A stretch of 64,000 nucleotides of DNA, from contig CAMNDJ010000001.1 in assembly GCA_946535225.1 (NCBI GenBank), positions 12,331-76,330 on the forward strand, written 5' to 3'. A model generated the notes under the pieces. That model saw only the letters and a program-made list of their open reading frames with translations. It was not told the DNA's origin and searched no databases. Numbering within the stretch: the stretch's first letter is position 1; each line of letters begins with the position of its first letter. The position numbers and the translations under genes were made by a program. Shown piece after piece: positions 1 to 64,000 of this stretch. Source of the stretch: an uncultured Lachnospiraceae bacterium (GTDB lineage Bacteria; Bacillota; Clostridia; Lachnospirales; Lachnospiraceae).

Positions 1-429
1 GGCAAGCTTGCGGATCAGTCTAATTCTTCTACCGAAGAGATCAAGGTTATCATCAGGGAAGTAATGGATGTGGCAAAGGATACTGCTTCAATAATGCAGG
101 AAGTATACGATGCAATGGATCTTCAACAGAGCAAGTTGGAAGATACTAGAAAGCAATCTGAACATGTTTCTGACAGCGTGGATAAGTCTATAGAGAACAT
201 TACTCAGATAAGCGGCAAGGTTGACAGATTACGCGAATCCAGCCATGACATCAAGAAATCCGTTATAACACTTGCAGAAGTGTCAGAAAAGACTGCCACA
301 TCTGCAGAATCTACGATAAATACCGTAGAGAGTATGCAGGATACCATGACGGAGCTTAAGTCTGCGGCAGACAGGCTGACGGTATTGTCAGGGCGTCTTA
401 ATGATTCACTGGGAGCATTCAGGATCTGA
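1..429 (+). CDS. Methyl-accepting chemotaxis protein, C-terminal part (5' end outside the window)
   Basis: The frame is open from base 1 (GKLADQSNSSTEEIKVII...). Heptad pattern and motifs 'LAEVSEKTATSAE' and 'LSGRLNDSLGAFRI' are typical of the MCP signalling/methylation helix. Confidence 0.85.
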   Translation, partial: GKLADQSNSSTEEIKVIIREVMDVAKDTASIMQEVYDAMDLQQSKLEDTRKQSEHVSDSVDKSIENITQISGKVDRLRESSHDIKKSVITLAEVSEKTATSAESTINTVESMQDTMTELKSAADRLTVLSGRLNDSLGAFRI

Positions 430-435
430 TACGGT

Positions 436-466
436 ACAAGGCTGATATTTGATATCAGCCTTGTTT
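436..466 (+). terminator. Probable intrinsic terminator of the MCP gene
   Basis: Perfect 13-bp inverted repeat ACAAGGCTGATAT-ttg-ATATCAGCCTTGT followed by a short T run, 7 nt after the stop codon. Confidence 0.6.
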
Positions 467-474
467 GATATAAT
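466..474 (+). promoter_or_regulatory. Extended -10 promoter (TGnTATAAT) for nth, probably leaderless
   Basis: TGATATAAT at 466-474, ATG at 481, no Shine-Dalgarno in between. Confidence 0.55.
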
Positions 475-480
475 AGTGAC

Positions 481-1143
481 ATGAACAAAAAAGAACGGAT
501 CAAAGAAATAATCGACAGACTGGATAAAGAATACGGGACTGAGTACAGATGCTATCTTGAGCATGATAATGCGTGGCAGCTGCTGATCGCCACGATACTA
601 AGTGCTCAGTGTACTGATGCAAGGGTCAACATAGTTACAAAGGATCTGTTTAAGAAGTATCAGACTGTAGAAGCATTTGCAAATGCAGATCTTAAGGAAC
701 TTGAACAGGATATTCATTCAACGGGATTCTATCACAACAAAGCCAAAAATATCATAGAATGCTGTAAGATGTTAAGAGATGAGTATTACGGGGCGGTTCC
801 TTCGGATATCAATGAACTTATTCATCTTCCGGGCGTCGGTCGTAAGACTGCAAATGTAATAAGAGGAAATATATATGACATTCCGTCTATCGTTGTGGAC
901 ACACACGTGAAGCGGATATCAAATAAGCTTGGGGTAACAAAAGAGAGTGATCCGGAGAAGATAGAATACGATCTGATGAAGAAACTTCCCAAGGATCACT
1001 GGATATTATGGAATATACATATCATAACGTTGGGAAGAACGATCTGCAAAGCGGTCAATCCGGATTGTAAGGGATGCTTTTTAAGCGATGTCTGTCCTTC
1101 TGCAGCATCAATTAAAAAGACGAACACTCAGGATCAGTCATAA
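481..1143 (+). CDS. nth: Endonuclease III
   Basis: LIATILSAQCTD motif, HhH motif LPGVGRKTAN, VDTH, and C-terminal 4Fe-4S motif C-x6-C-x2-C-x5-C. Confidence 0.95.
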   Translation: MNKKERIKEIIDRLDKEYGTEYRCYLEHDNAWQLLIATILSAQCTDARVNIVTKDLFKKYQTVEAFANADLKELEQDIHSTGFYHNKAKNIIECCKMLRDEYYGAVPSDINELIHLPGVGRKTANVIRGNIYDIPSIVVDTHVKRISNKLGVTKESDPEKIEYDLMKKLPKDHWILWNIHIITLGRTICKAVNPDCKGCFLSDVCPSAASIKKTNTQDQS

Positions 1144-1150
1144 ATAATGT

Positions 1151-1804
1151 TCAGTAAGCGGATATGTTCGGATACATTTCATTAAGCCTGCGAAGAATAG
1201 GAGATACCATTATGGAATTAAGGGCTTCAGCATTTCGTTTAAGCCATGCGATCTTTTTGGTATCACCGGCTTCATCATATAATTTGGCGGCCAGATAGTA
1301 CGTGTTGCTTATATCACTTCTGATCCTGACGGCGTATTCCAGTACAGTTATCGCTTCCGGATCATGGCCTAGCTCATGAAGTCTTTCGGCAAAGCTCTGA
1401 AGTGTACGCACTAAAAGAGTATAGTTCGTATCTGCACGTGAGAGCGTGGTTATGTTTGGAGCGCCGTATTCGAGTTTGAGATCCGTGTTGGTGATACCCG
1501 TAAAGTTGGCTATGGGCTCGTCCTTCAGTTCCCTAAGCTGCTTTGTGCATTCTGTGATCACATCATCGTCAGATTCGATATCCATTGGAAGTTCATCGTA
1601 AGGTATAGACAGAAAATCAACATTATCAAGCGGTTTCCTTCTTACACTGTTGGCGCGTATCTCACGACTCCAGAATTCTTCCCTGCTTTTTTTAATACGC
1701 CGGTTGGATCTTCTGACATTCAACATAAAGATGACTGACAGTATCACGAATGTAAAGAATATGGGAAATTTGGTAATTCCGCTTGCTAATGATGATATAT
1801 TCAT
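1151..1804 (-). CDS. Hypothetical membrane-anchored protein with TPR-like C-terminal helices
   Basis: Only long minus-strand ORF in the gap. The likely start is ATG at 1804 (AGAGGA RBS), giving MNISSLASG... followed by one hydrophobic segment. Confidence 0.75.
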   Translation of the reverse strand: MNISSLASGITKFPIFFTFVILSVIFMLNVRRSNRRIKKSREEFWSREIRANSVRRKPLDNVDFLSIPYDELPMDIESDDDVITECTKQLRELKDEPIANFTGITNTDLKLEYGAPNITTLSRADTNYTLLVRTLQSFAERLHELGHDPEAITVLEYAVRIRSDISNTYYLAAKLYDEAGDTKKIAWLKRNAEALNSIMVSPILRRLNEMYPNISAY

Positions 1805-1811
1805 ATATAAT
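1783..1811 (+). promoter_or_regulatory. Sigma-A-like promoter for the sORF/vanW unit
   Basis: TTGCTA (1783-1788), 17 nt spacer, TATAAT (1806-1811). Confidence 0.55.
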
Positions 1812-1858
1812 CCTCTTTGTAAGATATTAACAAAAATCGGAGGCGAAAACTGTTCAAT

Positions 1859-1954
1859 ATGACTAATAAAAATCGCAGGATCATATCGACGTTGATAATA
1901 ATTGTTCTTGTGATAGCCATGGTCGGAGGAGTACTCGCAGCAGCGATCCTTTGA
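1859..1954 (+). CDS. Small single-pass membrane peptide, 31 aa (Prli42/DUF4044-like)
   Basis: Hand translation gives MTNKNRRIISTLIIIVLVIAMVGGVLAAAIL*. GGAGG at 1839-1843 (15 nt spacing, rather long). Basic N-terminus followed by a TM helix. Below the ORF-track cutoff. Confidence 0.55.
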   Translation: MTNKNRRIISTLIIIVLVIAMVGGVLAAAIL

Positions 1955-1998
1955 TCTGAATATATGGCTGTCGTATAACAAATACAATTTATCATAAT

Positions 1999-3495
1999 AT
2001 GAGAAAAATATCATTATTATTTATTTCATTAATATTATTCGTTTCTGTTATATCTGTATCGGGGTCTTCGGCATTTGCGGCATCAAACGGCCCGAAAGAA
2101 GATACCGTTATCGTTGACGGGATATCTGTCGGCGATCTGGATGTATCAGGCAAGACTATCTCGGAAGCAGAGACCATGATATCTGACAGGATAAAAAATT
2201 CTGAGGAATCCGATATCACGGTTTATTGTGTTGATAATGAGAGTGCTGTTCTGCATATCGCGGATATCGATCTGTCCTGGGGGAATCCCGATGTAGTAAA
2301 GGAAGCAGCCGCGTATGCCAATAAAGGGAATGTTGTAAAGCGATACAAGGACAGAAAAGATATTGCCAGAGAAGGTGTTAAGCTTCCGCTTAAGTATTCT
2401 TTTTCGGACAATGCCATAAGGACCTTTGTACAGGAACAGTGCGTGATATATAATCACGAGGCTGTTGACGGAACACTTGCCAGAGAAGATGACGGTTTTG
2501 TTATCGTCCCCGGTATAATGGGTGCGATAATAGATGAAGATGAGGCGGTCAGCTTCATAGAAGAGTTTCTTACCGACAGCTGGACCGGCGGCAGCTGTGA
2601 GATCGAACTTCCGATAAGGACAGATATTCCCAAAGGAACTGAAGAGGATCTGTCACAGATCACAGATATGCTTGGCTCGTTCTCTACGAGTTACAGGACA
2701 TCGGGTGCCGATCGTTCTGCCAATGTTGCCAACGGATGCAGACTTATAAACGGTACAACAGTCTATCCGGGTGAAGAGTTCTCCGTTTATGATCATATCA
2801 AACCGTTTTCGGAAGCAAACGGATACCATATGGCCGGATCGTACGTTAACGGTCTTGTGGTTGACAGCCTTGGCGGCGGAATATGCCAGGTTTCAACAAC
2901 TCTTTATAATGCAGTCATAAGGGCAGAACTCGAGATCGTAGAGCGCAATAATCATTCCATGGTCGTTTCTTATGTTCCGGTTTCGCAGGATGCTGCCATA
3001 GCGGAATCCTCGGGCAAGGATTTCAGATTCATCAATAACCTCGAGTACCCGATATACATTGAAGGATATACGACTGATGAGAAAAAGATATTCTTCAACA
3101 TATACGGCAAGGAAACAAGACCCGCAGGAAGAACAGTAGAATTCGAGACAAATATCATAGAGACAAAGGTTCCTGACGGAGAGAAGATAATAGCGGATGC
3201 GTCAAAACCTGTAGGTTTTTCTTCCGTACAATCGGCGCATACCGGTTACAAAGCAGAACTGATCAAGATAGTTAAGGAAAACGGTACAGAGATAAGTCGC
3301 GAAGTATTTAATACAAGCAATTATAACGCAGTACCGAGAACAGCCGTGATAGGTACGGCTACCGGCGATGAGGAGGCAGCTTCACAGATACAGGAAGCGA
3401 TCGCAACCGGAAGCATCGATTATGCAAGATCTGTCGCAGGAGCTTATGCAGCGGCGGCAGCGGCAGCAGCAGCACAGGCTATAGGAGAACAATGA
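1999..3495 (+). CDS. VanW-family exported protein (peptidoglycan-binding + VanW + G5-like tail)
   Basis: Signal peptide, VanW core 'RSANVANGCRLING...PGEEFS' and 'GGGICQVSTTLYNA', and DFRFIN. Confidence 0.85.
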   Translation: MRKISLLFISLILFVSVISVSGSSAFAASNGPKEDTVIVDGISVGDLDVSGKTISEAETMISDRIKNSEESDITVYCVDNESAVLHIADIDLSWGNPDVVKEAAAYANKGNVVKRYKDRKDIAREGVKLPLKYSFSDNAIRTFVQEQCVIYNHEAVDGTLAREDDGFVIVPGIMGAIIDEDEAVSFIEEFLTDSWTGGSCEIELPIRTDIPKGTEEDLSQITDMLGSFSTSYRTSGADRSANVANGCRLINGTTVYPGEEFSVYDHIKPFSEANGYHMAGSYVNGLVVDSLGGGICQVSTTLYNAVIRAELEIVERNNHSMVVSYVPVSQDAAIAESSGKDFRFINNLEYPIYIEGYTTDEKKIFFNIYGKETRPAGRTVEFETNIIETKVPDGEKIIADASKPVGFSSVQSAHTGYKAELIKIVKENGTEISREVFNTSNYNAVPRTAVIGTATGDEEAASQIQEAIATGSIDYARSVAGAYAAAAAAAAAQAIGEQ

Positions 3496-4445
3496 AGACA
3501 GGTAAGGTATCCGAGAATATAATTTTCAGATCGATAATAAAGAATAAAGATAAAGGCGCAGCTGACAACTTAAGCTGCGCTCTTTTTACAGGATATGTAT
3601 GCGACAGCAATGATGCACGTACAGGTTCCCATGCGCTGATCCGGGCGATCAACAGATCGTATGAAAGCGGATATAAGCCGGTCAGCGCCGCTGTTACGAT
3701 CACTATACCGGAGAACATAAGGGAGAAAAGGGTACGTGAGATCATGGAAGGGATATATTCCACAGCCCGTGAAAATGAGATCACAGTTAATACCGGACAT
3801 TCCGAGGTCATACCGGGGATAAGAGATGTGGCAGTTTCGGTAGTTGTTACGGGACAGCCTTTCTTTGACGGATCAATGTCTAAGGAAGATGCAAACATGA
3901 GTAAAAGGGCATTTCCGGGACAGGCAGTTGTGATGACGAAATGGATCGGTATCTATGGTTCGGTATGGATAGCTATAAACCGGGGAAACGACGTAAGATC
4001 CAGATATCCCGATTTTCTAGTGAAAGACGCGGAAGATCTTGAACGGTTTCTGTCAGTCAGGAAAGAAGCGGCTATAGCTTATTCACACGGTGACAGATGC
4101 ATGTATGCCTGCTCAGACGGGGGGATATACGCGGCGCTTTGGAAGCTTGCTGACAGGAGTGATGCAGGTATAAATGCGGAATTAAAAGCGATCCCTGTTA
4201 AGCAGGAGACAGTGGAACTTTGTGAATTCTATGATATAAATCCATACAGATTGCGAAGCGACGGAGCACTGCTCATAGCGACAGACGATCCTGACGGATT
4301 GATGAGCAGACTGGCGGAAGAAGACATTCCTTCCTCGGTGATCGGATATATGACGGACGGAAGGGACAGGATCGTGACAAACGGGGATGAGAAGAGATTT
4401 CTTGAAGAGCCCGCACAGGATGAATTATGTAAGATTTTGTGGTAA
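3492..4445 (+). CDS. AIR synthase-related (PurM/HypE-like) protein
   Basis: MKTGKV N-terminus, GHSEV, 'PGQAVVMTKWIG', 'SDGGIYAALW' and 'EPAQDEL' C-terminus. Confidence 0.75.
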   Translation: MKTGKVSENIIFRSIIKNKDKGAADNLSCALFTGYVCDSNDARTGSHALIRAINRSYESGYKPVSAAVTITIPENIREKRVREIMEGIYSTARENEITVNTGHSEVIPGIRDVAVSVVVTGQPFFDGSMSKEDANMSKRAFPGQAVVMTKWIGIYGSVWIAINRGNDVRSRYPDFLVKDAEDLERFLSVRKEAAIAYSHGDRCMYACSDGGIYAALWKLADRSDAGINAELKAIPVKQETVELCEFYDINPYRLRSDGALLIATDDPDGLMSRLAEEDIPSSVIGYMTDGRDRIVTNGDEKRFLEEPAQDELCKILW

Positions 4446-4491
4446 AATATCCGCATGGACTTAAATGAGCGAGGCTCGGATTGGAGAGATT

Positions 4492-4974
4492 ATGAGAGAA
4501 GATATATTACGTATCCTTGAGAAGAACAGCAGAATAGGTATAGATGAACTTGCTGTCAGGATAGGAGCTGATGAGATAGAAGTCGCCAACGAGATCAAGG
4601 CAATGGAAGCAGAAGGTGTGATCTGCGGTTATCATACACTGATAGATTGGGAGAAGACTTCAATAGAGACGGTATCAGCGCTTATAGAGGTCACTGTGAC
4701 TCCTCAGAGAGGTCAGGGGTTTGATGTGATCGCAGAGCGCATATATAATTACCCGGAGGTTCAGGCGGTATATCTTATGTCCAGCGGATATGACCTTTTG
4801 GTCAATATGGAAGGCAAAACACTTAAAGAGGTGGCAAGTTTCGTATCTGACAAACTGTCTACGCTTGATTCGGTTGTCGGGACAGCAACGCATTTTGTGT
4901 TGAAGAAATACAAAGATCACGGAACGATACTTGCCAAGAAGAAGACTGATGAGAGGGAGAAGCTTGTATTATGA
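4492..4974 (+). CDS. Lrp/AsnC family transcriptional regulator (YugG-like)
   Basis: N-terminal HTH 'ILRILEKNSR', RAM domain 'VYLMSSGYDL' and 'TATHFVLKKYK'. GGAG RBS favours ATG at 4492. Confidence 0.9.
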   Translation: MREDILRILEKNSRIGIDELAVRIGADEIEVANEIKAMEAEGVICGYHTLIDWEKTSIETVSALIEVTVTPQRGQGFDVIAERIYNYPEVQAVYLMSSGYDLLVNMEGKTLKEVASFVSDKLSTLDSVVGTATHFVLKKYKDHGTILAKKKTDEREKLVL

Positions 4975-6149
4975 GAGATCCTTTATCTGCTGTTACGGTT
5001 TCGCTTAAGCCGTCAGGAATCAGAAAGTTTTTTGATGTTGTTAATGAGATGCCGGATGCTATTTCTCTGGGTGTCGGAGAACCGGATTTTGATACGCCCT
5101 GGCATGTGAGGGAAGAGGGTATATTCTCGCTTGAGAAGGGAAGGACATTCTATACGTCCAATTCCGGGCTCATGGAACTGAGAAAAGAGGTAGATACTTA
5201 TCTTACGAGAAGATTCGGAGTGTCTTATGATCCTCAGGGCGAGATGCTCATCACAGTCGGCGGTTCGGAAGCCATCGATCTGGCGTTCAGAGCGATGATC
5301 AATCCGGGAGAAGGGGAAGAGATAATCATCCCTCAGCCCAGTTACGTATCATATGAACCCTGTGCGATCCTCGCCGGAGCCAAACCGGTGGTGATAGATC
5401 TCAAGGCCGAGAATGATTTCAGATTGACTGCAGAAGAGCTTAAGGCAGCTATCACGGATAAGACCAAGATCCTTGTCCTTCCGTTCCCCAACAATCCTAC
5501 GGGCGCGATAATGGAACGCAAAGATCTTGAAGCAATAGCTCCTATCATAGAAGAAAACGATATCTATGTGTTATCCGATGAGATATACGCAGAGCTTACA
5601 TACACCGATGCCGGGCATGTGACGATAGCGTCACTTCCGGGAATGCGCGACAGAACCATACTTATAAATGGTTTTTCCAAGGCTTATGCCATGACCGGAT
5701 GGAGACTGGGTTATGCCTGCGGTCCGAAAAACATAATAGCGCAGATGACCAAGATACATCAGTATGCGATAATGTGCGCACCTACCACAAGCCAGTATGC
5801 GGCAGTGGAAGCATTACGAAACGGTGACAAGGACGTTGAGGAAATGTGTGATGCATATAATCAGCGAAGGAGATATCTGATCAACACTTTCAAACAGATG
5901 GGATTGCCGTGTTTTGAACCCTTCGGAGCTTTCTATATATTCCCGTGCATCAAGGAGTTCGGATTGACAAGTGATGAGTTTGCCACAAGACTCTTGATGG
6001 AGGAGAAGGTAGCTGTAGTTCCGGGCACGGCTTTCGGCAACAGCGGAGAAGGTTTCCTGCGTATTTCGTATGCGTATTCCATGGAAGCACTCAAGGAAGC
6101 CCTGGGGCGTATAGAACATTTCGTGAACAGGTTAAGAGAGAGTATCTGA
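4971..6149 (+). CDS. PLP-dependent aminotransferase class I/II (YugH-like)
   Basis: GEPDF, NNPTG, SDEIY and GFSKAYAMTGWRLGY (PLP lysine). Overlaps the Lrp stop codon (ATGA). Confidence 0.92.
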   Translation: MRDPLSAVTVSLKPSGIRKFFDVVNEMPDAISLGVGEPDFDTPWHVREEGIFSLEKGRTFYTSNSGLMELRKEVDTYLTRRFGVSYDPQGEMLITVGGSEAIDLAFRAMINPGEGEEIIIPQPSYVSYEPCAILAGAKPVVIDLKAENDFRLTAEELKAAITDKTKILVLPFPNNPTGAIMERKDLEAIAPIIEENDIYVLSDEIYAELTYTDAGHVTIASLPGMRDRTILINGFSKAYAMTGWRLGYACGPKNIIAQMTKIHQYAIMCAPTTSQYAAVEALRNGDKDVEEMCDAYNQRRRYLINTFKQMGLPCFEPFGAFYIFPCIKEFGLTSDEFATRLLMEEKVAVVPGTAFGNSGEGFLRISYAYSMEALKEALGRIEHFVNRLRESI

Positions 6150-6153
6150 TACA

Positions 6154-7452
6154 GTGAGCGAAGATAACAATATAACATCGACTGAATTTAATAATATCCA
6201 GGAGAGGGTCAAACAGAGACCGCTTAATCGTAAGAAACTCCTAAGGAGAACAATTATCACCGCATCCATGGCGGTGATATTTGGTGTATTAGCGTGCATT
6301 ACTTTTCTTGTTCTGGAACCTGTTTTTTCTAATATCCTGCATCCCGAAGAGGAGCCTGAGATAGTAGAGATCCCTACGGATGATGTGGATGAGATACTTC
6401 CGGAGGATATGATACTCGAAGACGAACCTGTTGCGGCACCGCCTGTGAGGATCATAGAGAAGACGAGTGATGTTGACCCGGTTACCGTATACAGGGATCA
6501 GTATACGGACCTGTATAATGTTGCCGAAGCGGCAAGAAGATCCATGGTCAAGGTAATGGGAGTCAGCAGTGATGTGGATTGGTTCGATAATTCATATGAG
6601 AACAGGAACAGTACATCCGGATTATATATTACCGATAACGGCAGGGAGCTTCTTATATTATGCAAAAGTGATGTGATCGAGAATGTACAGCAGATCAGGG
6701 TGACACTGTGTGATTCTACGGTTGCTGAAGGAACTATCAAGGCATCTGACGCCAATACAGGTTTATCAATAGTGGCTGTTCCGATGGATGATCTTAAGGA
6801 GAGCACCAAAGAGAGCATGGTGCCTGCAACACTAGGCAATTCCAAGGTGTACACCATATTAGCCAGTCCGGTTATTGCGATAGGAAGGTTGTACGGTGGT
6901 TCCGAATCGGTAGGGTATGGAATGATCACGTCCAAAGATACGATCATCAATATGACGGATCAGAACTATGAGTATATGACAACCGATATATACGGCAGTA
7001 GTCAGGCCACAGGCATGATAGTCAGCTTAAGGGGAGAAGTTCTCGGGATCATTGATCAGAGCTACAACAGCAGCGATACCAAGAATCTGATCTCGGTGAT
7101 AGGTATCTCGGAGATCAAGAAAACGATAGAGAGAATGTCTAACGGTCGTCCGAGGACATATCTGGGTATCAACGGAATAGATGTAACGCAGGAAGCCCAT
7201 GAGTTAAGCGGAGTACCAACAGGCGCATATGTTACGGGAATAGTGATGGATTCACCGGCAATGAATGCCGGGATACAGAGCGGTGATGTCATTGTTTCAA
7301 TGGGAACCGCGCAGATAGAGACATTCTCGAACCTCACCGAATTACTGAATAACAATATTCCGGGTACCATCATGGAGATGCATCTTATGCGTCAATCGGG
7401 AGAGGAATACAGAGAGATAGTTTTGGATGTGACACTGGAGGAAATGCCATGA
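6154..7452 (+). CDS. Membrane-anchored HtrA/DegP-like trypsin-fold + PDZ protein, catalytic triad apparently degenerate
   Basis: N-terminal TM, 'PATLGNS...VIAIG', and PDZ 'YLGI...GAYV...SPAMNAGIQSGDVI'. Lacks the TNxHV, DLAV and GNSGG motifs. Confidence 0.8.
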   Translation: MSEDNNITSTEFNNIQERVKQRPLNRKKLLRRTIITASMAVIFGVLACITFLVLEPVFSNILHPEEEPEIVEIPTDDVDEILPEDMILEDEPVAAPPVRIIEKTSDVDPVTVYRDQYTDLYNVAEAARRSMVKVMGVSSDVDWFDNSYENRNSTSGLYITDNGRELLILCKSDVIENVQQIRVTLCDSTVAEGTIKASDANTGLSIVAVPMDDLKESTKESMVPATLGNSKVYTILASPVIAIGRLYGGSESVGYGMITSKDTIINMTDQNYEYMTTDIYGSSQATGMIVSLRGEVLGIIDQSYNSSDTKNLISVIGISEIKKTIERMSNGRPRTYLGINGIDVTQEAHELSGVPTGAYVTGIVMDSPAMNAGIQSGDVIVSMGTAQIETFSNLTELLNNNIPGTIMEMHLMRQSGEEYREIVLDVTLEEMP

Positions 7453-8396
7453 GATATCTTAAGGATCTTACGGAAGGCAGCCGTGTAGGAGATATATATC
7501 TGATCAAACAACGTACCTCTGCCGTTACCAAGAACGGTAAGAGTTATCTGAATGTCATACTGCAGGACAAGACCGGCACTATAGATGCCAAGGTCTGGGA
7601 TCCGAACAGTGCAGGGATAGATGAATTCGATGAAAAAGACTATGTTGAGATAGTGGGAGATGTCACTTCCTTTAACGGCGCTTTGCAGGTCAGTGTCAAA
7701 AGAGCACGTATCGCGCATGAAGGGGAATATGATCCCAAGGATTATCTGCCGATCAGCTCCAAAGATATCGATGCAATGTACAGAAGACTGACGGAGATCA
7801 TAGAACAGACAGAGAACGAATATCTTAAAAAACTTCTTAAGGCCTTTTTTGTTGATGATGAGAGGTTCATAGCGAGATTCAGATTCTCATCCGCGGCCAA
7901 GATGGTTCATCATGCTTTTATCGGCGGATTGCTTGAACATACTCTGAGTGTGACTGAGAATTGCATCTTTTTTGCTTCCAGGTATCCGAGACTTAACAGG
8001 GATCTTCTTATAACCGCGGCCATATGTCATGACATAGGCAAGACAGAAGAGATCTCACCCTATCCGGATAATGATTATACGGATGAAGGTAATCTCCTCG
8101 GACATATAGTGATCGGAACACAGATGGTCGAAGACAAGATAAGATCCATAGACGGATTCCCGCCTGTGCTTGCTGCGGAGCTTAAACATTGTATACTCGC
8201 ACATCACGGAGAATTCGAGTTTGGCTCTCCCAAGAAGCCGGCGCTCATTGAGGCAGTCGCACTGAACTTTGCGGATGATATAGATGCCAAGCTGGAGACT
8301 TTTTCGGAATTACTGGACAAGAGTCAGAATCCCAATGACTGGCAGGGTTTCAACAGACTGCTGGACAGTAATGTCAGAGGAACGAGACTGGAGTAA
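7449..8396 (+). CDS. yhaM: 3'-5' exoribonuclease YhaM/Cbf1 (OB fold + HD domain)
   Basis: 'LQDKTG...AKVW' OB fold, 'HHAFIGGLLEHTL', 'HDIGK', 'GHI' and 'AHHG'. Confidence 0.88.
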   Translation: MRYLKDLTEGSRVGDIYLIKQRTSAVTKNGKSYLNVILQDKTGTIDAKVWDPNSAGIDEFDEKDYVEIVGDVTSFNGALQVSVKRARIAHEGEYDPKDYLPISSKDIDAMYRRLTEIIEQTENEYLKKLLKAFFVDDERFIARFRFSSAAKMVHHAFIGGLLEHTLSVTENCIFFASRYPRLNRDLLITAAICHDIGKTEEISPYPDNDYTDEGNLLGHIVIGTQMVEDKIRSIDGFPPVLAAELKHCILAHHGEFEFGSPKKPALIEAVALNFADDIDAKLETFSELLDKSQNPNDWQGFNRLLDSNVRGTRLE

Positions 8397-9866
8397 ATGA
8401 GTAAGAAAAAAAGCGATACACCCTATAAAAAAGGTGACATCCTGACAACGGATATCATTGATATGGGAATCAACGGAGAGGGTATAGGCAAAGTTGAAGG
8501 CTATACCCTTTTTATAAAGGATGCTGTTATCGGCGACAGGGTCAGGGTCAGCATAATGAAGCCGGAGCGAAATTATGCCTATGCGCATTTAGACGAAGTG
8601 ATCGTGCCTTCAAAAGACAGGGTCACTCCCGTATGTCCTGTTGCCAGAGCTTGCGGCGGATGCCAGCTTCAGGCCCTGTCTTATCCTGCGCAACTTAAGT
8701 TTAAACAGGAAAAAGTAAGAAATGCGCTGATACGTATCGGCGGATTCTCTGAGGACCACATTGACAGCATTCTTAAACCCATTATGGGAATGGATGAGAC
8801 GCTTCCGACCAGATACAGGAACAAAGCACAGTTCCCGGCAGGAAGGGATAAGGAAGGCAGGATCATCACCGGATTCTATGCCGGTCACAGCCATAATATC
8901 ATTCCGGTTGATGATTGCATGATAAGTGCGCCGGAGTATTCCGGTATAGTGAAAGCCATAGAAGGTCATATGAGAAATTATGACATTTCTCCGTATGACG
9001 AGGCCCATGGTACCGGCCTTGTAAGACATATACTCATCCGTAAGGGATTCAAGACAGGTGAGATAATGGTCTGTCTGATCCTCAATCGTGGTGAGAGCAG
9101 GGACGGGAATTATCTTACATCACAGAATGAGCTCATTGAAAAACTGAGAGAGACAGGGAATGTGACATCTGTGTCAGTAAATCTGAATAGGGCGAACACC
9201 AATGTGATCATGGGGGATGTCACACATACCATATGGGGAGAAGATGTGATACATGACAGCATTGAAGTCGTAGGACGTTCGATCACTTACCGTATATCTC
9301 CGAGATCCTTCTATCAGGTCAATCCCGCACAGACCGACAGACTCTATTCCAAGGCTATGGAGTATGCATCTCTTACCGGAAATGAGACAGTATGGGATCT
9401 TTATTGCGGCACGGGAACGATATCGCTGTTTCTTGCAACAGCAGCAGCCAAAGTATATGGAGTTGAGATCATTCCTGAGGCTATAGAGGATGCGAAACAT
9501 AATGCGGAGGATAACGGGATCGATAATGCGACTTTCCTGGTAGGAAAGGCCGAGGACATAGTCATTCGCCCTTCAGATAGCGGCATTGACAATGAAGATA
9601 ACGGCAGGATCGTTATGAATGAGAGACCGGATGTTGTTGTAGTAGATCCGCCGAGAAAAGGCTGCGATCCTGCACTCATTGAGACCATCACCGAGTCTTC
9701 CCCTGAAAGGGTCGTATACGTCAGCTGTGATCCGGCTACTCTTGCAAGGGATCTTAAGATCATGTGTGAGGCAGGTTATGAATTAAAAGAGGCGACACCC
9801 TGTGATCTCTTTCCGCATACAGTTCATTGTGAGTGTGCGGTTTTATTGCAGAAACAGGAGTCTTGA
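8397..9866 (+). CDS. rlmD: 23S rRNA (uracil-C5)-methyltransferase
   Basis: TRAM domain, C-x5-CGGC, SFYQVN, DLYCGTG, DPPRKG and YVSCDPATLARD. Confidence 0.92.
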   Translation: MSKKKSDTPYKKGDILTTDIIDMGINGEGIGKVEGYTLFIKDAVIGDRVRVSIMKPERNYAYAHLDEVIVPSKDRVTPVCPVARACGGCQLQALSYPAQLKFKQEKVRNALIRIGGFSEDHIDSILKPIMGMDETLPTRYRNKAQFPAGRDKEGRIITGFYAGHSHNIIPVDDCMISAPEYSGIVKAIEGHMRNYDISPYDEAHGTGLVRHILIRKGFKTGEIMVCLILNRGESRDGNYLTSQNELIEKLRETGNVTSVSVNLNRANTNVIMGDVTHTIWGEDVIHDSIEVVGRSITYRISPRSFYQVNPAQTDRLYSKAMEYASLTGNETVWDLYCGTGTISLFLATAAAKVYGVEIIPEAIEDAKHNAEDNGIDNATFLVGKAEDIVIRPSDSGIDNEDNGRIVMNERPDVVVVDPPRKGCDPALIETITESSPERVVYVSCDPATLARDLKIMCEAGYELKEATPCDLFPHTVHCECAVLLQKQES

Positions 9867-9891
9867 ACTCATTAAACGTGATTGGTAGAAT
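9863..9891 (+). promoter_or_regulatory. Sigma-A-like promoter for mutS2, probably leaderless
   Basis: TTGAAC (9863-9868), 17 nt spacer, TAGAAT (9886-9891) with an extended TG. ATG at 9898, no SD. Confidence 0.6.
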
Positions 9892-9897
9892 ACCATT

Positions 9898-12288
9898 ATG
9901 AATCAAAAAGTTCTTACAGTACTTGAATATAATAAGATCATAGAGATGCTCATGGATCATGCGTCGTCGGAACCCGGGAGGGACAAGGCAGCCAAACTGC
10001 AGCCTTCTTCCGATTTAGAACAGATAAGATCCGATCAGAATGAGACAGCGGATGCACTGTCGAGGTTATTGCGCGGCGATAATGTTATATTTTCCGGTAA
10101 CAGACCACTGACGGCCAGCCTTAAGACATTGGAGATAGGTGCAGTTCTTGGTGCGGGAGAATTGCTTAAGATCGCGGACTTTCTTGACAATGTTTCAAGG
10201 GTAAGAGCGTATGGAGCCAGAAAAAACGAGGACGATCTAAGTGACAGTCTGACCCGTTTTTTTGAGGAGTTGGTGTGTTTTGATGCTACAGCCGATTCAA
10301 TACACAGATGCATCATTTCGGAAGATGAGATAGCCGATGATGCATCGCACGATCTGAGAGCGATCAGGCGTGAGATAGGAACTTCGGGAGAGAAGATACA
10401 TAAGCAGCTAAACCAGATAATAAACGGCAGTCTGCGAACCTATCTCCAGGATGCGGTGATCACTCAGCGCGACGGCAGATATTGTATCCCGGTCAAGTCG
10501 GAATACAGGAGTCAGGTCCCGGGGATGATCCATGATCAGTCCGCCACGGGTTCCACTGTATTTATCGAGCCGCAGGCCGTTGTGGAACTCAATAACCGGG
10601 TAAAGCAGCTAAAACTGGATGAACAGAGAGAGATAGAGAAGATACTGAGCGAACTCAGCGCGTCCGTTGCTGTAGACAGAGATATGATAGCCTCAGATCA
10701 GAAGATCATGACGCAGCTCGACTTCATTTTTGCCAAGGGAAGGCTCGCGTTGGAGCAGAATGCGACCAGGCCCGTATTTAATGACAGACATGTCATTAAT
10801 ATCCGCAAGGGCAGGCATCCGCTTTTGGATAAGGACAAGGTCGTACCAATAGACATAAGACTCGGAGACGATTTCGATCTCTTAGTGATCACCGGACCAA
10901 ATACCGGAGGCAAGACGGTATCTCTTAAGACGATCGGGCTTTTAACACTGATGGGTCAGGCAGGACTCCATATTCCGGCAGGTGACAGATCGGAACTGTC
11001 TGTTTTTAAGAAGGTCTATGCGGACATAGGTGATGAACAGAGTATAGAACAGTCTCTGTCTACATTTTCATCTCATATGAAGAATATAGTCGCGATCCTT
11101 AAGAATGCTGATGAGAACAGTCTGTGTCTCTTCGACGAACTGGGGGCAGGTACGGATCCGATAGAAGGTGCGGCACTGGCAACAGCCATACTTGATAATC
11201 TGCACAGACAGAGGATCAGAACTGTTGCGACGACCCATTACAGTGAACTCAAGGTATACGCCCTTACTACCGACGGGGTTGAGAACGGCAGTCAGGAATT
11301 CGATGTAGCTTCCCTTTCTCCGACATACAGACTCCTTATCGGTGTGCCCGGCAAGAGTAATGCGTTTGCCATATCCAAGCGTCTCGGGCTCAGAGATGAT
11401 ATAATAGAAGAAGCCAAGGCGCACATTACAGAGGATAAGGAGAATTTCGAGGATCTCATATCCGATCTGGAAGACAGTCGTCGAAGTATAGAGAAAGAAC
11501 GTGAGGAGATAGCTGACTATAAGGCTCGCATCAAGTCTCATCAGGATGCGCTTGAGCGCAAGAGAGACAAGATAGACAATAACAGGGATGAGATCCTGCG
11601 TAAGGCCAGAGAAGAAGCGGATGAGATCCTTCGTGAAGCCAAAGAAGTGGCGGATGAGACGATCCGAACCTTCAGGGATGCGGAAGCTTCAGTTTCTATG
11701 AAGGAGCTTGAGAAGGCCAGAGACAAGGTGAGGAACAAGCAGAAAGAGAATGCATCGGCTCTTGCGGTTCGCCGTGAGAACAGTTCGGATAAACCTGTGG
11801 ATCCCAAACACCTCAAACTCGGAATGGATGTTAAGATAAGATCCCTCGGACTTAAGGGCACGGTAAGTACTCTTCCCGATGATAAGGGCGATCTGTTCAT
11901 TCAATGTGGGATCATGCGTACGAAGAGTAATATCTCTGATCTGACGATCCTTAAGGACGAATCTGATACGGGCAAAGGCAAGGCGACTAAGGCATCGAAG
12001 AATTCCACAGGTATGGGACGGATCAAGGCGGGCAAATCAATGACCGTTACATCAGAGATCAATCTGCTCGGTAAGACAGTGGATGAGGCTCTGTTTGAAC
12101 TGGACAAGTATCTCGATGATGCTTATCTTGCACACATGCCGAGTGTCAGGATAGTACACGGTAAGGGAACTGGAGCCCTGCGTCAGGCGGTCCAGAACAA
12201 ACTTAAGAAGACTAAATACATAGACAGTTACAGACTGGGAGAATTCGGAGAAGGTGACGCAGGTGTCACAATAGCGACTTTCAAATAG
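9898..12288 (+). CDS. mutS2: MutS2 family protein (ATPase + KOW + Smr)
   Basis: Walker A TGPNTGGKT, IGDEQSIEQSLSTFSSHM, DELGAGTDP, and Smr 'IVHGKGTG...GEGDAGVT'. Confidence 0.95.
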   Translation: MNQKVLTVLEYNKIIEMLMDHASSEPGRDKAAKLQPSSDLEQIRSDQNETADALSRLLRGDNVIFSGNRPLTASLKTLEIGAVLGAGELLKIADFLDNVSRVRAYGARKNEDDLSDSLTRFFEELVCFDATADSIHRCIISEDEIADDASHDLRAIRREIGTSGEKIHKQLNQIINGSLRTYLQDAVITQRDGRYCIPVKSEYRSQVPGMIHDQSATGSTVFIEPQAVVELNNRVKQLKLDEQREIEKILSELSASVAVDRDMIASDQKIMTQLDFIFAKGRLALEQNATRPVFNDRHVINIRKGRHPLLDKDKVVPIDIRLGDDFDLLVITGPNTGGKTVSLKTIGLLTLMGQAGLHIPAGDRSELSVFKKVYADIGDEQSIEQSLSTFSSHMKNIVAILKNADENSLCLFDELGAGTDPIEGAALATAILDNLHRQRIRTVATTHYSELKVYALTTDGVENGSQEFDVASLSPTYRLLIGVPGKSNAFAISKRLGLRDDIIEEAKAHITEDKENFEDLISDLEDSRRSIEKEREEIADYKARIKSHQDALERKRDKIDNNRDEILRKAREEADEILREAKEVADETIRTFRDAEASVSMKELEKARDKVRNKQKENASALAVRRENSSDKPVDPKHLKLGMDVKIRSLGLKGTVSTLPDDKGDLFIQCGIMRTKSNISDLTILKDESDTGKGKATKASKNSTGMGRIKAGKSMTVTSEINLLGKTVDEALFELDKYLDDAYLAHMPSVRIVHGKGTGALRQAVQNKLKKTKYIDSYRLGEFGEGDAGVTIATFK

Positions 12289-12342
12289 AAAAAGAATGAT
12301 CGTACGACGGATAGTATTTCCGCCGGTACAGGAGGACTACAT

Positions 12343-13044
12343 ATGGCAGTAAAACAGAAGATAATGATAGTTGACGATGATGAGAACATTGCAGAACTCA
12401 TAAGCCTCTATCTTACCAAGGAGTGCTTTGATACCCAGATATTCGGTGACGGTGAGTCGGCTATCGCGGGCTTTGATACGTTCATTCCGGATCTTATCCT
12501 GTTGGATCTGATGCTTCCCGGAATAGACGGATATCAGGTCTGCAGAGAGATAAGAGCCAAGAGCCAGACCCCTATCATAATGCTTTCGGCAAAGGGTGAA
12601 GTTTTTGACAAGGTACTCGGCCTTGAGCTCGGGGCTGATGATTATATGGAGAAACCGTTTGACACTAAGGAACTTGTGGCAAGGGTCAAGGCTGTACTGA
12701 GAAGATATAAGACGGTTCCCGAGACAGTTCCGGAGACAACGGTAAAATGTGTTGAGTTTCCTGATCTTACGATCAATCAGACCAACTATTCCGTTATATT
12801 TATGGGTAAGAGCATAGATATGCCGCCCAAGGAATTGGAACTTCTCTTCTTCCTGGCATCATCACCTAATCATGTATTTACAAGAGAGCAGCTCTTAGAT
12901 CAGATATGGGGCTACGAGTATATCGGTGATACCAGGACTGTGGATGTACATATCAAGAGACTCAGAGAGAAACTCGGTGACCATGAGAAGTGGCGTATAG
13001 CGACCATTTGGGGAATAGGATATAAGTTCGAGACGATCGGATGA
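12343..13044 (+). CDS. OmpR/PhoB-family response regulator
   Basis: VDDD, LDLMLP, GADDY, KPF, and winged helix 'RTVDVHIKRLREK...WGIGYKF'. GGAGG RBS. Confidence 0.95.
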   Translation: MAVKQKIMIVDDDENIAELISLYLTKECFDTQIFGDGESAIAGFDTFIPDLILLDLMLPGIDGYQVCREIRAKSQTPIIMLSAKGEVFDKVLGLELGADDYMEKPFDTKELVARVKAVLRRYKTVPETVPETTVKCVEFPDLTINQTNYSVIFMGKSIDMPPKELELLFFLASSPNHVFTREQLLDQIWGYEYIGDTRTVDVHIKRLREKLGDHEKWRIATIWGIGYKFETIG

Positions 13045-13048
13045 TAAT

Positions 13049-14473
13049 ATGAGGAAAACACTCTACCTTAAGTTCATATTTGCATATCTGATATTCGGAG
13101 TGTTCAGCTTCATAATGGTGGCAACCTTTGCATCAAGCATGACAATGGAGCAGTTAAAGAGAGAGAAAGCTGAGATCCTCTACAAAGAAGCGACACTCAT
13201 TGCCAATACATATGCGGCGGATCTGTACACGAATGATATCGGACTGGATACCGTAAAGCATGAACTGGATGCCATTGACATGTATCTGGATTCCGTCATA
13301 TGGATAATCAATCCGTCGGGGCGAATGATCATTGATTCTTCCAAGCCCCTTAATCTTGAGGAAGAGGTGGTTATCGACGGCTTCGATCCAACCGTTATAT
13401 CCGGAGGCTATTATACTACCGGAGACTTCTTCGGCAGTTTCACAGAAGAGATGTTGTCTGTCCTAGCACCCATAACGAACGGGTATAAGGTAAGAGGTTA
13501 TGTGGTCATACATACATCCATGAAATCAATGGAGAGATCCAAGGAGAGTCTTCTGTCGATCTCATATATCCTGATGGTCCTCATCGTTCTGTTGTCCATG
13601 ATCATCCTCATATTCTTTACGGAATTTGTGTATATACCGATACGACGTATCACGGATGCGACCGAGCAGTATGCTGCCGGAAATATGCATTATGAGTTTA
13701 CGGTCGATTCCGATGATGAGATAGGATATCTGGCATCTGCGCTGCAGTATATGGCCAGTGAGATAAGCAAGGCAGAAGATAATCAGAAAAAATTCGTTGC
13801 TAACGTATCACACGATTTCCGTTCGCCCTTAACATCGATCAAAGGTTATCTCGAAGCCATGATAGACGGTACGATCCCTCCCGAGATGCATGAGAAATAT
13901 CTTGGGATAGTACTTAATGAAACGGACAGACTGACCAAACTGACCAATTCGCTTCTTACTCTTAACAATCTCGGCGTGAGAGGCGTGGTACTTGAGAAGA
14001 CCGTATTCGATATCAATCAGGTTATAAGAGATACTGCAGCATCCGCTGAAGTACAGTTGATGAACAAAAACATCTCGATGGAACTCGTGCTCACCGGAGA
14101 TGAGATGCCTGTCATAGCGGATCTGGGCAAGATACAGCAGGTGCTGTACAATCTCCTTGATAATGCCATCAAATTCTCGCATCATGACGGACATATCAAG
14201 ATCGAGACTACGGAGAAGCATCAGAAGGTATTTGTCTCTGTCAAGGATAACGGGATAGGCATTCCCAAGGACAGTCTTAAGCTCATATGGGACAGGTTCT
14301 ACAAGACCGATCTTTCACGAGGCAAGGACAAAAAAGGAACGGGACTTGGGCTGTCGATCACTAAAGAGATCATCAATGCCCACGACGAACACATCAATGT
14401 CATTTCTACCGAAGGAGTCGGAACGGAATTCATATTTTCATTGCCTGTTGCGGAGGACGACGAAGAATACTGA
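13049..14473 (+). CDS. Sensor histidine kinase (2 TM, HAMP, HisKA, HATPase)
   Basis: H-box SHDFRSPLT, N-box NLLDNAIKF, DNGIGI and GTGLGL. Confidence 0.95.
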   Translation: MRKTLYLKFIFAYLIFGVFSFIMVATFASSMTMEQLKREKAEILYKEATLIANTYAADLYTNDIGLDTVKHELDAIDMYLDSVIWIINPSGRMIIDSSKPLNLEEEVVIDGFDPTVISGGYYTTGDFFGSFTEEMLSVLAPITNGYKVRGYVVIHTSMKSMERSKESLLSISYILMVLIVLLSMIILIFFTEFVYIPIRRITDATEQYAAGNMHYEFTVDSDDEIGYLASALQYMASEISKAEDNQKKFVANVSHDFRSPLTSIKGYLEAMIDGTIPPEMHEKYLGIVLNETDRLTKLTNSLLTLNNLGVRGVVLEKTVFDINQVIRDTAASAEVQLMNKNISMELVLTGDEMPVIADLGKIQQVLYNLLDNAIKFSHHDGHIKIETTEKHQKVFVSVKDNGIGIPKDSLKLIWDRFYKTDLSRGKDKKGTGLGLSITKEIINAHDEHINVISTEGVGTEFIFSLPVAEDDEEY

Positions 14474-14576
14474 TAATCAATATTTTTCGGTTTTTTTATT
14501 GAAAATTTACTTGCCCCGTTGCGTGCTCTGTAGTAATATATGACAAGATGAATACAATCCATATGGAGGAGAGATC

Positions 14577-14783
14577 ATGAATTCAAGAGAGATTCTTTTA
14601 AAGCTCAGAGAAGATACAGGAATGAACAGAAGACAGTTTGCGGAATACTTCGGAATCCCATACAGGACCATACAGGATTGGGAGTTAGGCAACCGCAAGA
14701 TGCCTGAATACCTCCTCAGGCTTATGGTGTACAAGGCAAACATGGAGAAACTTGTTAAGCCTGACAGTAAGAGTAAGAAATAA
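14577..14783 (+). CDS. Small XRE-family helix-turn-helix protein
   Basis: 'LREDTGMNRRQFAEYFGIPYRTIQDWELGNR' is an HTH_3 pattern. GGAGGAG RBS. Confidence 0.85.
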   Translation: MNSREILLKLREDTGMNRRQFAEYFGIPYRTIQDWELGNRKMPEYLLRLMVYKANMEKLVKPDSKSKK

Positions 14784-14793
14784 CGAGATCACC

Positions 14794-15732
14794 ATGAGAA
14801 GATCATTAATGAGGATATGCACCCTTGTATGCATATCCTTATCTTTATTATGTGTGTCGTGTGGAAAGCATAAGAGCGAAGACCATCTTAAAGTACATGA
14901 GATCACACATTCCATTGGCCTTGATAAACCGATGGATATCATATTCATAGCGGATACTCACATTTCTTTATGCGATGAGAGAGACAGTGCGGTCTCTGAT
15001 AATGCCGCCTTAAGATATCAGTCATTTCTGTCGCCGGACGGACTTCATTCGGATGAGATGTTTGCGGAAGAAATGGACTACGTTAAAGACATGTCTCCGG
15101 ATTTGCTTATATTGGGCGGAGATATCATAGACTCTGCCATGTATGCATCAATAGAATATGTGGATAAGGCGCTTAAGGATACCGGTGTGGAATACATATA
15201 CGGGATGGGTAATCACGATTTTGAGTATGGTCAGGAGTACTATTCAGATGTCGCCTACTCGGAATACCTCCCGAGATTATCGGCTGTAAGCGGGACTGAT
15301 AACGGCTTTCAGACAAGAGAATATGACGAATGTGTCATAATGGTAGTCGATGATGACAATAATCAGGTCACCCGGGGAGCCCTTGACAAACTTAAGGAGT
15401 TATCCGAACAGGACAAACCGGTTATCCTGTGTACCCATGTGCCTATTGAGCCTGATACAGAGTACTCAAAGGAACTGATGGACAGATCCATAGAGGCGTG
15501 GGGAGCATATGACGACGGAAGGTCGAGAGTATTGCTCGGAGATCACGGATGTATTCCCAATGATGTTACGAGGCAGTTCATTGATATCGTAAAGGATCCT
15601 GAAGGACCGGTGAGACTGGTGATGTCAGGACATGTTCATTTCCATGATGAGAGCAGTCTGACAGAAGGACTTACGCAGGTGATCACGGGCGCCGGATATG
15701 AAGGAGAACTGATACATCTTAGACTTGAGTGA
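14794..15732 (+). CDS. Calcineurin-like metallophosphoesterase, probable lipoprotein
   Basis: DTH, GGD, GNHD and GHVH metal motifs. Lipobox-like 'CVSC' after the hydrophobic N-terminus if started at ATG 14794. Confidence 0.85.
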   Translation: MRRSLMRICTLVCISLSLLCVSCGKHKSEDHLKVHEITHSIGLDKPMDIIFIADTHISLCDERDSAVSDNAALRYQSFLSPDGLHSDEMFAEEMDYVKDMSPDLLILGGDIIDSAMYASIEYVDKALKDTGVEYIYGMGNHDFEYGQEYYSDVAYSEYLPRLSAVSGTDNGFQTREYDECVIMVVDDDNNQVTRGALDKLKELSEQDKPVILCTHVPIEPDTEYSKELMDRSIEAWGAYDDGRSRVLLGDHGCIPNDVTRQFIDIVKDPEGPVRLVMSGHVHFHDESSLTEGLTQVITGAGYEGELIHLRLE

Positions 15733-15784
15733 CTGATTCGAAGGTCACATTTGATCAGAAGTAAACGGTTGAGGAGAGTATATC

Positions 15785-17272
15785 ATGAAGATCGGATTTG
15801 ATAATGAGAAATATCTGAAGATGCAATCAGAGCATATCAGGGAAAGGATAGACGAATTCAAGGGTAAGCTCTATCTGGAGTTCGGAGGTAAGCTCTTTGA
15901 TGATTTCCACGCATCCAGAGTTCTTCCCGGGTTTGAACCTGACAGTAAGCTCAAGATGCTGCTTCAGTTGCGAGATCAGGCCGAGATCGTCATAGCGGTC
16001 AGCGCGGAAGACATCGAAGAAGGCAAAGTCAGAGGCGACTATGGCATCACCTATGACATGGATGTATTAAGACTAATGGACGCATTCCAGGGAATCGGTC
16101 TGTATGTGGGCAGCATCGTCATAACCAAATATGCGGCTCAGGGTTCGGCAGATCAGTTCATTTCCAAATGTGATGAGATGGGTATACGTACCTACAGACA
16201 TTACAAGATACCGGGCTATCCTTCGGATGTGGACAAGATCGTGAGCGATGAAGGATACGGAAGGAATGAATATATAGAGACAACGAGGCCTCTTGTGGTC
16301 GTTACCGCACCGGGACCGGGTTCGGGAAAGATGGCGACCTGTCTCTCGCAGCTTTACCATGAGCATAAGAGGGGTATTGATGCCGGATACGCCAAGTTCG
16401 AGACATTCCCGATATGGAATCTTCCTCTGAAGCATCCGGTCAATATGGCTTATGAGGCAGCGACGGCCGATCTTAATGATGTCAATATGATCGATCCTTT
16501 CCATCTGGAGGCTTACGGGGAGACTACAGTCAATTACAACAGAGATGTAGAGATATTCCCGGTACTCAACGCCATATTTACGCAGATACTCGGTGAGAGC
16601 CCGTACAAGTCACCGACAGACATGGGTGTCAATATGGCGGGTAATTGCATAATCGATGATGATATATGCAGGCAGGCTTCGGAGCAGGAGATCATCCGCA
16701 GATATTACCAGTGCCTGTGCGATCTTAAGAGAGGCAAGGATTGCAAGTCGGATCTGTACAAGCTTGAACTGATCATGAAGCAGGCCTATCTGTCACCTGA
16801 AGACAGGCCGGTGGTAGGTGCAGCACTTGCAAGGGAAGAGGCTACGGGACATCCGGCTGCGGCAATAGAGCTGCCGGACGGGACCCTTGTTACCGGCAAG
16901 ACAACAGATCTTTTGGGAGCATCTGCAGCGGTGCTGCTCAATTCTCTTAAGGAACTTGCGGGGATAGATCATGAACTTCATCTTGTAGCTCCGGAGGCGA
17001 TCGAACCCATACAGAGACTTAAGACGGGTTATCTGGGAAGCCGTAATCCGAGACTTCATACAGATGAGATCCTGATCGCACTGTCAATGTCAGCTGCTAA
17101 TGACAGGGACGCAGAGCTTGCCCTTAATCAGATCCCTAAGTTAAGAGGACTTGAAGCGCATTCGTCAGTGCTTCTCTCGAGCGTTGATGAGCAGACGTTC
17201 AAAAGACTTGGGTTAAGGCTGACATGCGAGCCCAAATATGAGGAGAAGAACAAGAAGTATCACAAACACTAA
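15785..17272 (+). CDS. DUF1846/UPF0371 family P-loop protein
   Basis: MKIGFDNEKY, LYLEFGGKLFDD, P-loop APGPGSGK and GYAKFETFP. Confidence 0.9.
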   Translation: MKIGFDNEKYLKMQSEHIRERIDEFKGKLYLEFGGKLFDDFHASRVLPGFEPDSKLKMLLQLRDQAEIVIAVSAEDIEEGKVRGDYGITYDMDVLRLMDAFQGIGLYVGSIVITKYAAQGSADQFISKCDEMGIRTYRHYKIPGYPSDVDKIVSDEGYGRNEYIETTRPLVVVTAPGPGSGKMATCLSQLYHEHKRGIDAGYAKFETFPIWNLPLKHPVNMAYEAATADLNDVNMIDPFHLEAYGETTVNYNRDVEIFPVLNAIFTQILGESPYKSPTDMGVNMAGNCIIDDDICRQASEQEIIRRYYQCLCDLKRGKDCKSDLYKLELIMKQAYLSPEDRPVVGAALAREEATGHPAAAIELPDGTLVTGKTTDLLGASAAVLLNSLKELAGIDHELHLVAPEAIEPIQRLKTGYLGSRNPRLHTDEILIALSMSAANDRDAELALNQIPKLRGLEAHSSVLLSSVDEQTFKRLGLRLTCEPKYEEKNKKYHKH

Positions 17273-17323
17273 GGAGGTCTTATTACCGGAGTCATGAAGT
17301 GCCCGGTATGACTGGAGGATATT

Positions 17324-19366
17324 ATGAATAACGGAATAAACTTATACGAGGGTGGAGATAGCGGTTATTCCGGTTCAGGATCCGGAGGACAGAGAAACGG
17401 ATCCGGTGGAGGACAAGGCAGTAATGGCGGCAATAACGGAAATAATAACAATGCGCCCAGAAAACAGAGCCTTCTCTTTTTATTGATAGCATGTCTGGTA
17501 ACCCTGCTGTTCATGAGTTATTTTATGAAGGCGGTCAACGGAGCGACATCTCAGGAGATATCGTATGACAAGTTCGTTCAGATGCTCGAAGAGGGCAAGG
17601 TTGCCGGTGTTCATATCGACGCTGACAAGATAGAGATAACGCCCAAGACAGAAGAAGGATCAGATACACAACAGGCGCAGAGAGATGCGTTTGGGATGCT
17701 CAAGGTCACCTCTCCCGTCATCACATATTATACGGGAATAAGTGAGAGCAATGATGCACTTACGGAGCGACTGCTTAAGGCCGATGTAGAGATCAACAAC
17801 GAGATCCCGGATAATTCAGGCTGGATATTATCCATCCTGCTTACATATGTATTGCCCATACTCTTACTCTGGGGAGTGATGAGTCTGGCATACAGACGGA
17901 TGAGTAAGAGCGGCGGCGGAATAATGGGCGTAGGCAAATCCAATGCCAAGGTATATGTACAGAAAGAGACGGGAGTGACATTTGCCGATGTGGCAGGTGA
18001 GGACGAAGCCAAGGAGTCACTTGTGGAAGTCGTGGATTTCCTTCATGATCCGAGCAAATATACTCATATCGGAGCTAAGCTCCCTAAGGGAGCATTGCTT
18101 GTCGGACCTCCCGGAACAGGTAAGACACTTTTAGCCAAGGCTGTAGCCGGAGAAGCTCATGTACCGTTTTTCTCGCTTACGGGCTCGGATTTCATAGAAT
18201 TATATGTGGGTGTCGGAGCCAGCAGAGTAAGAGACCTGTTCAAAGAAGCGACCAAGATGGCACCGTGTATCATTTTCATCGATGAGATAGATGCCATAGG
18301 AAGAAGCCGTGACAGCAGATACGGCGGCGGTAATGAAGAGAGAGAGCAGACTCTCAACCAGCTGCTCTCAGAGATGGACGGTTTTGATACGACCAAGGGT
18401 ATCTTAGTATTGGGAGCGACCAACAGACCGGAGATACTCGATAAGGCTCTTCTTCGTCCCGGAAGATTTGACAGACGTATCATAGTAGAGAAGCCGGATC
18501 TTAAGGGAAGAGTAAATATACTTAAGGTGCATGCCAAGAATGTCAAGATGGATGAAACGGTCGATTTTGAGGAGATCGCTCTGGCAACGAGCGGCGCCGT
18601 AGGATCCGATCTTGCCAATATGATAAATGAGGCTGCGATCAATGCGGTCAAAGAGGGAAGACAGCTCGTAAGTCAAAAGGATATGTTCGTAGCTGTAGAA
18701 CAGGTCCTTGTCGGCAAGGAGAAAAAAGACCGTATCATGTCCAAAGAAGAACGCAGGATCGTCTCATATCATGAGGTAGGACACGCGCTCATATCGGCAC
18801 TGCAGAAGAATTCAGAGCCCGTACAGAAGATCACCATAGTTCCGCGTACGATGGGTGCGCTGGGATATGTGATGCAGGTTCCCGAAGAAGAGAAATATTT
18901 GAATACCGAAGCTGAGCTAAGGGCAATGCTCGTAAGCACTCTTGGCGGAAGAGCGGCGGAAGAGCTTGTTTTCGATACGGTGACGACAGGGGCATCAAAT
19001 GATATAGAGAAGGCAACAGGCATAGCCAGATCGATGGTAACTCAATACGGTATGAGCAAGAAGTTCGGCCTCATCGGACTGGCAACTGTCGAGAGCAAAT
19101 ATCTATCCGGTGAAGCAACACTTAACTGTGCGCCGACAACGGCTGCCCAGGTCGATGAAGAGATAATGAAGATCCTGGCAGAAAGCTATGAAGAAGCCAA
19201 GAGGCTTTTATCCGAGAACAGGGAAGTACTCGACAAGATCGCAGAGCACCTGATCGAGAAGGAGACGATCACCGGTAAGGAGTTCATGAAGATATTCAGA
19301 GAACTCAAGGGTCTGCCGGAGCCCGACCCCGAGGAAGAGAGGGCAGCGCGTATAAACATGAAATAG
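17324..19366 (+). CDS. ftsH: ATP-dependent zinc metalloprotease FtsH (paralogue with Gly/Asn-rich N-terminus)
   Basis: Two TM segments, GPPGTGKT, IDEID, SRH ALLRPGRFDR and HEVGH zinc motif. Confidence 0.95.
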   Translation: MNNGINLYEGGDSGYSGSGSGGQRNGSGGGQGSNGGNNGNNNNAPRKQSLLFLLIACLVTLLFMSYFMKAVNGATSQEISYDKFVQMLEEGKVAGVHIDADKIEITPKTEEGSDTQQAQRDAFGMLKVTSPVITYYTGISESNDALTERLLKADVEINNEIPDNSGWILSILLTYVLPILLLWGVMSLAYRRMSKSGGGIMGVGKSNAKVYVQKETGVTFADVAGEDEAKESLVEVVDFLHDPSKYTHIGAKLPKGALLVGPPGTGKTLLAKAVAGEAHVPFFSLTGSDFIELYVGVGASRVRDLFKEATKMAPCIIFIDEIDAIGRSRDSRYGGGNEEREQTLNQLLSEMDGFDTTKGILVLGATNRPEILDKALLRPGRFDRRIIVEKPDLKGRVNILKVHAKNVKMDETVDFEEIALATSGAVGSDLANMINEAAINAVKEGRQLVSQKDMFVAVEQVLVGKEKKDRIMSKEERRIVSYHEVGHALISALQKNSEPVQKITIVPRTMGALGYVMQVPEEEKYLNTEAELRAMLVSTLGGRAAEELVFDTVTTGASNDIEKATGIARSMVTQYGMSKKFGLIGLATVESKYLSGEATLNCAPTTAAQVDEEIMKILAESYEEAKRLLSENREVLDKIAEHLIEKETITGKEFMKIFRELKGLPEPDPEEERAARINMK

Positions 19367-19392
19367 GAACATACAGAGTCTTAAGACTTGCT

Positions 19393-19439
19393 TAAAACCA
19401 TACATTTGTCAAGACAAAAGTATGGTTTTATGGTATTAT
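19393..19439 (+). promoter_or_regulatory. Long inverted repeat abutting an extended -10 upstream of xpaC
   Basis: TAAAACCATAC-a-TTTGTC-aa-GACAAA-a-GTATGGTTTTA (19393-19430), followed directly by TGGTATTAT (19431-19439). Confidence 0.5.
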
Positions 19440-19481
19440 ATCTTTTAGCGTGAATTAAGCGATTTGGGGAAATAGATCGTT

Positions 19482-20753
19482 ATGGCTGATAAGAATAACA
19501 ATCAGAAATACAATGAATTAGGGGATCAGATCAAGAATTCGGTACTTGAAGCCTTAAGTACGGGTGATTTTACCGGACTGAGCGACAGCATATCCAGATC
19601 CGTCAATACAGTTATAGGCGATGTCGGTGAACAGATAAGCAAGGCTGCATCCGGTGCGGCAACAGCTGCAGGGAACGGAGCAAGATCCGCGGCCAGAGCG
19701 ACAGCTCAGAGATATCACGAAGAGCAGGAAGCCAGGATACAGCGCAATAAGGAATTAAGAGCGGCAGCTGTCAAGCGCAGTGTGACAAACAGAGTCAGAT
19801 TCGTTGACAAATACGCATTTTCCAGTGTGTTAAGAATAATTTTCGGCAGTTTATTCGGTGCACTCTTTTTGTCGGTCGGAATGAGTTTTGTCGGAGACGG
19901 AGAGATCGGCAATTCTCTGGTCGCATTTGTTATAGCGGCGTTATTCGGATGGATGATGGCAGGAGGTATCCGTAATCGTAAGCTTCTTGCCAATGCAAGA
20001 AAGCTCAAAGAACTAGTCAAAGAAAAGATGTACGTGACGGTCAGTGATGTTTCGGCCAATACGGGTCTGAATCGCAAAAAAACCGTTAAGAACATCAGAC
20101 AGGTTCTGCAGAAGGGATTCTTCCCCGAGGGACGTCTTGACGAAGAAGAGACCACATTCATGGCATCCAAGGCTGTATACGATCAGTACTTGGAGACCAA
20201 GAAGCATCAGATAGAGGAAGCCAAGGAGAATCTGGACAAGCAAGGTGTTAATGATGAGAAGAGAGCTACGCTTAATTCCGAACAGCTCACGGAACTCAAT
20301 GCCATGATGAGCGAGGGAACCAAGGCGATAGTCAGACTTCACGAACTCAATGATGAGATACCGGGAGAGGTCATCACAGCCAAGCTTAACAAGACAGAGG
20401 CACTGTTACAGGATATCTTCGGAAGAGTGCGTGAGCATCCGGATCAGATGAAGAACTGTCACAAGCTCATGGATTATTACCTTCCGACGATGCTCAAACT
20501 CGTGGAAGCATACAAGGAATATGATCAAGTATCCGAACCGGGACCTGATATTATCAAGGCCAAGGATGAGATAGAGAAGACGATAGACACGATCAATGAG
20601 GCCTTCTCGGAATTGCTCAATAAGCTATTCAGAGACTCCGTATGGGACGTGACGGCAGATGCCAAGGTATTGCAGTCAATGTTAGGGCAGGACGGACTCA
20701 CCAAGGATGATATGGAAGACATGGCGGTGACCATGGCGGATATGGAAGTATAA
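19482..20753 (+). CDS. XpaC-like (5-bromo-4-chloroindolyl phosphate hydrolysis family) membrane protein
   Basis: Two TM segments, then C-terminal 'KLMDYYLPTMLKLVEAY...EIEKTIDTINEAF...DAKVLQSMLGQDGL'. Sits directly upstream of telA, as is usual for this family. Confidence 0.8.
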   Translation: MADKNNNQKYNELGDQIKNSVLEALSTGDFTGLSDSISRSVNTVIGDVGEQISKAASGAATAAGNGARSAARATAQRYHEEQEARIQRNKELRAAAVKRSVTNRVRFVDKYAFSSVLRIIFGSLFGALFLSVGMSFVGDGEIGNSLVAFVIAALFGWMMAGGIRNRKLLANARKLKELVKEKMYVTVSDVSANTGLNRKKTVKNIRQVLQKGFFPEGRLDEEETTFMASKAVYDQYLETKKHQIEEAKENLDKQGVNDEKRATLNSEQLTELNAMMSEGTKAIVRLHELNDEIPGEVITAKLNKTEALLQDIFGRVREHPDQMKNCHKLMDYYLPTMLKLVEAYKEYDQVSEPGPDIIKAKDEIEKTIDTINEAFSELLNKLFRDSVWDVTADAKVLQSMLGQDGLTKDDMEDMAVTMADMEV

Positions 20754-20800
20754 CGGAACGGATCGCATAAACAAAAGGGAACAATAAGGAGGAAACACAA

Positions 20801-21955
20801 ATGGCAGATGAAGCAGTATTAACGGCAGAAGAGACAGCGACAGCACCGGCAGCGCCTACGGTTGCAGAGGCAGTGGCAGCACCGGCTCCTGCGCCGACAG
20901 CAACAGCATCGGCAGCAGATGATCTTGATCTTACTGCGGAAGATAAGGAAAAGATCAAAGCATATGCGGAGAAGATAGATATCATGGACAGCCAGATGGT
21001 CATTCAGTACGGCGCAGGCGTCCAGAAGCAGATAGCTGATTTCTCAGAGACAGCTCTTTCAAGTGTCAAGACCAAGGATCTTGGCGAGATCGGTGATATG
21101 CTCACGGGAGTTGTCACAGAACTCAAGGGCTTTGATGCAGGCGAGCAGGCTAAGGGTCTTAAAGGCCTTTTTAAGAAGAGCACGGGCAAGGTGGCAGCGC
21201 TTAAAGCCAAGTATGACAAGGCAGAAGTTAATATCAACAATATCGTAAAGGCAATGGAAGGTCATCAGGTCACACTTATGAAGGATGTGGCTATGTTGGA
21301 CCAGATGTATGATACAAACCAGCAGTATTACAAGGACCTTACCCTTTATATACTTGCCGGCAAAGAGAAACTCAAGACAGCTCGTGAGGAAGAGCTTCCC
21401 AAGCTTCTTAAGAAAGCTGAAGAGAGCGGACTTCCAGAGGATGCACAGGCAGCCAAGGATTATTCTTCAATGATAGACAGATTCGAGAAGAAAATATATG
21501 ATCTCGAACTTACACGTAATATATCGATGCAGATGGCTCCTCAGATCAGACTCATACAGTCTAATGACACCGTGATGTCTGAGAAGATCCAGTCAACGAT
21601 CCTTAACACTATTCCTCTGTGGAAGAGCCAGATGGTAATAGCTATCGGACTTGAACATTCACAGGATGCGGCTAAGGCGCAGAGAGAGGTTACGGATGCT
21701 ACAAATGAGCTTCTTAAGAAAAATGCAGAGGCTCTCAAGATGGCATCTATCGATACGGCCAAGGAGAGCGAGAGAGGTATCGTGGATATCGAAACTCTTA
21801 CACAGACCAATCAGACTCTTATCGATACGCTTGATGAGGTTATGAAGATCCAGCAGGAGGGCAGGGTAAAACGTGCCGAGGCTGAGAAGGAACTTGCCCG
21901 TATCGAAGATCAGATGAAGAACAAAGTACTTGAAGTCAGCAGGGCTTCCAGATAA
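20801..21955 (+). CDS. telA: Toxic anion resistance protein TelA/YaaN
   Basis: QYGAGVQKQIADFS, QMAPQIRLIQ, TIPLWKSQM and ERGIVDIETL. AGGAGG RBS. Confidence 0.9.
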   Translation: MADEAVLTAEETATAPAAPTVAEAVAAPAPAPTATASAADDLDLTAEDKEKIKAYAEKIDIMDSQMVIQYGAGVQKQIADFSETALSSVKTKDLGEIGDMLTGVVTELKGFDAGEQAKGLKGLFKKSTGKVAALKAKYDKAEVNINNIVKAMEGHQVTLMKDVAMLDQMYDTNQQYYKDLTLYILAGKEKLKTAREEELPKLLKKAEESGLPEDAQAAKDYSSMIDRFEKKIYDLELTRNISMQMAPQIRLIQSNDTVMSEKIQSTILNTIPLWKSQMVIAIGLEHSQDAAKAQREVTDATNELLKKNAEALKMASIDTAKESERGIVDIETLTQTNQTLIDTLDEVMKIQQEGRVKRAEAEKELARIEDQMKNKVLEVSRASR

Positions 21956-21969
21956 CAGAGCAGACTCAG

Positions 21970-23490
21970 ATGGTTTTTTCGGATTTAGCATTTTTATTTC
22001 ACTTTTTTCCTATATTTTTGATCGTATACTATATTGCGAGAGGTAAGGCCCGCAATATAGTATTACTTTTGGGCAGCCTTATTTTCTATGCGTTGGGTAA
22101 TCCGCTCTACGTTCTTTTGTTGATCGCATCGGTTCTTGTTAACTACCTTATCGCCAACAGAATACAGACTGTTTATGCCCGCCGCGGTGATGCCCGCAAG
22201 GAATCCTACAGCAAAGAGGATTTCATGTCCGAGATATTAGACCTTGATAATGTGGATCTTTCGGAAGAAGACGATAAAGAGTCTGAACCCGAGGAGTTCA
22301 AGCCCGGTGCAGCGGCCACCATATGGCTGATCACGGGACTTATCTATAACATAGGTGTATTATGTATCTTCAAATATCTTGATTTTATTCTGGAGGTGAC
22401 GGACAGTTTCTTTGCAACAGGGGTAAAAGGACCGGGACTGGCTCTTCCTCTGGGTATCAGTTTCTACACGTTCCAGATGATCTCTTTCATTGTGGATGTA
22501 TACAGACGTAATACCGAGAGCAAAGTAAGTTTCCTCCATTTTGCGACATATTCCACAATGTTCCCTCAGATAGCATCAGGCCCCATCACCAGATACGGTG
22601 AGGTCAAGGAGACTCTTGACAGGGTCAAGGGTGTCAAAGCCGGACAGCTTGAGAAGGGTATGATAGCCTTTACTCTCGGCCTGGGTTATAAGGTCCTGCT
22701 CGCGGATAAGATATCTGCTCTCTGGAACGATGTTTGGAGAGTCGGTGCACTCGGAATAGATGTAGCTACGGCATGGCTTGGAGCATGGAGTTATTCCATG
22801 CAGATCTATTTTGATTTCTGGGGCTATTCACTTATGGCCATGGGTGTTGCGGCAATGCTGGGATTCAATCTTCCCGTCAACTTCTCCGAGCCTTACAGCT
22901 CCAAGACGATGACGAGCTTCTGGCGTAACTGGCATGTGACACTCGGAAGATGGTTCAAAGATTATCTGTATATCCCCATGGGCGGTAACAGATGCAGCAA
23001 GATACGCATGCTCTTTAACATGCTCGTCGTTTGGCTGCTCACGGGAATATGGCACGGAGCCGGATATAACTTCATAATATGGGGCCTTTTCCTCTTCTTC
23101 ATTCTTATGATAGAGAAACTGACATACGGCAAATGGATGGAGAACACCAAGGTCATAGGTCACATATATATGATCCTTCTGATCCCGATATCATGGACTA
23201 TATTCAATATAACCGATGTGATGGAACTTAAGGATTATCTGCTGCGCATGATCGGAGTTCCTTTGGAGGGTATGGTAGTGTTCGGACTCAATCAGTTCGT
23301 TGAGCTTATCACTACTTACTGGTGGATCATGCTTTTATGCATATTCTTTGCGACTCCATATCCGATGCGATTCTTTAAGAGGTTTAAGAATAACATACTG
23401 GTCAAGTTCATGCTGCTTGCAGTATTCTGGTACAGTGTATATCAGGTAGCGATAACGGGAGACAATCCCTTCATATACTTCAAATTCTAG
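21970..23490 (+). CDS. MBOAT family O-acyltransferase (AlgI/PatA-like) 1
   Basis: LPLGISFYTFQ, FPQIASGPI, QIYFDFWGYS, FWRNWH, catalytic WHGA and C-terminal NPFIYFKF. Confidence 0.92.
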   Translation: MVFSDLAFLFHFFPIFLIVYYIARGKARNIVLLLGSLIFYALGNPLYVLLLIASVLVNYLIANRIQTVYARRGDARKESYSKEDFMSEILDLDNVDLSEEDDKESEPEEFKPGAAATIWLITGLIYNIGVLCIFKYLDFILEVTDSFFATGVKGPGLALPLGISFYTFQMISFIVDVYRRNTESKVSFLHFATYSTMFPQIASGPITRYGEVKETLDRVKGVKAGQLEKGMIAFTLGLGYKVLLADKISALWNDVWRVGALGIDVATAWLGAWSYSMQIYFDFWGYSLMAMGVAAMLGFNLPVNFSEPYSSKTMTSFWRNWHVTLGRWFKDYLYIPMGGNRCSKIRMLFNMLVVWLLTGIWHGAGYNFIIWGLFLFFILMIEKLTYGKWMENTKVIGHIYMILLIPISWTIFNITDVMELKDYLLRMIGVPLEGMVVFGLNQFVELITTYWWIMLLCIFFATPYPMRFFKRFKNNILVKFMLLAVFWYSVYQVAITGDNPFIYFKF

Positions 23491-23503
23491 GTGAGTCAGA
23501 AAA

Positions 23504-24724
23504 ATGAGTGACGAGATCGAGAAGAAGAAAAAGAAGAAAAACAGAATAAAATACTGCCCTTTTTTTATCATGGTCTGCTTAACGAGTATAGCCATGATGA
23601 TATACGGAATCGTAGAGGCGGCCGCAGGCAAATATGAGTGGAAGCTCACCTGGAAACATCCGGTATTTGCTGCAGTGCTGTTAGATGAGCGTCCGGTGGA
23701 AAAAGAGATCGAGCCTGAGGTTGCAGAAGAACCGGCATCCGAAGAGGACGTGACGGACGCAGCAGAACTTATGGCTGAAGGTGACATTGTTGAGCAGCCT
23801 CAGACTGAAGAAGAGGAATCTTTAGAGGAACCTGAGACAGAAGAGGAACCTCTCATAAGTGATGAAGAGTATCTGGAGATGTATGGTGAGATCCCTTACT
23901 ACGTGGACGGCGGTGGGGACATCAAGTATATCACGTGGGATACGGGTGAACCGAGGCTTAAGTCTTATGACAATCCGGGTATCAGACCGCTTACTTCCGA
24001 ATATCCTTATGTGCATGTGACAGATCCCATTAGTTACTATGAGAACTGCCTCTTTATCGGAGATTCACGTATAGGCGGACTCGGTACGTATTCGGGATGG
24101 GAGAAGGCATTCTTCGCATACAAGAACGGACTGAGCATCTATGGGCTTATGGATGCCAATCTTAATGTGATAAACGGAATGAACGCCACGTTGCCGGAGC
24201 TTCTGCGTGTCGGACCATACAGGAAGATCTTCATTATGCTCGGCATCAATGAAGTGGGTTCCAATACTTCGGACTATGGCGAGAAATTCGGTGAGATACT
24301 GGCTACTATAAGGGAATACCAGCCGGATGCTCCGATCATTATAATCGGTAATACTTTTGTTACCAAAGAGAAGGATCTGTCAAGCAATTCATTTAATAAC
24401 GGCAATATCAACTCCAAGAACGTGGCCATTGCAAAGTATGCCAACGGCAAGGATATATTCTATTTCGACGTCAATCCCGTACTTGTGGATGATGAGGGAT
24501 ACTTAAGATCAGAGATATCAAGAGACGGTGTACACCTGCTGGCTCAGTATTATTACCTGTGGGTAGACTGGATGAATGAGCACGGTTTCAGAGAAGAGGG
24601 TGTTGAATACGCCGAGGATCATCCCGAATGGAACACAGAAGATTCCGAAGGATCGGATGGATCATCGGATGACGGTGAAGAGACCGGTGCTTCTGAACAG
24701 ACCGGTGAGGAGCCTGCAGAATAA
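23504..24724 (+). CDS. Membrane-anchored SGNH/GDSL hydrolase-fold protein (probable O-acyltransferase/esterase partner)
   Basis: N-terminal TM and acidic linker, then block I GDS(R), block III GIN and block V DGVH. Confidence 0.85.
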   Translation: MSDEIEKKKKKKNRIKYCPFFIMVCLTSIAMMIYGIVEAAAGKYEWKLTWKHPVFAAVLLDERPVEKEIEPEVAEEPASEEDVTDAAELMAEGDIVEQPQTEEEESLEEPETEEEPLISDEEYLEMYGEIPYYVDGGGDIKYITWDTGEPRLKSYDNPGIRPLTSEYPYVHVTDPISYYENCLFIGDSRIGGLGTYSGWEKAFFAYKNGLSIYGLMDANLNVINGMNATLPELLRVGPYRKIFIMLGINEVGSNTSDYGEKFGEILATIREYQPDAPIIIIGNTFVTKEKDLSSNSFNNGNINSKNVAIAKYANGKDIFYFDVNPVLVDDEGYLRSEISRDGVHLLAQYYYLWVDWMNEHGFREEGVEYAEDHPEWNTEDSEGSDGSSDDGEETGASEQTGEEPAE

Positions 24725-24752
24725 AGGAAGTACTCTGTAAAGGTCAGATCAG

Positions 24753-26180
24753 ATGAGCGATGCATTAAAAAAGAGTTTTACGACTCTCAGACAATTGCAT
24801 AAGGAATTCATTTATAAAGGTTATACGATAGAGAAGACTGCGGATCATTACCATGTGGAATATGACTTCGAGATAAGCGATCTGTCCGAATTCAAAGCAA
24901 AGTGGGATTTTCCGTTAGCCCCTGTCGGAATCAGACCGGCCGGCTGTGATCCTGCAAAAGATCTGACGACTGATCCGATATTTAACAGATTGGTCTTTAA
25001 CCTCGGAATGGTGGAATGCATAAGCTATTACAAGATCACATGTCCTGAAAGATTCAGAGTAAAGTGCGGCCTTCTTACGGACGAACAGCTTAAGTGGTGG
25101 CGTAAGCTCATGTACAACGGCCTCGGAGAATTCATGTATCGCAACGGGATCGATGTCTCTGAGGAGGATTTGGTTAACATAACATGCAATGATTGTGATA
25201 AAAAAAAGGGCGCGACTGAGTCAGTTGCCCGTTTTTTGCATGATGAGAGATCTTACGACGGATATCTGACTCCGGTAGGTGGCGGTAAGGACTCTGTGGT
25301 GAGTCTTGAGTTACTAAAGGATAAGGATATCATCACATACACCGTGAACGGTAATGACACAACGAGGGCCGTTATAGATGTGTGTGATCACAAGTCTGCA
25401 GATTACACGGCATCGCGTAAGCTCGATAAGAGGATGCTTGACCTTAATGCAAAGGGATATCTTAACGGTCATACTCCTTTTTCTGCGATAGTGGCATTCT
25501 CTTCGGTGATAGCTGCTTATATCCTCGGCAGGAAATATATAACCTTATCCAATGAATCAAGCGCCAATGAATCGACGGTCAGAGATTCCTTTGTCAATCA
25601 TCAGTATTCAAAAAGTTATGAATTTGAGTGTGATTTCGGCAGATACTTAAGCGAGATCACTGATTCTGATATTCATTATTTCAGTATGTTAAGGCCGCTT
25701 ACGGAATTGCAGATAGCGGCTCTTTTCGCAACCTTTAAGGATTATCACAAAATGTTCAGAAGCTGTAATGCGGGAAGCAAGCAGGGTATTTGGTGCTGCA
25801 ACTGCCCAAAGTGCCTCTTCGTATATATTATTTTGTCTCCTTTCTTAAGCGAAGAGGCACTAGGGGATATATTCGGTGAGAAACTCCTTGATAAGGAAAG
25901 CTTAGATAAAGATTTCAGGGAACTCACCGGTATAGATGAGAACAAACCTTTTGAGTGTGTGGGAACCAGAAGTGAAGTCACAGCGGCCGTGAAATACTAC
26001 AGAAAGAACGGTGGCAGAAGCCTGCTTACGGACAGGTATTCAGATCATATCGACAGGGTGACGGGGGAAGACGTCAGGGAACTTCTTATGCAGTGGTGCG
26101 AAGAACACAACGTTCCTGAAGAGTTGTCCGATATCGTAAGGAATGCCATGGAGAATGTCAATGACGGGATTCGACGGTAA
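24753..26180 (+). CDS. murL: MurL-like UDP-MurNAc-L-Ala-L-Glu epimerase
   Basis: PP-loop-like PVGGGKDS, NGHTPFSA, SNESSANE, NHQYSKS, WCCNCPKCLF and KPFECVG. Overlaps the start of a murD homologue. Confidence 0.8.
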   Translation: MSDALKKSFTTLRQLHKEFIYKGYTIEKTADHYHVEYDFEISDLSEFKAKWDFPLAPVGIRPAGCDPAKDLTTDPIFNRLVFNLGMVECISYYKITCPERFRVKCGLLTDEQLKWWRKLMYNGLGEFMYRNGIDVSEEDLVNITCNDCDKKKGATESVARFLHDERSYDGYLTPVGGGKDSVVSLELLKDKDIITYTVNGNDTTRAVIDVCDHKSADYTASRKLDKRMLDLNAKGYLNGHTPFSAIVAFSSVIAAYILGRKYITLSNESSANESTVRDSFVNHQYSKSYEFECDFGRYLSEITDSDIHYFSMLRPLTELQIAALFATFKDYHKMFRSCNAGSKQGIWCCNCPKCLFVYIILSPFLSEEALGDIFGEKLLDKESLDKDFRELTGIDENKPFECVGTRSEVTAAVKYYRKNGGRSLLTDRYSDHIDRVTGEDVRELLMQWCEEHNVPEELSDIVRNAMENVNDGIRR

Positions 26181-27345
26181 GAAGATCTTAATATGGGGAT
26201 ACGGCAGAGAAGGCAAGTCTACCGAAGAGTTCCTTAAAAGAAATGCAACACCTTCAGTCATAGACATATATGAAGGTGACAGAGCCGGAATAGATGAATC
26301 ATCTTATGACCTGATATTTAAGAGTCCTGGCATCAGAATGGATGAGGATGATCCTAAGTTTACCTCACAAACTGAGGTATTCTTACAGGCTCACAGAGAC
26401 AAGGTCATCGGCATTACGGGAACAAAGGGTAAGAGCACGACCAGTATGCTCATGCATCATGTGCTGAGTGAATGTACGGACAGGCCGGTACTCCTGCTTG
26501 GCAATATAGGCAAGCCATGCCTGGATCATTACGACGAGATAACCGAAGATACCATTGTGGTCTATGAGATGAGCTGCCATCAACTGGCACATACGGATGT
26601 ATCTCCGCATGTTGCGGTATTTCTGAATCTTTTTGAAGAGCATCTGGATTACTACGATACGGTTGACAGATATTTTGCGGCTAAAGCTCATATAGCTCAG
26701 AATCAGACTGCCGGGGATCGCTTCTATGTCGGGAGCAATGTACCCCATATAGATACTAAAGCTTCTGTCACCGTAATAGAGGAAGGTATAGAATACGGAT
26801 ATGATCTGAGGATTCCCGGGGCACATAACAGATATAATGCCGAGTTTGTTTACAGGATAGCTACAGAGGTATACGGCTGTGACGGCGATGAGGTCAGAAG
26901 ATCCCTGTCTGAAGCAAAAGGGCTTCCTCACAGACTGGAATATGTAGGAAATAAAAACGGCGTCACATTCTATGACGATTCGATCTCTACCATTCCTGAA
27001 GCGGCCATCGGTGCACTTGGCAGTATTCCCGATGCATGTACTGTTCTCCTTGGCGGAATGGACAGGGGGATAGATTATACCAAGCTGACTGACTATATAA
27101 TGCAGCATCCTGAGTATAATTATATATGTATGTATGCATCCGGCAAAAGAATATATGACACAGATGTCATATCTACACTGGAAAACACATATTATGAAGA
27201 TGATCTTGAGGCAGCAGTTAAAAAGGCCATAGAGATCACACAAAAAGGAGCGGTGATCCTCTCACCGGCATCCGCGAGCTATGATCATTTCAAGAATTTT
27301 GAAGAGCGCGGAGATTGTTTTAAGAAGTTAGTTATGATACCATAA
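26161..27345 (+). CDS. murD: MurD-family UDP-MurNAc-L-Ala-glutamate ligase (probably MurD2 type)
   Basis: GYGREG, KSPGI, GITGTKGKSTT, GNIG, LPHRLE, DDSIST and SPASASYDHFKNFEERG. GGAG RBS favours ATG 26161. Confidence 0.85.
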   Translation: MTGFDGKKILIWGYGREGKSTEEFLKRNATPSVIDIYEGDRAGIDESSYDLIFKSPGIRMDEDDPKFTSQTEVFLQAHRDKVIGITGTKGKSTTSMLMHHVLSECTDRPVLLLGNIGKPCLDHYDEITEDTIVVYEMSCHQLAHTDVSPHVAVFLNLFEEHLDYYDTVDRYFAAKAHIAQNQTAGDRFYVGSNVPHIDTKASVTVIEEGIEYGYDLRIPGAHNRYNAEFVYRIATEVYGCDGDEVRRSLSEAKGLPHRLEYVGNKNGVTFYDDSISTIPEAAIGALGSIPDACTVLLGGMDRGIDYTKLTDYIMQHPEYNYICMYASGKRIYDTDVISTLENTYYEDDLEAAVKKAIEITQKGAVILSPASASYDHFKNFEERGDCFKKLVMIP

Positions 27346-27375
27346 GGCTTAAGGATACTTATCAAGGAGAAGAGT

Positions 27376-28224
27376 ATGAAAAAGATAATCATCACAGGTT
27401 GCAACGGACAGTTGGGAAGAGAATTGAATAAGTATTATGCGGACAAGAGAGGTCTGGAATTCATCAATACGGATGTAGAAGAGCTCGACATCACGGATAT
27501 AGATGCGGTCATGGAACTTGTGAGCGGAGAGAAGCCTTACGCGATCATCAACTGTGCGGCTTATACAGCAGTGGATGCGTGCGAGACCAATAAGGACCTG
27601 GCATTTAAGGTTAACACATTAGGTGCGAGGAACCTGGCCATAGCAGCTCAGAGTGTGGATGCAAGGCTTATGCATATATCCACGGATTATATATTCGACG
27701 GAACGAAATCTACCCCTTATATGGAGTATGACGATCCCAATCCCAAGACCGTATACGGCATAACCAAGAACAGAGCAGAAGATTTCGTCAGACAGTTCAG
27801 CCACAAGTATTTCATTTTAAGAACTGCATGGTTGTACGGAGACGGCAAGAATTTTGTTAAGACCATGCTCAAGTTATCAGAGGATCACAAGGAAGTTAAG
27901 GTCGTGAGCGACCAGTTCGGAACTCCTACATCCACAGCCGAGCTTGTCAAGGCGATAGACAGTTTGTTATTTACGAACAACTACGGAACCTACCATGCCA
28001 CATGTGCCGGAAGATGCTCGTGGGCAGATTTTGCCGAGGAGATATTCAGTATTGCAGGCAAGGATACGAAGGTGATAAGAGTCAGCACGGACGAGTACGG
28101 AGCAGCAGCTCCGAGACCGTTAAGTTCAGTGCTTGAGAACTATATGCTGAGAATGGTCGGCGGTTATGAATTCGTAGACTGGCATGATGCGCTGGCAGAA
28201 TATATGAAGGAATTGGGATACTGA
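27376..28224 (+). CDS. rfbD: dTDP-4-dehydrorhamnose reductase
   Basis: TGCNGQLG, NCAAYTAVD, ISTDYIFDG, YGITK and DQFGTPT. Confidence 0.9.
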   Translation: MKKIIITGCNGQLGRELNKYYADKRGLEFINTDVEELDITDIDAVMELVSGEKPYAIINCAAYTAVDACETNKDLAFKVNTLGARNLAIAAQSVDARLMHISTDYIFDGTKSTPYMEYDDPNPKTVYGITKNRAEDFVRQFSHKYFILRTAWLYGDGKNFVKTMLKLSEDHKEVKVVSDQFGTPTSTAELVKAIDSLLFTNNYGTYHATCAGRCSWADFAEEIFSIAGKDTKVIRVSTDEYGAAAPRPLSSVLENYMLRMVGGYEFVDWHDALAEYMKELGY

Positions 28225-28232
28225 TCGTTCGG

Positions 28233-30065
28233 ATGAGATCTCAGAACATACAGTATCGGGAAGATCAGGCTATGACAGAAGATCCGGGGAAGAAAAGTGA
28301 TCTGATATACAGAATCGCATTGGCGGTTATCATAATGCTGCAATTTATTGCAGCATTATATTTTAGTACGCAGAAAAACGGCTTTCATTATGATGAGTAT
28401 TATTCATACTATTCCTCCAATGTTTCCTACGGTCTTGTTCCTGCGGACAACGAGTGGATGGATACAGGTGAGATATCGGACGAATTTATGGTTCTAAAGG
28501 GTCAGGGGTTCAATTATCCCACGGTCAAACTCATGCAGACCTATGATGTTCATCCGCCTTTCTATTATTACATTCTGCATACCGTTTGTTCTCTTACACC
28601 TGGCGTATTCTCCAAGTGGCAGGGCTTAACGGTCAATCTCATATTCTGGCTTTTAAGTTTTCCCGTGCTTATAGCGATATGCAATGAAATATTATGTAAA
28701 CAATACAAAACACAAATGATCCGTATATTAGGAGAAAAGGATGATGAGAAGAATTACAAATTATGTAAACTTACAATCCTGTTTATCGTTTTTCTCTACG
28801 GATTCTCACCGGCGATCTTAAGCGGTGTGATGTTCATAAGAATGTATACATTGCTGACATTCTTATGTTTGCTGACTGTCCTTATGGCGCTAAAAGTCGT
28901 GAGATATGTCGGGAAACTGAGAGCTGAGGAGACCGGATCATCTATAGAGAAGACCGGCGTCGGAGTCAGAAAGAAAAAGCAGATCCTGTATGCCATAGGA
29001 TCGTTCGCTCTTGCTTTCATAGGAAGTCAGACCCATTACTATTACATAGTCTTCCTTTTTTTTGTTGCGGCTTATATAACGCTTTACCTGTTCATAAGAG
29101 GAAGAGGTCACAAGCCGGATTTTAAGAATGCATTCGGATATGCAATAACTGTCATTCTGGGGCTTATCGCATCCGTCGCTTATTATCCTTCGATGTTAAG
29201 TCATATATTCAGGGGCTACCGGGGTACGGAGGCTACGCAGGCTTTCTTTGATATGGGTAACCTTAGGGAAAGGGCAGGACTGTTCGTCGGCCTTCTGGAT
29301 GAATACCTGATATACGGATTCTTCTATGTACTGATATTGGATGCGCTCTTATTCTATCTGTTTCAGAAGTACAGTAAGCGCAGGAATGGTGTAACCAGGG
29401 AGCAGGCTTACTTTGATCACAGGATAGGGCTTGTTGCGTTTGTGACGACCGGTTATTTCCTGGTGGTCCTCAAGACAGCACTTCTTAATGCTGAAGAAGC
29501 AGTGAGATATGAGATGCCGGTTTATGCCTTTATCATACTGTTACTTGTTCTGGCTGTCGTAACGAATCTGAAAGGTCTGACAAAGGAAGATAACAGTCAA
29601 AAAGGAAACGACGGTAATTCACACGGAAACAGTGACAGGCAAAAGATTACAGCGGAGCAGGTTTTACTGGCCATTATCATATTTTATACCTGTTTCACAC
29701 AGTTATTCGGCCTTACAAAAGATAAGGTACTCTTCTTATACAAAGATGATGCAGCCTCTTATGATTGGGCGAGGGAGCATAAGGATGATACAATAGTATA
29801 TATATATAATCCCGATAATCAGTGGATGATATGGGATGATGCGACTGAGCTCATGCAATATGACAGGATATTCTTCATAAGCGCATCAAACAGTGAAGAG
29901 ATAACGGATGAGACGGTTAAGAACGCCGATCATCTCTATGTCTATGCCGTCAGAAATGACGCAGCCATGGGACTGTTAAAGAGAATAAATGATCTTAAGG
30001 ATCGTGAGAATGAACCGGGTGTCATCAGAGAACTGCAATATGCGGATCTGTATGAACTGAAGTGA
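28233..30065 (+). CDS. Polytopic GT-C-like (PMT/GT39-type) glycosyltransferase
   Basis: DE motif after TM1 (GFHYDEYY), DVHPPFYY, RMY, THYY, and many TM segments. Confidence 0.7.
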   Translation: MRSQNIQYREDQAMTEDPGKKSDLIYRIALAVIIMLQFIAALYFSTQKNGFHYDEYYSYYSSNVSYGLVPADNEWMDTGEISDEFMVLKGQGFNYPTVKLMQTYDVHPPFYYYILHTVCSLTPGVFSKWQGLTVNLIFWLLSFPVLIAICNEILCKQYKTQMIRILGEKDDEKNYKLCKLTILFIVFLYGFSPAILSGVMFIRMYTLLTFLCLLTVLMALKVVRYVGKLRAEETGSSIEKTGVGVRKKKQILYAIGSFALAFIGSQTHYYYIVFLFFVAAYITLYLFIRGRGHKPDFKNAFGYAITVILGLIASVAYYPSMLSHIFRGYRGTEATQAFFDMGNLRERAGLFVGLLDEYLIYGFFYVLILDALLFYLFQKYSKRRNGVTREQAYFDHRIGLVAFVTTGYFLVVLKTALLNAEEAVRYEMPVYAFIILLLVLAVVTNLKGLTKEDNSQKGNDGNSHGNSDRQKITAEQVLLAIIIFYTCFTQLFGLTKDKVLFLYKDDAASYDWAREHKDDTIVYIYNPDNQWMIWDDATELMQYDRIFFISASNSEEITDETVKNADHLYVYAVRNDAAMGLLKRINDLKDRENEPGVIRELQYADLYELK

Positions 30066-30087
30066 TATCAGATGATGAGGTGCCGTT

Positions 30088-31317
30088 ATGACAGGAAACA
30101 GTACAGCTAAGAAGCTTAATATCGCAATGTTCGGCCATAAGCACATCCCTTCAAGGGAAGGCGGCGTGGAGATAGTGGTGGAACAGCTTGCCACGCGTAT
30201 GGCCGCAAGAGGTCATAAAGTCACCTGCTATAACAGAGGCGGTAAGTTCATAAGAGAAGAGGACTATGATTCCCGAAGCAGTATTTCGTCCTATGTCTCC
30301 GATGAAGAGGAAGATGACGAAGAGAGAAAGGAAGATCTTGATCCTACAGACACAGGAAGATCAAGATATAAGAATGTCAGGATCAAGAAGGTCTGGACGA
30401 TAAATGCCAAAGGATTGGCCGCAGCGTCTTCATCCATATTCGCATCACTGGCAGCAGGCCTTGGCAAATATGATATTGTTCATGTTCACGCCGAGGGTCC
30501 CTGTATCATGTGCGGCTTTCTAAAGGCCTGTGGTAAGAGAGTTATCGTTACGATACACGGCCTGGATCATAAGAGAGCAAAATGGGGGAGATTCGCTTCG
30601 TGGTATATCATGAAGGGCGAGCAGGCAGCAGTGAAGCATGCGGACGAGATCATCGTCTTAAGCAAAGGCGTACAGGACTACTTCATGGAACTGTACGGAC
30701 GAAGGACTGTGCTCATACCTAACGGGGTTGAGGAAGTCGATCCGTTATCTCCCGATATCATAAGCAACAGATGGAAACTTGATAAGAACAGTTACATTCT
30801 CTATCTCGGACGTATCGTTCCGGAGAAGGGGATACATTATCTCATAGAGGCATATAAAAGGCTTGATACGGATAAGAAGCTTGTCATAGCGGGGGGCTCT
30901 TCCGACACGGATGAGTACTATAACAGTCTTAAGGATTCCGTAACGGATGAGTACAAAGGGAAGATAATCTTTACCGGTTTTGTTCAGGGTCCGACACTTG
31001 AAGAACTCTACAGCAATGCATATATATATTGCCTGCCCAGTGACCTTGAAGGTATGCCGTTAAGCCTCCTCGAGGCAATGAGCTACGGCAATGCCTGCCT
31101 GACTTCGGATATACCCGAGTGTGCGGATGTCATAGCAGACAAAGGCGTCACCTTTAAGAAAGGCGATGTATCCGATCTTGCTCAAATGTTAAACGACCTT
31201 ATAGCAGACCCTGCCGCAACAGAAGCCCTTAAGGCTCAGGCGGCTCTCTATATCACACAGAAGTACAACTGGGACGATGTAGTCACACGCACGCTGAAGC
31301 TTTACAGTCAAAAATAG
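30088..31317 (+). CDS. Glycosyltransferase family 4
   Basis: MFGHKHIPSREGGVE, GRIVPEKG and E-x7-E (EGMPLSLLE). Confidence 0.9.
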   Translation: MTGNSTAKKLNIAMFGHKHIPSREGGVEIVVEQLATRMAARGHKVTCYNRGGKFIREEDYDSRSSISSYVSDEEEDDEERKEDLDPTDTGRSRYKNVRIKKVWTINAKGLAAASSSIFASLAAGLGKYDIVHVHAEGPCIMCGFLKACGKRVIVTIHGLDHKRAKWGRFASWYIMKGEQAAVKHADEIIVLSKGVQDYFMELYGRRTVLIPNGVEEVDPLSPDIISNRWKLDKNSYILYLGRIVPEKGIHYLIEAYKRLDTDKKLVIAGGSSDTDEYYNSLKDSVTDEYKGKIIFTGFVQGPTLEELYSNAYIYCLPSDLEGMPLSLLEAMSYGNACLTSDIPECADVIADKGVTFKKGDVSDLAQMLNDLIADPAATEALKAQAALYITQKYNWDDVVTRTLKLYSQK

Positions 31318-31343
31318 GATATTCTTGTCATTCGATACGTTCC

Positions 31344-31363
31344 ACATACATGTATGTTATACT
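31344..31363 (+). promoter_or_regulatory. Extended -10 overlapped by a perfect 14-bp palindrome
   Basis: ACATACATGTATGT (31344-31357) overlaps TGTTATACT (31355-31363), upstream of the lipoprotein gene. Confidence 0.4.
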
Positions 31364-31439
31364 TAAATAGATCAGGCATCCGGGTCAGTCCTAAATCCGA
31401 AATGAGTTTGAAACCCACAAAGGAAGGAGAACCGAACAT

Positions 31440-32891
31440 ATGAAGAAGAAACTGTTATTGTTGCTTATGATGTTTGTCTTGGCTGTATCCATGTGTGCCT
31501 GTTCCGCTAAGGAAGAAGATGTTGAAGAAAAGACGGAAGTAGAGGAAGTTAAGGAGAAGGACAAGGATAAGGAGAAGAAGAAAAAAGAAGAGCCGACACC
31601 GACTCCTGAACCCACCGAAGAACCGACTCCGACACCGGAGCCAATAGAAGTTGTTGATCCCGAGTATACCGATGAGTTTACCAAGGTTGAGAAGTATGAG
31701 GATTATGCATCCAAGTCTGCTACTCCTTCTGAGACCATGGTCTGGGTTGAGGGTGTGATAGACAGCTACGACGATGCCGGTAACAATCTTATCCTTAAGA
31801 GTGAGGATGGGGATTGGGCCATAGCATTAGGAAGTGCCGGAACGAATGCTTTCTATGACAGAGCCAAGGACAGCGTGGGTAAGAATGTACGTGTCTTCGG
31901 TAAATATACGGGATACTCCGATGACCATCAGATACCTGTAGTATCATTCCTTCCTAAGGAATTCTCCAATCATGCCTACAGGATGGAGACACTTGATAAT
32001 TCCTTCCGGCTTACACAGATAGATTATCTTTTGGATAAATATAAGCTTGCTACGGAGAGGGAATATGGAACGATCAGTTTTAAGATCCCTATTGAATTAA
32101 GGGAAGTTGAGACTGATGACACTTTGTTTTATTACTTTGGTGATGATGTAGTGGGTTTCCTTATGCTCCATAATGAAGCCAAGCAGGAAGCTGAATTTGA
32201 GGGAATGGATGATGATAAGATCCTTCTTGAATATGCCAATGAATACATGAAGAATACAAAGGTGCTTGAGAAGGAGCCTACTAAGATCAAGGGTTATCCG
32301 GCACTTCGTCTGGTGACCACGTTTGAGAATGATGATCTTAATATGCCCATGGCTTTGTACAGTTACATCATTATGGTAGATGATACATACTACTATTTCG
32401 GAATGACTGAGCCTTATCTGCCCGGAGAGACAGGCAAGGAACTTATAACGGATATGGTAGGGACCATCAAGAAACTGGATTCTGCTGAGGCAGCTACGGA
32501 GAAAAAAGAAGAGAGTAAGAAGGAAGAAGACAGTAAGAAAGAGGACGAGACTAAGAAGGAATCTGAGACAAAGACAGAAGAGGAGAAGATTGTTAAGACC
32601 GGAATTCCTCCTCTTGCAGATCTTGCAGGATTGTATGATGTTACCATGACAATTACAAAGCCTGATGGGACAACTGAATCAGAGACTCTTAAGGATTCAT
32701 ATTTCGGTATGAATGAACTGTCGGCATACAATGCCACCAACGGGTCTATGAATCTTGATCTGGGCGGTGGCTTAATAGCTTCAATGACATTCTCATATAA
32801 TTCGAAGGGCAAGGTCGTATTCTCCGGTATACTTACAGACGGTACTAATTCCGGAACCATCTCGGGTATCCAGACCAAGTCCGCAAATTAG
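31440..32891 (+). CDS. Hypothetical lipoprotein with Pro/Thr/Glu linker
   Basis: MKKK + hydrophobic stretch + MCAC lipobox. EPTPTPEPTEEPTPTPEP repeat and KKEE-rich linker. AAGGAG RBS. Confidence 0.8.
   Translation: MKKKLLLLLMMFVLAVSMCACSAKEEDVEEKTEVEEVKEKDKDKEKKKKEEPTPTPEPTEEPTPTPEPIEVVDPEYTDEFTKVEKYEDYASKSATPSETMVWVEGVIDSYDDAGNNLILKSEDGDWAIALGSAGTNAFYDRAKDSVGKNVRVFGKYTGYSDDHQIPVVSFLPKEFSNHAYRMETLDNSFRLTQIDYLLDKYKLATEREYGTISFKIPIELREVETDDTLFYYFGDDVVGFLMLHNEAKQEAEFEGMDDDKILLEYANEYMKNTKVLEKEPTKIKGYPALRLVTTFENDDLNMPMALYSYIIMVDDTYYYFGMTEPYLPGETGKELITDMVGTIKKLDSAEAATEKKEESKKEEDSKKEDETKKESETKTEEEKIVKTGIPPLADLAGLYDVTMTITKPDGTTESETLKDSYFGMNELSAYNATNGSMNLDLGGGLIASMTFSYNSKGKVVFSGILTDGTNSGTISGIQTKSAN
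31587..31643 (+). repeat. Degenerate tandem repeat of about 30 nt encoding EEPTPTPEP(T)
   Basis: GAAGAGCCGACACCGACTCCTGAACCCACC / GAAGAACCGACTCCGACACCGGAGCCA. Confidence 0.6.
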
Positions 32892-32914
32892 AAATGAGCG
32901 CATTATTATATATC

Positions 32915-33311
32915 ATTTACTTAATCTTGATACTAGTTATGTAACAGATATGCATGAGATGTTTGCTTATACTCGAATAAGTGATATTGATCTCAGCGAT
33001 TTTAATACAAGTAATGTTACAAATATGAGTAGAATGTTTACGGATATGTATTTGTTGATTGGTGTACGACAGCGGATGGAACAGGGGTTCATTATGCTAA
33101 TTCTGCATCAATTAAGAACCTTACTACTGAGAATAATAAGCAAATAACTCTCTATGCGATATGGAATTCGATTTTCGTGGACGAGATCGACAAGTATTGC
33201 ACAAATAAGACGGTTTATGTAAAAAAAGATGTGGGTTTTACAGTTACGGGTGATTGGTTACTAGACTGTGTAATATATAAGAGTTATAGTTGTACAATTA
33301 TCGTAAAATGA
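32915..33311 (+). pseudogene. Remnant of a surface protein: BspA/DUF285-type repeats joined out of frame to a Listeria-Bacteroides (InlB B-type) repeat
   Basis: Frame A reads LNLDTSYVTDMHEMF...DLSDFNTSNVTNMSRMF. A different frame (33042-33311) reads GYVFVDWCTTADGTG...KNLTTENNKQITLYAIW. No RBS or signal peptide. Confidence 0.7.
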
Positions 33312-33321
33312 TAATATGGTG

Positions 33322-33355
33322 ATACGCTCGGGGCGTTTACGCTCCGGGCGTATTT
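33322..33355 (+). terminator. Probable intrinsic terminator
   Basis: 14-bp stem ATACGCTCGGGGCG/CGCTCCGGGCGTAT with two G-U pairs (these pair only in the + strand RNA), TTTA loop and a short T tail. Confidence 0.6.
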
Positions 33356-33381
33356 GTATGAAGGATCAATTGTGATATAAT
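33354..33381 (+). promoter_or_regulatory. Sigma-A-like promoter of the two-gene unit
   Basis: TTGTAT (33354-33359), 16 nt spacer, TATAAT (33376-33381) with an extended TG. GAGGAG RBS follows. Confidence 0.6.
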
Positions 33382-33405
33382 AAGGCATATGAGGAGATTG
33401 ATCGC

Positions 33406-33744
33406 ATGATTATTCGTGAAGTAACGACCCTTGATGAATTGAAGCAGAATTCAAATAATTATTATCCGGATCGTATTAAGTTTTGTATACATAAACCTTC
33501 AAAAACAGTATCTATAGATCTGTTCTATCATACGGACATGGAAAACGAGCTGTTTAATGAAGTGGGTTCTGATAAAGAGATCTACGGCGGAGATATTATT
33601 CTTGATCCGGTAAGCATTTTATGGGAAGCTCATCCGAATATTGCGAGGAATCAGGAATTGGGAACAACAAAATACGGACGGTTGTTGAAGGATCAGAAGA
33701 TAATAGATGAATTGTCAGAGATACTGAAATATTGGATCAGATAG
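33406..33744 (+). CDS. DUF5674-like small protein
   Basis: The pattern 'TLDELK...RIKF...SID..YH.D.E..L...GS..EIYGG.I...NI...R...D..I...L..I...WI' resembles DUF5674 as I recall it. Strong RBS. Confidence 0.6.
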   Translation: MIIREVTTLDELKQNSNNYYPDRIKFCIHKPSKTVSIDLFYHTDMENELFNEVGSDKEIYGGDIILDPVSILWEAHPNIARNQELGTTKYGRLLKDQKIIDELSEILKYWIR

Positions 33745-33754
33745 GAGAATGACT

Positions 33755-34021
33755 ATGTTATCGGATATAGCAGGAGATGTAAAGCGATGTGTTGAGTCAA
33801 AGCAGAATTTTGATGCGGGCATCAGTAGTAAAGACTATTCCGGATTCTATCTGGAGCGGGTGAAAAGCGAGTGTGAGAAGACTATACCTGAGAGTGCGCT
33901 CCCGGAGTTTAGGGATGAGATCCGTTCTTTGGAAGATTATTTGGCAGGCAAAGTCAGTGCAGATTATATTCTTCGTTATTGGAAACCGTATGAATATGCC
34001 AGAAACCCTTATGAATCCTAG
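33755..34021 (+). CDS. Small, probably helical hypothetical protein, partner of the DUF5674-like gene
   Basis: GGAG RBS overlaps the previous stop codon, and ATG 33755 gives 7-nt spacing. Amphipathic helical sequence ending YWKPYEYAR. Confidence 0.65.
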   Translation: MLSDIAGDVKRCVESKQNFDAGISSKDYSGFYLERVKSECEKTIPESALPEFRDEIRSLEDYLAGKVSADYILRYWKPYEYARNPYES

Positions 34022-34054
34022 ATAGATAATAGAAAGTATATTATTGTTAGACTT

Positions 34055-34082
34055 AGTGCGCCACAGGTTGTGGCGCACTTTT
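34055..34082 (+). terminator. Intrinsic terminator
   Basis: Perfect 11-bp stem AGTGCGCCACA-ggt-TGTGGCGCACT followed by TTT. Confidence 0.75.
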
Positions 34083-34110
34083 CTTATGCGGTCAGTAAAC
34101 GCGTCAGGGC

Positions 34111-34139
34111 TTGATTTGGCGCGGTATTTAAGGTATATT
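34111..34139 (+). promoter_or_regulatory. Sigma-A-like promoter for gmd
   Basis: TTGATT, 17 nt spacer, TATATT. Confidence 0.5.
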
Positions 34140-34197
34140 ATTGGGTAAGGCCGCTTCACAGAAAGCGAGGCAGATAATTAGGATTGGAGAAAGATAA

Positions 34198-35268
34198 ATG
34201 GCTGATAGAGCGCTCATTACAGGTATAACGGGACAGGACGGATCATATCTTGCAGAGTTTTTGCTTGAGAAGGGATATGAAGTACACGGACTTATCAGAA
34301 GACACAGTACGCAGAATACTGAGAGGATAGACCATATAATAGACAGTCCGTATAACGGGACCAAGTTTTTCCTTCACTATGCGGATATGACGGATTCGAG
34401 CGGTCTTATAAGACTCGTATCGGAGATCAAGCCCACTGAGGTTTATAATCTTGCGGCTCAGTCTCACGTGGGTATTTCATTCGAAGTACCGGAGTATACG
34501 GCTGAAGCAACAGGCGTATCAACGATCAAGCTACTTGAGGCGCTCAGACTCTACGGAGGATCATGCAGATATTATCAGGCATCCACATCAGAGCTCTTCG
34601 GCGGTATACCGGAGACGGCTCCTCAGAGTGAGAAGACGCCCTTCTATCCCAAGAGTCCGTATGGTGCAGCCAAGCTTTATTCATACTGGATCACAGTCAA
34701 TTACAGAGAGTCATACAAGATGTTTGCCTGCAACGGTATACTCTTCAATCATGAGTCTCCCAGACGCGGTGAGAATTTCGTGACACGTAAGATCACGCTG
34801 GCAATAGCCAATATATTGGCAGGCAAGCAGGAGAGATTGTCTTTGGGCAATATGAACGCCAAGAGAGACTGGGGCTTTGCAGGTGATTATGTGGAAGGTA
34901 TGTGGCTCATATTACAGCAGGAGAAGCCCGATGATTTCGTACTCGCGACTAATGAGACACATACTGTAAGAGAATTTGTTGAAGCAGCATTTGCCGAGTG
35001 CGGTATCAAGATCCGCTGGGAAGGCGAAGGTATAGATGAGAAGGGTATAGATGATGCTACGGGCAGAGTGTTAGTGGATGTCAATCCTCAGTTCTATCGT
35101 CCCGCAGAGGTTGAATTCCTCTGGGGTGACTGCACCAAGGCGGAGACTACTCTCGGCTGGAAGCGCAAGACGGATTTCAAGGGCCTTGTTTCCATGATGA
35201 TGGATTCGGATCTTAAGGCCATCGCAGGAGTGAGCTGCGAAGAGTATAAGGCAGGAAAAAGAGTTTGA
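34198..35268 (+). CDS. gmd: GDP-mannose 4,6-dehydratase
   Basis: [40 protein letters not shown] and RDWG. Confidence 0.95.
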
Positions 35269-37130
35269 TAGAAGTTTTAGGCAGTTGGCTCTTTATAGCC
35301 ATAACTTCATATGTGATAGGTTTTGAAGCGCTCAATGTTTTGTATAAACTGTTGAGCGCTTCAACAGATACTGAGAAACCCGACATCTCTCATATACATG
35401 TCCTAAGATGCCTTTTGGGACTGTGTGCAGTCAATGTATATGCTGAGATTATCAGTCTCCTTGGCGGTGTAGGAATGTGGGCGGATTATCTTCTCATGCT
35501 CATCTGCCTTGTGATAGTCTTCTTTGACAGAGAGAGGATCGGTAAGGCTGTAAGCTTTTCGGACAGATCGGATGTCGATACGGTCAGGACCGGATTGAGA
35601 CTTGTGCTTATCTTTATCATGGCTTACGGGACCAGTCGCGGTTATATGCATTTCGACACGAATCTCTATCATGCCCAGGCTATTCATTGGATCGAAGATT
35701 ACGGTCTGGTACCGGGACTTGCCAATCTTCAGAGCAGGTTCGGATATAACAGCGCGGAATTTGCACTAAATGCAATATACGGCCTTAAATGGTACATAGG
35801 CCGCTCTCTTCATACGAGCGCAGGATTCTTCGCTCTTCTGTCATCTTTTGTGGTCGTCGGAATCTGCGATGACAAAGAGAAGGCTGCCGATTCAGAGGCG
35901 GGCGGTTTTGCCGGCAGACTTACAGGATTCGCTAAAAGAATAAGAGTCTCCGACTATGTCCGCATCGGTCTCATATTCTATCTCGGAATGATATATACCG
36001 AGATGATCTCACCCGCATCCGACTATTATGCAACGCTTCTTATCTTCGATATAGTCATAATCTGGCTTGATATTCTTCATGGAAAAAATGACAGAATTGT
36101 GTCAACCGAATCAACAGATAAATACCCCGCATCCGGGGCGACCACTTTGGCTGCTATACAGGGCATCCTCTGTATTCTGTTAGTCTATGCAGTTACGATC
36201 AAGTTAAGTCTGGCACCGTTGGTACTGCTTGCGTTGGTTCCGGGAATATATTGGATAAGGACTAAGGATCCGAAAGCGATCATCACATGTTTGCTAAGCG
36301 GTCTGGTGATATCGATACCGTACTTTATCCGCGGATATTACATATCCGGATGGATCTTATATCCGTCCACACTGATAAGGACAGGTTCACCCGACTGGCA
36401 GATACCGAAGGGTATGGCGCAGTATGATGCCAGAGAGATCGGTATGTGGGGACGCGGTATCATAAGAGCCGAAGATTGGGCAAACGTAACGGCTTTTAAC
36501 TGGATAAAGGACTGGTTTACAGCCCTTGGATCGATGGAGAAGCTCATGGTCATTGCGACTTTTGTATCGATCATTGTGGCTGTGGCAGGTATCATATGGG
36601 CGGTAGCCGGCAGAGGCAGAAGATCGGGCAGCAGAGGCGGTCAGCAGGCTGATTTGGCACATTCGGCCTCATCGAACATCAGAAACACGTCCGGGATACT
36701 GATAGTTCTGGCTGTATTATCGGCAGGAGCCGTATTCTGGTTCTGCAGTGCACCTCTTGTCCGTTACGGTTACACTTATCTGTGTATATTACCGTTTGCA
36801 ACACTCGGATATCTGATGTCAGTTATCAGGATGAAGGACGACAGGTTAAGGACGATAGCATTTGCAGTCATTTTTACGGGTATCACGGCAGTCAGGATCA
36901 CAGGACTGTACAGAGACATATATGATTTCAGACAACATCCGTATTATGTCAACCAACAGGATTATATCGACGGGGATGCATTTACCTACACGGTTGACGG
37001 TGTGACGATATATGTAGCCGAAGATGCAGGCCAGATCGGATACTACAAGATCCCTGCCACAGTAGAAGAACGACATGATTTTGCCCTCCGTGGAAGCGAT
37101 ATATCTGACGGCTTCAGACACAGGGAGTGA
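35265..37130 (+). CDS. Polytopic membrane protein, LIC_10190-like, possibly GT-C
   Basis: '[12 protein letters not shown]...[13 protein letters not shown]', 'SPASD', 'KLS', 'SGWILYP' and 'APLVRYG', with more than 10 hydrophobic segments. TTG start overlaps the gmd stop. Confidence 0.65.
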
Positions 37131-37219
37131 CTTATCCATATTTTGTATAGCCCATATCTTTTATCAGCAAAATATGGTATAGTATATGAGGATTTACGAC
37201 ACATAGAATGGAGTAGAAA

Positions 37220-38170
37220 ATGGCTAATCTATCAAAAGGCGACAAGATATATGTTGCGGGACACAGAGGTCTCGTCGGAAGTGCGATAGTAAGATCGCTC
37301 AAAAGAAGCGGATATGACAATATAATAGGCAGGACTCATGCGGAACTCGATCTTACCGATCAGGCCGCAGTCAGAGCATTCTTTGAAGAGGAGAGACCTG
37401 ATGTCGTGGTGCTTGCCGCTGCGAAGGTAGGCGGTATCAATGCCAACAGTACCGAACCTGCAGAGTTTGCTTATCAGAATATGCAGATCCAGTGTAATGT
37501 GATCAAGTGCTGTCATGACTATAAGGTCAAGAAGCTTCTTTTCCTCGGAAGCAGCTGCATTTATCCGAGGATGGCTCCGCAGCCTATCCCCGAGGACGCC
37601 CTGTTAACAGGACCTTTGGAGATAACCAACGAAGCTTATGCCATAGCCAAGATATCAGGCCTTAAGATGTGTCAGTATTACAAAATGCAGTATGGTGATG
37701 ATTTCATCAGCTGTATGCCGACCAATCTCTACGGTCCGTATGACAATTACGATCTTTCGGGCAGTCATGTAATGCCTGCCATGATCAGGAAGTTCCATGA
37801 GGCCAAGGTAAGCGGAGCACCTTCTGTGGAGCTTTGGGGTACGGGTTCACCTCTTCGTGAATTTCTGTATTCGGATGATATGGCTGATGCTTGTGTATTC
37901 CTTCTTGAGAATTATCAGGGAATACCTCATGTCAATATCGGTACCGGCAAGGAGCTTACGATCAGAGAACTGGCTGAGCTTGTACGTAAGACTGTAGGAT
38001 ATGAAGGTGAGATTATCTGGAACAGCGATATGCCGGACGGAACACCCAGGAAGCTTTGCGATGTGACCAGACTCCATGAGCTTGGTTGGACACACAAGGT
38101 GGAGCTTGAAGAGGGTGTTAAGCTCGCATATGAATGGTTTAAGGACAATATAGAGACGGCAAGGGTCTGA
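37220..38170 (+). CDS. fcl: GDP-L-fucose synthase
   Basis: [38 protein letters not shown] and SHV. Upstream extended -10 TGGTATAGT at 37175-37183. Confidence 0.95.
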
Positions 38171-38188
38171 TAGCCCGGAGACTTTGAT

Positions 38189-39235
38189 ATGAATTTTGCG
38201 GACTGGAAGAACATCGCGGGACTGATATGCATAATAGTCCTGCCGTATCTGTCGGGCAATTTGCTTAAGACTGTAATAAGAAAGAAAGAGATCGGTCAGA
38301 TCAGTCACAGTGAGACTTATCTGCTTGGTTTCTTTCTTGTTTTTTTGGTCCAGGGAGTGTATTTTACCATAGGCCATCTCGTTATGAAAGAGTCTTTTGA
38401 TGCGCTCTGTGACGGCTTTTTTATCGTTACTGTCGCACTGGCTGCAGTATCTGTAGTGGCTCTTATATTGAACATCATCTTAACTCATAAGGAGAGAAAA
38501 GAACCCGTATATCGTCAGGAATACAAAAAGAGCGATATCATACTTATGGGTATCACAGCCGTTATATTGGTACTTATCTGTCTGAGAATCATTGGTATCA
38601 TTGATTACATAAGAGATGATTATATCCTTCCTACGGTCAGGATCACATTGAGTACCGGAACCGTCAATGAATACAATCCGATCACTGCATTACCGTACAG
38701 GGTCGGACTCACCACTTCCAAGAAGATCGTGACTCTTCCGGTCTATTACGCATATCTGTGCCGGACCTTCGGTTTAGAGCCGGTTAAGCTTCTGTATGTA
38801 GTCCTTACGCTTCAGACAGTCGTCTGCTCATATCTTGCATGTCTTCTCTTTGTCAGGTCGTTTATCAAGCAACGCGAGAAGCTTTATATATACGGGATAT
38901 TCTTCGGCGGATTGGTCTTAAGCGGAGACTATTTCAACAGATCGATAAGCGCAAGACTTCTGTGGAACGGGTATGCGGGAAGTACGATCACTACGGCCGT
39001 GATGCTGCCTTACATGACTTATCTCATCGTGTCCTGCTACAGGACGGGAAGAATGGCTATAGCAGATATATTGAGGATATTGCTTGTGACAGCAACGTCA
39101 CTTTTTATCACGGGTATCACTTACGGAGCTTTGCTCATAGTGATCACTGCGGGAGCAACACTTATAGGGTGTCTTATCACGGGACATAGAGAATTCGATG
39201 AAGAAGACGGCAGACCGGCCGTGATGGAGAGTTAG
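38189..39235 (+). CDS. DUF6077-like polytopic membrane protein
   Basis: Several TM segments with a 'RDD...T...NPIT...P' loop and 'LWNGYAG', recalled as DUF6077-type. Confidence 0.55.
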   Translation: MNFADWKNIAGLICIIVLPYLSGNLLKTVIRKKEIGQISHSETYLLGFFLVFLVQGVYFTIGHLVMKESFDALCDGFFIVTVALAAVSVVALILNIILTHKERKEPVYRQEYKKSDIILMGITAVILVLICLRIIGIIDYIRDDYILPTVRITLSTGTVNEYNPITALPYRVGLTTSKKIVTLPVYYAYLCRTFGLEPVKLLYVVLTLQTVVCSYLACLLFVRSFIKQREKLYIYGIFFGGLVLSGDYFNRSISARLLWNGYAGSTITTAVMLPYMTYLIVSCYRTGRMAIADILRILLVTATSLFITGITYGALLIVITAGATLIGCLITGHREFDEEDGRPAVMES

Positions 39236-39236
39236 A

Positions 39237-40010
39237 ATGTTCACTGTAGCATCGACGATGATCGAATTTTTCAAAAACAGCAAGCTCGAAGGGGCATATA
39301 TGCTCCTGTTTGTCTTGAGTATAGTGATCCTCTATGTCACGGGCAGAGACAGGAACAGGTTTCATGTGATCTTTCCGGTCATACTCATACTCGGAGTAGT
39401 CTGCAATCCGATACTGGTATGGATATTATCCATGTTCTTCCCCGTCGTGCGTTTCTATGAGCCGATGACCGCTTTGATCCCTATACTGATATACATACCG
39501 TTTGGCATAACGGAACTGTTAGACAGGATGAAGCCATTAAGGACCAAGCGCATCCTTGCAGTCCTGCTCTTTCTCTATGTGGGTATCTGCGGCAATTTCT
39601 TCGGACTGTTCGCCGGTAATACGATGACGTCGGCTAACAGGTATGACGGACAAAAACAGAGGATAGTTGAGTATCTTGAGCAGAATGCTGACGGACCGGT
39701 GCTTGCCGATGAGGGAATACTCTCGTTCATTACCGCATACGGAGATGATGTTCCTCTTATATACGGTCATGACATCATGATCATTAACGGAGACCTGGGA
39801 ATAATGGATGGATATGATGAAGAACTCGTCGTTTTGCACGACATGATGTGGGAGCCTGAGAAATATATGGAACAGATCGCGCAGGTGGCTAATAAGCGCG
39901 GATGTGATATAATAGTTGTTAAGCATTTTGAGGGTGCTAAGAAGGCGGAAGGTGCGTACAGATTCGCACTGGATGACGGAGATTATCTTGTGTACAGGAG
40001 AGTTGGCTGA
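39237..40010 (+). CDS. Hypothetical membrane protein (N-terminal TMs + soluble C-terminal domain)
   Basis: About 4 TM segments ('NP' and 'LIP' motifs), then a soluble domain ending 'CDIIVV...DYLVYR', like the tail of GT-C proteins. Confidence 0.65.
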   Translation: MFTVASTMIEFFKNSKLEGAYMLLFVLSIVILYVTGRDRNRFHVIFPVILILGVVCNPILVWILSMFFPVVRFYEPMTALIPILIYIPFGITELLDRMKPLRTKRILAVLLFLYVGICGNFFGLFAGNTMTSANRYDGQKQRIVEYLEQNADGPVLADEGILSFITAYGDDVPLIYGHDIMIINGDLGIMDGYDEELVVLHDMMWEPEKYMEQIAQVANKRGCDIIVVKHFEGAKKAEGAYRFALDDGDYLVYRRVG

Positions 40011-40936
40011 TGCTGCTTAGTGTTATAGTTCCATGCTTTAATGAAGAGGAGAATGTTGCTTATTTCTATGAGGAACTCATGAAGAATAAGCCCTTTTTCG
40101 ATGAGAAAAAACTCGACATTGAGATCATATATGTGGATGACGGTTCTGTGGATGAGACGGTTCGTGAGATCAAGAAACTGAATCAGGCTGATGACAGAGT
40201 CAAACTCATTTCTTTTTCCCGTAACTTCGGCAAGGAAGCGGCGATATATGCGGGCTTTAAGAAGTCGACGGGAGATTATGCCGTGATGATGGATGCGGAT
40301 CTTCAGGATCCGCCGTCACTCTTGCCCGAGATGTTTGCTTATATCGAGCAGGGATATGATTCTGTTGCAACGAGAAGAGTGAGCCGCAAGGGAGAACCTG
40401 CCATCAGAAGCTTTTTTGCCAGGAAATTCTATAAATTGATGAATAAGATAAGCAAGACGGATATCGTGGACGGAGCCAGGGATTACAGGCTGATGACCAG
40501 ACAGGTTGTAGATGCGATACTCTCGCTTGGCGAGTATAACCGCTTCAGCAAGGGTATATTCGGCTGGGTCGGATTCAAGACCAAATGGGTGGAATACGAG
40601 AACGTTGAGAGGGTCAAGGGCGAAACGAAGTGGAGTTTCTGGGGTCTCTTTATGTATTCGATCGAAGGTATCATCGCATTTTCGACAGCACCTCTTGCGA
40701 TCGCATCATGTCTGGGCGTACTTTTCTGTGTGCTGGCATTTATATTGATACTCTTTATCCTTATCCGGTCGCTTTTCTGGGAAGATCCCACAAGCGGATG
40801 GCAGTCAATGGTCTGTATCATATCTCTTGTCAGCGGAGTACAGCTTCTCTGCCTGGGAATACTCGGTGAGTATCTGTCCAAGACCTATCTGGAGGTTAAG
40901 AACAGACCCAAGTACCTTGTTAAGGAAGAATTGTGA
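40010..40936 (+). CDS. GT2 polyprenol-phosphate glycosyltransferase (GtrB/CsbB-like)
   Basis: VPCFNEEE, VDDGS, FSRNFGKEAA, DADLQDPP, two C-terminal TM segments and GEY...RPKY. Confidence 0.92.
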   Translation: MLLSVIVPCFNEEENVAYFYEELMKNKPFFDEKKLDIEIIYVDDGSVDETVREIKKLNQADDRVKLISFSRNFGKEAAIYAGFKKSTGDYAVMMDADLQDPPSLLPEMFAYIEQGYDSVATRRVSRKGEPAIRSFFARKFYKLMNKISKTDIVDGARDYRLMTRQVVDAILSLGEYNRFSKGIFGWVGFKTKWVEYENVERVKGETKWSFWGLFMYSIEGIIAFSTAPLAIASCLGVLFCVLAFILILFILIRSLFWEDPTSGWQSMVCIISLVSGVQLLCLGILGEYLSKTYLEVKNRPKYLVKEEL

Positions 40937-41691
40937 TGATATCTGTCGTAACACCGGTATATAATGCCATAGATTATATAGACAGGACCATGGAGGCAGT
41001 CCTTGCCCAGGATCATTCCGACTGGGAATGGATAATGGTCGAAGACGGATCTACAGACGGAACAAGGGAGAAACTAAAAGGACTGATATCGTCAGGAGCC
41101 CTTGATCCCCGAATACATATAGTCTTCATGGATGAGAATCCGCACGGAGCGGCCGGAGGACGAAACAGGGGCTTAGATGAAGTTAAGGGAAGATACATAG
41201 CTTTCCTTGATGCGGATGATATCTGGAGTCCGGACAAGCTTTCTTCTCAGTTAAGATTCATGGAAGAAAAAGGTGCGGCCTTCGGTTTTACCTCATATGA
41301 ATTCGGAGATGAAGATGCCCGCGGAACCGGAAGGATCGTAAGAGTTCCGAAAAGTCTTACTTACAGGAAGGCGCTTTCAAGGACCGTGATATTTACGAGC
41401 ACAGTGATGTTCGATACGGAGAAGATAGATAAGAAGTTGCTGTATATGCCATACATAGCAAGCGAAGATACGGCTACATGGTGGAATATACTAAGAAACG
41501 GTTATACCGCAGAGGGCCTTGATAAGGTGCTCACCGTGTACAGAAGACCGCGTAAGTCGCTTTCCAGTAACAAGCTTGTAGCGATAAGACGTATATGGGA
41601 TCTATACAGGCTCAATGAGGGGCTGGGAATATTTAAGAGCCTGTACTATATGGCCGGCTGGGCCATAAGAGCCACCTTAAGAAGGATATAG
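40933..41691 (+). CDS. Glycosyltransferase family 2 (TuaG-like)
   Basis: TPVYNA, EDGSTD, FLDADD, SED and SLSSNK. Confidence 0.88.
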   Translation: MMISVVTPVYNAIDYIDRTMEAVLAQDHSDWEWIMVEDGSTDGTREKLKGLISSGALDPRIHIVFMDENPHGAAGGRNRGLDEVKGRYIAFLDADDIWSPDKLSSQLRFMEEKGAAFGFTSYEFGDEDARGTGRIVRVPKSLTYRKALSRTVIFTSTVMFDTEKIDKKLLYMPYIASEDTATWWNILRNGYTAEGLDKVLTVYRRPRKSLSSNKLVAIRRIWDLYRLNEGLGIFKSLYYMAGWAIRATLRRI

Positions 41692-41697
41692 GCTGAT

Positions 41698-43098
41698 ATG
41701 ATGAGTGTTAAAGAGACTGTTAAGAGAACTGTCATATTACTTTGGAGTCTGCTTGGAGTAGCTATCCTTACAGCGATCTATGCGTATGTATGGATGGAGA
41801 TGATACACGGCAGGCTCGTTTGGCATGTCAAACTCTATTTCAAAGGACATCTGTTGATGATCTTTGTCTATTTTGTGTTGATCTTTTTCTTTACCAGCAC
41901 TTTTGGCGGGCTTAAGATCGGATATCTTAAACCGGGAGATGTTTTCTTCTCTGATGTATTTGCCATAGTCATCGTGGATATCGTAAGTTATTTCCAGATA
42001 TCACTCATGGAGATAAGGCTGTTCCGTGGTGACGTGATGTTATATATGACGATCGTGCAGATCGCTTTTGCGGGACTGTGGGTATTTCTCGGAGGCCGGC
42101 TCTATCGCCTGTTCTTCCCTCCGAGAAGACTTTTGCTGATATACGGAGATCATCCGATAGACGATATCAGACACAAATTTGAGACTCGTAAGGACAAATA
42201 CAGGATAGAGAAACTCATGTATATGGGTGAAGATGAAGGTACTCTGTATGATGAGATGGTGAGCAAAGCATATGACGGAGTTGTGCTTTGGGATGTGCCC
42301 GCTCAGATCAGAAACAGGTTCCTCAAATATATGTATGCCAGAAATATCAGAGTTTACATGATGCCCAAGATATCGGATGTGATAATCAAGGGATCAGATC
42401 CCTTGCATCTTTTTGATACTCCCATATTCCTTACAAGAGAATATAATCTCAAGGTTGAGCAGAGGTTTGCCAAGAGATGTATAGACATAGTCTTTGCGCT
42501 TATCTTGGCGATTATCACATCGCCCATAATGCTTATCACTGCGATAGCGATCAAGTGCTGTGACAGAGGACCGGTATTATACAAGCAGATCAGATGCACC
42601 GAAGGCGGAAGGGAATTCAAGATCATGAAATTCCGTTCCATGAGAGTTGATGCGGAGAAGGACGGAGTAGCAAGACTTGCTTCCAAGCATGACTCAAGGA
42701 TCACCCCGGTCGGTAAGGTCATAAGAGCGGTCAGAATAGATGAACTCCCTCAGCTTTTCAATATTCTCAAGGGTGAGATGTCATTCATAGGTCCGAGACC
42801 GGAAAGACCTGAGATAATAGCACAGTATATGGAGGAAATGCCGGAATTTGCATTCAGGATGCGGGTCAAGGCCGGGCTTGCAGGTTATGCACAGGTATAC
42901 GGTAAGTATAATACTACACCGTATGACAAGCTCAAACTGGATCTGAGCTATATAGAGAATTACAGTGTCTGGATGGACCTTAAGCTCATGATGCTGACAC
43001 TTAAGATCTTATTCAGTCCCGAAGCTACAGAAGGAGTGGACGAAGACCAGACGACGGCGGCCAGAAATAAGAACAATGGAGAAGATGATGTTAACTGA
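41698..43098 (+). CDS. Priming polyprenyl-phosphate sugar phosphotransferase (CpsE/WcaJ-like)
   Basis: N-terminal TM segments, KRCID, KFRSM, DELPQL, GEMSFIGPRPE and VKAGLAGYAQ. Confidence 0.92.
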   Translation: MMSVKETVKRTVILLWSLLGVAILTAIYAYVWMEMIHGRLVWHVKLYFKGHLLMIFVYFVLIFFFTSTFGGLKIGYLKPGDVFFSDVFAIVIVDIVSYFQISLMEIRLFRGDVMLYMTIVQIAFAGLWVFLGGRLYRLFFPPRRLLLIYGDHPIDDIRHKFETRKDKYRIEKLMYMGEDEGTLYDEMVSKAYDGVVLWDVPAQIRNRFLKYMYARNIRVYMMPKISDVIIKGSDPLHLFDTPIFLTREYNLKVEQRFAKRCIDIVFALILAIITSPIMLITAIAIKCCDRGPVLYKQIRCTEGGREFKIMKFRSMRVDAEKDGVARLASKHDSRITPVGKVIRAVRIDELPQLFNILKGEMSFIGPRPERPEIIAQYMEEMPEFAFRMRVKAGLAGYAQVYGKYNTTPYDKLKLDLSYIENYSVWMDLKLMMLTLKILFSPEATEGVDEDQTTAARNKNNGEDDVN

Positions 43099-43996
43099 TA
43101 AGGGTGCACAAGGGATCGATCTTAAGAGAATATGGAGACAGTTTCTTGGCAGGGCATGGATTGTGCTCATCGTGACTGTTATCGGAGCGATAACAGGGTT
43201 TGCCGTATACGGTATATACAGTAATGCAAAGAGCGGCAATACCTTATACAGGATCAGAAACGATTATTATATTTATCTGGATTACGAAGGTTATCCCAAC
43301 GGTCCGGACTATTACAATGCATATACATGGGACGGGATATTAAGGGATGATCCGGTAGTAAATGAAGTGCTTGCGGCAGCTCCCGACCTTGATAAGGAAC
43401 AGATCCTTGATTCTGTAGAAGGTGAGATACTCGGTGACTACAGACTCCTTACGGTAGTCGTGACCGGGACGGATCCGGAGCTCGTACGTAAGATATCTGA
43501 CGCATATAAACAGGCACTGCCTGCATTTGCCGGCAAGATCGACATGATACTTAAGATAGAACTGTGGACGGATGCGGACATAGAAGTTTATGACGCTTAT
43601 ACAAGAGACGGCAATGCGGCATTTCTCGGAGGTCTTATCGGATTTATCATAAGCGCCTTTGCTCTGCTAATATATTACGTTGTTGATGACGGTATCTATT
43701 CAGAACGTGACTGGGTAAGCCGTTACCCGGATATTGTTTTCCTTGGTGAAAAAGGAAGCAAAGAATCCGAGGTCAATACAGAACATATACTGGGTAATGC
43801 AAACGGATCCTATGAACTGTCGGTTAAGGATTTTGAGTTTAACAAGGAAACCTTTGATAAGATGCGTGCTTCTGACGGTGTGATCCTTAATATCCGACGT
43901 GGCAGAGACAAGGGTGAGATCATTGATAAGGTCGTATATACGCTTAAGAAGCAGGATATCAGGATAAACGGAGTATTTACACAGAATTCCAGATAG
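43076..43996 (+). CDS. Wzz/CpsC-like chain-length regulator with a vestigial CpsD-like tail
   Basis: 'IDLKRIW' + TM1, TM2 + 'DDGIYS', and C-terminal 'SDGVIL...LKKQDIRINGV'. No Walker A motif. Confidence 0.7.
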   Translation: MEKMMLTDKGAQGIDLKRIWRQFLGRAWIVLIVTVIGAITGFAVYGIYSNAKSGNTLYRIRNDYYIYLDYEGYPNGPDYYNAYTWDGILRDDPVVNEVLAAAPDLDKEQILDSVEGEILGDYRLLTVVVTGTDPELVRKISDAYKQALPAFAGKIDMILKIELWTDADIEVYDAYTRDGNAAFLGGLIGFIISAFALLIYYVVDDGIYSERDWVSRYPDIVFLGEKGSKESEVNTEHILGNANGSYELSVKDFEFNKETFDKMRASDGVILNIRRGRDKGEIIDKVVYTLKKQDIRINGVFTQNSR

Positions 43997-44026
43997 ACAT
44001 ACGGCAGAAACATAGAGGAACCAGAG

Positions 44027-44806
44027 ATGACGATCCAAACTCTTGTATCGGGAGTACAACTGAATATAAAAACCGTGGCCGAGACCATGAATCTACAAAC
44101 TGACACGATCGTCATAAATCAGACAGACAGTAACGGATATGACGAATATGAGTACAAAGGTCATAAGATATGTTGCTATGACTTTGCCGAAAGAGGAGTC
44201 GGTTTAAGCCGTAATAATGCTCTGATGAGAGCAACATCAGACATCATTCTTTTTTCGGATGAGGACATAGTGTATGTAGACGGATATGCAGATGCCGTCA
44301 TCGGAGCATATAGAGATCATCCCGATGCAGATATGATCCTGCTTAATGTTAAGGCATCAGAAGGTCGGGAGACATATCATATAGACAGCCCTTCACGTGT
44401 ACACAGATGGAACTGCGGAAGATATCCGACCTATAGTTTCTCCTGCCGCAGGGAGAGTATACAAAGCAATAACATCACATTTAACCTCTTATTCGGAGGC
44501 GGAGCCAGATATCAGAACGGAGAGGACTCTCTGTTCATAGACGAATGCCTTCGCAAAGGGCTTAAGGTATATGCGCTTCCGATAGATATCGGCAGGGAAG
44601 TTGCAAGACCGAGTACATGGTTTAAGGGATATAATGAGAGATTCTTTCATGACAGGGGTGTCCTTTATCAATATCTTTACGGAAATCTGGCCGTGATAAT
44701 GGCATTAAGATTTCTGAATAAGCGAATGAAGGGGATGTTTGATGAGATGTCTTTTTCGCAGGCTTTTAAGACAATGAAAAAGGGAATGAGAGAGGCAAAG
44801 AAATGA
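44027..44806 (+). CDS. Glycosyltransferase family 2/A
   Basis: INQTD, ERGVGLSRN, FSDED, GED and STWF. Confidence 0.82.
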   Translation: MTIQTLVSGVQLNIKTVAETMNLQTDTIVINQTDSNGYDEYEYKGHKICCYDFAERGVGLSRNNALMRATSDIILFSDEDIVYVDGYADAVIGAYRDHPDADMILLNVKASEGRETYHIDSPSRVHRWNCGRYPTYSFSCRRESIQSNNITFNLLFGGGARYQNGEDSLFIDECLRKGLKVYALPIDIGREVARPSTWFKGYNERFFHDRGVLYQYLYGNLAVIMALRFLNKRMKGMFDEMSFSQAFKTMKKGMREAKK

Positions 44807-45954
44807 TCCTGTACATTTCTATCGCAGTCATTACTGTTGTGATGGCTTGTGCGGTCAGACATATACCGGATACGGTCATACCCGGAACCGGAACATATCC
44901 GGGAGGGGTAAAGAGGCAGCAGGCGGTCAATGCCGTCGTCACGGCTGCTATTTTTGTAATACTCTTTCTTCTGGCGGCACTCAGGCGTGAAGTGGGTAAT
45001 GATTACGGAACCTATGTCGTCAACGGTCATGAAGTCTATCAACACGGATATGTGGTAACGGAACCCGGATATAACCTCTTGGTAAGGATCCTGTATACAC
45101 TGTCAGGATCCGAGAACTACCTTCTTCTCTTTGCGGTCTTTGCTGCCGCGATCACAGCCCTTTTTCTGAATGTGTTCAGGACGATGAGTGACAGTTTTGT
45201 GCTGAGCTTTTTTATGTTCATGACCATGGGAATATATTTCAGAACGTTCAATACAGTCAGGTATTATTTCGTTCTTGCCCTTGCTCTGTATTCGATGAGA
45301 TATGTGATAAACATTTCTAAAGAGAATGCGGTCAAGTTTATTCTGATCATACTTGCTGCTGCTCTTTTTCATAAGAGTGTGCTCATTGTCATACCGATGT
45401 ATCTTTTGGCCAGACTCCCATGGCGCAAATGGATGTATATTGCCGTGGCAGGTTTTGCGATCATCATGCCGTTATGCTCCGGCAAGGTAATGGAACTGGC
45501 ACTTAAGCTTTATCCATCCTATGTGGATACGGTTTATGCCGAGCAGCAGCACAGCATTACAGAGAATCTTCCGGTTGTGGCCGGGTGTGTGGCGGTGATC
45601 GCCTTATGCCTTGTCTTTTATAAGAGCGGGATCAGATACAGAGCAGATAATAAGATGTATTTTCATATGAGCATCATGGCCATAGCATTATATATCGGAT
45701 GCTACTTCCTTCCGTTAGTCACGAGACTCGGTTATTATCTTGTTACGCCGCAGTTATTGCTGATACCGAACATACTCTCAACAATAGAGGATAATGACAG
45801 GCGCAGGAGGATCACAGCGATCGTCGTAACAGGCTGCATACTGTATTTTATGTATTTCCTGTATACCGCGGACAGGGTCGGTGTGAGAGTCCTGCCATAT
45901 AAGAGCTTCCTTTTCTATGACAGATATTGGCTTAATCAGACAGATACGTTCTGA
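44803..45954 (+). CDS. EpsG-family polysaccharide polymerase (Wzy-like)
   Basis: 'R.EVGNDY..Y', 'EPGY', 'NTVRY' and 'FHKS', with about 10 TM segments. Confidence 0.82.
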   Translation: MILYISIAVITVVMACAVRHIPDTVIPGTGTYPGGVKRQQAVNAVVTAAIFVILFLLAALRREVGNDYGTYVVNGHEVYQHGYVVTEPGYNLLVRILYTLSGSENYLLLFAVFAAAITALFLNVFRTMSDSFVLSFFMFMTMGIYFRTFNTVRYYFVLALALYSMRYVINISKENAVKFILIILAAALFHKSVLIVIPMYLLARLPWRKWMYIAVAGFAIIMPLCSGKVMELALKLYPSYVDTVYAEQQHSITENLPVVAGCVAVIALCLVFYKSGIRYRADNKMYFHMSIMAIALYIGCYFLPLVTRLGYYLVTPQLLLIPNILSTIEDNDRRRRITAIVVTGCILYFMYFLYTADRVGVRVLPYKSFLFYDRYWLNQTDTF

Positions 45955-45984
45955 ACTTAGAGTCATGGAAGAGAGGTGTGAGAC

Positions 45985-47391
45985 ATGATCTTTTCTTCAA
46001 TGATATTCCTGTGGGTTTTCCTTCCTTCAGTGATAGTGATCAACTATATACTGGGTAGTATCAAGACTTCTGACAGATCAAAGGCCTTAAAGCGCAAGAA
46101 CATCTTCCTCTTATGCGCAAGCCTTGTATTCTATGCATGGGGCGGGATCGATTACCTGTATCTTATGCTTGGGGTGATCATCATAAGTTATCTGGGCGGG
46201 ATCGTGATTGATGCAAAAAAGAGCAGAGTATTGCTTACGTTTATTGTTCTTATCCTGTTATCGGGACTCATTGTATTTAAGTATTCCGCAATGTTAGCGG
46301 GAATGCTTCATGCAAAGGACTGGCCCGAGTTCGTATTGCCGATAGGTATATCATTCTATACGTTCCAGGCACTCAGTTATGTCATAGACGTATACAGAGG
46401 CAAAGTAAGGGCGATGACCGATCTGCCGGACCTGGCCTTATACATATCGTTCTTCCCACAGCTGATCGCAGGACCGATAGTTCGTTATGCTGATATAAAT
46501 GGGCAGATAAATGCAAGAAGTGAGAGCGCGGAACTTTTCCTGTCGGGACAGAAGAGGTTCTGCTTCGGACTTGCCAAGAAGGTCCTCATAGCCAATACGC
46601 TGGCAGAAGTTGCAGATAAGATCTGGGATATGAAACCTGACGGACTGGATACAGCGGTCGCGTGGCTGGGAGCGATAGCATATACTCTGCAGATATATTA
46701 TGATTTCTCCGGTTATTCGGATATGGCGATTGGACTTGGCAGGATGTTCGGTTTCGAATTCAAGGAGAATTTTAACTACCCGTACACATCCTCAAGTGTC
46801 ACGGAATTCTGGAGAAGGTGGCACATGTCGCTTTCAGGCTGGTTTAGGGAGTACGTATATATTCCGCTTGGCGGCAACAGACACGGAACAGTGAGGACCT
46901 GCCTTAATCTTATGGTTGTATTTATGATCACCGGTATATGGCACGGAGCAGGCTATACTTTTCTCTTATGGGGCTTTATGTATGGTGTTATTCTGGTGGT
47001 TGAGAGATTATTTTTTGGAAAAGTGTTAAAACTTAAGGCAATGAAGATACCGGCATATCTATACACGGGGCTTGTCGTCATCGTCGGATGGGTGATATTC
47101 AGGGCACCGGATATAGAGGCGGCACTGGCATATCTGTCAAGAATGTTTACGATAAACGGAGATATGGTCAAGATCCCGGGCCTTCTGTCTATGAAGAGCA
47201 TATTGGCTCTTATATTCGGGATCATATGTATGGGTCCCGTAAGTCGTCTGTATAAGGACAGATACGGTGACCGGGAACTCAGGCTGCCTTACAGGGTGTT
47301 GTCACATGCATTAGGACTCAGCCTTCTGATAATATCGATCGTTTCGTTGGCCGCGGGAACATATAATCCGTTCATATACTTCAGGTTTTAG
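45985..47391 (+). CDS. MBOAT family O-acyltransferase (AlgI-like) 2
   Basis: LPIGISFYTFQ, FFPQLIAGPIVRY, QIYYDFSGYSDMAIG, FWRRWHMSL, WHGA and NPFIYFRF. Confidence 0.93.
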   Translation: MIFSSMIFLWVFLPSVIVINYILGSIKTSDRSKALKRKNIFLLCASLVFYAWGGIDYLYLMLGVIIISYLGGIVIDAKKSRVLLTFIVLILLSGLIVFKYSAMLAGMLHAKDWPEFVLPIGISFYTFQALSYVIDVYRGKVRAMTDLPDLALYISFFPQLIAGPIVRYADINGQINARSESAELFLSGQKRFCFGLAKKVLIANTLAEVADKIWDMKPDGLDTAVAWLGAIAYTLQIYYDFSGYSDMAIGLGRMFGFEFKENFNYPYTSSSVTEFWRRWHMSLSGWFREYVYIPLGGNRHGTVRTCLNLMVVFMITGIWHGAGYTFLLWGFMYGVILVVERLFFGKVLKLKAMKIPAYLYTGLVVIVGWVIFRAPDIEAALAYLSRMFTINGDMVKIPGLLSMKSILALIFGIICMGPVSRLYKDRYGDRELRLPYRVLSHALGLSLLIISIVSLAAGTYNPFIYFRF

Positions 47392-47403
47392 GAGAGCAGA
47401 CCT

Positions 47404-48882
47404 ATGGGTAAGGGATGCAGAAATGCACTTATTGCTATGTTCATGAGTATACTTATCCTACCCTCCGTTATATGGGGGGCTCTTAACGTGCTTGATGCCG
47501 CCGGAGTGCTGTCGATTTCCGATATCGATGTTGATACCGGAGAGAAGAGAGATAAAGCTGAGTTGGACGGGATCGAAGAAAAAAGCGATACGACGGAGGT
47601 TCTTACAGAGTATTATAATGACAGACTGCCGTTCAGATCACAGATAATACTTCTTAACAGAAAGATCAATTCCCGGATGGAGAGATCGTATAAGGCGTAT
47701 GTGGACAATATCTACAGCGGTGGAAGGACTGTGGAAGATATGGTGGTGCAGGCAACGGTCACGGCACCTCTTAAAGATGATGATGCAACAAAAACCGAGG
47801 CCGTAACGCAGGTACAGGATTCATCGGATATAAAGGAAACTGAGAAAAGCGAAGCGGTGACAGAGGAAGCAACAGATACTGAGGAAACTGAAGAAACGGC
47901 AACAGAAACAGAATCCTTAGAAGAGCAGATATCGGAACAGGAAAGTGTGCCTGAAACGACGGAAGAAGAGAATGTATACGAAGAAGTGGATATCAATGCG
48001 CTTCCGTATTTCCCCATGAGGATATATAACGATCAGGTCATAGAAGGCCGCGACGGATGGCTGTTTTACGGCATAAAAACTAACAGGGATAATTATGAGG
48101 GACGTGCGATACCCGGACAGCAGCAGCTTGAAGAATATGCAAAGATCATGATTGCGACTAAAAGCGCATGTGATGATACAGGTAAGGAGTTCAGGGTGCT
48201 TATCTGTCCCGACAAGGAGACTATATATCCGGAGTATTACCCTACGGTTGAATTTGCTTCAGAGCTGAGAAGACCGCAGGTTGTGTATGAATATATGAGA
48301 TCTGTGACTGATGTGGATTATATCTATCCTCTGGCAGAATTAAAGAGTGCCAAGAAGGTTTGCCGATTGTATTATGCCTACGATTCTCACTGGAACGGTG
48401 CGGGTGGTTATGTAGGATCAAAGAGCCTGCTTGAGAGTCTCGGAATACAGATGAAGACTTTGAGCGAGTGTAAACCCGCTGAGTTTGTCCCCGTGTCGGG
48501 TGATCTGGTGCTTTTGGGTAATCTGGATATTGCGGATTACGGCAATGATGTGGATTACTATATAGACAGCGATCCGTATCACAGTATAATGACGGTCAGT
48601 GAACTTGCTGAAGACGGCAAGGTAGAGGAATATGTTTCTTCGGCAGATGATCACAGGAAGTTAGTGATCATAGGTGATTCGTACAGTGAACAGATGATGA
48701 AGTATCTTACGGATGTATTTACGAAGGTATTCTTTGTACATAAACTGTCTGTTGATACTGAAGCGGCCCGGGAAGCCATAAAGAACGCGGATATCATAGT
48801 CATCGAGTCCGTGGAGCGAAATGTTATGACTGTTACCGAAACGGCCGGATCGGTGATGAGACAGTTGCAGGCGGAGGAATAA
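47404..48882 (+). CDS. AlgJ/AlgX/DHHW-type SGNH-like O-acetyltransferase component
   Basis: N-terminal TM, 'EKR', 'GRDGWLF', 'PDKETIYPE', and D-x-H (DSHWN) preceding GDS, the permuted order of AlgJ/AlgX. Confidence 0.8.
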   Translation: MGKGCRNALIAMFMSILILPSVIWGALNVLDAAGVLSISDIDVDTGEKRDKAELDGIEEKSDTTEVLTEYYNDRLPFRSQIILLNRKINSRMERSYKAYVDNIYSGGRTVEDMVVQATVTAPLKDDDATKTEAVTQVQDSSDIKETEKSEAVTEEATDTEETEETATETESLEEQISEQESVPETTEEENVYEEVDINALPYFPMRIYNDQVIEGRDGWLFYGIKTNRDNYEGRAIPGQQQLEEYAKIMIATKSACDDTGKEFRVLICPDKETIYPEYYPTVEFASELRRPQVVYEYMRSVTDVDYIYPLAELKSAKKVCRLYYAYDSHWNGAGGYVGSKSLLESLGIQMKTLSECKPAEFVPVSGDLVLLGNLDIADYGNDVDYYIDSDPYHSIMTVSELAEDGKVEEYVSSADDHRKLVIIGDSYSEQMMKYLTDVFTKVFFVHKLSVDTEAAREAIKNADIIVIESVERNVMTVTETAGSVMRQLQAEE

Positions 48883-49733
48883 TGAGAGTAAGGTTTCATA
48901 TAATAGTGGTAAGCTATGATCCGGGAGAGAAACTGAGAAAGACTCTTGATAGCATATACTCTCAGGATTACAGAGATTATGACGTGATCATCGAGGACAG
49001 TGAGTCTGATGACGGTTCATTGACTTCGCTTAAGGATGAAGGCTTCTTTGATGAAGATCTGAAGGCAGACAGAACGAAGATATTCATAGAGAAGGACAGA
49101 GGAATATATGACGGCATGAATCTTGCTCTTGGCAGGATAGATAAGGGTACTGCGGATGTATCCGGACAAACGGCGGAATATGTCCTGTTTCTTAACTGTG
49201 GAGACACACTTCATGACAGACAGGTTCTCGGTGTCATAGCAGATCATGTGATCGAGCAGACTGAGGACAGACTGTGCATCTACTATGGGGATCAGTACGA
49301 CCTTATGAGGGAAACAACAGTATCCTCCAACAGGAGACTCAATGAGTTTGCGCTATACCGTAATATACCCTGTCATCAGATATGTTTCTACGATCTGCGA
49401 CTGTTTGATGAGAGGGGATATGACTTGCGTTACAAGGTAAGAGCCGACTACGAGCATTTTTTGTATTGTATATACAGAAGATCTGCGACAGCAGAATATG
49501 TGGATGTGATCGTATCTGACTATGAGGGTGGCGGTTACTCGGAATCTGATAAAGGAAGAGAATTATCCGAAACAGAGCATAGAATGATAACGAAAGAGTA
49601 TATGGGAAGAAACGCTGACAGATACAGACGGCGCCTTATATTGACAGGTGCAGGATTAAGGACCAGACTTGCAGAAAGCAGAGCATTCTCAGGATTGTAT
49701 AATAAGATAAAGACTTTGGTATACAGGCGATAG
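48882..49733 (+). CDS. Glycosyltransferase family 2 (WcaE-like)
   Basis: EKDRGIYDGMN, FLNCGD, CHQ and ADYE. Confidence 0.85.
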   Translation: MRVRFHIIVVSYDPGEKLRKTLDSIYSQDYRDYDVIIEDSESDDGSLTSLKDEGFFDEDLKADRTKIFIEKDRGIYDGMNLALGRIDKGTADVSGQTAEYVLFLNCGDTLHDRQVLGVIADHVIEQTEDRLCIYYGDQYDLMRETTVSSNRRLNEFALYRNIPCHQICFYDLRLFDERGYDLRYKVRADYEHFLYCIYRRSATAEYVDVIVSDYEGGGYSESDKGRELSETEHRMITKEYMGRNADRYRRRLILTGAGLRTRLAESRAFSGLYNKIKTLVYRR

Positions 49734-49755
49734 TGCCGGGCATAAGGAATATATT

Positions 49756-51072
49756 ATGAAGATTCTTTGGGTTTGCAACACTCTGCCGAGGATGGCGGCA
49801 GTAGCGGCCGGTTTACGGATCGATAATAAGGAAGGCTGGTTAGACGGGGCCTTAAGGGGGATCATCTCCTATATTACTGAGCAAGATGGCAGGGATATGG
49901 AGATAGCCATAGCATACCCCGGTGATGTTTCGGCAGATAAGAGCGCTGTTTCCGACCATAAGGAGATCATCCCGGGTAAGGGAGTGTGCATACGTCTGTA
50001 CGGCTACAGTGATGACAGGAAGGATCCGCACATATACAGGGACGGATTGGAGAAAGAGTTCGAAGATATCATAAGAGATCTTGATCCTGATATTGTTCAT
50101 CTTTTCGGAACGGAGTACGGTCACAATCTGGCTGTGGGCAGGGTGATAGGAAGGCTTCGCAGAAACGGAAGCAGTATAAAGCTTCTTATCGGTCTTCAGG
50201 GTATCATATCCGAGTGTGCGCGGGTATACTCAGACGGGGTGCCTTATAATGTGCAGAGGAATAAAACTTTCAGGGACAGACTGCGTGATGACAATATCTT
50301 AAGACAACAGCAGAAGTTCATGCAAAGAGGTGAATTTGAACTTGAGGCGATCACCTATGCCACGGATATAACGGGCCGGACGGAATTTGACCGGGAGTGG
50401 AGCAGGACTCACAATCCGGCGGCCGTATATCATCACTTGAATGAGACCTTACGAGAGGAATTCTACGAAGGAACATGGGACCTTACAGAATGTGGCAGAC
50501 ATGTCATATTCATGAGCCAGGGAGATTATCCTCTTAAGGGGCTGCATAAGATATTAAAGGTCATGCCGGATATTCTGACAGATTACCCTGATGCCAGGCT
50601 TGTAGTTGCGGGTATGAACATAACAAAGAGAGATACTCTTAAGGATCGTATCAAGATGAGCAATTACGGCAAGTACCTGACTGAACTCATTGCATCAGGC
50701 GGACTGCAGGACAAGGTGACGTTTACCGGTCCGCTTGATGCCTCGCAGATGAAGAAGATGTATCTTGGAAGTCACGTATATCTGTGTGCCAGTTCCGTAG
50801 AGAATTCTCCGAATTCGATGGGTGAGGCAATGCTGCTCGGACTTCCGGTCATTGCTGCAAGAGTGGGAGGGATCCCTTCGATGATAGAGGACGGCAGTGA
50901 AGGACTTCTCTATGACAAAGAGGATGAGATAAAGGACATCCTTCATAAGATATGGGATGATGATGCATTTGCAACAGAGCTTGGAGCAGAGGCGATGAAC
51001 AGGGCTTACAAGACCCATGATCCTGCGACCAATATGAACAGACTGCTGGAGATATATAATGAAATCGGTTAA
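49756..51072 (+). CDS. Glycosyltransferase family 4
   Basis: HLFGTE, PLKG, ENSPNSMGEAM and VGGIP. Confidence 0.88.
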   Translation: MKILWVCNTLPRMAAVAAGLRIDNKEGWLDGALRGIISYITEQDGRDMEIAIAYPGDVSADKSAVSDHKEIIPGKGVCIRLYGYSDDRKDPHIYRDGLEKEFEDIIRDLDPDIVHLFGTEYGHNLAVGRVIGRLRRNGSSIKLLIGLQGIISECARVYSDGVPYNVQRNKTFRDRLRDDNILRQQQKFMQRGEFELEAITYATDITGRTEFDREWSRTHNPAAVYHHLNETLREEFYEGTWDLTECGRHVIFMSQGDYPLKGLHKILKVMPDILTDYPDARLVVAGMNITKRDTLKDRIKMSNYGKYLTELIASGGLQDKVTFTGPLDASQMKKMYLGSHVYLCASSVENSPNSMGEAMLLGLPVIAARVGGIPSMIEDGSEGLLYDKEDEIKDILHKIWDDDAFATELGAEAMNRAYKTHDPATNMNRLLEIYNEIG

Positions 51073-52342
51073 GATAACCATGGTATCCAATTATATAAAT
51101 CACCATCAGATGCCCTTCTGTGAGGCTGTCTGTGAACTGAAAGGAAGCGACTTTAAGTTCATTCAGACTACCGAGATGGAGCAGAAGAGGATAGATATGG
51201 GATGGTTCGTGGATCCGGCGAGTCTGACATATGTGATGACATCATACGATGACGAACAGGCATGCAGGGAGAGGATAATGTCATCTGACATACTTCTGAT
51301 AGGTTGGATGGAGGATGAGTCGCTCATAAGACCGGCTCTCGAAAGATCAAGAAAGAAAAAGCATGCCGGTGACAAAAAGGGACAGCTCATAATCCGAATA
51401 AGTGAGAGACTCTACAGAGAGGGCCAGTGGAAGGCGATCTCGCCAAGGGGACTCATCCGTAAATACAGAGACCATATAAGATACCGGAAAGCGGATGTAT
51501 ATCTGCTGTGCAACGGTGCGTTTGTTGCATCGGATTATGATCTTATAGGTGCATACAGAAATAAGATGTTCCGTTTCGGATATTTCCCAAGGAGCAGGTA
51601 TTTCTATAATGAGAGCGATCTGTGGAACAAAAAGCCCGAACTTAAGAGGGTGAGTATCGAGCACTCGGAGGAATTGCCGGGAGAAGTGCCTGTTTTAACA
51701 CAAAATGAAGTAAGGATCATATGGGCAGGACGCTTTCTTCCGCTTAAGCATCCGGAATACATGGTACAGCTTGCATCCGATCTTGTAAGAAGAGGTTACA
51801 GATTCCATCTTGACATGATAGGCTCGGGTGAGATGGAAGAGGAACTGAAGGCCTATGTAAGGGATGAGATGATAGAGGACTATGTGACCTTTCACGGGTT
51901 CATTCCTCCGGATAAGGTTCGATTCCTGATGGAGCGCAGTCATATCCATGTTTTTACCAGCAACTTCTTAGAAGGCTGGGGAGCGGTCTTAAATGAATCG
52001 ATGAACGCGGGATGTGCGGTCGTGGCCAGCCGAAATGCAGGGGCATCACTTTTCCTCATAGATCATGCGAGGAACGGACTGTTGTATAAAGACGACAGCT
52101 ATGAGGATATGGTGGAACAGGTGCTCCTTCTTTTGGAGAACCCCGAGAGCATAGAACAGTACGGAAGACAGGCTTATGAGACGATATCAGGTCTTTGGAA
52201 TGCGCAGGTTGCCGCGGAGAGACTGATGGATTTCTATAACGGATTTATGAACGGAAGGATAGAGCCTCCGGTGGAGGGGCCTTTTTCCGAGGCGCAGATC
52301 ATAAAACCCGGTTTCTGGAATACGGGTAAACTCAGGGAATAA
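51059..52342 (+). CDS. Glycosyltransferase family 4
   Basis: SNYINHHQ, WAGRFLPLKHP and EGWGAVLNESM. Confidence 0.88.
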   Translation: MKSVKITMVSNYINHHQMPFCEAVCELKGSDFKFIQTTEMEQKRIDMGWFVDPASLTYVMTSYDDEQACRERIMSSDILLIGWMEDESLIRPALERSRKKKHAGDKKGQLIIRISERLYREGQWKAISPRGLIRKYRDHIRYRKADVYLLCNGAFVASDYDLIGAYRNKMFRFGYFPRSRYFYNESDLWNKKPELKRVSIEHSEELPGEVPVLTQNEVRIIWAGRFLPLKHPEYMVQLASDLVRRGYRFHLDMIGSGEMEEELKAYVRDEMIEDYVTFHGFIPPDKVRFLMERSHIHVFTSNFLEGWGAVLNESMNAGCAVVASRNAGASLFLIDHARNGLLYKDDSYEDMVEQVLLLLENPESIEQYGRQAYETISGLWNAQVAAERLMDFYNGFMNGRIEPPVEGPFSEAQIIKPGFWNTGKLRE

Positions 52343-52351
52343 CGTATAAGT

Positions 52352-53374
52352 ATGAATGCAGACAGATCAGTATCCATCATAATACCGGTTTACAATATTG
52401 AACGTGACCTGCTTACAAGGTGCGTTGAATCCGTCGTAAGTCAGGACTATAAAAATTTAGAGATCATCCTTGTGGACGACGGATCGACTGACGGCTCGGG
52501 AAAAGTGTGCGATGAACTTGCTTTCATCTACGGCAAAAATGAAGCGGTAGGAGATCCAAGAGATATCAAGGTGATCCACAAACCAAACGGCGGATCGTCG
52601 AGTGCAAGAAATGCCGGTATCGAGGCATCAACGGGTGCATATATTGGTTTTGTTGACTGTGATGACTATGTCGACACAGGTTTTGTATCGCTCATGATCT
52701 CTGCGATCGAACGATTTGATGTTCCCATGGCTCAGATATCCAGGGATGAGATCGATGCTGACGGCAGGAGACTTCCTGATGTCTGTATACCCCCAAAGAC
52801 AGAGAAGGTCGTAACGGGAGAAGAACAGATGAGAGAACTCCTTATGCACAGAGGTGACTGCAGTTTCTGTACGAGACTGACCGACAGGAGACTCTTTGAC
52901 GGACTGAAGTTTCCGGAGGGTAAGCTTAACGAAGATTTTCTGCTCATGATACGAATGCTTCCGTCTGTAGAGAAATATGTGATACTACCGGATCAGGCTT
53001 ATCATGTATACTATCGTATCGGAAGTAATTCAAGGAGCGGAGATAAGGAAGTGTTCAGAACGGTATTCATGGACATAGTGGATAATTCAGATACAGCCAT
53101 GAAACTGGTAGAAGAGCGCTATCCTGCGCTTAAGGAAGAGGCGGCAAGATTTGCTTTCCGTCAGAGACTCGATTATCTGCTTCACATTCCGGTGGGAATG
53201 ATGAATAAGGATAATGAGTTCTATCGTAATGTTGTTAAGTACCTTAGAAAGAATACGGGCAGCATGATCTGCAACAGATATCTGACTGGAAAAAACAAGT
53301 TGTATCTTTTACTCTTATCTGTCGCACCGAAACAGGTAAGGCAGATACATAAAAAGATAAGAGGAATAGATTGA
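52352..53374 (+). CDS. Glycosyltransferase family 2
   Basis: IIPVYN, VDDGSTD, NGGSSSARN, FVDCDD and NED. Confidence 0.9.
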   Translation: MNADRSVSIIIPVYNIERDLLTRCVESVVSQDYKNLEIILVDDGSTDGSGKVCDELAFIYGKNEAVGDPRDIKVIHKPNGGSSSARNAGIEASTGAYIGFVDCDDYVDTGFVSLMISAIERFDVPMAQISRDEIDADGRRLPDVCIPPKTEKVVTGEEQMRELLMHRGDCSFCTRLTDRRLFDGLKFPEGKLNEDFLLMIRMLPSVEKYVILPDQAYHVYYRIGSNSRSGDKEVFRTVFMDIVDNSDTAMKLVEERYPALKEEAARFAFRQRLDYLLHIPVGMMNKDNEFYRNVVKYLRKNTGSMICNRYLTGKNKLYLLLLSVAPKQVRQIHKKIRGID

Positions 53375-54123
53375 CAGTTATGGATTCGATATATATGATC
53401 GTCCCCGCTTACAATGAGGCGGAGAATATAGGCAGAGTGATCGAAGAATGGTATCCGGTCTTAGAAAGATGCAGTTCAGATCCCGATTCGAGACTGATTA
53501 TAATCGATGACGGAAGTACTGATGATACATCTAAGATCGCAAGAGGATACATTCAGAATTATGACAGGCTGGAAGTCATAAGCAGGAAGAATTCCGGACA
53601 CGGAGCAAGTATTTATTACGGATACGGATATGCCATAGAGCATGGGGCAGACTATGTCTTTCAGACGGATTCGGATGGTCAGACCTCTGCTTCGGAGTTT
53701 GAGGGATTTTGGAATGAGAGAAATGACAATGATGTCATAATAGGCGACAGGTATAACAGGGGTGACGGAGTAGCGAGACGTTTTGTGTCCCGAAGCCTAA
53801 GACTTGTGATCAGAGTGATCTTCGGCGTCAGGGCCTGTGATATCAATACACCGTTCAGACTTATGAGCAGGCAGGCACTGACAGATGCCCTGGCTTATCT
53901 GCCGGAAGGATACAACCTCACAAATGTGGCACTGACGGCAGTCTTTGCATCGATGGCTGAAGGAAAACTCGGTGAGGATAAGAGGATAAGACTTAAATAT
54001 CTGCCCATTACTTTTAAGCCCAGACAGGGTGGCACAAACAGTATAAATATCATTAAGATCATTAAACTCGGGATCAAAGCGATAAGAGAATTAGGAGATA
54101 TCAGAAAGAAGATGTCTGTATGA
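53371..54123 (+). CDS. GT2, dolichol/polyprenol-phosphate glycosyltransferase-like (soluble)
   Basis: PAYNEAENI, DDGSTD, NSGHG, QTDSDGQ, DINTPFRLM and RQGG. Confidence 0.85.
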   Translation: MTVMDSIYMIVPAYNEAENIGRVIEEWYPVLERCSSDPDSRLIIIDDGSTDDTSKIARGYIQNYDRLEVISRKNSGHGASIYYGYGYAIEHGADYVFQTDSDGQTSASEFEGFWNERNDNDVIIGDRYNRGDGVARRFVSRSLRLVIRVIFGVRACDINTPFRLMSRQALTDALAYLPEGYNLTNVALTAVFASMAEGKLGEDKRIRLKYLPITFKPRQGGTNSINIIKIIKLGIKAIRELGDIRKKMSV

Positions 54124-56798
54124 AGACGGAGTATCTCAAACAAAAACTTAATCCGGTCCACATAGCAGTCTCGTTTATCGCGGCTGCAGTCTTCTATGTC
54201 ATTTTGATGGTTGTCTGCGGGATCACGCCATTCGGTGAGAATACCTGGCTCGCTTTTGATATGAAGCGTCAGTACGTGGATTACTATGCTTACTACAGGA
54301 CTATCTTAAGCGGTGAGAATAATGTGTTCTATTCTTTCAGTACCGCTTTGGGCTCAGGCATGATAGGATTCTTTACTTATTATCTTACAAGCCCGTTCCT
54401 TATATTGACAGTTCTTTTTCCGGTTGATAAGATGCCCCTTGCCATATCACTGATCATCGGGTTTAAGCTTTCGGCAGCTGCAGCCACATGCGATATCATG
54501 CTTCAGAAACTGTGCAGGAGAAGCTCTTATATCTGCGCACTGGCTTATGCGTTCAGCGGATATATGCTTTCAAATTCGATGAACGTGATGTGGCTCGATG
54601 TTCTCTTGCTGCTCCCTGTCGTTATCATTTTTACCGAGGTACTGTTACATGAAGGTAAACTGCTCGGATATACATTAAGTGTTGCTCTTATAATCTTTCT
54701 GAATTATTACATTTCCTATATCACACTTCTGTTTGTGGCACTATGGTCAGTCGGCAGACTGTTTATGACAAAGAACAAAAATTTCCAGGAAGTCATCTTA
54801 AGGCTTGGGATCGCCACCGGGGCCGGCGTAGGCATAGATGCGTTTATCATAATACCGACCCTCATTGAACTGCGTAACAGTCCCAAGGACATATTAGACA
54901 GCAGTCTGGCATCCAAAGGAGAGGATATAGGCTTAAGGCAGGTCGTATCCAAGTTGTTCCCGATGTCATTTGATTCCCTGGAGATCTATTGGGGCAAGCC
55001 TTTGATATTCTGCGGAACCGTAATCCTCATACTTACGATCATGTACTATCTGAACAGGCGGATACCCTTAAGAGAAAAAGCGGTAATGGGAGTGCTTAAG
55101 CTCATACTTATAGTATCTTTCATGTTCGATGATATAAATCTTATTTGGCATGCAGGGATGGAGCCTTCCGGTTATCCATACAGAGAAGCGATAGTATTTG
55201 TACTTTTGATGATCATATGCTCATGCAGAGCATTGTCTGAATTAAGGGAAGGAATGAGTGTAAGAGGATGGATAGCTTCTGCCGTTATCCTCGGAGCGCT
55301 TATGTATTATGCTTTTGTATTCCCTGCGACATACATGTATCCCTGGAAGATCAAACTGAGTATAGCAGCAGCAGTTTTGTTATTCATGCTTCTTCTGTTA
55401 TATGTCAAATGCAATAAACGTCTTGTGTATGGTGGAGTCGCAGTACTGATCCTGCTCATTCACGTAGCTGAGCTTGGAAGTAACGGTATATATACCTACA
55501 ACATGGAATCAATGATGAGTGAGAAAGCTTCACCGTTCATGAACAAGGTCGATGATGTGCACAAGGCGGTTCAGTATATCGAAAACAGCGATAAGACTTT
55601 CTACAGGATAGAGAATCTGACCCCGAGACAGCAGAATGATTCGATGATGCATGACTATAAAGGAGTCACTCATTACAGTTCGGCAGGACTTACATATGTA
55701 AGGTATTTCCTTCAGAAAATGGGTTATAACGATGACAGCCTGTATACGGATTACGGTCATGACAATACAGAAACGGCGGATTCGATCCTCGGAGTAAAAT
55801 ACATAATGAGTGATGGTTCGCTTGGAAAAGAGATACATCCGGACTACGAAAAAGTAGCAGACGGTAATGTTTCCGTATATAAGAATCCTTATGCGCTTCC
55901 TGCAGCCATGGGAGTCTATCGCGAGATGAGCGGAGAGGCTATGGATCCTTTTGCGCTTCAGGAAGATATATACGGAAGGCTTACAGGAGAACCGGTGAAT
56001 ATCTTTGTTCCCGCAAATGTGGATTATACTGAGAGCGACAGCAGCAATCCCGTGATGGAATACAGGGTGATCACGACACAGGACGGAGAACTGTATTTCT
56101 ATATGAGCGGTCTCATAGGAATGTTCAGCAATCTTGAGGTTTATGTCAATGATGAATTTCTGACTTATTACGGCAATGATTCATGCTTAAAGGTACTAAA
56201 CCTCGGATATCATAAGAAAGGTGACTATCTTATGGTACATGTTATCGCCAATGATTCGGGTGAATTCGGAAGTGCGATATTTGTAACGGAGGATACTGAA
56301 GCGCTGAAGGAAGCATATGATAAGACCGTATCAAGACACGCTACGGTGGAGCAGTTAAGCGCATCCAAACTTGCAATGACACTTGACAGTGCATATACTG
56401 TAGGAGATGACATAAGCGGAGAGGTCGGAGTGTTTACGACCATACCTTACCAGAAAGGCTGGAAGGTCAAGGTCTGCGGGGTGAAGGTGGAACCGGTCGA
56501 GGTATATGATTCTCTTATGTATATACCTGTGACAGAAGCACTACAGCAGGTTGAACTCGGTCCCGATGAGAATCTGAGGATCGAATTGGAATTTATCCCC
56601 GAGGGCTTTGTTGTGGGCGTGATAGTGAGCATTCTTACGCTTGCCGTCATTATCCTTATGGCTTCCATTCGCAAGGGCGAAGCGAGCTTCTTCGGTGATA
56701 TGGACGAAGAATACGAGGAAGAAGCAGATGAACCGATATTCCCTGAGGCGGATGCAAATGATGGCAAAGAACAAGCCGGAAAGGTAACTGATGAATAA
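54120..56798 (+). CDS. YfhO-family GT-C membrane protein 1
   Basis: PFG...D..RQY, 'YYLTSPF', 'NYYISY', 'FYRIE', 'HYSS', 'GVKY' and 'TIPYQKGW', plus a final TM. Confidence 0.88.
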   Translation: MKTEYLKQKLNPVHIAVSFIAAAVFYVILMVVCGITPFGENTWLAFDMKRQYVDYYAYYRTILSGENNVFYSFSTALGSGMIGFFTYYLTSPFLILTVLFPVDKMPLAISLIIGFKLSAAAATCDIMLQKLCRRSSYICALAYAFSGYMLSNSMNVMWLDVLLLLPVVIIFTEVLLHEGKLLGYTLSVALIIFLNYYISYITLLFVALWSVGRLFMTKNKNFQEVILRLGIATGAGVGIDAFIIIPTLIELRNSPKDILDSSLASKGEDIGLRQVVSKLFPMSFDSLEIYWGKPLIFCGTVILILTIMYYLNRRIPLREKAVMGVLKLILIVSFMFDDINLIWHAGMEPSGYPYREAIVFVLLMIICSCRALSELREGMSVRGWIASAVILGALMYYAFVFPATYMYPWKIKLSIAAAVLLFMLLLLYVKCNKRLVYGGVAVLILLIHVAELGSNGIYTYNMESMMSEKASPFMNKVDDVHKAVQYIENSDKTFYRIENLTPRQQNDSMMHDYKGVTHYSSAGLTYVRYFLQKMGYNDDSLYTDYGHDNTETADSILGVKYIMSDGSLGKEIHPDYEKVADGNVSVYKNPYALPAAMGVYREMSGEAMDPFALQEDIYGRLTGEPVNIFVPANVDYTESDSSNPVMEYRVITTQDGELYFYMSGLIGMFSNLEVYVNDEFLTYYGNDSCLKVLNLGYHKKGDYLMVHVIANDSGEFGSAIFVTEDTEALKEAYDKTVSRHATVEQLSASKLAMTLDSAYTVGDDISGEVGVFTTIPYQKGWKVKVCGVKVEPVEVYDSLMYIPVTEALQQVELGPDENLRIELEFIPEGFVVGVIVSILTLAVIILMASIRKGEASFFGDMDEEYEEEADEPIFPEADANDGKEQAGKVTDE

Positions 56799-57795
56799 TC
56801 TACATGGTTCGATAATAATAACATACAGATGTAATGCGCACTGCAATATGTGCGATTGTTTTAAGGATCCTACAAGACCGGAAGAAGAGATCGATCTTGA
56901 GACACTTAAGAAACTCCCGGATATGGCCTTTACCAATATCACGGGCGGAGAACCTTTTATCAGAAAGGATATACAGGATATCGTGGAGTTGCTGTATAAG
57001 AAGACTCCGAGGATAGTCATCTCCACCAACGGATATTTTACCGACAGGATCATTGAACTGTGTGAGAGGTTTCCGGAGATAGGCATAAGGATATCCATAG
57101 AAGGGCTTGAAGAGACAAATAATGCGATACGCGGGCTTCCTGACGGCTTCAACAGAGGATACGGAACACTTAAGAAACTCGTCGAGATGGGGCATAAGGA
57201 TGTCGGTTTCGGAATGACGGTCCAGGACATGAACTGCAAGGATCTGGTTCCTCTTTATCACATGTCCTGTGATCTGGGTATGGAATTTGCTACGGCCACC
57301 CTTCATAACAGTTTCTATTTCAGAAAAACGGACAATAAGATAGACGACAAATACAAAGTCGCACAGGCTTTTGAAGAACTTATCAACGAATTGCTCGCGA
57401 GTAAGTCTCCCAAGAAATGGGGAAGAGCATATTTTAATCATGGGCTTATCAATTATATTTACGGACAGCCAAGGCTGTTGCCCTGTGAGATGGGCAGTAA
57501 CGGATTTTTCTTAGATCCGTACGGTAATGTGTTACCCTGTAACGGCTCGACAGAGAAGATGTCCATGGGCAATCTTCATGACAGTACATGGGATGAGATA
57601 TGGACGGGGCAGCAGGCTGCAAAAGTGAGGGAACAGGTCAAGCACTGTGAGAAGAACTGTTGGATGATAGGTTCTGTATCGCCTGCCATGAAACAGAGGA
57701 TATGGGTACCCGGATGGTGGGTGATCAAGCATAAGATATTTAAGGGCGGACACTACAGTTTGAGCGAGAATAAGTTTATAGAGAAAAATAGCTGA
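56791..57795 (+). CDS. Radical SAM enzyme with SPASM/twitch-type C-terminal domain
   Basis: CNAHCNMC (CxxxCxxC), TGGEPF, STNG, 'PCEMG...DPYGNVLPCN' and 'CEKNCWM'. Confidence 0.88.
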   Translation: MNNLHGSIIITYRCNAHCNMCDCFKDPTRPEEEIDLETLKKLPDMAFTNITGGEPFIRKDIQDIVELLYKKTPRIVISTNGYFTDRIIELCERFPEIGIRISIEGLEETNNAIRGLPDGFNRGYGTLKKLVEMGHKDVGFGMTVQDMNCKDLVPLYHMSCDLGMEFATATLHNSFYFRKTDNKIDDKYKVAQAFEELINELLASKSPKKWGRAYFNHGLINYIYGQPRLLPCEMGSNGFFLDPYGNVLPCNGSTEKMSMGNLHDSTWDEIWTGQQAAKVREQVKHCEKNCWMIGSVSPAMKQRIWVPGWWVIKHKIFKGGHYSLSENKFIEKNS

Positions 57796-57852
57796 CATTG
57801 TGGTAAAATGTCGGATGTAGGTTTAGGACCGATATAAAGAAACGAAAATGAA

Positions 57853-58872
57853 ATGGAGAATGCCGTGAGTAACATACTTGACAATAAAACGATACTTGTG
57901 ACCGGAGGAACGGGATCTTTCGGTAAATGCTTTACCAAATATGTTCTGGATAATTATGATCCCAAGAAGATCATCATCTATTCAAGAGATGAGTACAAGC
58001 AGTTTGTCATGCAGAATGAGATGAAGGATTATGCGGATAAGCTGAGATTCTTTATAGGTGATGTAAGAGACAGGGACAGACTCTCCAGGGCACTTGCCGG
58101 AGTTGACTATGTCGTCCATGCTGCTGCACTTAAGCAGGTTCCGGCTTGCGAGTATAATCCCAATGAAGCGATCAAGACAAATATTCACGGAGCAATGAAC
58201 GTCATAGATGCATCCCTTGATTCGGGAAGTGTGACAAAGGTTGTTGCTCTTTCTACGGACAAGGCGGTGAATCCTGTCAATCTCTACGGCGGGACCAAGC
58301 TTGTATCGGATAAGCTTTTTATTGCGGCCAATGCATACAGCGGAGTTAAGGATATCAATTTCTCAATCGTTCGTTACGGTAATGTTGCCGGGAGCAGAGG
58401 CTCGGTCATTCCGTTTTTCAACAATATCATCAAAAACGGCGGAAGGGAGCTTCCGATCACGGATTATCGAATGACAAGATTCTGGATAAGTCTGACACAG
58501 GGTGTTGAGCTTGTCATCAAGGCGCTCAGCGAGGCAAGAGGAGGAGAGACATTCATAAGCAAGATCCCTTCATTTAAGATCACCGATCTGGCTCAGGCGA
58601 TGCTTCCGGGATGTGAGATGCCTGAGGTCGGTATCAGAGAGGGAGAGAAACTCCATGAGATCATGGTGACCGTGGAGGATTCCATGACGACTTATGAATA
58701 TGACAAACATTTCATCGTATATCCTCAGATGACATGGAATGAAAGACAACAGCCTATACCGGGCGGCAAGCCTGTAGAACAGGGCTTCTCATACAGCTCA
58801 GGCAATAATACCGAATGGCTTACCGTAGAGCAGATACAGGAATTGCTTAAGTCAGTGGATCTGGAGAAGTGA
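57853..58872 (+). CDS. pseB: UDP-N-acetylglucosamine 4,6-dehydratase (inverting)
   Basis: TGGTGSFG, YSRDEYKQ, HAAALKQVPACEYNP, STDKA, YGGTK, RYGNVAGSRGSV and GEKLHE. Alternative GTG start at 57865. Upstream TGGTAAAAT at 57801-57809. Confidence 0.9.
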   Translation: MENAVSNILDNKTILVTGGTGSFGKCFTKYVLDNYDPKKIIIYSRDEYKQFVMQNEMKDYADKLRFFIGDVRDRDRLSRALAGVDYVVHAAALKQVPACEYNPNEAIKTNIHGAMNVIDASLDSGSVTKVVALSTDKAVNPVNLYGGTKLVSDKLFIAANAYSGVKDINFSIVRYGNVAGSRGSVIPFFNNIIKNGGRELPITDYRMTRFWISLTQGVELVIKALSEARGGETFISKIPSFKITDLAQAMLPGCEMPEVGIREGEKLHEIMVTVEDSMTTYEYDKHFIVYPQMTWNERQQPIPGGKPVEQGFSYSSGNNTEWLTVEQIQELLKSVDLEK

Positions 58873-58896
58873 TCCCGGTCCGATCGGAGTCGGAGG

Positions 58897-61614
58897 ATGA
58901 ATAACGTTTTTTTCGCTAAAAGAAAAGATTCAAGATACATATACGCCTGCCTAGCAGGCGTTATTGTTATACTTATGTATCTTGCTCTGCTCATCGTATG
59001 CCGGATAACTCCGTTTGGTGACAATACGTGGGTGATGTATGATCTGAAGAGACAATACATAGATTTCTACTCATACTACAGGCAGGTATGCATGGGCGAA
59101 GAAAACGTATTGTATTCTTTTAAGACAGCACTCGGATCCGGGATGATCGGATTCTTCGTATACTATCTTAACAATCCGCTTTTTCTCATTTTCAATCTGT
59201 TCGCAGAGGAAGATCTTCCGAATGCGATCACACTCGTGATAGGGCTTACACTTGTTATCGGAGCCGTTATCATGGCTTTATTCCTCACATGGTATACGGA
59301 TGGAAAGAATAGAAACCGGCAGATAACGGAAGAAGCAGGAGGATCGGGCGACGATCCGGTCATCAGCCCAACAGGGATCCTGATGGGATCAGTTGCATGG
59401 GCATTCAGCGGATTTCTGATCGCGCACGGCATGAACATGATGTGGACGGATGTCGTGATCATGCTGCCTGTCATCATCTATGCCACAGAGGGTATGATAA
59501 GGGCAGATAAGCCGGGTATCAGAGAGCGTGTGATCTATGTCATATCACTGTCCGTCATTCTTCTTTTCAACTACTATATCTCCTACCAGGTGCTTCTGTA
59601 TGTTGCCATATGGACACTTATAAGTTTGTGGGTCAGTAAGGAAGAGCATCCGGTAAGGAAGATAGCGGACCTGGCCCTCTGTACGGTCATTCCGGTCTTG
59701 ATCGATTCCGTCGTACTTCTGCCCACTCTTTTAGAACTTGCCGACAGTCCCAAGGACATAACCAAACTCGGTATGGAAGCTACCGGCAGGATGCTGTCTC
59801 CGGTTGATGTGTTCAGTAAGATCTTTATACTGGCATATGATGAGATACAACCGAGATTCGGTCTTCCGCAGGTATATGCGGGAGTCATTATGCTGATCCC
59901 GGCTATAATGTTCTTCCTTAACGGAAAACGCTCTGTAAGAGAGAGGATCGGAAGGTTATTACTTTTGTCCGTATTACTTCTGTCTTTTTGTATAGATCAG
60001 TTCAACCTTTTCTGGCATGCCATGATGGAACCGTCGGGCCATCCTTACAGACAGGCACCTTTATTTGTATTTACGCTCTTATTGTGTGCCGTAGACAGTA
60101 TAAGTGAGATCGGGATGTGTGGATCCGTAAGACCTGATGAAAGAGAAGATGAGCAGACCGGCAGGAAGCGATTTACTGTGAACTGCCTGTGCACTTTTCT
60201 CATACTTGAACTGATTCTTGTCATTGTGACTGTAAAAGGATATGAATATACGGGGCGCAAGATGTTTGCGGCCAATCAGGTGTTGATCTTTATCGGGGTC
60301 ATGGGTTTTTACATATCCGGGATTGTTAAGAAACGACCATTATCAAAAGTGATAATGATATTGATGCCGGCTCTGCTGGCGTTTGAACTGCTGGCTAATG
60401 CCGCGTTCACATACCCGTTTATTTCCATGAACGGAGAAAAGATGTCATCCTACCGGATCAAGGTAAGGGAGACCAAAGAAACGGTAGACCGGATAAAGAC
60501 CTCTGACAGGGGGTTCTACCGCATGGAGAATCTTACACCCAGGCAGCAGAATGACGGGATGATGTACGGTTACAACGGAGTCACCCACTACAGTTCGGCA
60601 GGAATGACCTACGTGAGATATCTGCTTCAGAAACTTGGTTATAACGATGACGCCCTCTATACCCATTACGGACATGACAATACTGTCACAATGGACATGC
60701 TGCTCGGTATCAGATATGTGATCACCGAAGATGATCTATATGTCCATCACGGATATGACCTGATGGAAGATCTCTCAGGTGAAAAAGAGCATGTATTTAA
60801 GAATCCTTATGCTCTGCCTCCTGCGATCTGCGTGGCGAACTATGACCTCGACGGTATTATGGACATAGGTGACCCGAGGAAGATCCCGGGGGATCCTTTC
60901 TCTGTTCAGGAAGATATGGTGAGCAGGCTGACAGGTCATAAGGCGGAGATATTCAAGCCTCTGAAACAGGAAGTAAGTACTACGGACACATCCATGGATG
61001 CGGTGCTTATGACAAGGGAAGCGGGCGAGGTGTATATGTATCTTGACGGGATCATGGATAAGATCCAGGGACTGGCCGTATATAAGGATGACGAGTTCCT
61101 TACAGGCTACGGCAACTTAGGATGCTATAAGATTTTAAACCTCGGATATCATGATGCCGGAGAAAAGATATGCATAAGGGTTGAAGCAGATTCCGAAGAA
61201 GCGGATTTCGGAGTACCAGTATTTGTGACGGAAGACATGGATGCGGTAAAAGAAGCATATGATGAGATATCGCCTAAATGTCCGGATGTAGAACTGGTCG
61301 GTCCTTCTTCGATCGTGATCAGAGGGATCCATGATAATGCGGACATCTATACTTCGATCCCATATGAGAAGGGCTGGAGCACAGACGGGGTCAGGGTATA
61401 CGGAGCTTTTATGTATATCCCGTATGAGGAAGCTGCCGTTTCACTGAGCGACAACGGTGAACTGATATTACGGTTCGTCCCGGCCGGAATGAGGGCCGGA
61501 GCCGTAATATCGTCAGTCGCCATGATTTTTTGCCTGATATACATCGCTGTAATGTATAAGAAGGCGGAGTCTGCGGGAAAGATGCAGGATCGAAAGGAAA
61601 GACGTAAAGATTGA
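58897..61614 (+). CDS. YfhO-family GT-C membrane protein 2
   Basis: Same motif series as the 54120 paralogue (PFGDNTW...DLKRQY, NYYISY, FYRME, HYSSAG, SIPYEKGW). Confidence 0.88.
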   Translation: MNNVFFAKRKDSRYIYACLAGVIVILMYLALLIVCRITPFGDNTWVMYDLKRQYIDFYSYYRQVCMGEENVLYSFKTALGSGMIGFFVYYLNNPLFLIFNLFAEEDLPNAITLVIGLTLVIGAVIMALFLTWYTDGKNRNRQITEEAGGSGDDPVISPTGILMGSVAWAFSGFLIAHGMNMMWTDVVIMLPVIIYATEGMIRADKPGIRERVIYVISLSVILLFNYYISYQVLLYVAIWTLISLWVSKEEHPVRKIADLALCTVIPVLIDSVVLLPTLLELADSPKDITKLGMEATGRMLSPVDVFSKIFILAYDEIQPRFGLPQVYAGVIMLIPAIMFFLNGKRSVRERIGRLLLLSVLLLSFCIDQFNLFWHAMMEPSGHPYRQAPLFVFTLLLCAVDSISEIGMCGSVRPDEREDEQTGRKRFTVNCLCTFLILELILVIVTVKGYEYTGRKMFAANQVLIFIGVMGFYISGIVKKRPLSKVIMILMPALLAFELLANAAFTYPFISMNGEKMSSYRIKVRETKETVDRIKTSDRGFYRMENLTPRQQNDGMMYGYNGVTHYSSAGMTYVRYLLQKLGYNDDALYTHYGHDNTVTMDMLLGIRYVITEDDLYVHHGYDLMEDLSGEKEHVFKNPYALPPAICVANYDLDGIMDIGDPRKIPGDPFSVQEDMVSRLTGHKAEIFKPLKQEVSTTDTSMDAVLMTREAGEVYMYLDGIMDKIQGLAVYKDDEFLTGYGNLGCYKILNLGYHDAGEKICIRVEADSEEADFGVPVFVTEDMDAVKEAYDEISPKCPDVELVGPSSIVIRGIHDNADIYTSIPYEKGWSTDGVRVYGAFMYIPYEEAAVSLSDNGELILRFVPAGMRAGAVISSVAMIFCLIYIAVMYKKAESAGKMQDRKERRKD

Positions 61615-63053
61615 ACAGAAGAAATGATATCATCAAATTCATATTGATGCTTATCGCTGTTATAGTCATTATATCGCTGTGTGTGAGGGATTCTTCTGAC
61701 CGTGTTGACAGGAAATATATTCGGGCAGGCGGACGTGACATAGCCGTATTCAGCTCGGATGATAAGGATTATCTCTTCCTGCCGGGATATATGGATGAAG
61801 CTAAGATAAAGAGGACTAAGGCTTTCGGGAAATACGATCCTGAGATCATAAGGTACACAGGACTGCCGACCTTATATATCGAGACAACGGCAGGTAATAT
61901 CGACAAAGTCCTGGAAGATAAAGATTATAAGGAACCCGGAAGGATAAGTGTCTATGACGCGGCGGGTAATAAGGAATACAGTGGAGGACTTGAGTATATA
62001 AAGGGCAGGGGTAATTACACATGGGTGTCGGAGGAATGGCCTAAGAAACCTTTTTCCATAGTCCTTAAGAAAGAGACATCGCTGCTTGGTCAACCCGCCG
62101 GTACCAAATTTGCTCTTATCGCCAATGCTTCCGATGACACACTCATAAGAAATGACCTGGCACGGAGCATACAGGAAGAACTTCAGTTTAAATATGCGAC
62201 CCGCGGTTCATTTACAGGGTTATATATTGACGGAGAATTCAAAGGGATCTACTATCTGTGCGCGCCGCCGGATATCGGAAAAGCGAGGATAGACATAGCA
62301 ACGGCAGGTTCCGACATAACAGGCGGCTATCTGATGGAGCGAGAGTATGTGGACAGATTTGCACTAGAGGAAGATAAGATAGCATGTCCCGTTGTTACAG
62401 ACGGAGAAGAACACTTTATCGTACATGAGCCGGATTATGCCACACAAGAGCAGTTAGAATACTTAAGAGACTATATGAACAAGGTGGAATCTGCTATAAT
62501 AACACCCGGAGGCGATGATGAGGAAGATGCAAGGTATTCGGAATATATAGACACGGAGACTTTTGTACTTGCTTATCTTACGGAGGAAATAGCCAAGAAC
62601 TATGACGCCGGCGTGTCGAGCGGTTTCTGTTATAAGGTAAGTGACAGGGACGGCGGTAAGCTCTATTGTGCTCCGGGATGGGATTTTGATATGACTCTTG
62701 GGAGCTATCAGGACTGGATGGGTTATGACTCCCCTCAGGGTCTTACCAGGATGTATCCGCATTCGGATGCCTCTACTTGGTTCATAAGCCTGCAATTTAA
62801 GGACTCTTTCAGAGATCGGTATACGCAAGCCTACCGTGATAACAGAGATGCGATAGCGGATATTCTCTATGGAAAGAGACTTAAGCAGACAAGGGAAATG
62901 CTTGCCGGCGCATATGAAGCGGAGTATATAAGGTGGAAGACCATGTATGATGACAGAGGTGTCATACCGGGAAGTGATGATGCATATTCGCATCTTACGG
63001 ACTTTGCCCGTGAGAGGATCGATTTTCTGGATTTGGTATGGAGTACAGAATAG
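61611..63053 (+). CDS. CotH-family kinase with N-terminal membrane anchor
   Basis: KGRGNYTW, KKPF, RN, GIYYL, GGYLME, KNYD and WDFD. TTG start overlaps the yfhO2 stop. Confidence 0.82.
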   Translation: MNRRNDIIKFILMLIAVIVIISLCVRDSSDRVDRKYIRAGGRDIAVFSSDDKDYLFLPGYMDEAKIKRTKAFGKYDPEIIRYTGLPTLYIETTAGNIDKVLEDKDYKEPGRISVYDAAGNKEYSGGLEYIKGRGNYTWVSEEWPKKPFSIVLKKETSLLGQPAGTKFALIANASDDTLIRNDLARSIQEELQFKYATRGSFTGLYIDGEFKGIYYLCAPPDIGKARIDIATAGSDITGGYLMEREYVDRFALEEDKIACPVVTDGEEHFIVHEPDYATQEQLEYLRDYMNKVESAIITPGGDDEEDARYSEYIDTETFVLAYLTEEIAKNYDAGVSSGFCYKVSDRDGGKLYCAPGWDFDMTLGSYQDWMGYDSPQGLTRMYPHSDASTWFISLQFKDSFRDRYTQAYRDNRDAIADILYGKRLKQTREMLAGAYEAEYIRWKTMYDDRGVIPGSDDAYSHLTDFARERIDFLDLVWSTE

Positions 63054-63718
63054 AAGATAAATACATAGTCAGTGAAGAGCTCTGGCGGACTATAGAGAAC
63101 GGACTTAAGGCGGTCTGTGAGCCGGATGTACATGGACATGACGGAGGTTATACCGTCAGAAGTGTCTATTTTGACGATATGTACGATACATGTCTTGCAG
63201 AGAATGAAGCCGGAGTCGACGGGCGAGAGAAGTTCAGGATAAGGACTTATGATCTGGGAGATGATCTGATACATTTGGAGCTTAAGAGTAAGTTAAGAGG
63301 CTTTACGAATAAAAGATCCGCGCGACTTAGTCGTCATGAAGCAGAGCGGCTTTTTGACCGTGATGATGACCTGTATCTTGACACGGATTCGGAACTTGTC
63401 ACAAAGCTCTGCACAGAGATGAAATACAGACGGATGCAGCCGGTGATCCTGATAGAATACGAGAGAACGGCATACACGTATGGCACCGGTAATGTGAGGA
63501 TCACTTATGACAGGAATATAGGAGCATGTAAGGATCATAGCCTTATGTGGGATGCAAACGCACCGATGATCCCGGTGATGCCTGTCGGACAGCATATAAT
63601 GGAAGTCAAGTATGATGAACTGCTTCCGGACTTTATAAGAGAAATACTTGATATCGGCAGTCTGCAGAGGACATCATATTCAAAGTATTATTACGCGAGA
63701 GTGCTGCAGCATATATAA
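63038..63718 (+). CDS. VTC-domain (polyphosphate polymerase-like, CYTH superfamily) protein
   Basis: R-x-E-x-K-Y (RIEDKY), YTVRSVYFD, REKFRIRTY, LELKSK, YERTAY, RITYD, MEVKY and YSKY. Confidence 0.88.
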   Translation: MEYRIEDKYIVSEELWRTIENGLKAVCEPDVHGHDGGYTVRSVYFDDMYDTCLAENEAGVDGREKFRIRTYDLGDDLIHLELKSKLRGFTNKRSARLSRHEAERLFDRDDDLYLDTDSELVTKLCTEMKYRRMQPVILIEYERTAYTYGTGNVRITYDRNIGACKDHSLMWDANAPMIPVMPVGQHIMEVKYDELLPDFIREILDIGSLQRTSYSKYYYARVLQHI

Positions 63719-63741
63719 GAGTATAAGGAGAAATACAGAGT

Positions 63742-64000
63742 ATGAGTTTTAAAGATGCGATAAGGCGTTCCGTACTTGAGGGATTTGCCAATACTGACAT
63801 GCCAACCAGTCAGGTGGTGACGATACTTGCCATCACGTTTGCAATAGGCATATATATTTATTTCATATACAGGCTGGTCAATAAGAGCTCTCTTTATGAC
63901 AGGAGCTTCCACATAGCGATGGCTGTCATATCGGTAGTTACGGCCGGCATAATCATAGCGATGCAGAGCAGCATAGTCATTTCGCTCGGTATGGTCGGTG
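63742..64000 (+). CDS. DUF4956-family membrane protein (3' end outside the window)
   Basis: Hand translation MSFKDAIRRSVLEGF...IYFIYR...YDRSF...AMQSSIVISLGMVG matches the 'SLGMVGALS' signature. AAGGAG RBS. Not in the ORF track because it is truncated. Confidence 0.82.
   Translation, partial: MSFKDAIRRSVLEGFANTDMPTSQVVTILAITFAIGIYIYFIYRLVNKSSLYDRSFHIAMAVISVVTAGIIIAMQSSIVISLGMVG

Follow-up and report, generated by a model that had tools for sequence, protein, structure and literature searches.

A candidate phosphoryl-donor relay of CotH kinase, Vtc4-type tunnel enzyme and MgtC-like DUF4956 protein at a Lachnospiraceae surface-glycan locus

Three contiguous genes in a surface-glycan cluster of a gut bacterium encode a CotH-family kinase, a VTC protein and a DUF4956 membrane protein. 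VTC and DUF4956 may supply the kinase with (poly)phosphate that they make and export, a tentative reading to which we give somewhat less than an even chance. The Vtc4-type enzyme is soluble and probably binds the MgtC-like membrane protein DUF4956; its predicted reaction is the conversion of cytoplasmic ATP to short or long polyphosphate (polyP). DUF4956 would pass this outward to the membrane-anchored CotH, which would use it as donor, directly or via a bound nucleotide, in a phosphorylation whose presumed acceptor is a surface glycan or glycoprotein made by the host locus. The proposal is based on gene order, a near-obligate pairing of VTC and DUF4956 in a sample of Bacillota, polymerase-type residues in VTC, the MgtC homology of DUF4956 and hydrophobic N-termini on the linked kinases.

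Gene arrangement and published triads

The genes lie in the order yfhO-cotH-vtc-DUF4956 at the right end of the window, the whole 64,000 nt stretch of DNA analysed (Table 1). By ORF calls, yfhO and cotH overlap by 4 nt, cotH and vtc overlap by 16 nt, and a 23 nt gap separates vtc from DUF4956, exactly as given in the preliminary description. The whole DUF4956 gene was taken from the genome (C1:76072-76746, 224 aa) and ends at the equivalent of window position 64416. Pfam scores were 383 bits for YfhO, 118 bits for CotH (cut-off 23.8), 130 bits for VTC and 37.7 bits for DUF4956 (cut-off 30.6). The host cluster carries genes for a sugar transferase, an EpsG polymerase, GT2 and GT4 enzymes, two MBOAT + SGNH pairs, GDP-sugar and PseB enzymes, and yfhO copy 1.

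Table 1. Positions of the genes and motifs in the window
Feature	Position	Strand	Description
Host surface-glycan cluster	21970..58872	+	Large; all genes on the same strand
yfhO copy 2	58897..61614	+	905 aa; polytopic YfhO/PgfM-like glycosyltransferase; stop overlaps cotH start
cotH	61611..63053	+	480 aa, TTG start; CotH-family atypical kinase with an anchor or signal segment at the N-terminus; predicted extracellular kinase domain
CotH hydrophobic segment, residues 7-25	61629..61685	+	Preceded by basic residues
CotH catalytic-loop motif N330-Y-D332	62598..62606	+	Aligns with the D223 column of spore-type CotH L147
CotH W357-D-F-D360	62679..62690	+	W357 is the counterpart of the adenine-stacking Trp245 in the solved CotH
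vtc	63038..63718	+	226 aa; stand-alone soluble Vtc4-type triphosphate-tunnel enzyme
DUF4956	63742..64000	+	First 86 of 224 codons in the window; MgtC-like helical membrane domain and ACT domain

The contiguity of cotH, a polyP-polymerase-type gene and DUF4956 is shared with the cotH-PPP-DUF4956(-DUF4832) accessory genes of Gram-positive pel loci, a triad already published (bioRxiv 768473, 10.1101/768473; mBio 2025; S. intermedius SIR_1592-1594, PMC12345266), and C. perfringens NELoc-2 (PMC2879425) is a related published instance. There too, the three families form one operon beside glycan genes, CotH is predicted to be secreted, and DUF4956 is annotated as MgtC + ACT. The host locus described here is an EpsG/YfhO-type glycan cluster rather than a pel locus; the flanking genes scanned included no Pel families, and the triad is not contiguous with pelDEAFG. 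According to PMC12345266, this arrangement of three genes was not detected beyond the pel locus; here it occurs in many other contexts. New here are triads well outside pel loci, swapping of the exported partner, and YfhO-CotH fusions. The pel-locus papers, in their accessible parts, propose regulation or phosphate metabolism, not phosphoryl-donor export, and no mechanism for the triad was found in print.

The VTC protein carries a Vtc4-type constellation

The 226 aa VTC protein has no hydrophobic segment, and VTC is the sole family matched, with no SPX or membrane domain in the same chain. At E < 1e-6 the only PDB entries that its profile matched were Vtc4, Vtc2 and Vtc3; no CYTH structure was matched at E <= 10, and no CYTH family match occurred in the host genome. 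Residues R4/K8/R67/R69/K83/K92/Y141 correspond to Vtc4 R196/K200/R264/R266/K281/K294/Y359, and R143/R154/E189/K191/S215/K216 to R361/R373/E426/K428/S457/K458. The catalytic positions of Vtc4 were kept in 98-100 of 100 aligned sequences, K200, R264, R266, K281, E426 and K458 each in 99-100; the column of K458, to which PMC4641920 ascribes a catalytic role in Vtc4 but little effect in AtTTM3, was invariant.

The N-terminal motif is R4-x-E6-x-K8, accompanied by E-V-K, and not the ExExK hydrolase form seen in 5/5 CYTH controls. When the acidic-patch positions of hydrolases were mapped via the Vtc4 alignment and motif position, three of four proved basic (R4, K92 and K191) and one Glu was kept (E6); the three were basic in 99-100 aligned sequences (R4 in 98, with 2 gaps; K92 and K191 in 100). 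Compared against PMC4641920, this constellation appears polymerase-type rather than hydrolase-type, in keeping with the earlier description of a soluble protein with an ExK tunnel motif and basic residues, and it favours a polyP-fed kinase. We consider it very unlikely that VTC is a hydrolase or cyclase (a tripolyphosphatase or nucleoside triphosphatase) and that the three are phosphate-metabolism genes with no more than a loose linkage. The CYTH hydrolases and cyclases (AtTTM3, YgiF; PMC4641920) do share the tunnel superfamily, the metal-site Glu (E189) and the one patch Glu with VTC; AtTTM3 is a precedent for a protein that is Vtc4-like in appearance yet hydrolyses PPPi only, and PMC12345266 describes no defect for an S. 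intermedius VTC deletion. However, the R, K and K at the other three patch positions and a copy-for-copy linkage to DUF4956 speak against this. Long-chain synthesis by VTC is nevertheless not assured, because E6 is kept and the Vtc4 R253 column is Asn in 64/100 aligned sequences, and both features weigh against polyP as the exported donor.

The eukaryotic complex (yeast Vtc4/Vtc3/Vtc1; PDB 3g3q, 8i6v, 7ytj; PMC9911596) likewise combines a Vtc4-type tunnel domain (profile E 2e-16, catalytic residues conserved) with a membrane protein bearing conserved basic residues, here the neighbouring gene product. The bacterial enzyme differs in lacking SPX and a fused membrane domain, it has an MgtC-like partner that carries an ACT domain, Vtc4 R253 and R296 are not conserved, and the T198 position is Glu. 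Its product is proposed to go to the cell surface, where a kinase would consume it, and not to a storage vacuole.

DUF4956 is related to MgtC

Aligned with MgtC over its full length by hhalign, DUF4956 gave a probability of 96.4% (E 1.4e-9, 193 columns), and the membrane part alone 76.8% (E 2e-5). The ACT domain superposed on the MgtC C-terminal domain 2lqj (Z 8.8, rmsd 2.9 Å, 81 aligned) and on 7qa5 (Z 8.6), both tied with many other ACT-like folds. Judged from these comparisons of sequence and fold, DUF4956 is a distant MgtC homologue, ACT domain included. It falls below the curated MgtC/SapB cut-off (PF02308; 14.1 versus 31.4 bits), and is set apart from that family by its own invariant R-F-R and D102 and by its tie to VTC. 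MgtC was present in 73/101 genomes, and the DUF4956 membrane domain comprises 7,465 clusters at 50% identity.

The preliminary description had VTC and DUF4956 forming a split bacterial analogue of the VTC complex. Analogy is the most that can be kept of this, since DUF4956 is an MgtC relative and neither fold nor profile comparison detected a relation to the Vtc channel: the fold comparison gave Vtc3 chain 9umg_E at E 4 and rmsd 13.8 Å, which is not significant. Profile-profile comparison with four bacterial proteins of DUF202, which we take to be the Vtc1 family, gave a probability of 0.1% on a shallow alignment. The invariant R92-F-R94, which follows a Gly/Ala/Ser-rich helix, and D102 lie just past the window edge. 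The R-F-R favours passage of polyP; the yeast VTC pore is lined by basic residues (PMC9911596). DUF4956 adjoins a TolC-family gene in Hymenobacter and an HlyD adaptor gene in Chondrinema, and such neighbours in two diderm (Bacteroidota) records suggest passage of a substance, again in favour of export. Against it, no vtc gene lay within 9 kb of DUF4956 in 3/3 diderm plasmid records examined.

The MgtC homology itself counts against export, as MgtC is described in PMC12345266 as a regulator, acting on ATP synthase and PhoR; among the papers that a literature search listed, none was by its title about an MgtC channel. The triad might instead regulate across the membrane without exporting anything. 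CotH or its replacement Cthe_2159 would sense or bind something, DUF4956 would be an MgtC-like scaffold whose ACT domain relays this, and VTC would make polyP in the cytoplasm, or a different signal, to tune glycan synthesis. We regard this as improbable, but it fits the full-length homology, an inner pair that stays the same while the outer partner varies, and the neighbourhoods, in which response regulators were the commonest cluster (29 loci). It also fits the S. intermedius mutants, by which VTC and DUF4956 are not functionally uncharacterised, as had been assumed: according to PMC12345266, deletion of the DUF4956 or the CotH gene lowered aggregation by >50% in sputum medium, and Pel went up in one mutant and down in the other. 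A linear pathway predicts one shared phenotype, so these discordant knockouts disfavour a donor supplied by VTC and DUF4956. Regulation alone sits poorly with the TolC/HlyD-type neighbours and with the catalytic Asp columns of linked CotHs, mostly kept (D223 column 72/80, D246 column 71/80), as a kinase outside the cell would require a donor in any case.

The CotH kinase is predicted to lie outside the cell

CotH has a single hydrophobic segment, the N-terminal anchor noted previously, and the N-x-D and WDFD motifs are likewise present; the family motifs are R133-G134 (RG), D332 (NxD) and W357-D358 (WD). It matches the Bacillus spore-coat CotH (PDB 5jd9/5jda) with a profile E of 1e-70, and all three motifs are kept, as is the adenine-stacking Trp. 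Spore-type CotHs are 352-368 aa long, without an N-terminal hydrophobic segment and without a vtc neighbour, whereas the CotH here has the anchor and about 120 extra N-terminal residues. Of the full-length CotHs with a vtc gene no more than 4 kb away, 135/135 had such a segment, against 0/3 spore-type CotHs and 0/169 VTC proteins. The earlier placement of this CotH outside the cell thus agrees with a prediction from the segments of VTC-linked CotHs, in which spore CotH differs, and this contrast favours an external polyP consumer. CotHs with hydrophobic N-termini also occur in two genomes without a detected VTC (G012 and G187), which disfavours it.

A caveat absent from the earlier description is that Ser337 replaces the conserved Asn found five residues past the catalytic Asp in spore CotH; among VTC-linked CotHs this column is Ser in 34/80 and Asn in 44/80.

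Nearly all linked CotHs keep the adenine-stacking Trp (W245 column, 78/80) and most keep the Tyr (Y142 column, 50/58 aligned), compatible with ATP use and unfavourable to polyP as donor, and Bacillus CotH has Ser/Thr kinase activity with ATP in vitro. It is conceivable, if unlikely, that CotH is an ordinary ecto-kinase working with ATP, and that adenine nucleotide is passed or exchanged by DUF4956 and regenerated or gated at the membrane by VTC, the exported donor being ATP and not polyP. The CotH export signals and TolC/HlyD neighbours fit this equally well, but the full Vtc4 polymerase constellation of VTC would be left unexplained, as would the replacement of CotH by Cthe_2159, in which no kinase domain was found.

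Co-occurrence and neighbourhoods

VTC and DUF4956 were present in the same 31/201 Bacillota genomes (about 15%) at copy numbers of 37:37, with 35/37 copies within 3 kb of each other, and in the same 3/14 control genomes, among them a bacteroidete, an actinobacterium and an archaeon. The pair occurred in 25/29 CotH-bearing genomes. An exported partner lay within 3.5 kb on the same strand for 29/37 DUF4956 copies, CotH in 22 cases and the beta-helix protein Cthe_2159 in seven. VTC-DUF4956 is a constant core, and the exported partner is exchangeable. Both the co-occurrence and these partners favour supply of polyP to the outside; cotH-DUF4956 without vtc in two Lachnospiraceae loci (L009 and L053) disfavours it. 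PPK1 was found in 10/31 VTC genomes, the host included, so that the pair does not track PPK1, another point in favour. So is the link to YfhO, which adjoins or is fused to CotH in 21/77 CotH-bearing loci among L001-L081, the two sharing one reading frame in two relatives (L017 and L006). The cotH-vtc-DUF4956 triad, whose recurrence in polysaccharide loci had been named as a check, does recur, but is specific neither to glycan loci nor to CotH (Cthe_2159 at 7/37). A glycan or envelope gene lay near at least 10/34 phylum-wide loci among neighbours scanned, a lower bound that, taken as it stands, counts against the proposed relay.

Cthe_2159 is reported to bind polygalacturonic acid (10.1101/401869); export is predicted for it as for CotH, and 10 linked copies have Asp-rich near-invariant positions. 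These features would suit a role for exported polyP itself as a polyanion of the surface or matrix, bound, anchored or trimmed by CotH and Cthe_2159, with no separate acceptor phosphorylated. This is quite unlikely, given the kept kinase motifs of CotH and several loci with two adjacent, diverged triads; each of these has a VTC and a DUF4956 of its own, which suggests dedicated supply and not bulk release.

Implications

Many non-sporulating bacteria have secreted CotH-type kinases, yet little ATP is present outside the cell, which makes their mode of action puzzling. The triad offers a three-protein, directly testable answer to this donor problem. Doubtful, but worth stating, is the broader idea of a widespread modular route by which bacteria bring high-energy phosphate out of the cytoplasm, and in which a Vtc4-like polymerase threads polyP via an MgtC-family pore, joined in some diderms by a TolC-type duct, to an ecto-kinase phosphorylating surface glycans or glycoproteins. 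On this idea the relay would be the phosphate counterpart of the MBOAT acylation and GT-C glycosylation relays, and Cthe_2159 would be a second polyP consumer, unrelated to CotH. To our knowledge, VTC would then be the first bacterial Vtc-type polymerase, DUF4956 the first MgtC-family protein with a pore function, and CotH the first known polyP-fed kinase of protein-kinase fold. Export of polyP to CotH would assign functions to two large families, DUF4956 among them, and would point to where the VTC chemistry of eukaryotes came from. Gut and rumen anaerobes, as well as Pel-forming streptococci, would gain a further type of surface modification.

Genomic setting

The cotH, vtc and DUF4956 genes (hereafter the triad) belong to a surface-glycan cluster that extends over more than 40 kb on one strand, and are placed towards its 3′ end. 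The cluster carries a sugar transferase, an EpsG polymerase, several glycosyltransferases, two MBOAT and SGNH pairs and two YfhO copies. ORF calls bore out the layout in the preliminary description, i.e., the gene order, overlaps of 4 nt (yfhO/cotH) and 16 nt (cotH/vtc), and a 23 nt gap before DUF4956. Pfam backed all four names. Among named genomes, those of Lachnospiraceae and Butyrivibrio are the nearest relatives. The full DUF4956 protein, completed with sequence of the same genome beyond the window, is 224 aa; a ydjC-like gene lies 3′ of it, followed by a hairpin and a convergent GT2 gene. None of the 15 short contig pieces listed from RNA runs spans the gene junctions, and a promoter scan was at chance level (24 versus 18.2 ± 4.8).

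Genes of the triad and the adjoining yfhO (window coordinates)
Gene	Start	End	Strand	Basis
yfhO	58897	61614	+	ORF and Pfam
cotH	61611	63053	+	ORF and Pfam
vtc	63038	63718	+	ORF and Pfam
DUF4956	63742	past window end	+	ORF and Pfam; completed from genome

Within the glycan cluster, a 475 aa protein with no Pfam match overlaps a Mur-ligase gene (24753–27345); the two presumably resemble the MurL/MurD2 alternative peptidoglycan pair. A stretch of about 1.3 kb (32892–34197) lacks any ORF of at least 200 aa in an otherwise dense cluster. After the locus (window-equivalent 66479–69835; contig C1:78809–82165) are genes for a PseC-type aminotransferase, an aminoglycoside 3-N-acetyltransferase-family protein and a PLP decarboxylase which, together with PseB at 57853, suggest an unusual amino-sugar acylation route.

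VTC and DUF4956 form a constant core

DUF4956 and VTC turned up in one and the same set of 31 among 201 genomes spread over the Bacillota (the source genome being one of the 201), with 37 copies of each; no P value is attached to this co-occurrence because the sampled genomes are related. Thirty-five of the 37 pairs lie within 3 kb, and the remaining two are split over different contigs. Of 14 named controls, exactly three (B. thetaiotaomicron, C. glutamicum and M. acetivorans) carry both genes. Pseudobutyrivibrio xylanivorans MA3014 also encodes a VTC homologue (FXF36_RS15450). In fetched genome loci, vtc lies within 2.5 kb of 118 of 125 DUF4956 ORFs, and five of the other seven are close to contig or locus ends; two loci (L009, L053) have cotH and DUF4956 without vtc. 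Five loci (L041, L049, L052, L054 and L057) have the VTC, DUF4956 and CotH genes twice over, in tandem, the paralogues being 21–50% identical. Such diverged triads, in which neither shares a VTC or DUF4956 with the other, hint at dedicated pairing.

Two other arrangements were considered and rejected. VTC does not replace PPK1, which is present in 10 of the 31 pair genomes, including the source genome. Nor does it use a DUF202 partner in the 201-genome sample, where DUF202 occurs in five genomes, one of them VTC-positive and with the genes on different contigs; the available part of one related report mentions neither bacteria nor DUF202 (10.1101/2023.01.27.525886). A fusion search returned 53 longer DUF4956 proteins, many joining DUF4956 to VTC, CotH or Cthe_2159 (a beta-helix family). 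These are likely gene-calling artefacts and were not counted, as domain mapping showed truncated domains at most junctions. One (P0271) lacks the FSKY motif, as expected after a frameshift, and in three (P0266, P0268 and P0269) the predicted protein keeps both domains close to full length.

Two loci (L215:5273–10389 and L229:3280–5550) have vtc-DUF4956 downstream of PilR-like sigma54 regulators and followed by a related 307–354 aa protein without Pfam match; L215 also encodes a PilS-like kinase and a CotH and beta-helix fusion.

In three diderm plasmid records (Hymenobacter, Chondrinema and Sinorhizobium), vtc and cotH are absent within 9 kb of DUF4956, and the tie between DUF4956 and VTC may be looser outside the Bacillota. 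On the Bacteroidota plasmids (L276:7808–11045 and L277:8944–11884), DUF4956 is beside TolC-family or HlyD genes. In Hymenobacter it adjoins a TolC-family gene and a 359 aa gene without Pfam match (adaptor-like by eye), in a cassette opening with a TMEM260-like O-mannosyltransferase; in Chondrinema it adjoins an HlyD adaptor gene and a 416 aa gene without assignment. DUF4956 can therefore occur in export-type cassettes. On Sinorhizobium meliloti pSymA (L278:7263–9639), DUF4956 is directly 3′ of a gene for a caspase-domain protein whose N-terminus is signal-like.

The third gene is exchangeable

The neighbourhood survey proposed in the preliminary description showed that the triad recurs: CotH lies on the same strand within 3.5 kb of 22 of the 37 DUF4956 copies. 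Cthe_2159 does so at seven and neither at eight, and six of those eight genomes carry CotH or Cthe_2159 elsewhere. All 11 genomes with a Cthe_2159 match above 150 bits have the VTC-DUF4956 pair, and this family, which carries a carbohydrate-binding annotation, recurs as an alternative to CotH. The source genome has both kinds, CotH on C1 and Cthe_2159 on contig C64. The latter (C64:800–4190, outside the window) carries a second vtc-DUF4956 pair, then a 605 aa anchored Cthe_2159 protein in place of CotH.

CotH was found in 29 of the 201 genomes, 25 of which have the pair. Of the four that do not, two have the short spore type only and two (G012 and G187) have an anchored CotH and are counter-examples to the linkage; the G012 gene lies close to the end of its contig, and the completeness of G187 is 93%.

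The preliminary description gave CotH an N-terminal membrane anchor. Of the 135 CotH ORFs lying no more than 4 kb from vtc, many of them close kin, all had a hydrophobic N-terminal stretch, compared with 0/3 spore-type CotHs and 0/169 VTC proteins. This count leaves out ORFs open at the 5′ end, fusions with YfhO and four ORFs shorter than 400 aa (0/4 above threshold). Nine of ten linked Cthe_2159 proteins passed the same threshold. The third gene product of the module is thus predicted from its N-terminus to be exported, and exchangeable between CotH and Cthe_2159.

Predicted activities of the three proteins

A VTC profile of 100 homologues matched only Vtc4, Vtc2 and Vtc3 in the PDB below E 1e-6; single-sequence PDB searches with VTC and with CotH gave no significant match. 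In the profile alignment, VTC R4, K8, R67, R69, K83, K92, Y141, R143, R154, E189, K191, S215 and K216 correspond to Vtc4 R196, K200, R264, R266, K281, K294, Y359, R361, R373, E426, K428, S457 and K458, each kept in 98–100 of 100 homologues. ExExK is present in 5/5 CYTH controls. According to the accessible part of PMC4641920, the polymerase and hydrolases are told apart by four glutamates, basic in Vtc4, and by K458; three of these four positions are basic in VTC and one is Glu (E6). VTC therefore looks like a polymerase, as predicted from these residues, and a plain hydrolase is very unlikely. The same source describes AtTTM3, a close Vtc4 look-alike that makes no polyphosphate (polyP), so the polymerase activity of VTC is putative. 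The Vtc4 R253 column has Asn in 64 of 100 homologues and Lys in 23, and R296 is not kept, both of which count against a prediction of long chains. That exported polyP is an end product in its own right seems improbable.

The DUF4956 model (pLDDT 83) has six helices in residues 3–140, of which four or five are sufficiently hydrophobic to cross a membrane, followed by an ACT fold. Profile-profile comparison with 30 MgtC proteins gave a probability of 96% (E 1.4e-9, 193 columns), against 0.1% for four DUF202 proteins. DUF4956 is thus MgtC-like by profile, with no detected link to Vtc1, and the split VTC complex first envisaged is at most an analogy. Fold searches with the whole model returned ACT-like folds only; the membrane part alone matched no solved fold clearly (best Foldseek E 2.4, best Z 7.6), scores that show neither a new nor a different fold, and the ESM Atlas gave two unnamed matches, both below 0.8. 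Y43, G86, S89, R92, F93, R94, D102, G113 and G117 are invariant in 100/100 proteins. The positive-inside rule would place R92/R94 and the ACT domain on the cytoplasmic side; the yeast pore also uses basic residues, as far as the available text goes (PMC9911596), an analogy with R92/R94.

CotH matched the solved B. cereus CotH at E 1e-70 by profile and keeps R133-G134, D332 and W357-D358, while the Asn position after the catalytic Asp is Ser337 (Ser in 34 of 80 linked CotHs). In the accessible portion of 10.1101/469122, adenine is stacked between Tyr142 and Trp245. The Trp245 column is W in 78/80 linked CotHs and the Tyr142 column Y in 50 of 58 aligned; 22 rows, including the source CotH, are unaligned there. 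These columns favour a nucleotide-binding kinase, and mainly for this reason confidence is split between polyP and ATP as donor; a nucleotide as the exported donor, rather than polyP, is considered unlikely. Of nine 'degenerate' CotHs, seven have a WR-W/F motif in common and seem to be a misaligned subfamily rather than dead enzymes. In two pel-linked loci with tandem cotH (L118:9166–10878 and L131:9250–10983), the vtc-adjacent copy, a possible pseudokinase, apparently has neither an NxD nor a WD motif.

Previous reports and the acceptor

The triad is published but mechanistically unexplained, and occurs here in a non-pel setting. The parts of the sources consulted describe cotH, polyP polymerase, DUF4956 and DUF4832 beside Gram-positive pel, with regulation by protein phosphorylation suggested (10.1101/768473), and C. 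perfringens NELoc-2 with two VTC genes, two DUF4956-size membrane genes and cotH (PMC2879425). In the available text of PMC12345266, which already points out MgtC and ACT in DUF4956 and a secreted CotH, all three genes were deleted in S. intermedius, and every mutant still aggregated and made Pel. DUF4956 and CotH mutants aggregated >50% less in sputum medium, with Pel up in the former and down in the latter; no defect is described there for the VTC mutant. The same text reports the arrangement absent outside pel loci, which the genome counts contradict. Three further papers list DUF4956 in expression data only. A search that most subscription papers lay beyond found no mechanism for the triad and no donor-export proposal.

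Among loci L001–L081, 77 bear CotH, and in 21 of these YfhO either directly adjoins it or is fused to it. In-frame fusions occur in two Lachnospiraceae MAGs of 43% and 58% GC (L017:3118–7275, 1386 aa, and L006:2–2515), and two neighbouring membrane segments lie where the YfhO and CotH parts meet; as both are MAG contigs, they may be misassembled. GT2, MBOAT, DUF6056, PelF/PelG and DHHW proteins are also frequent among the neighbours. Signs point to a glycan or glycoprotein acceptor at the source locus. Across the phylum, at least 10 of 34 loci have a glycan-type neighbour (a lower bound from the subset of neighbours scanned) and response regulators are the commonest neighbour cluster, so glycan phosphorylation is not yet a general rule.

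These genes form a genuine set that is widely distributed and closely coupled. We tentatively propose, with somewhat less than even confidence, a relay in which VTC and DUF4956 would supply exported polyP as phosphoryl donor. Because it has no SPX domain and no detected link to a Vtc1-type channel, the module falls outside the VTC complex family, but by analogy it may work like one. Some form of phosphoryl-donor relay is more probable than either a plain hydrolase or pure regulation, the latter being considered unlikely.
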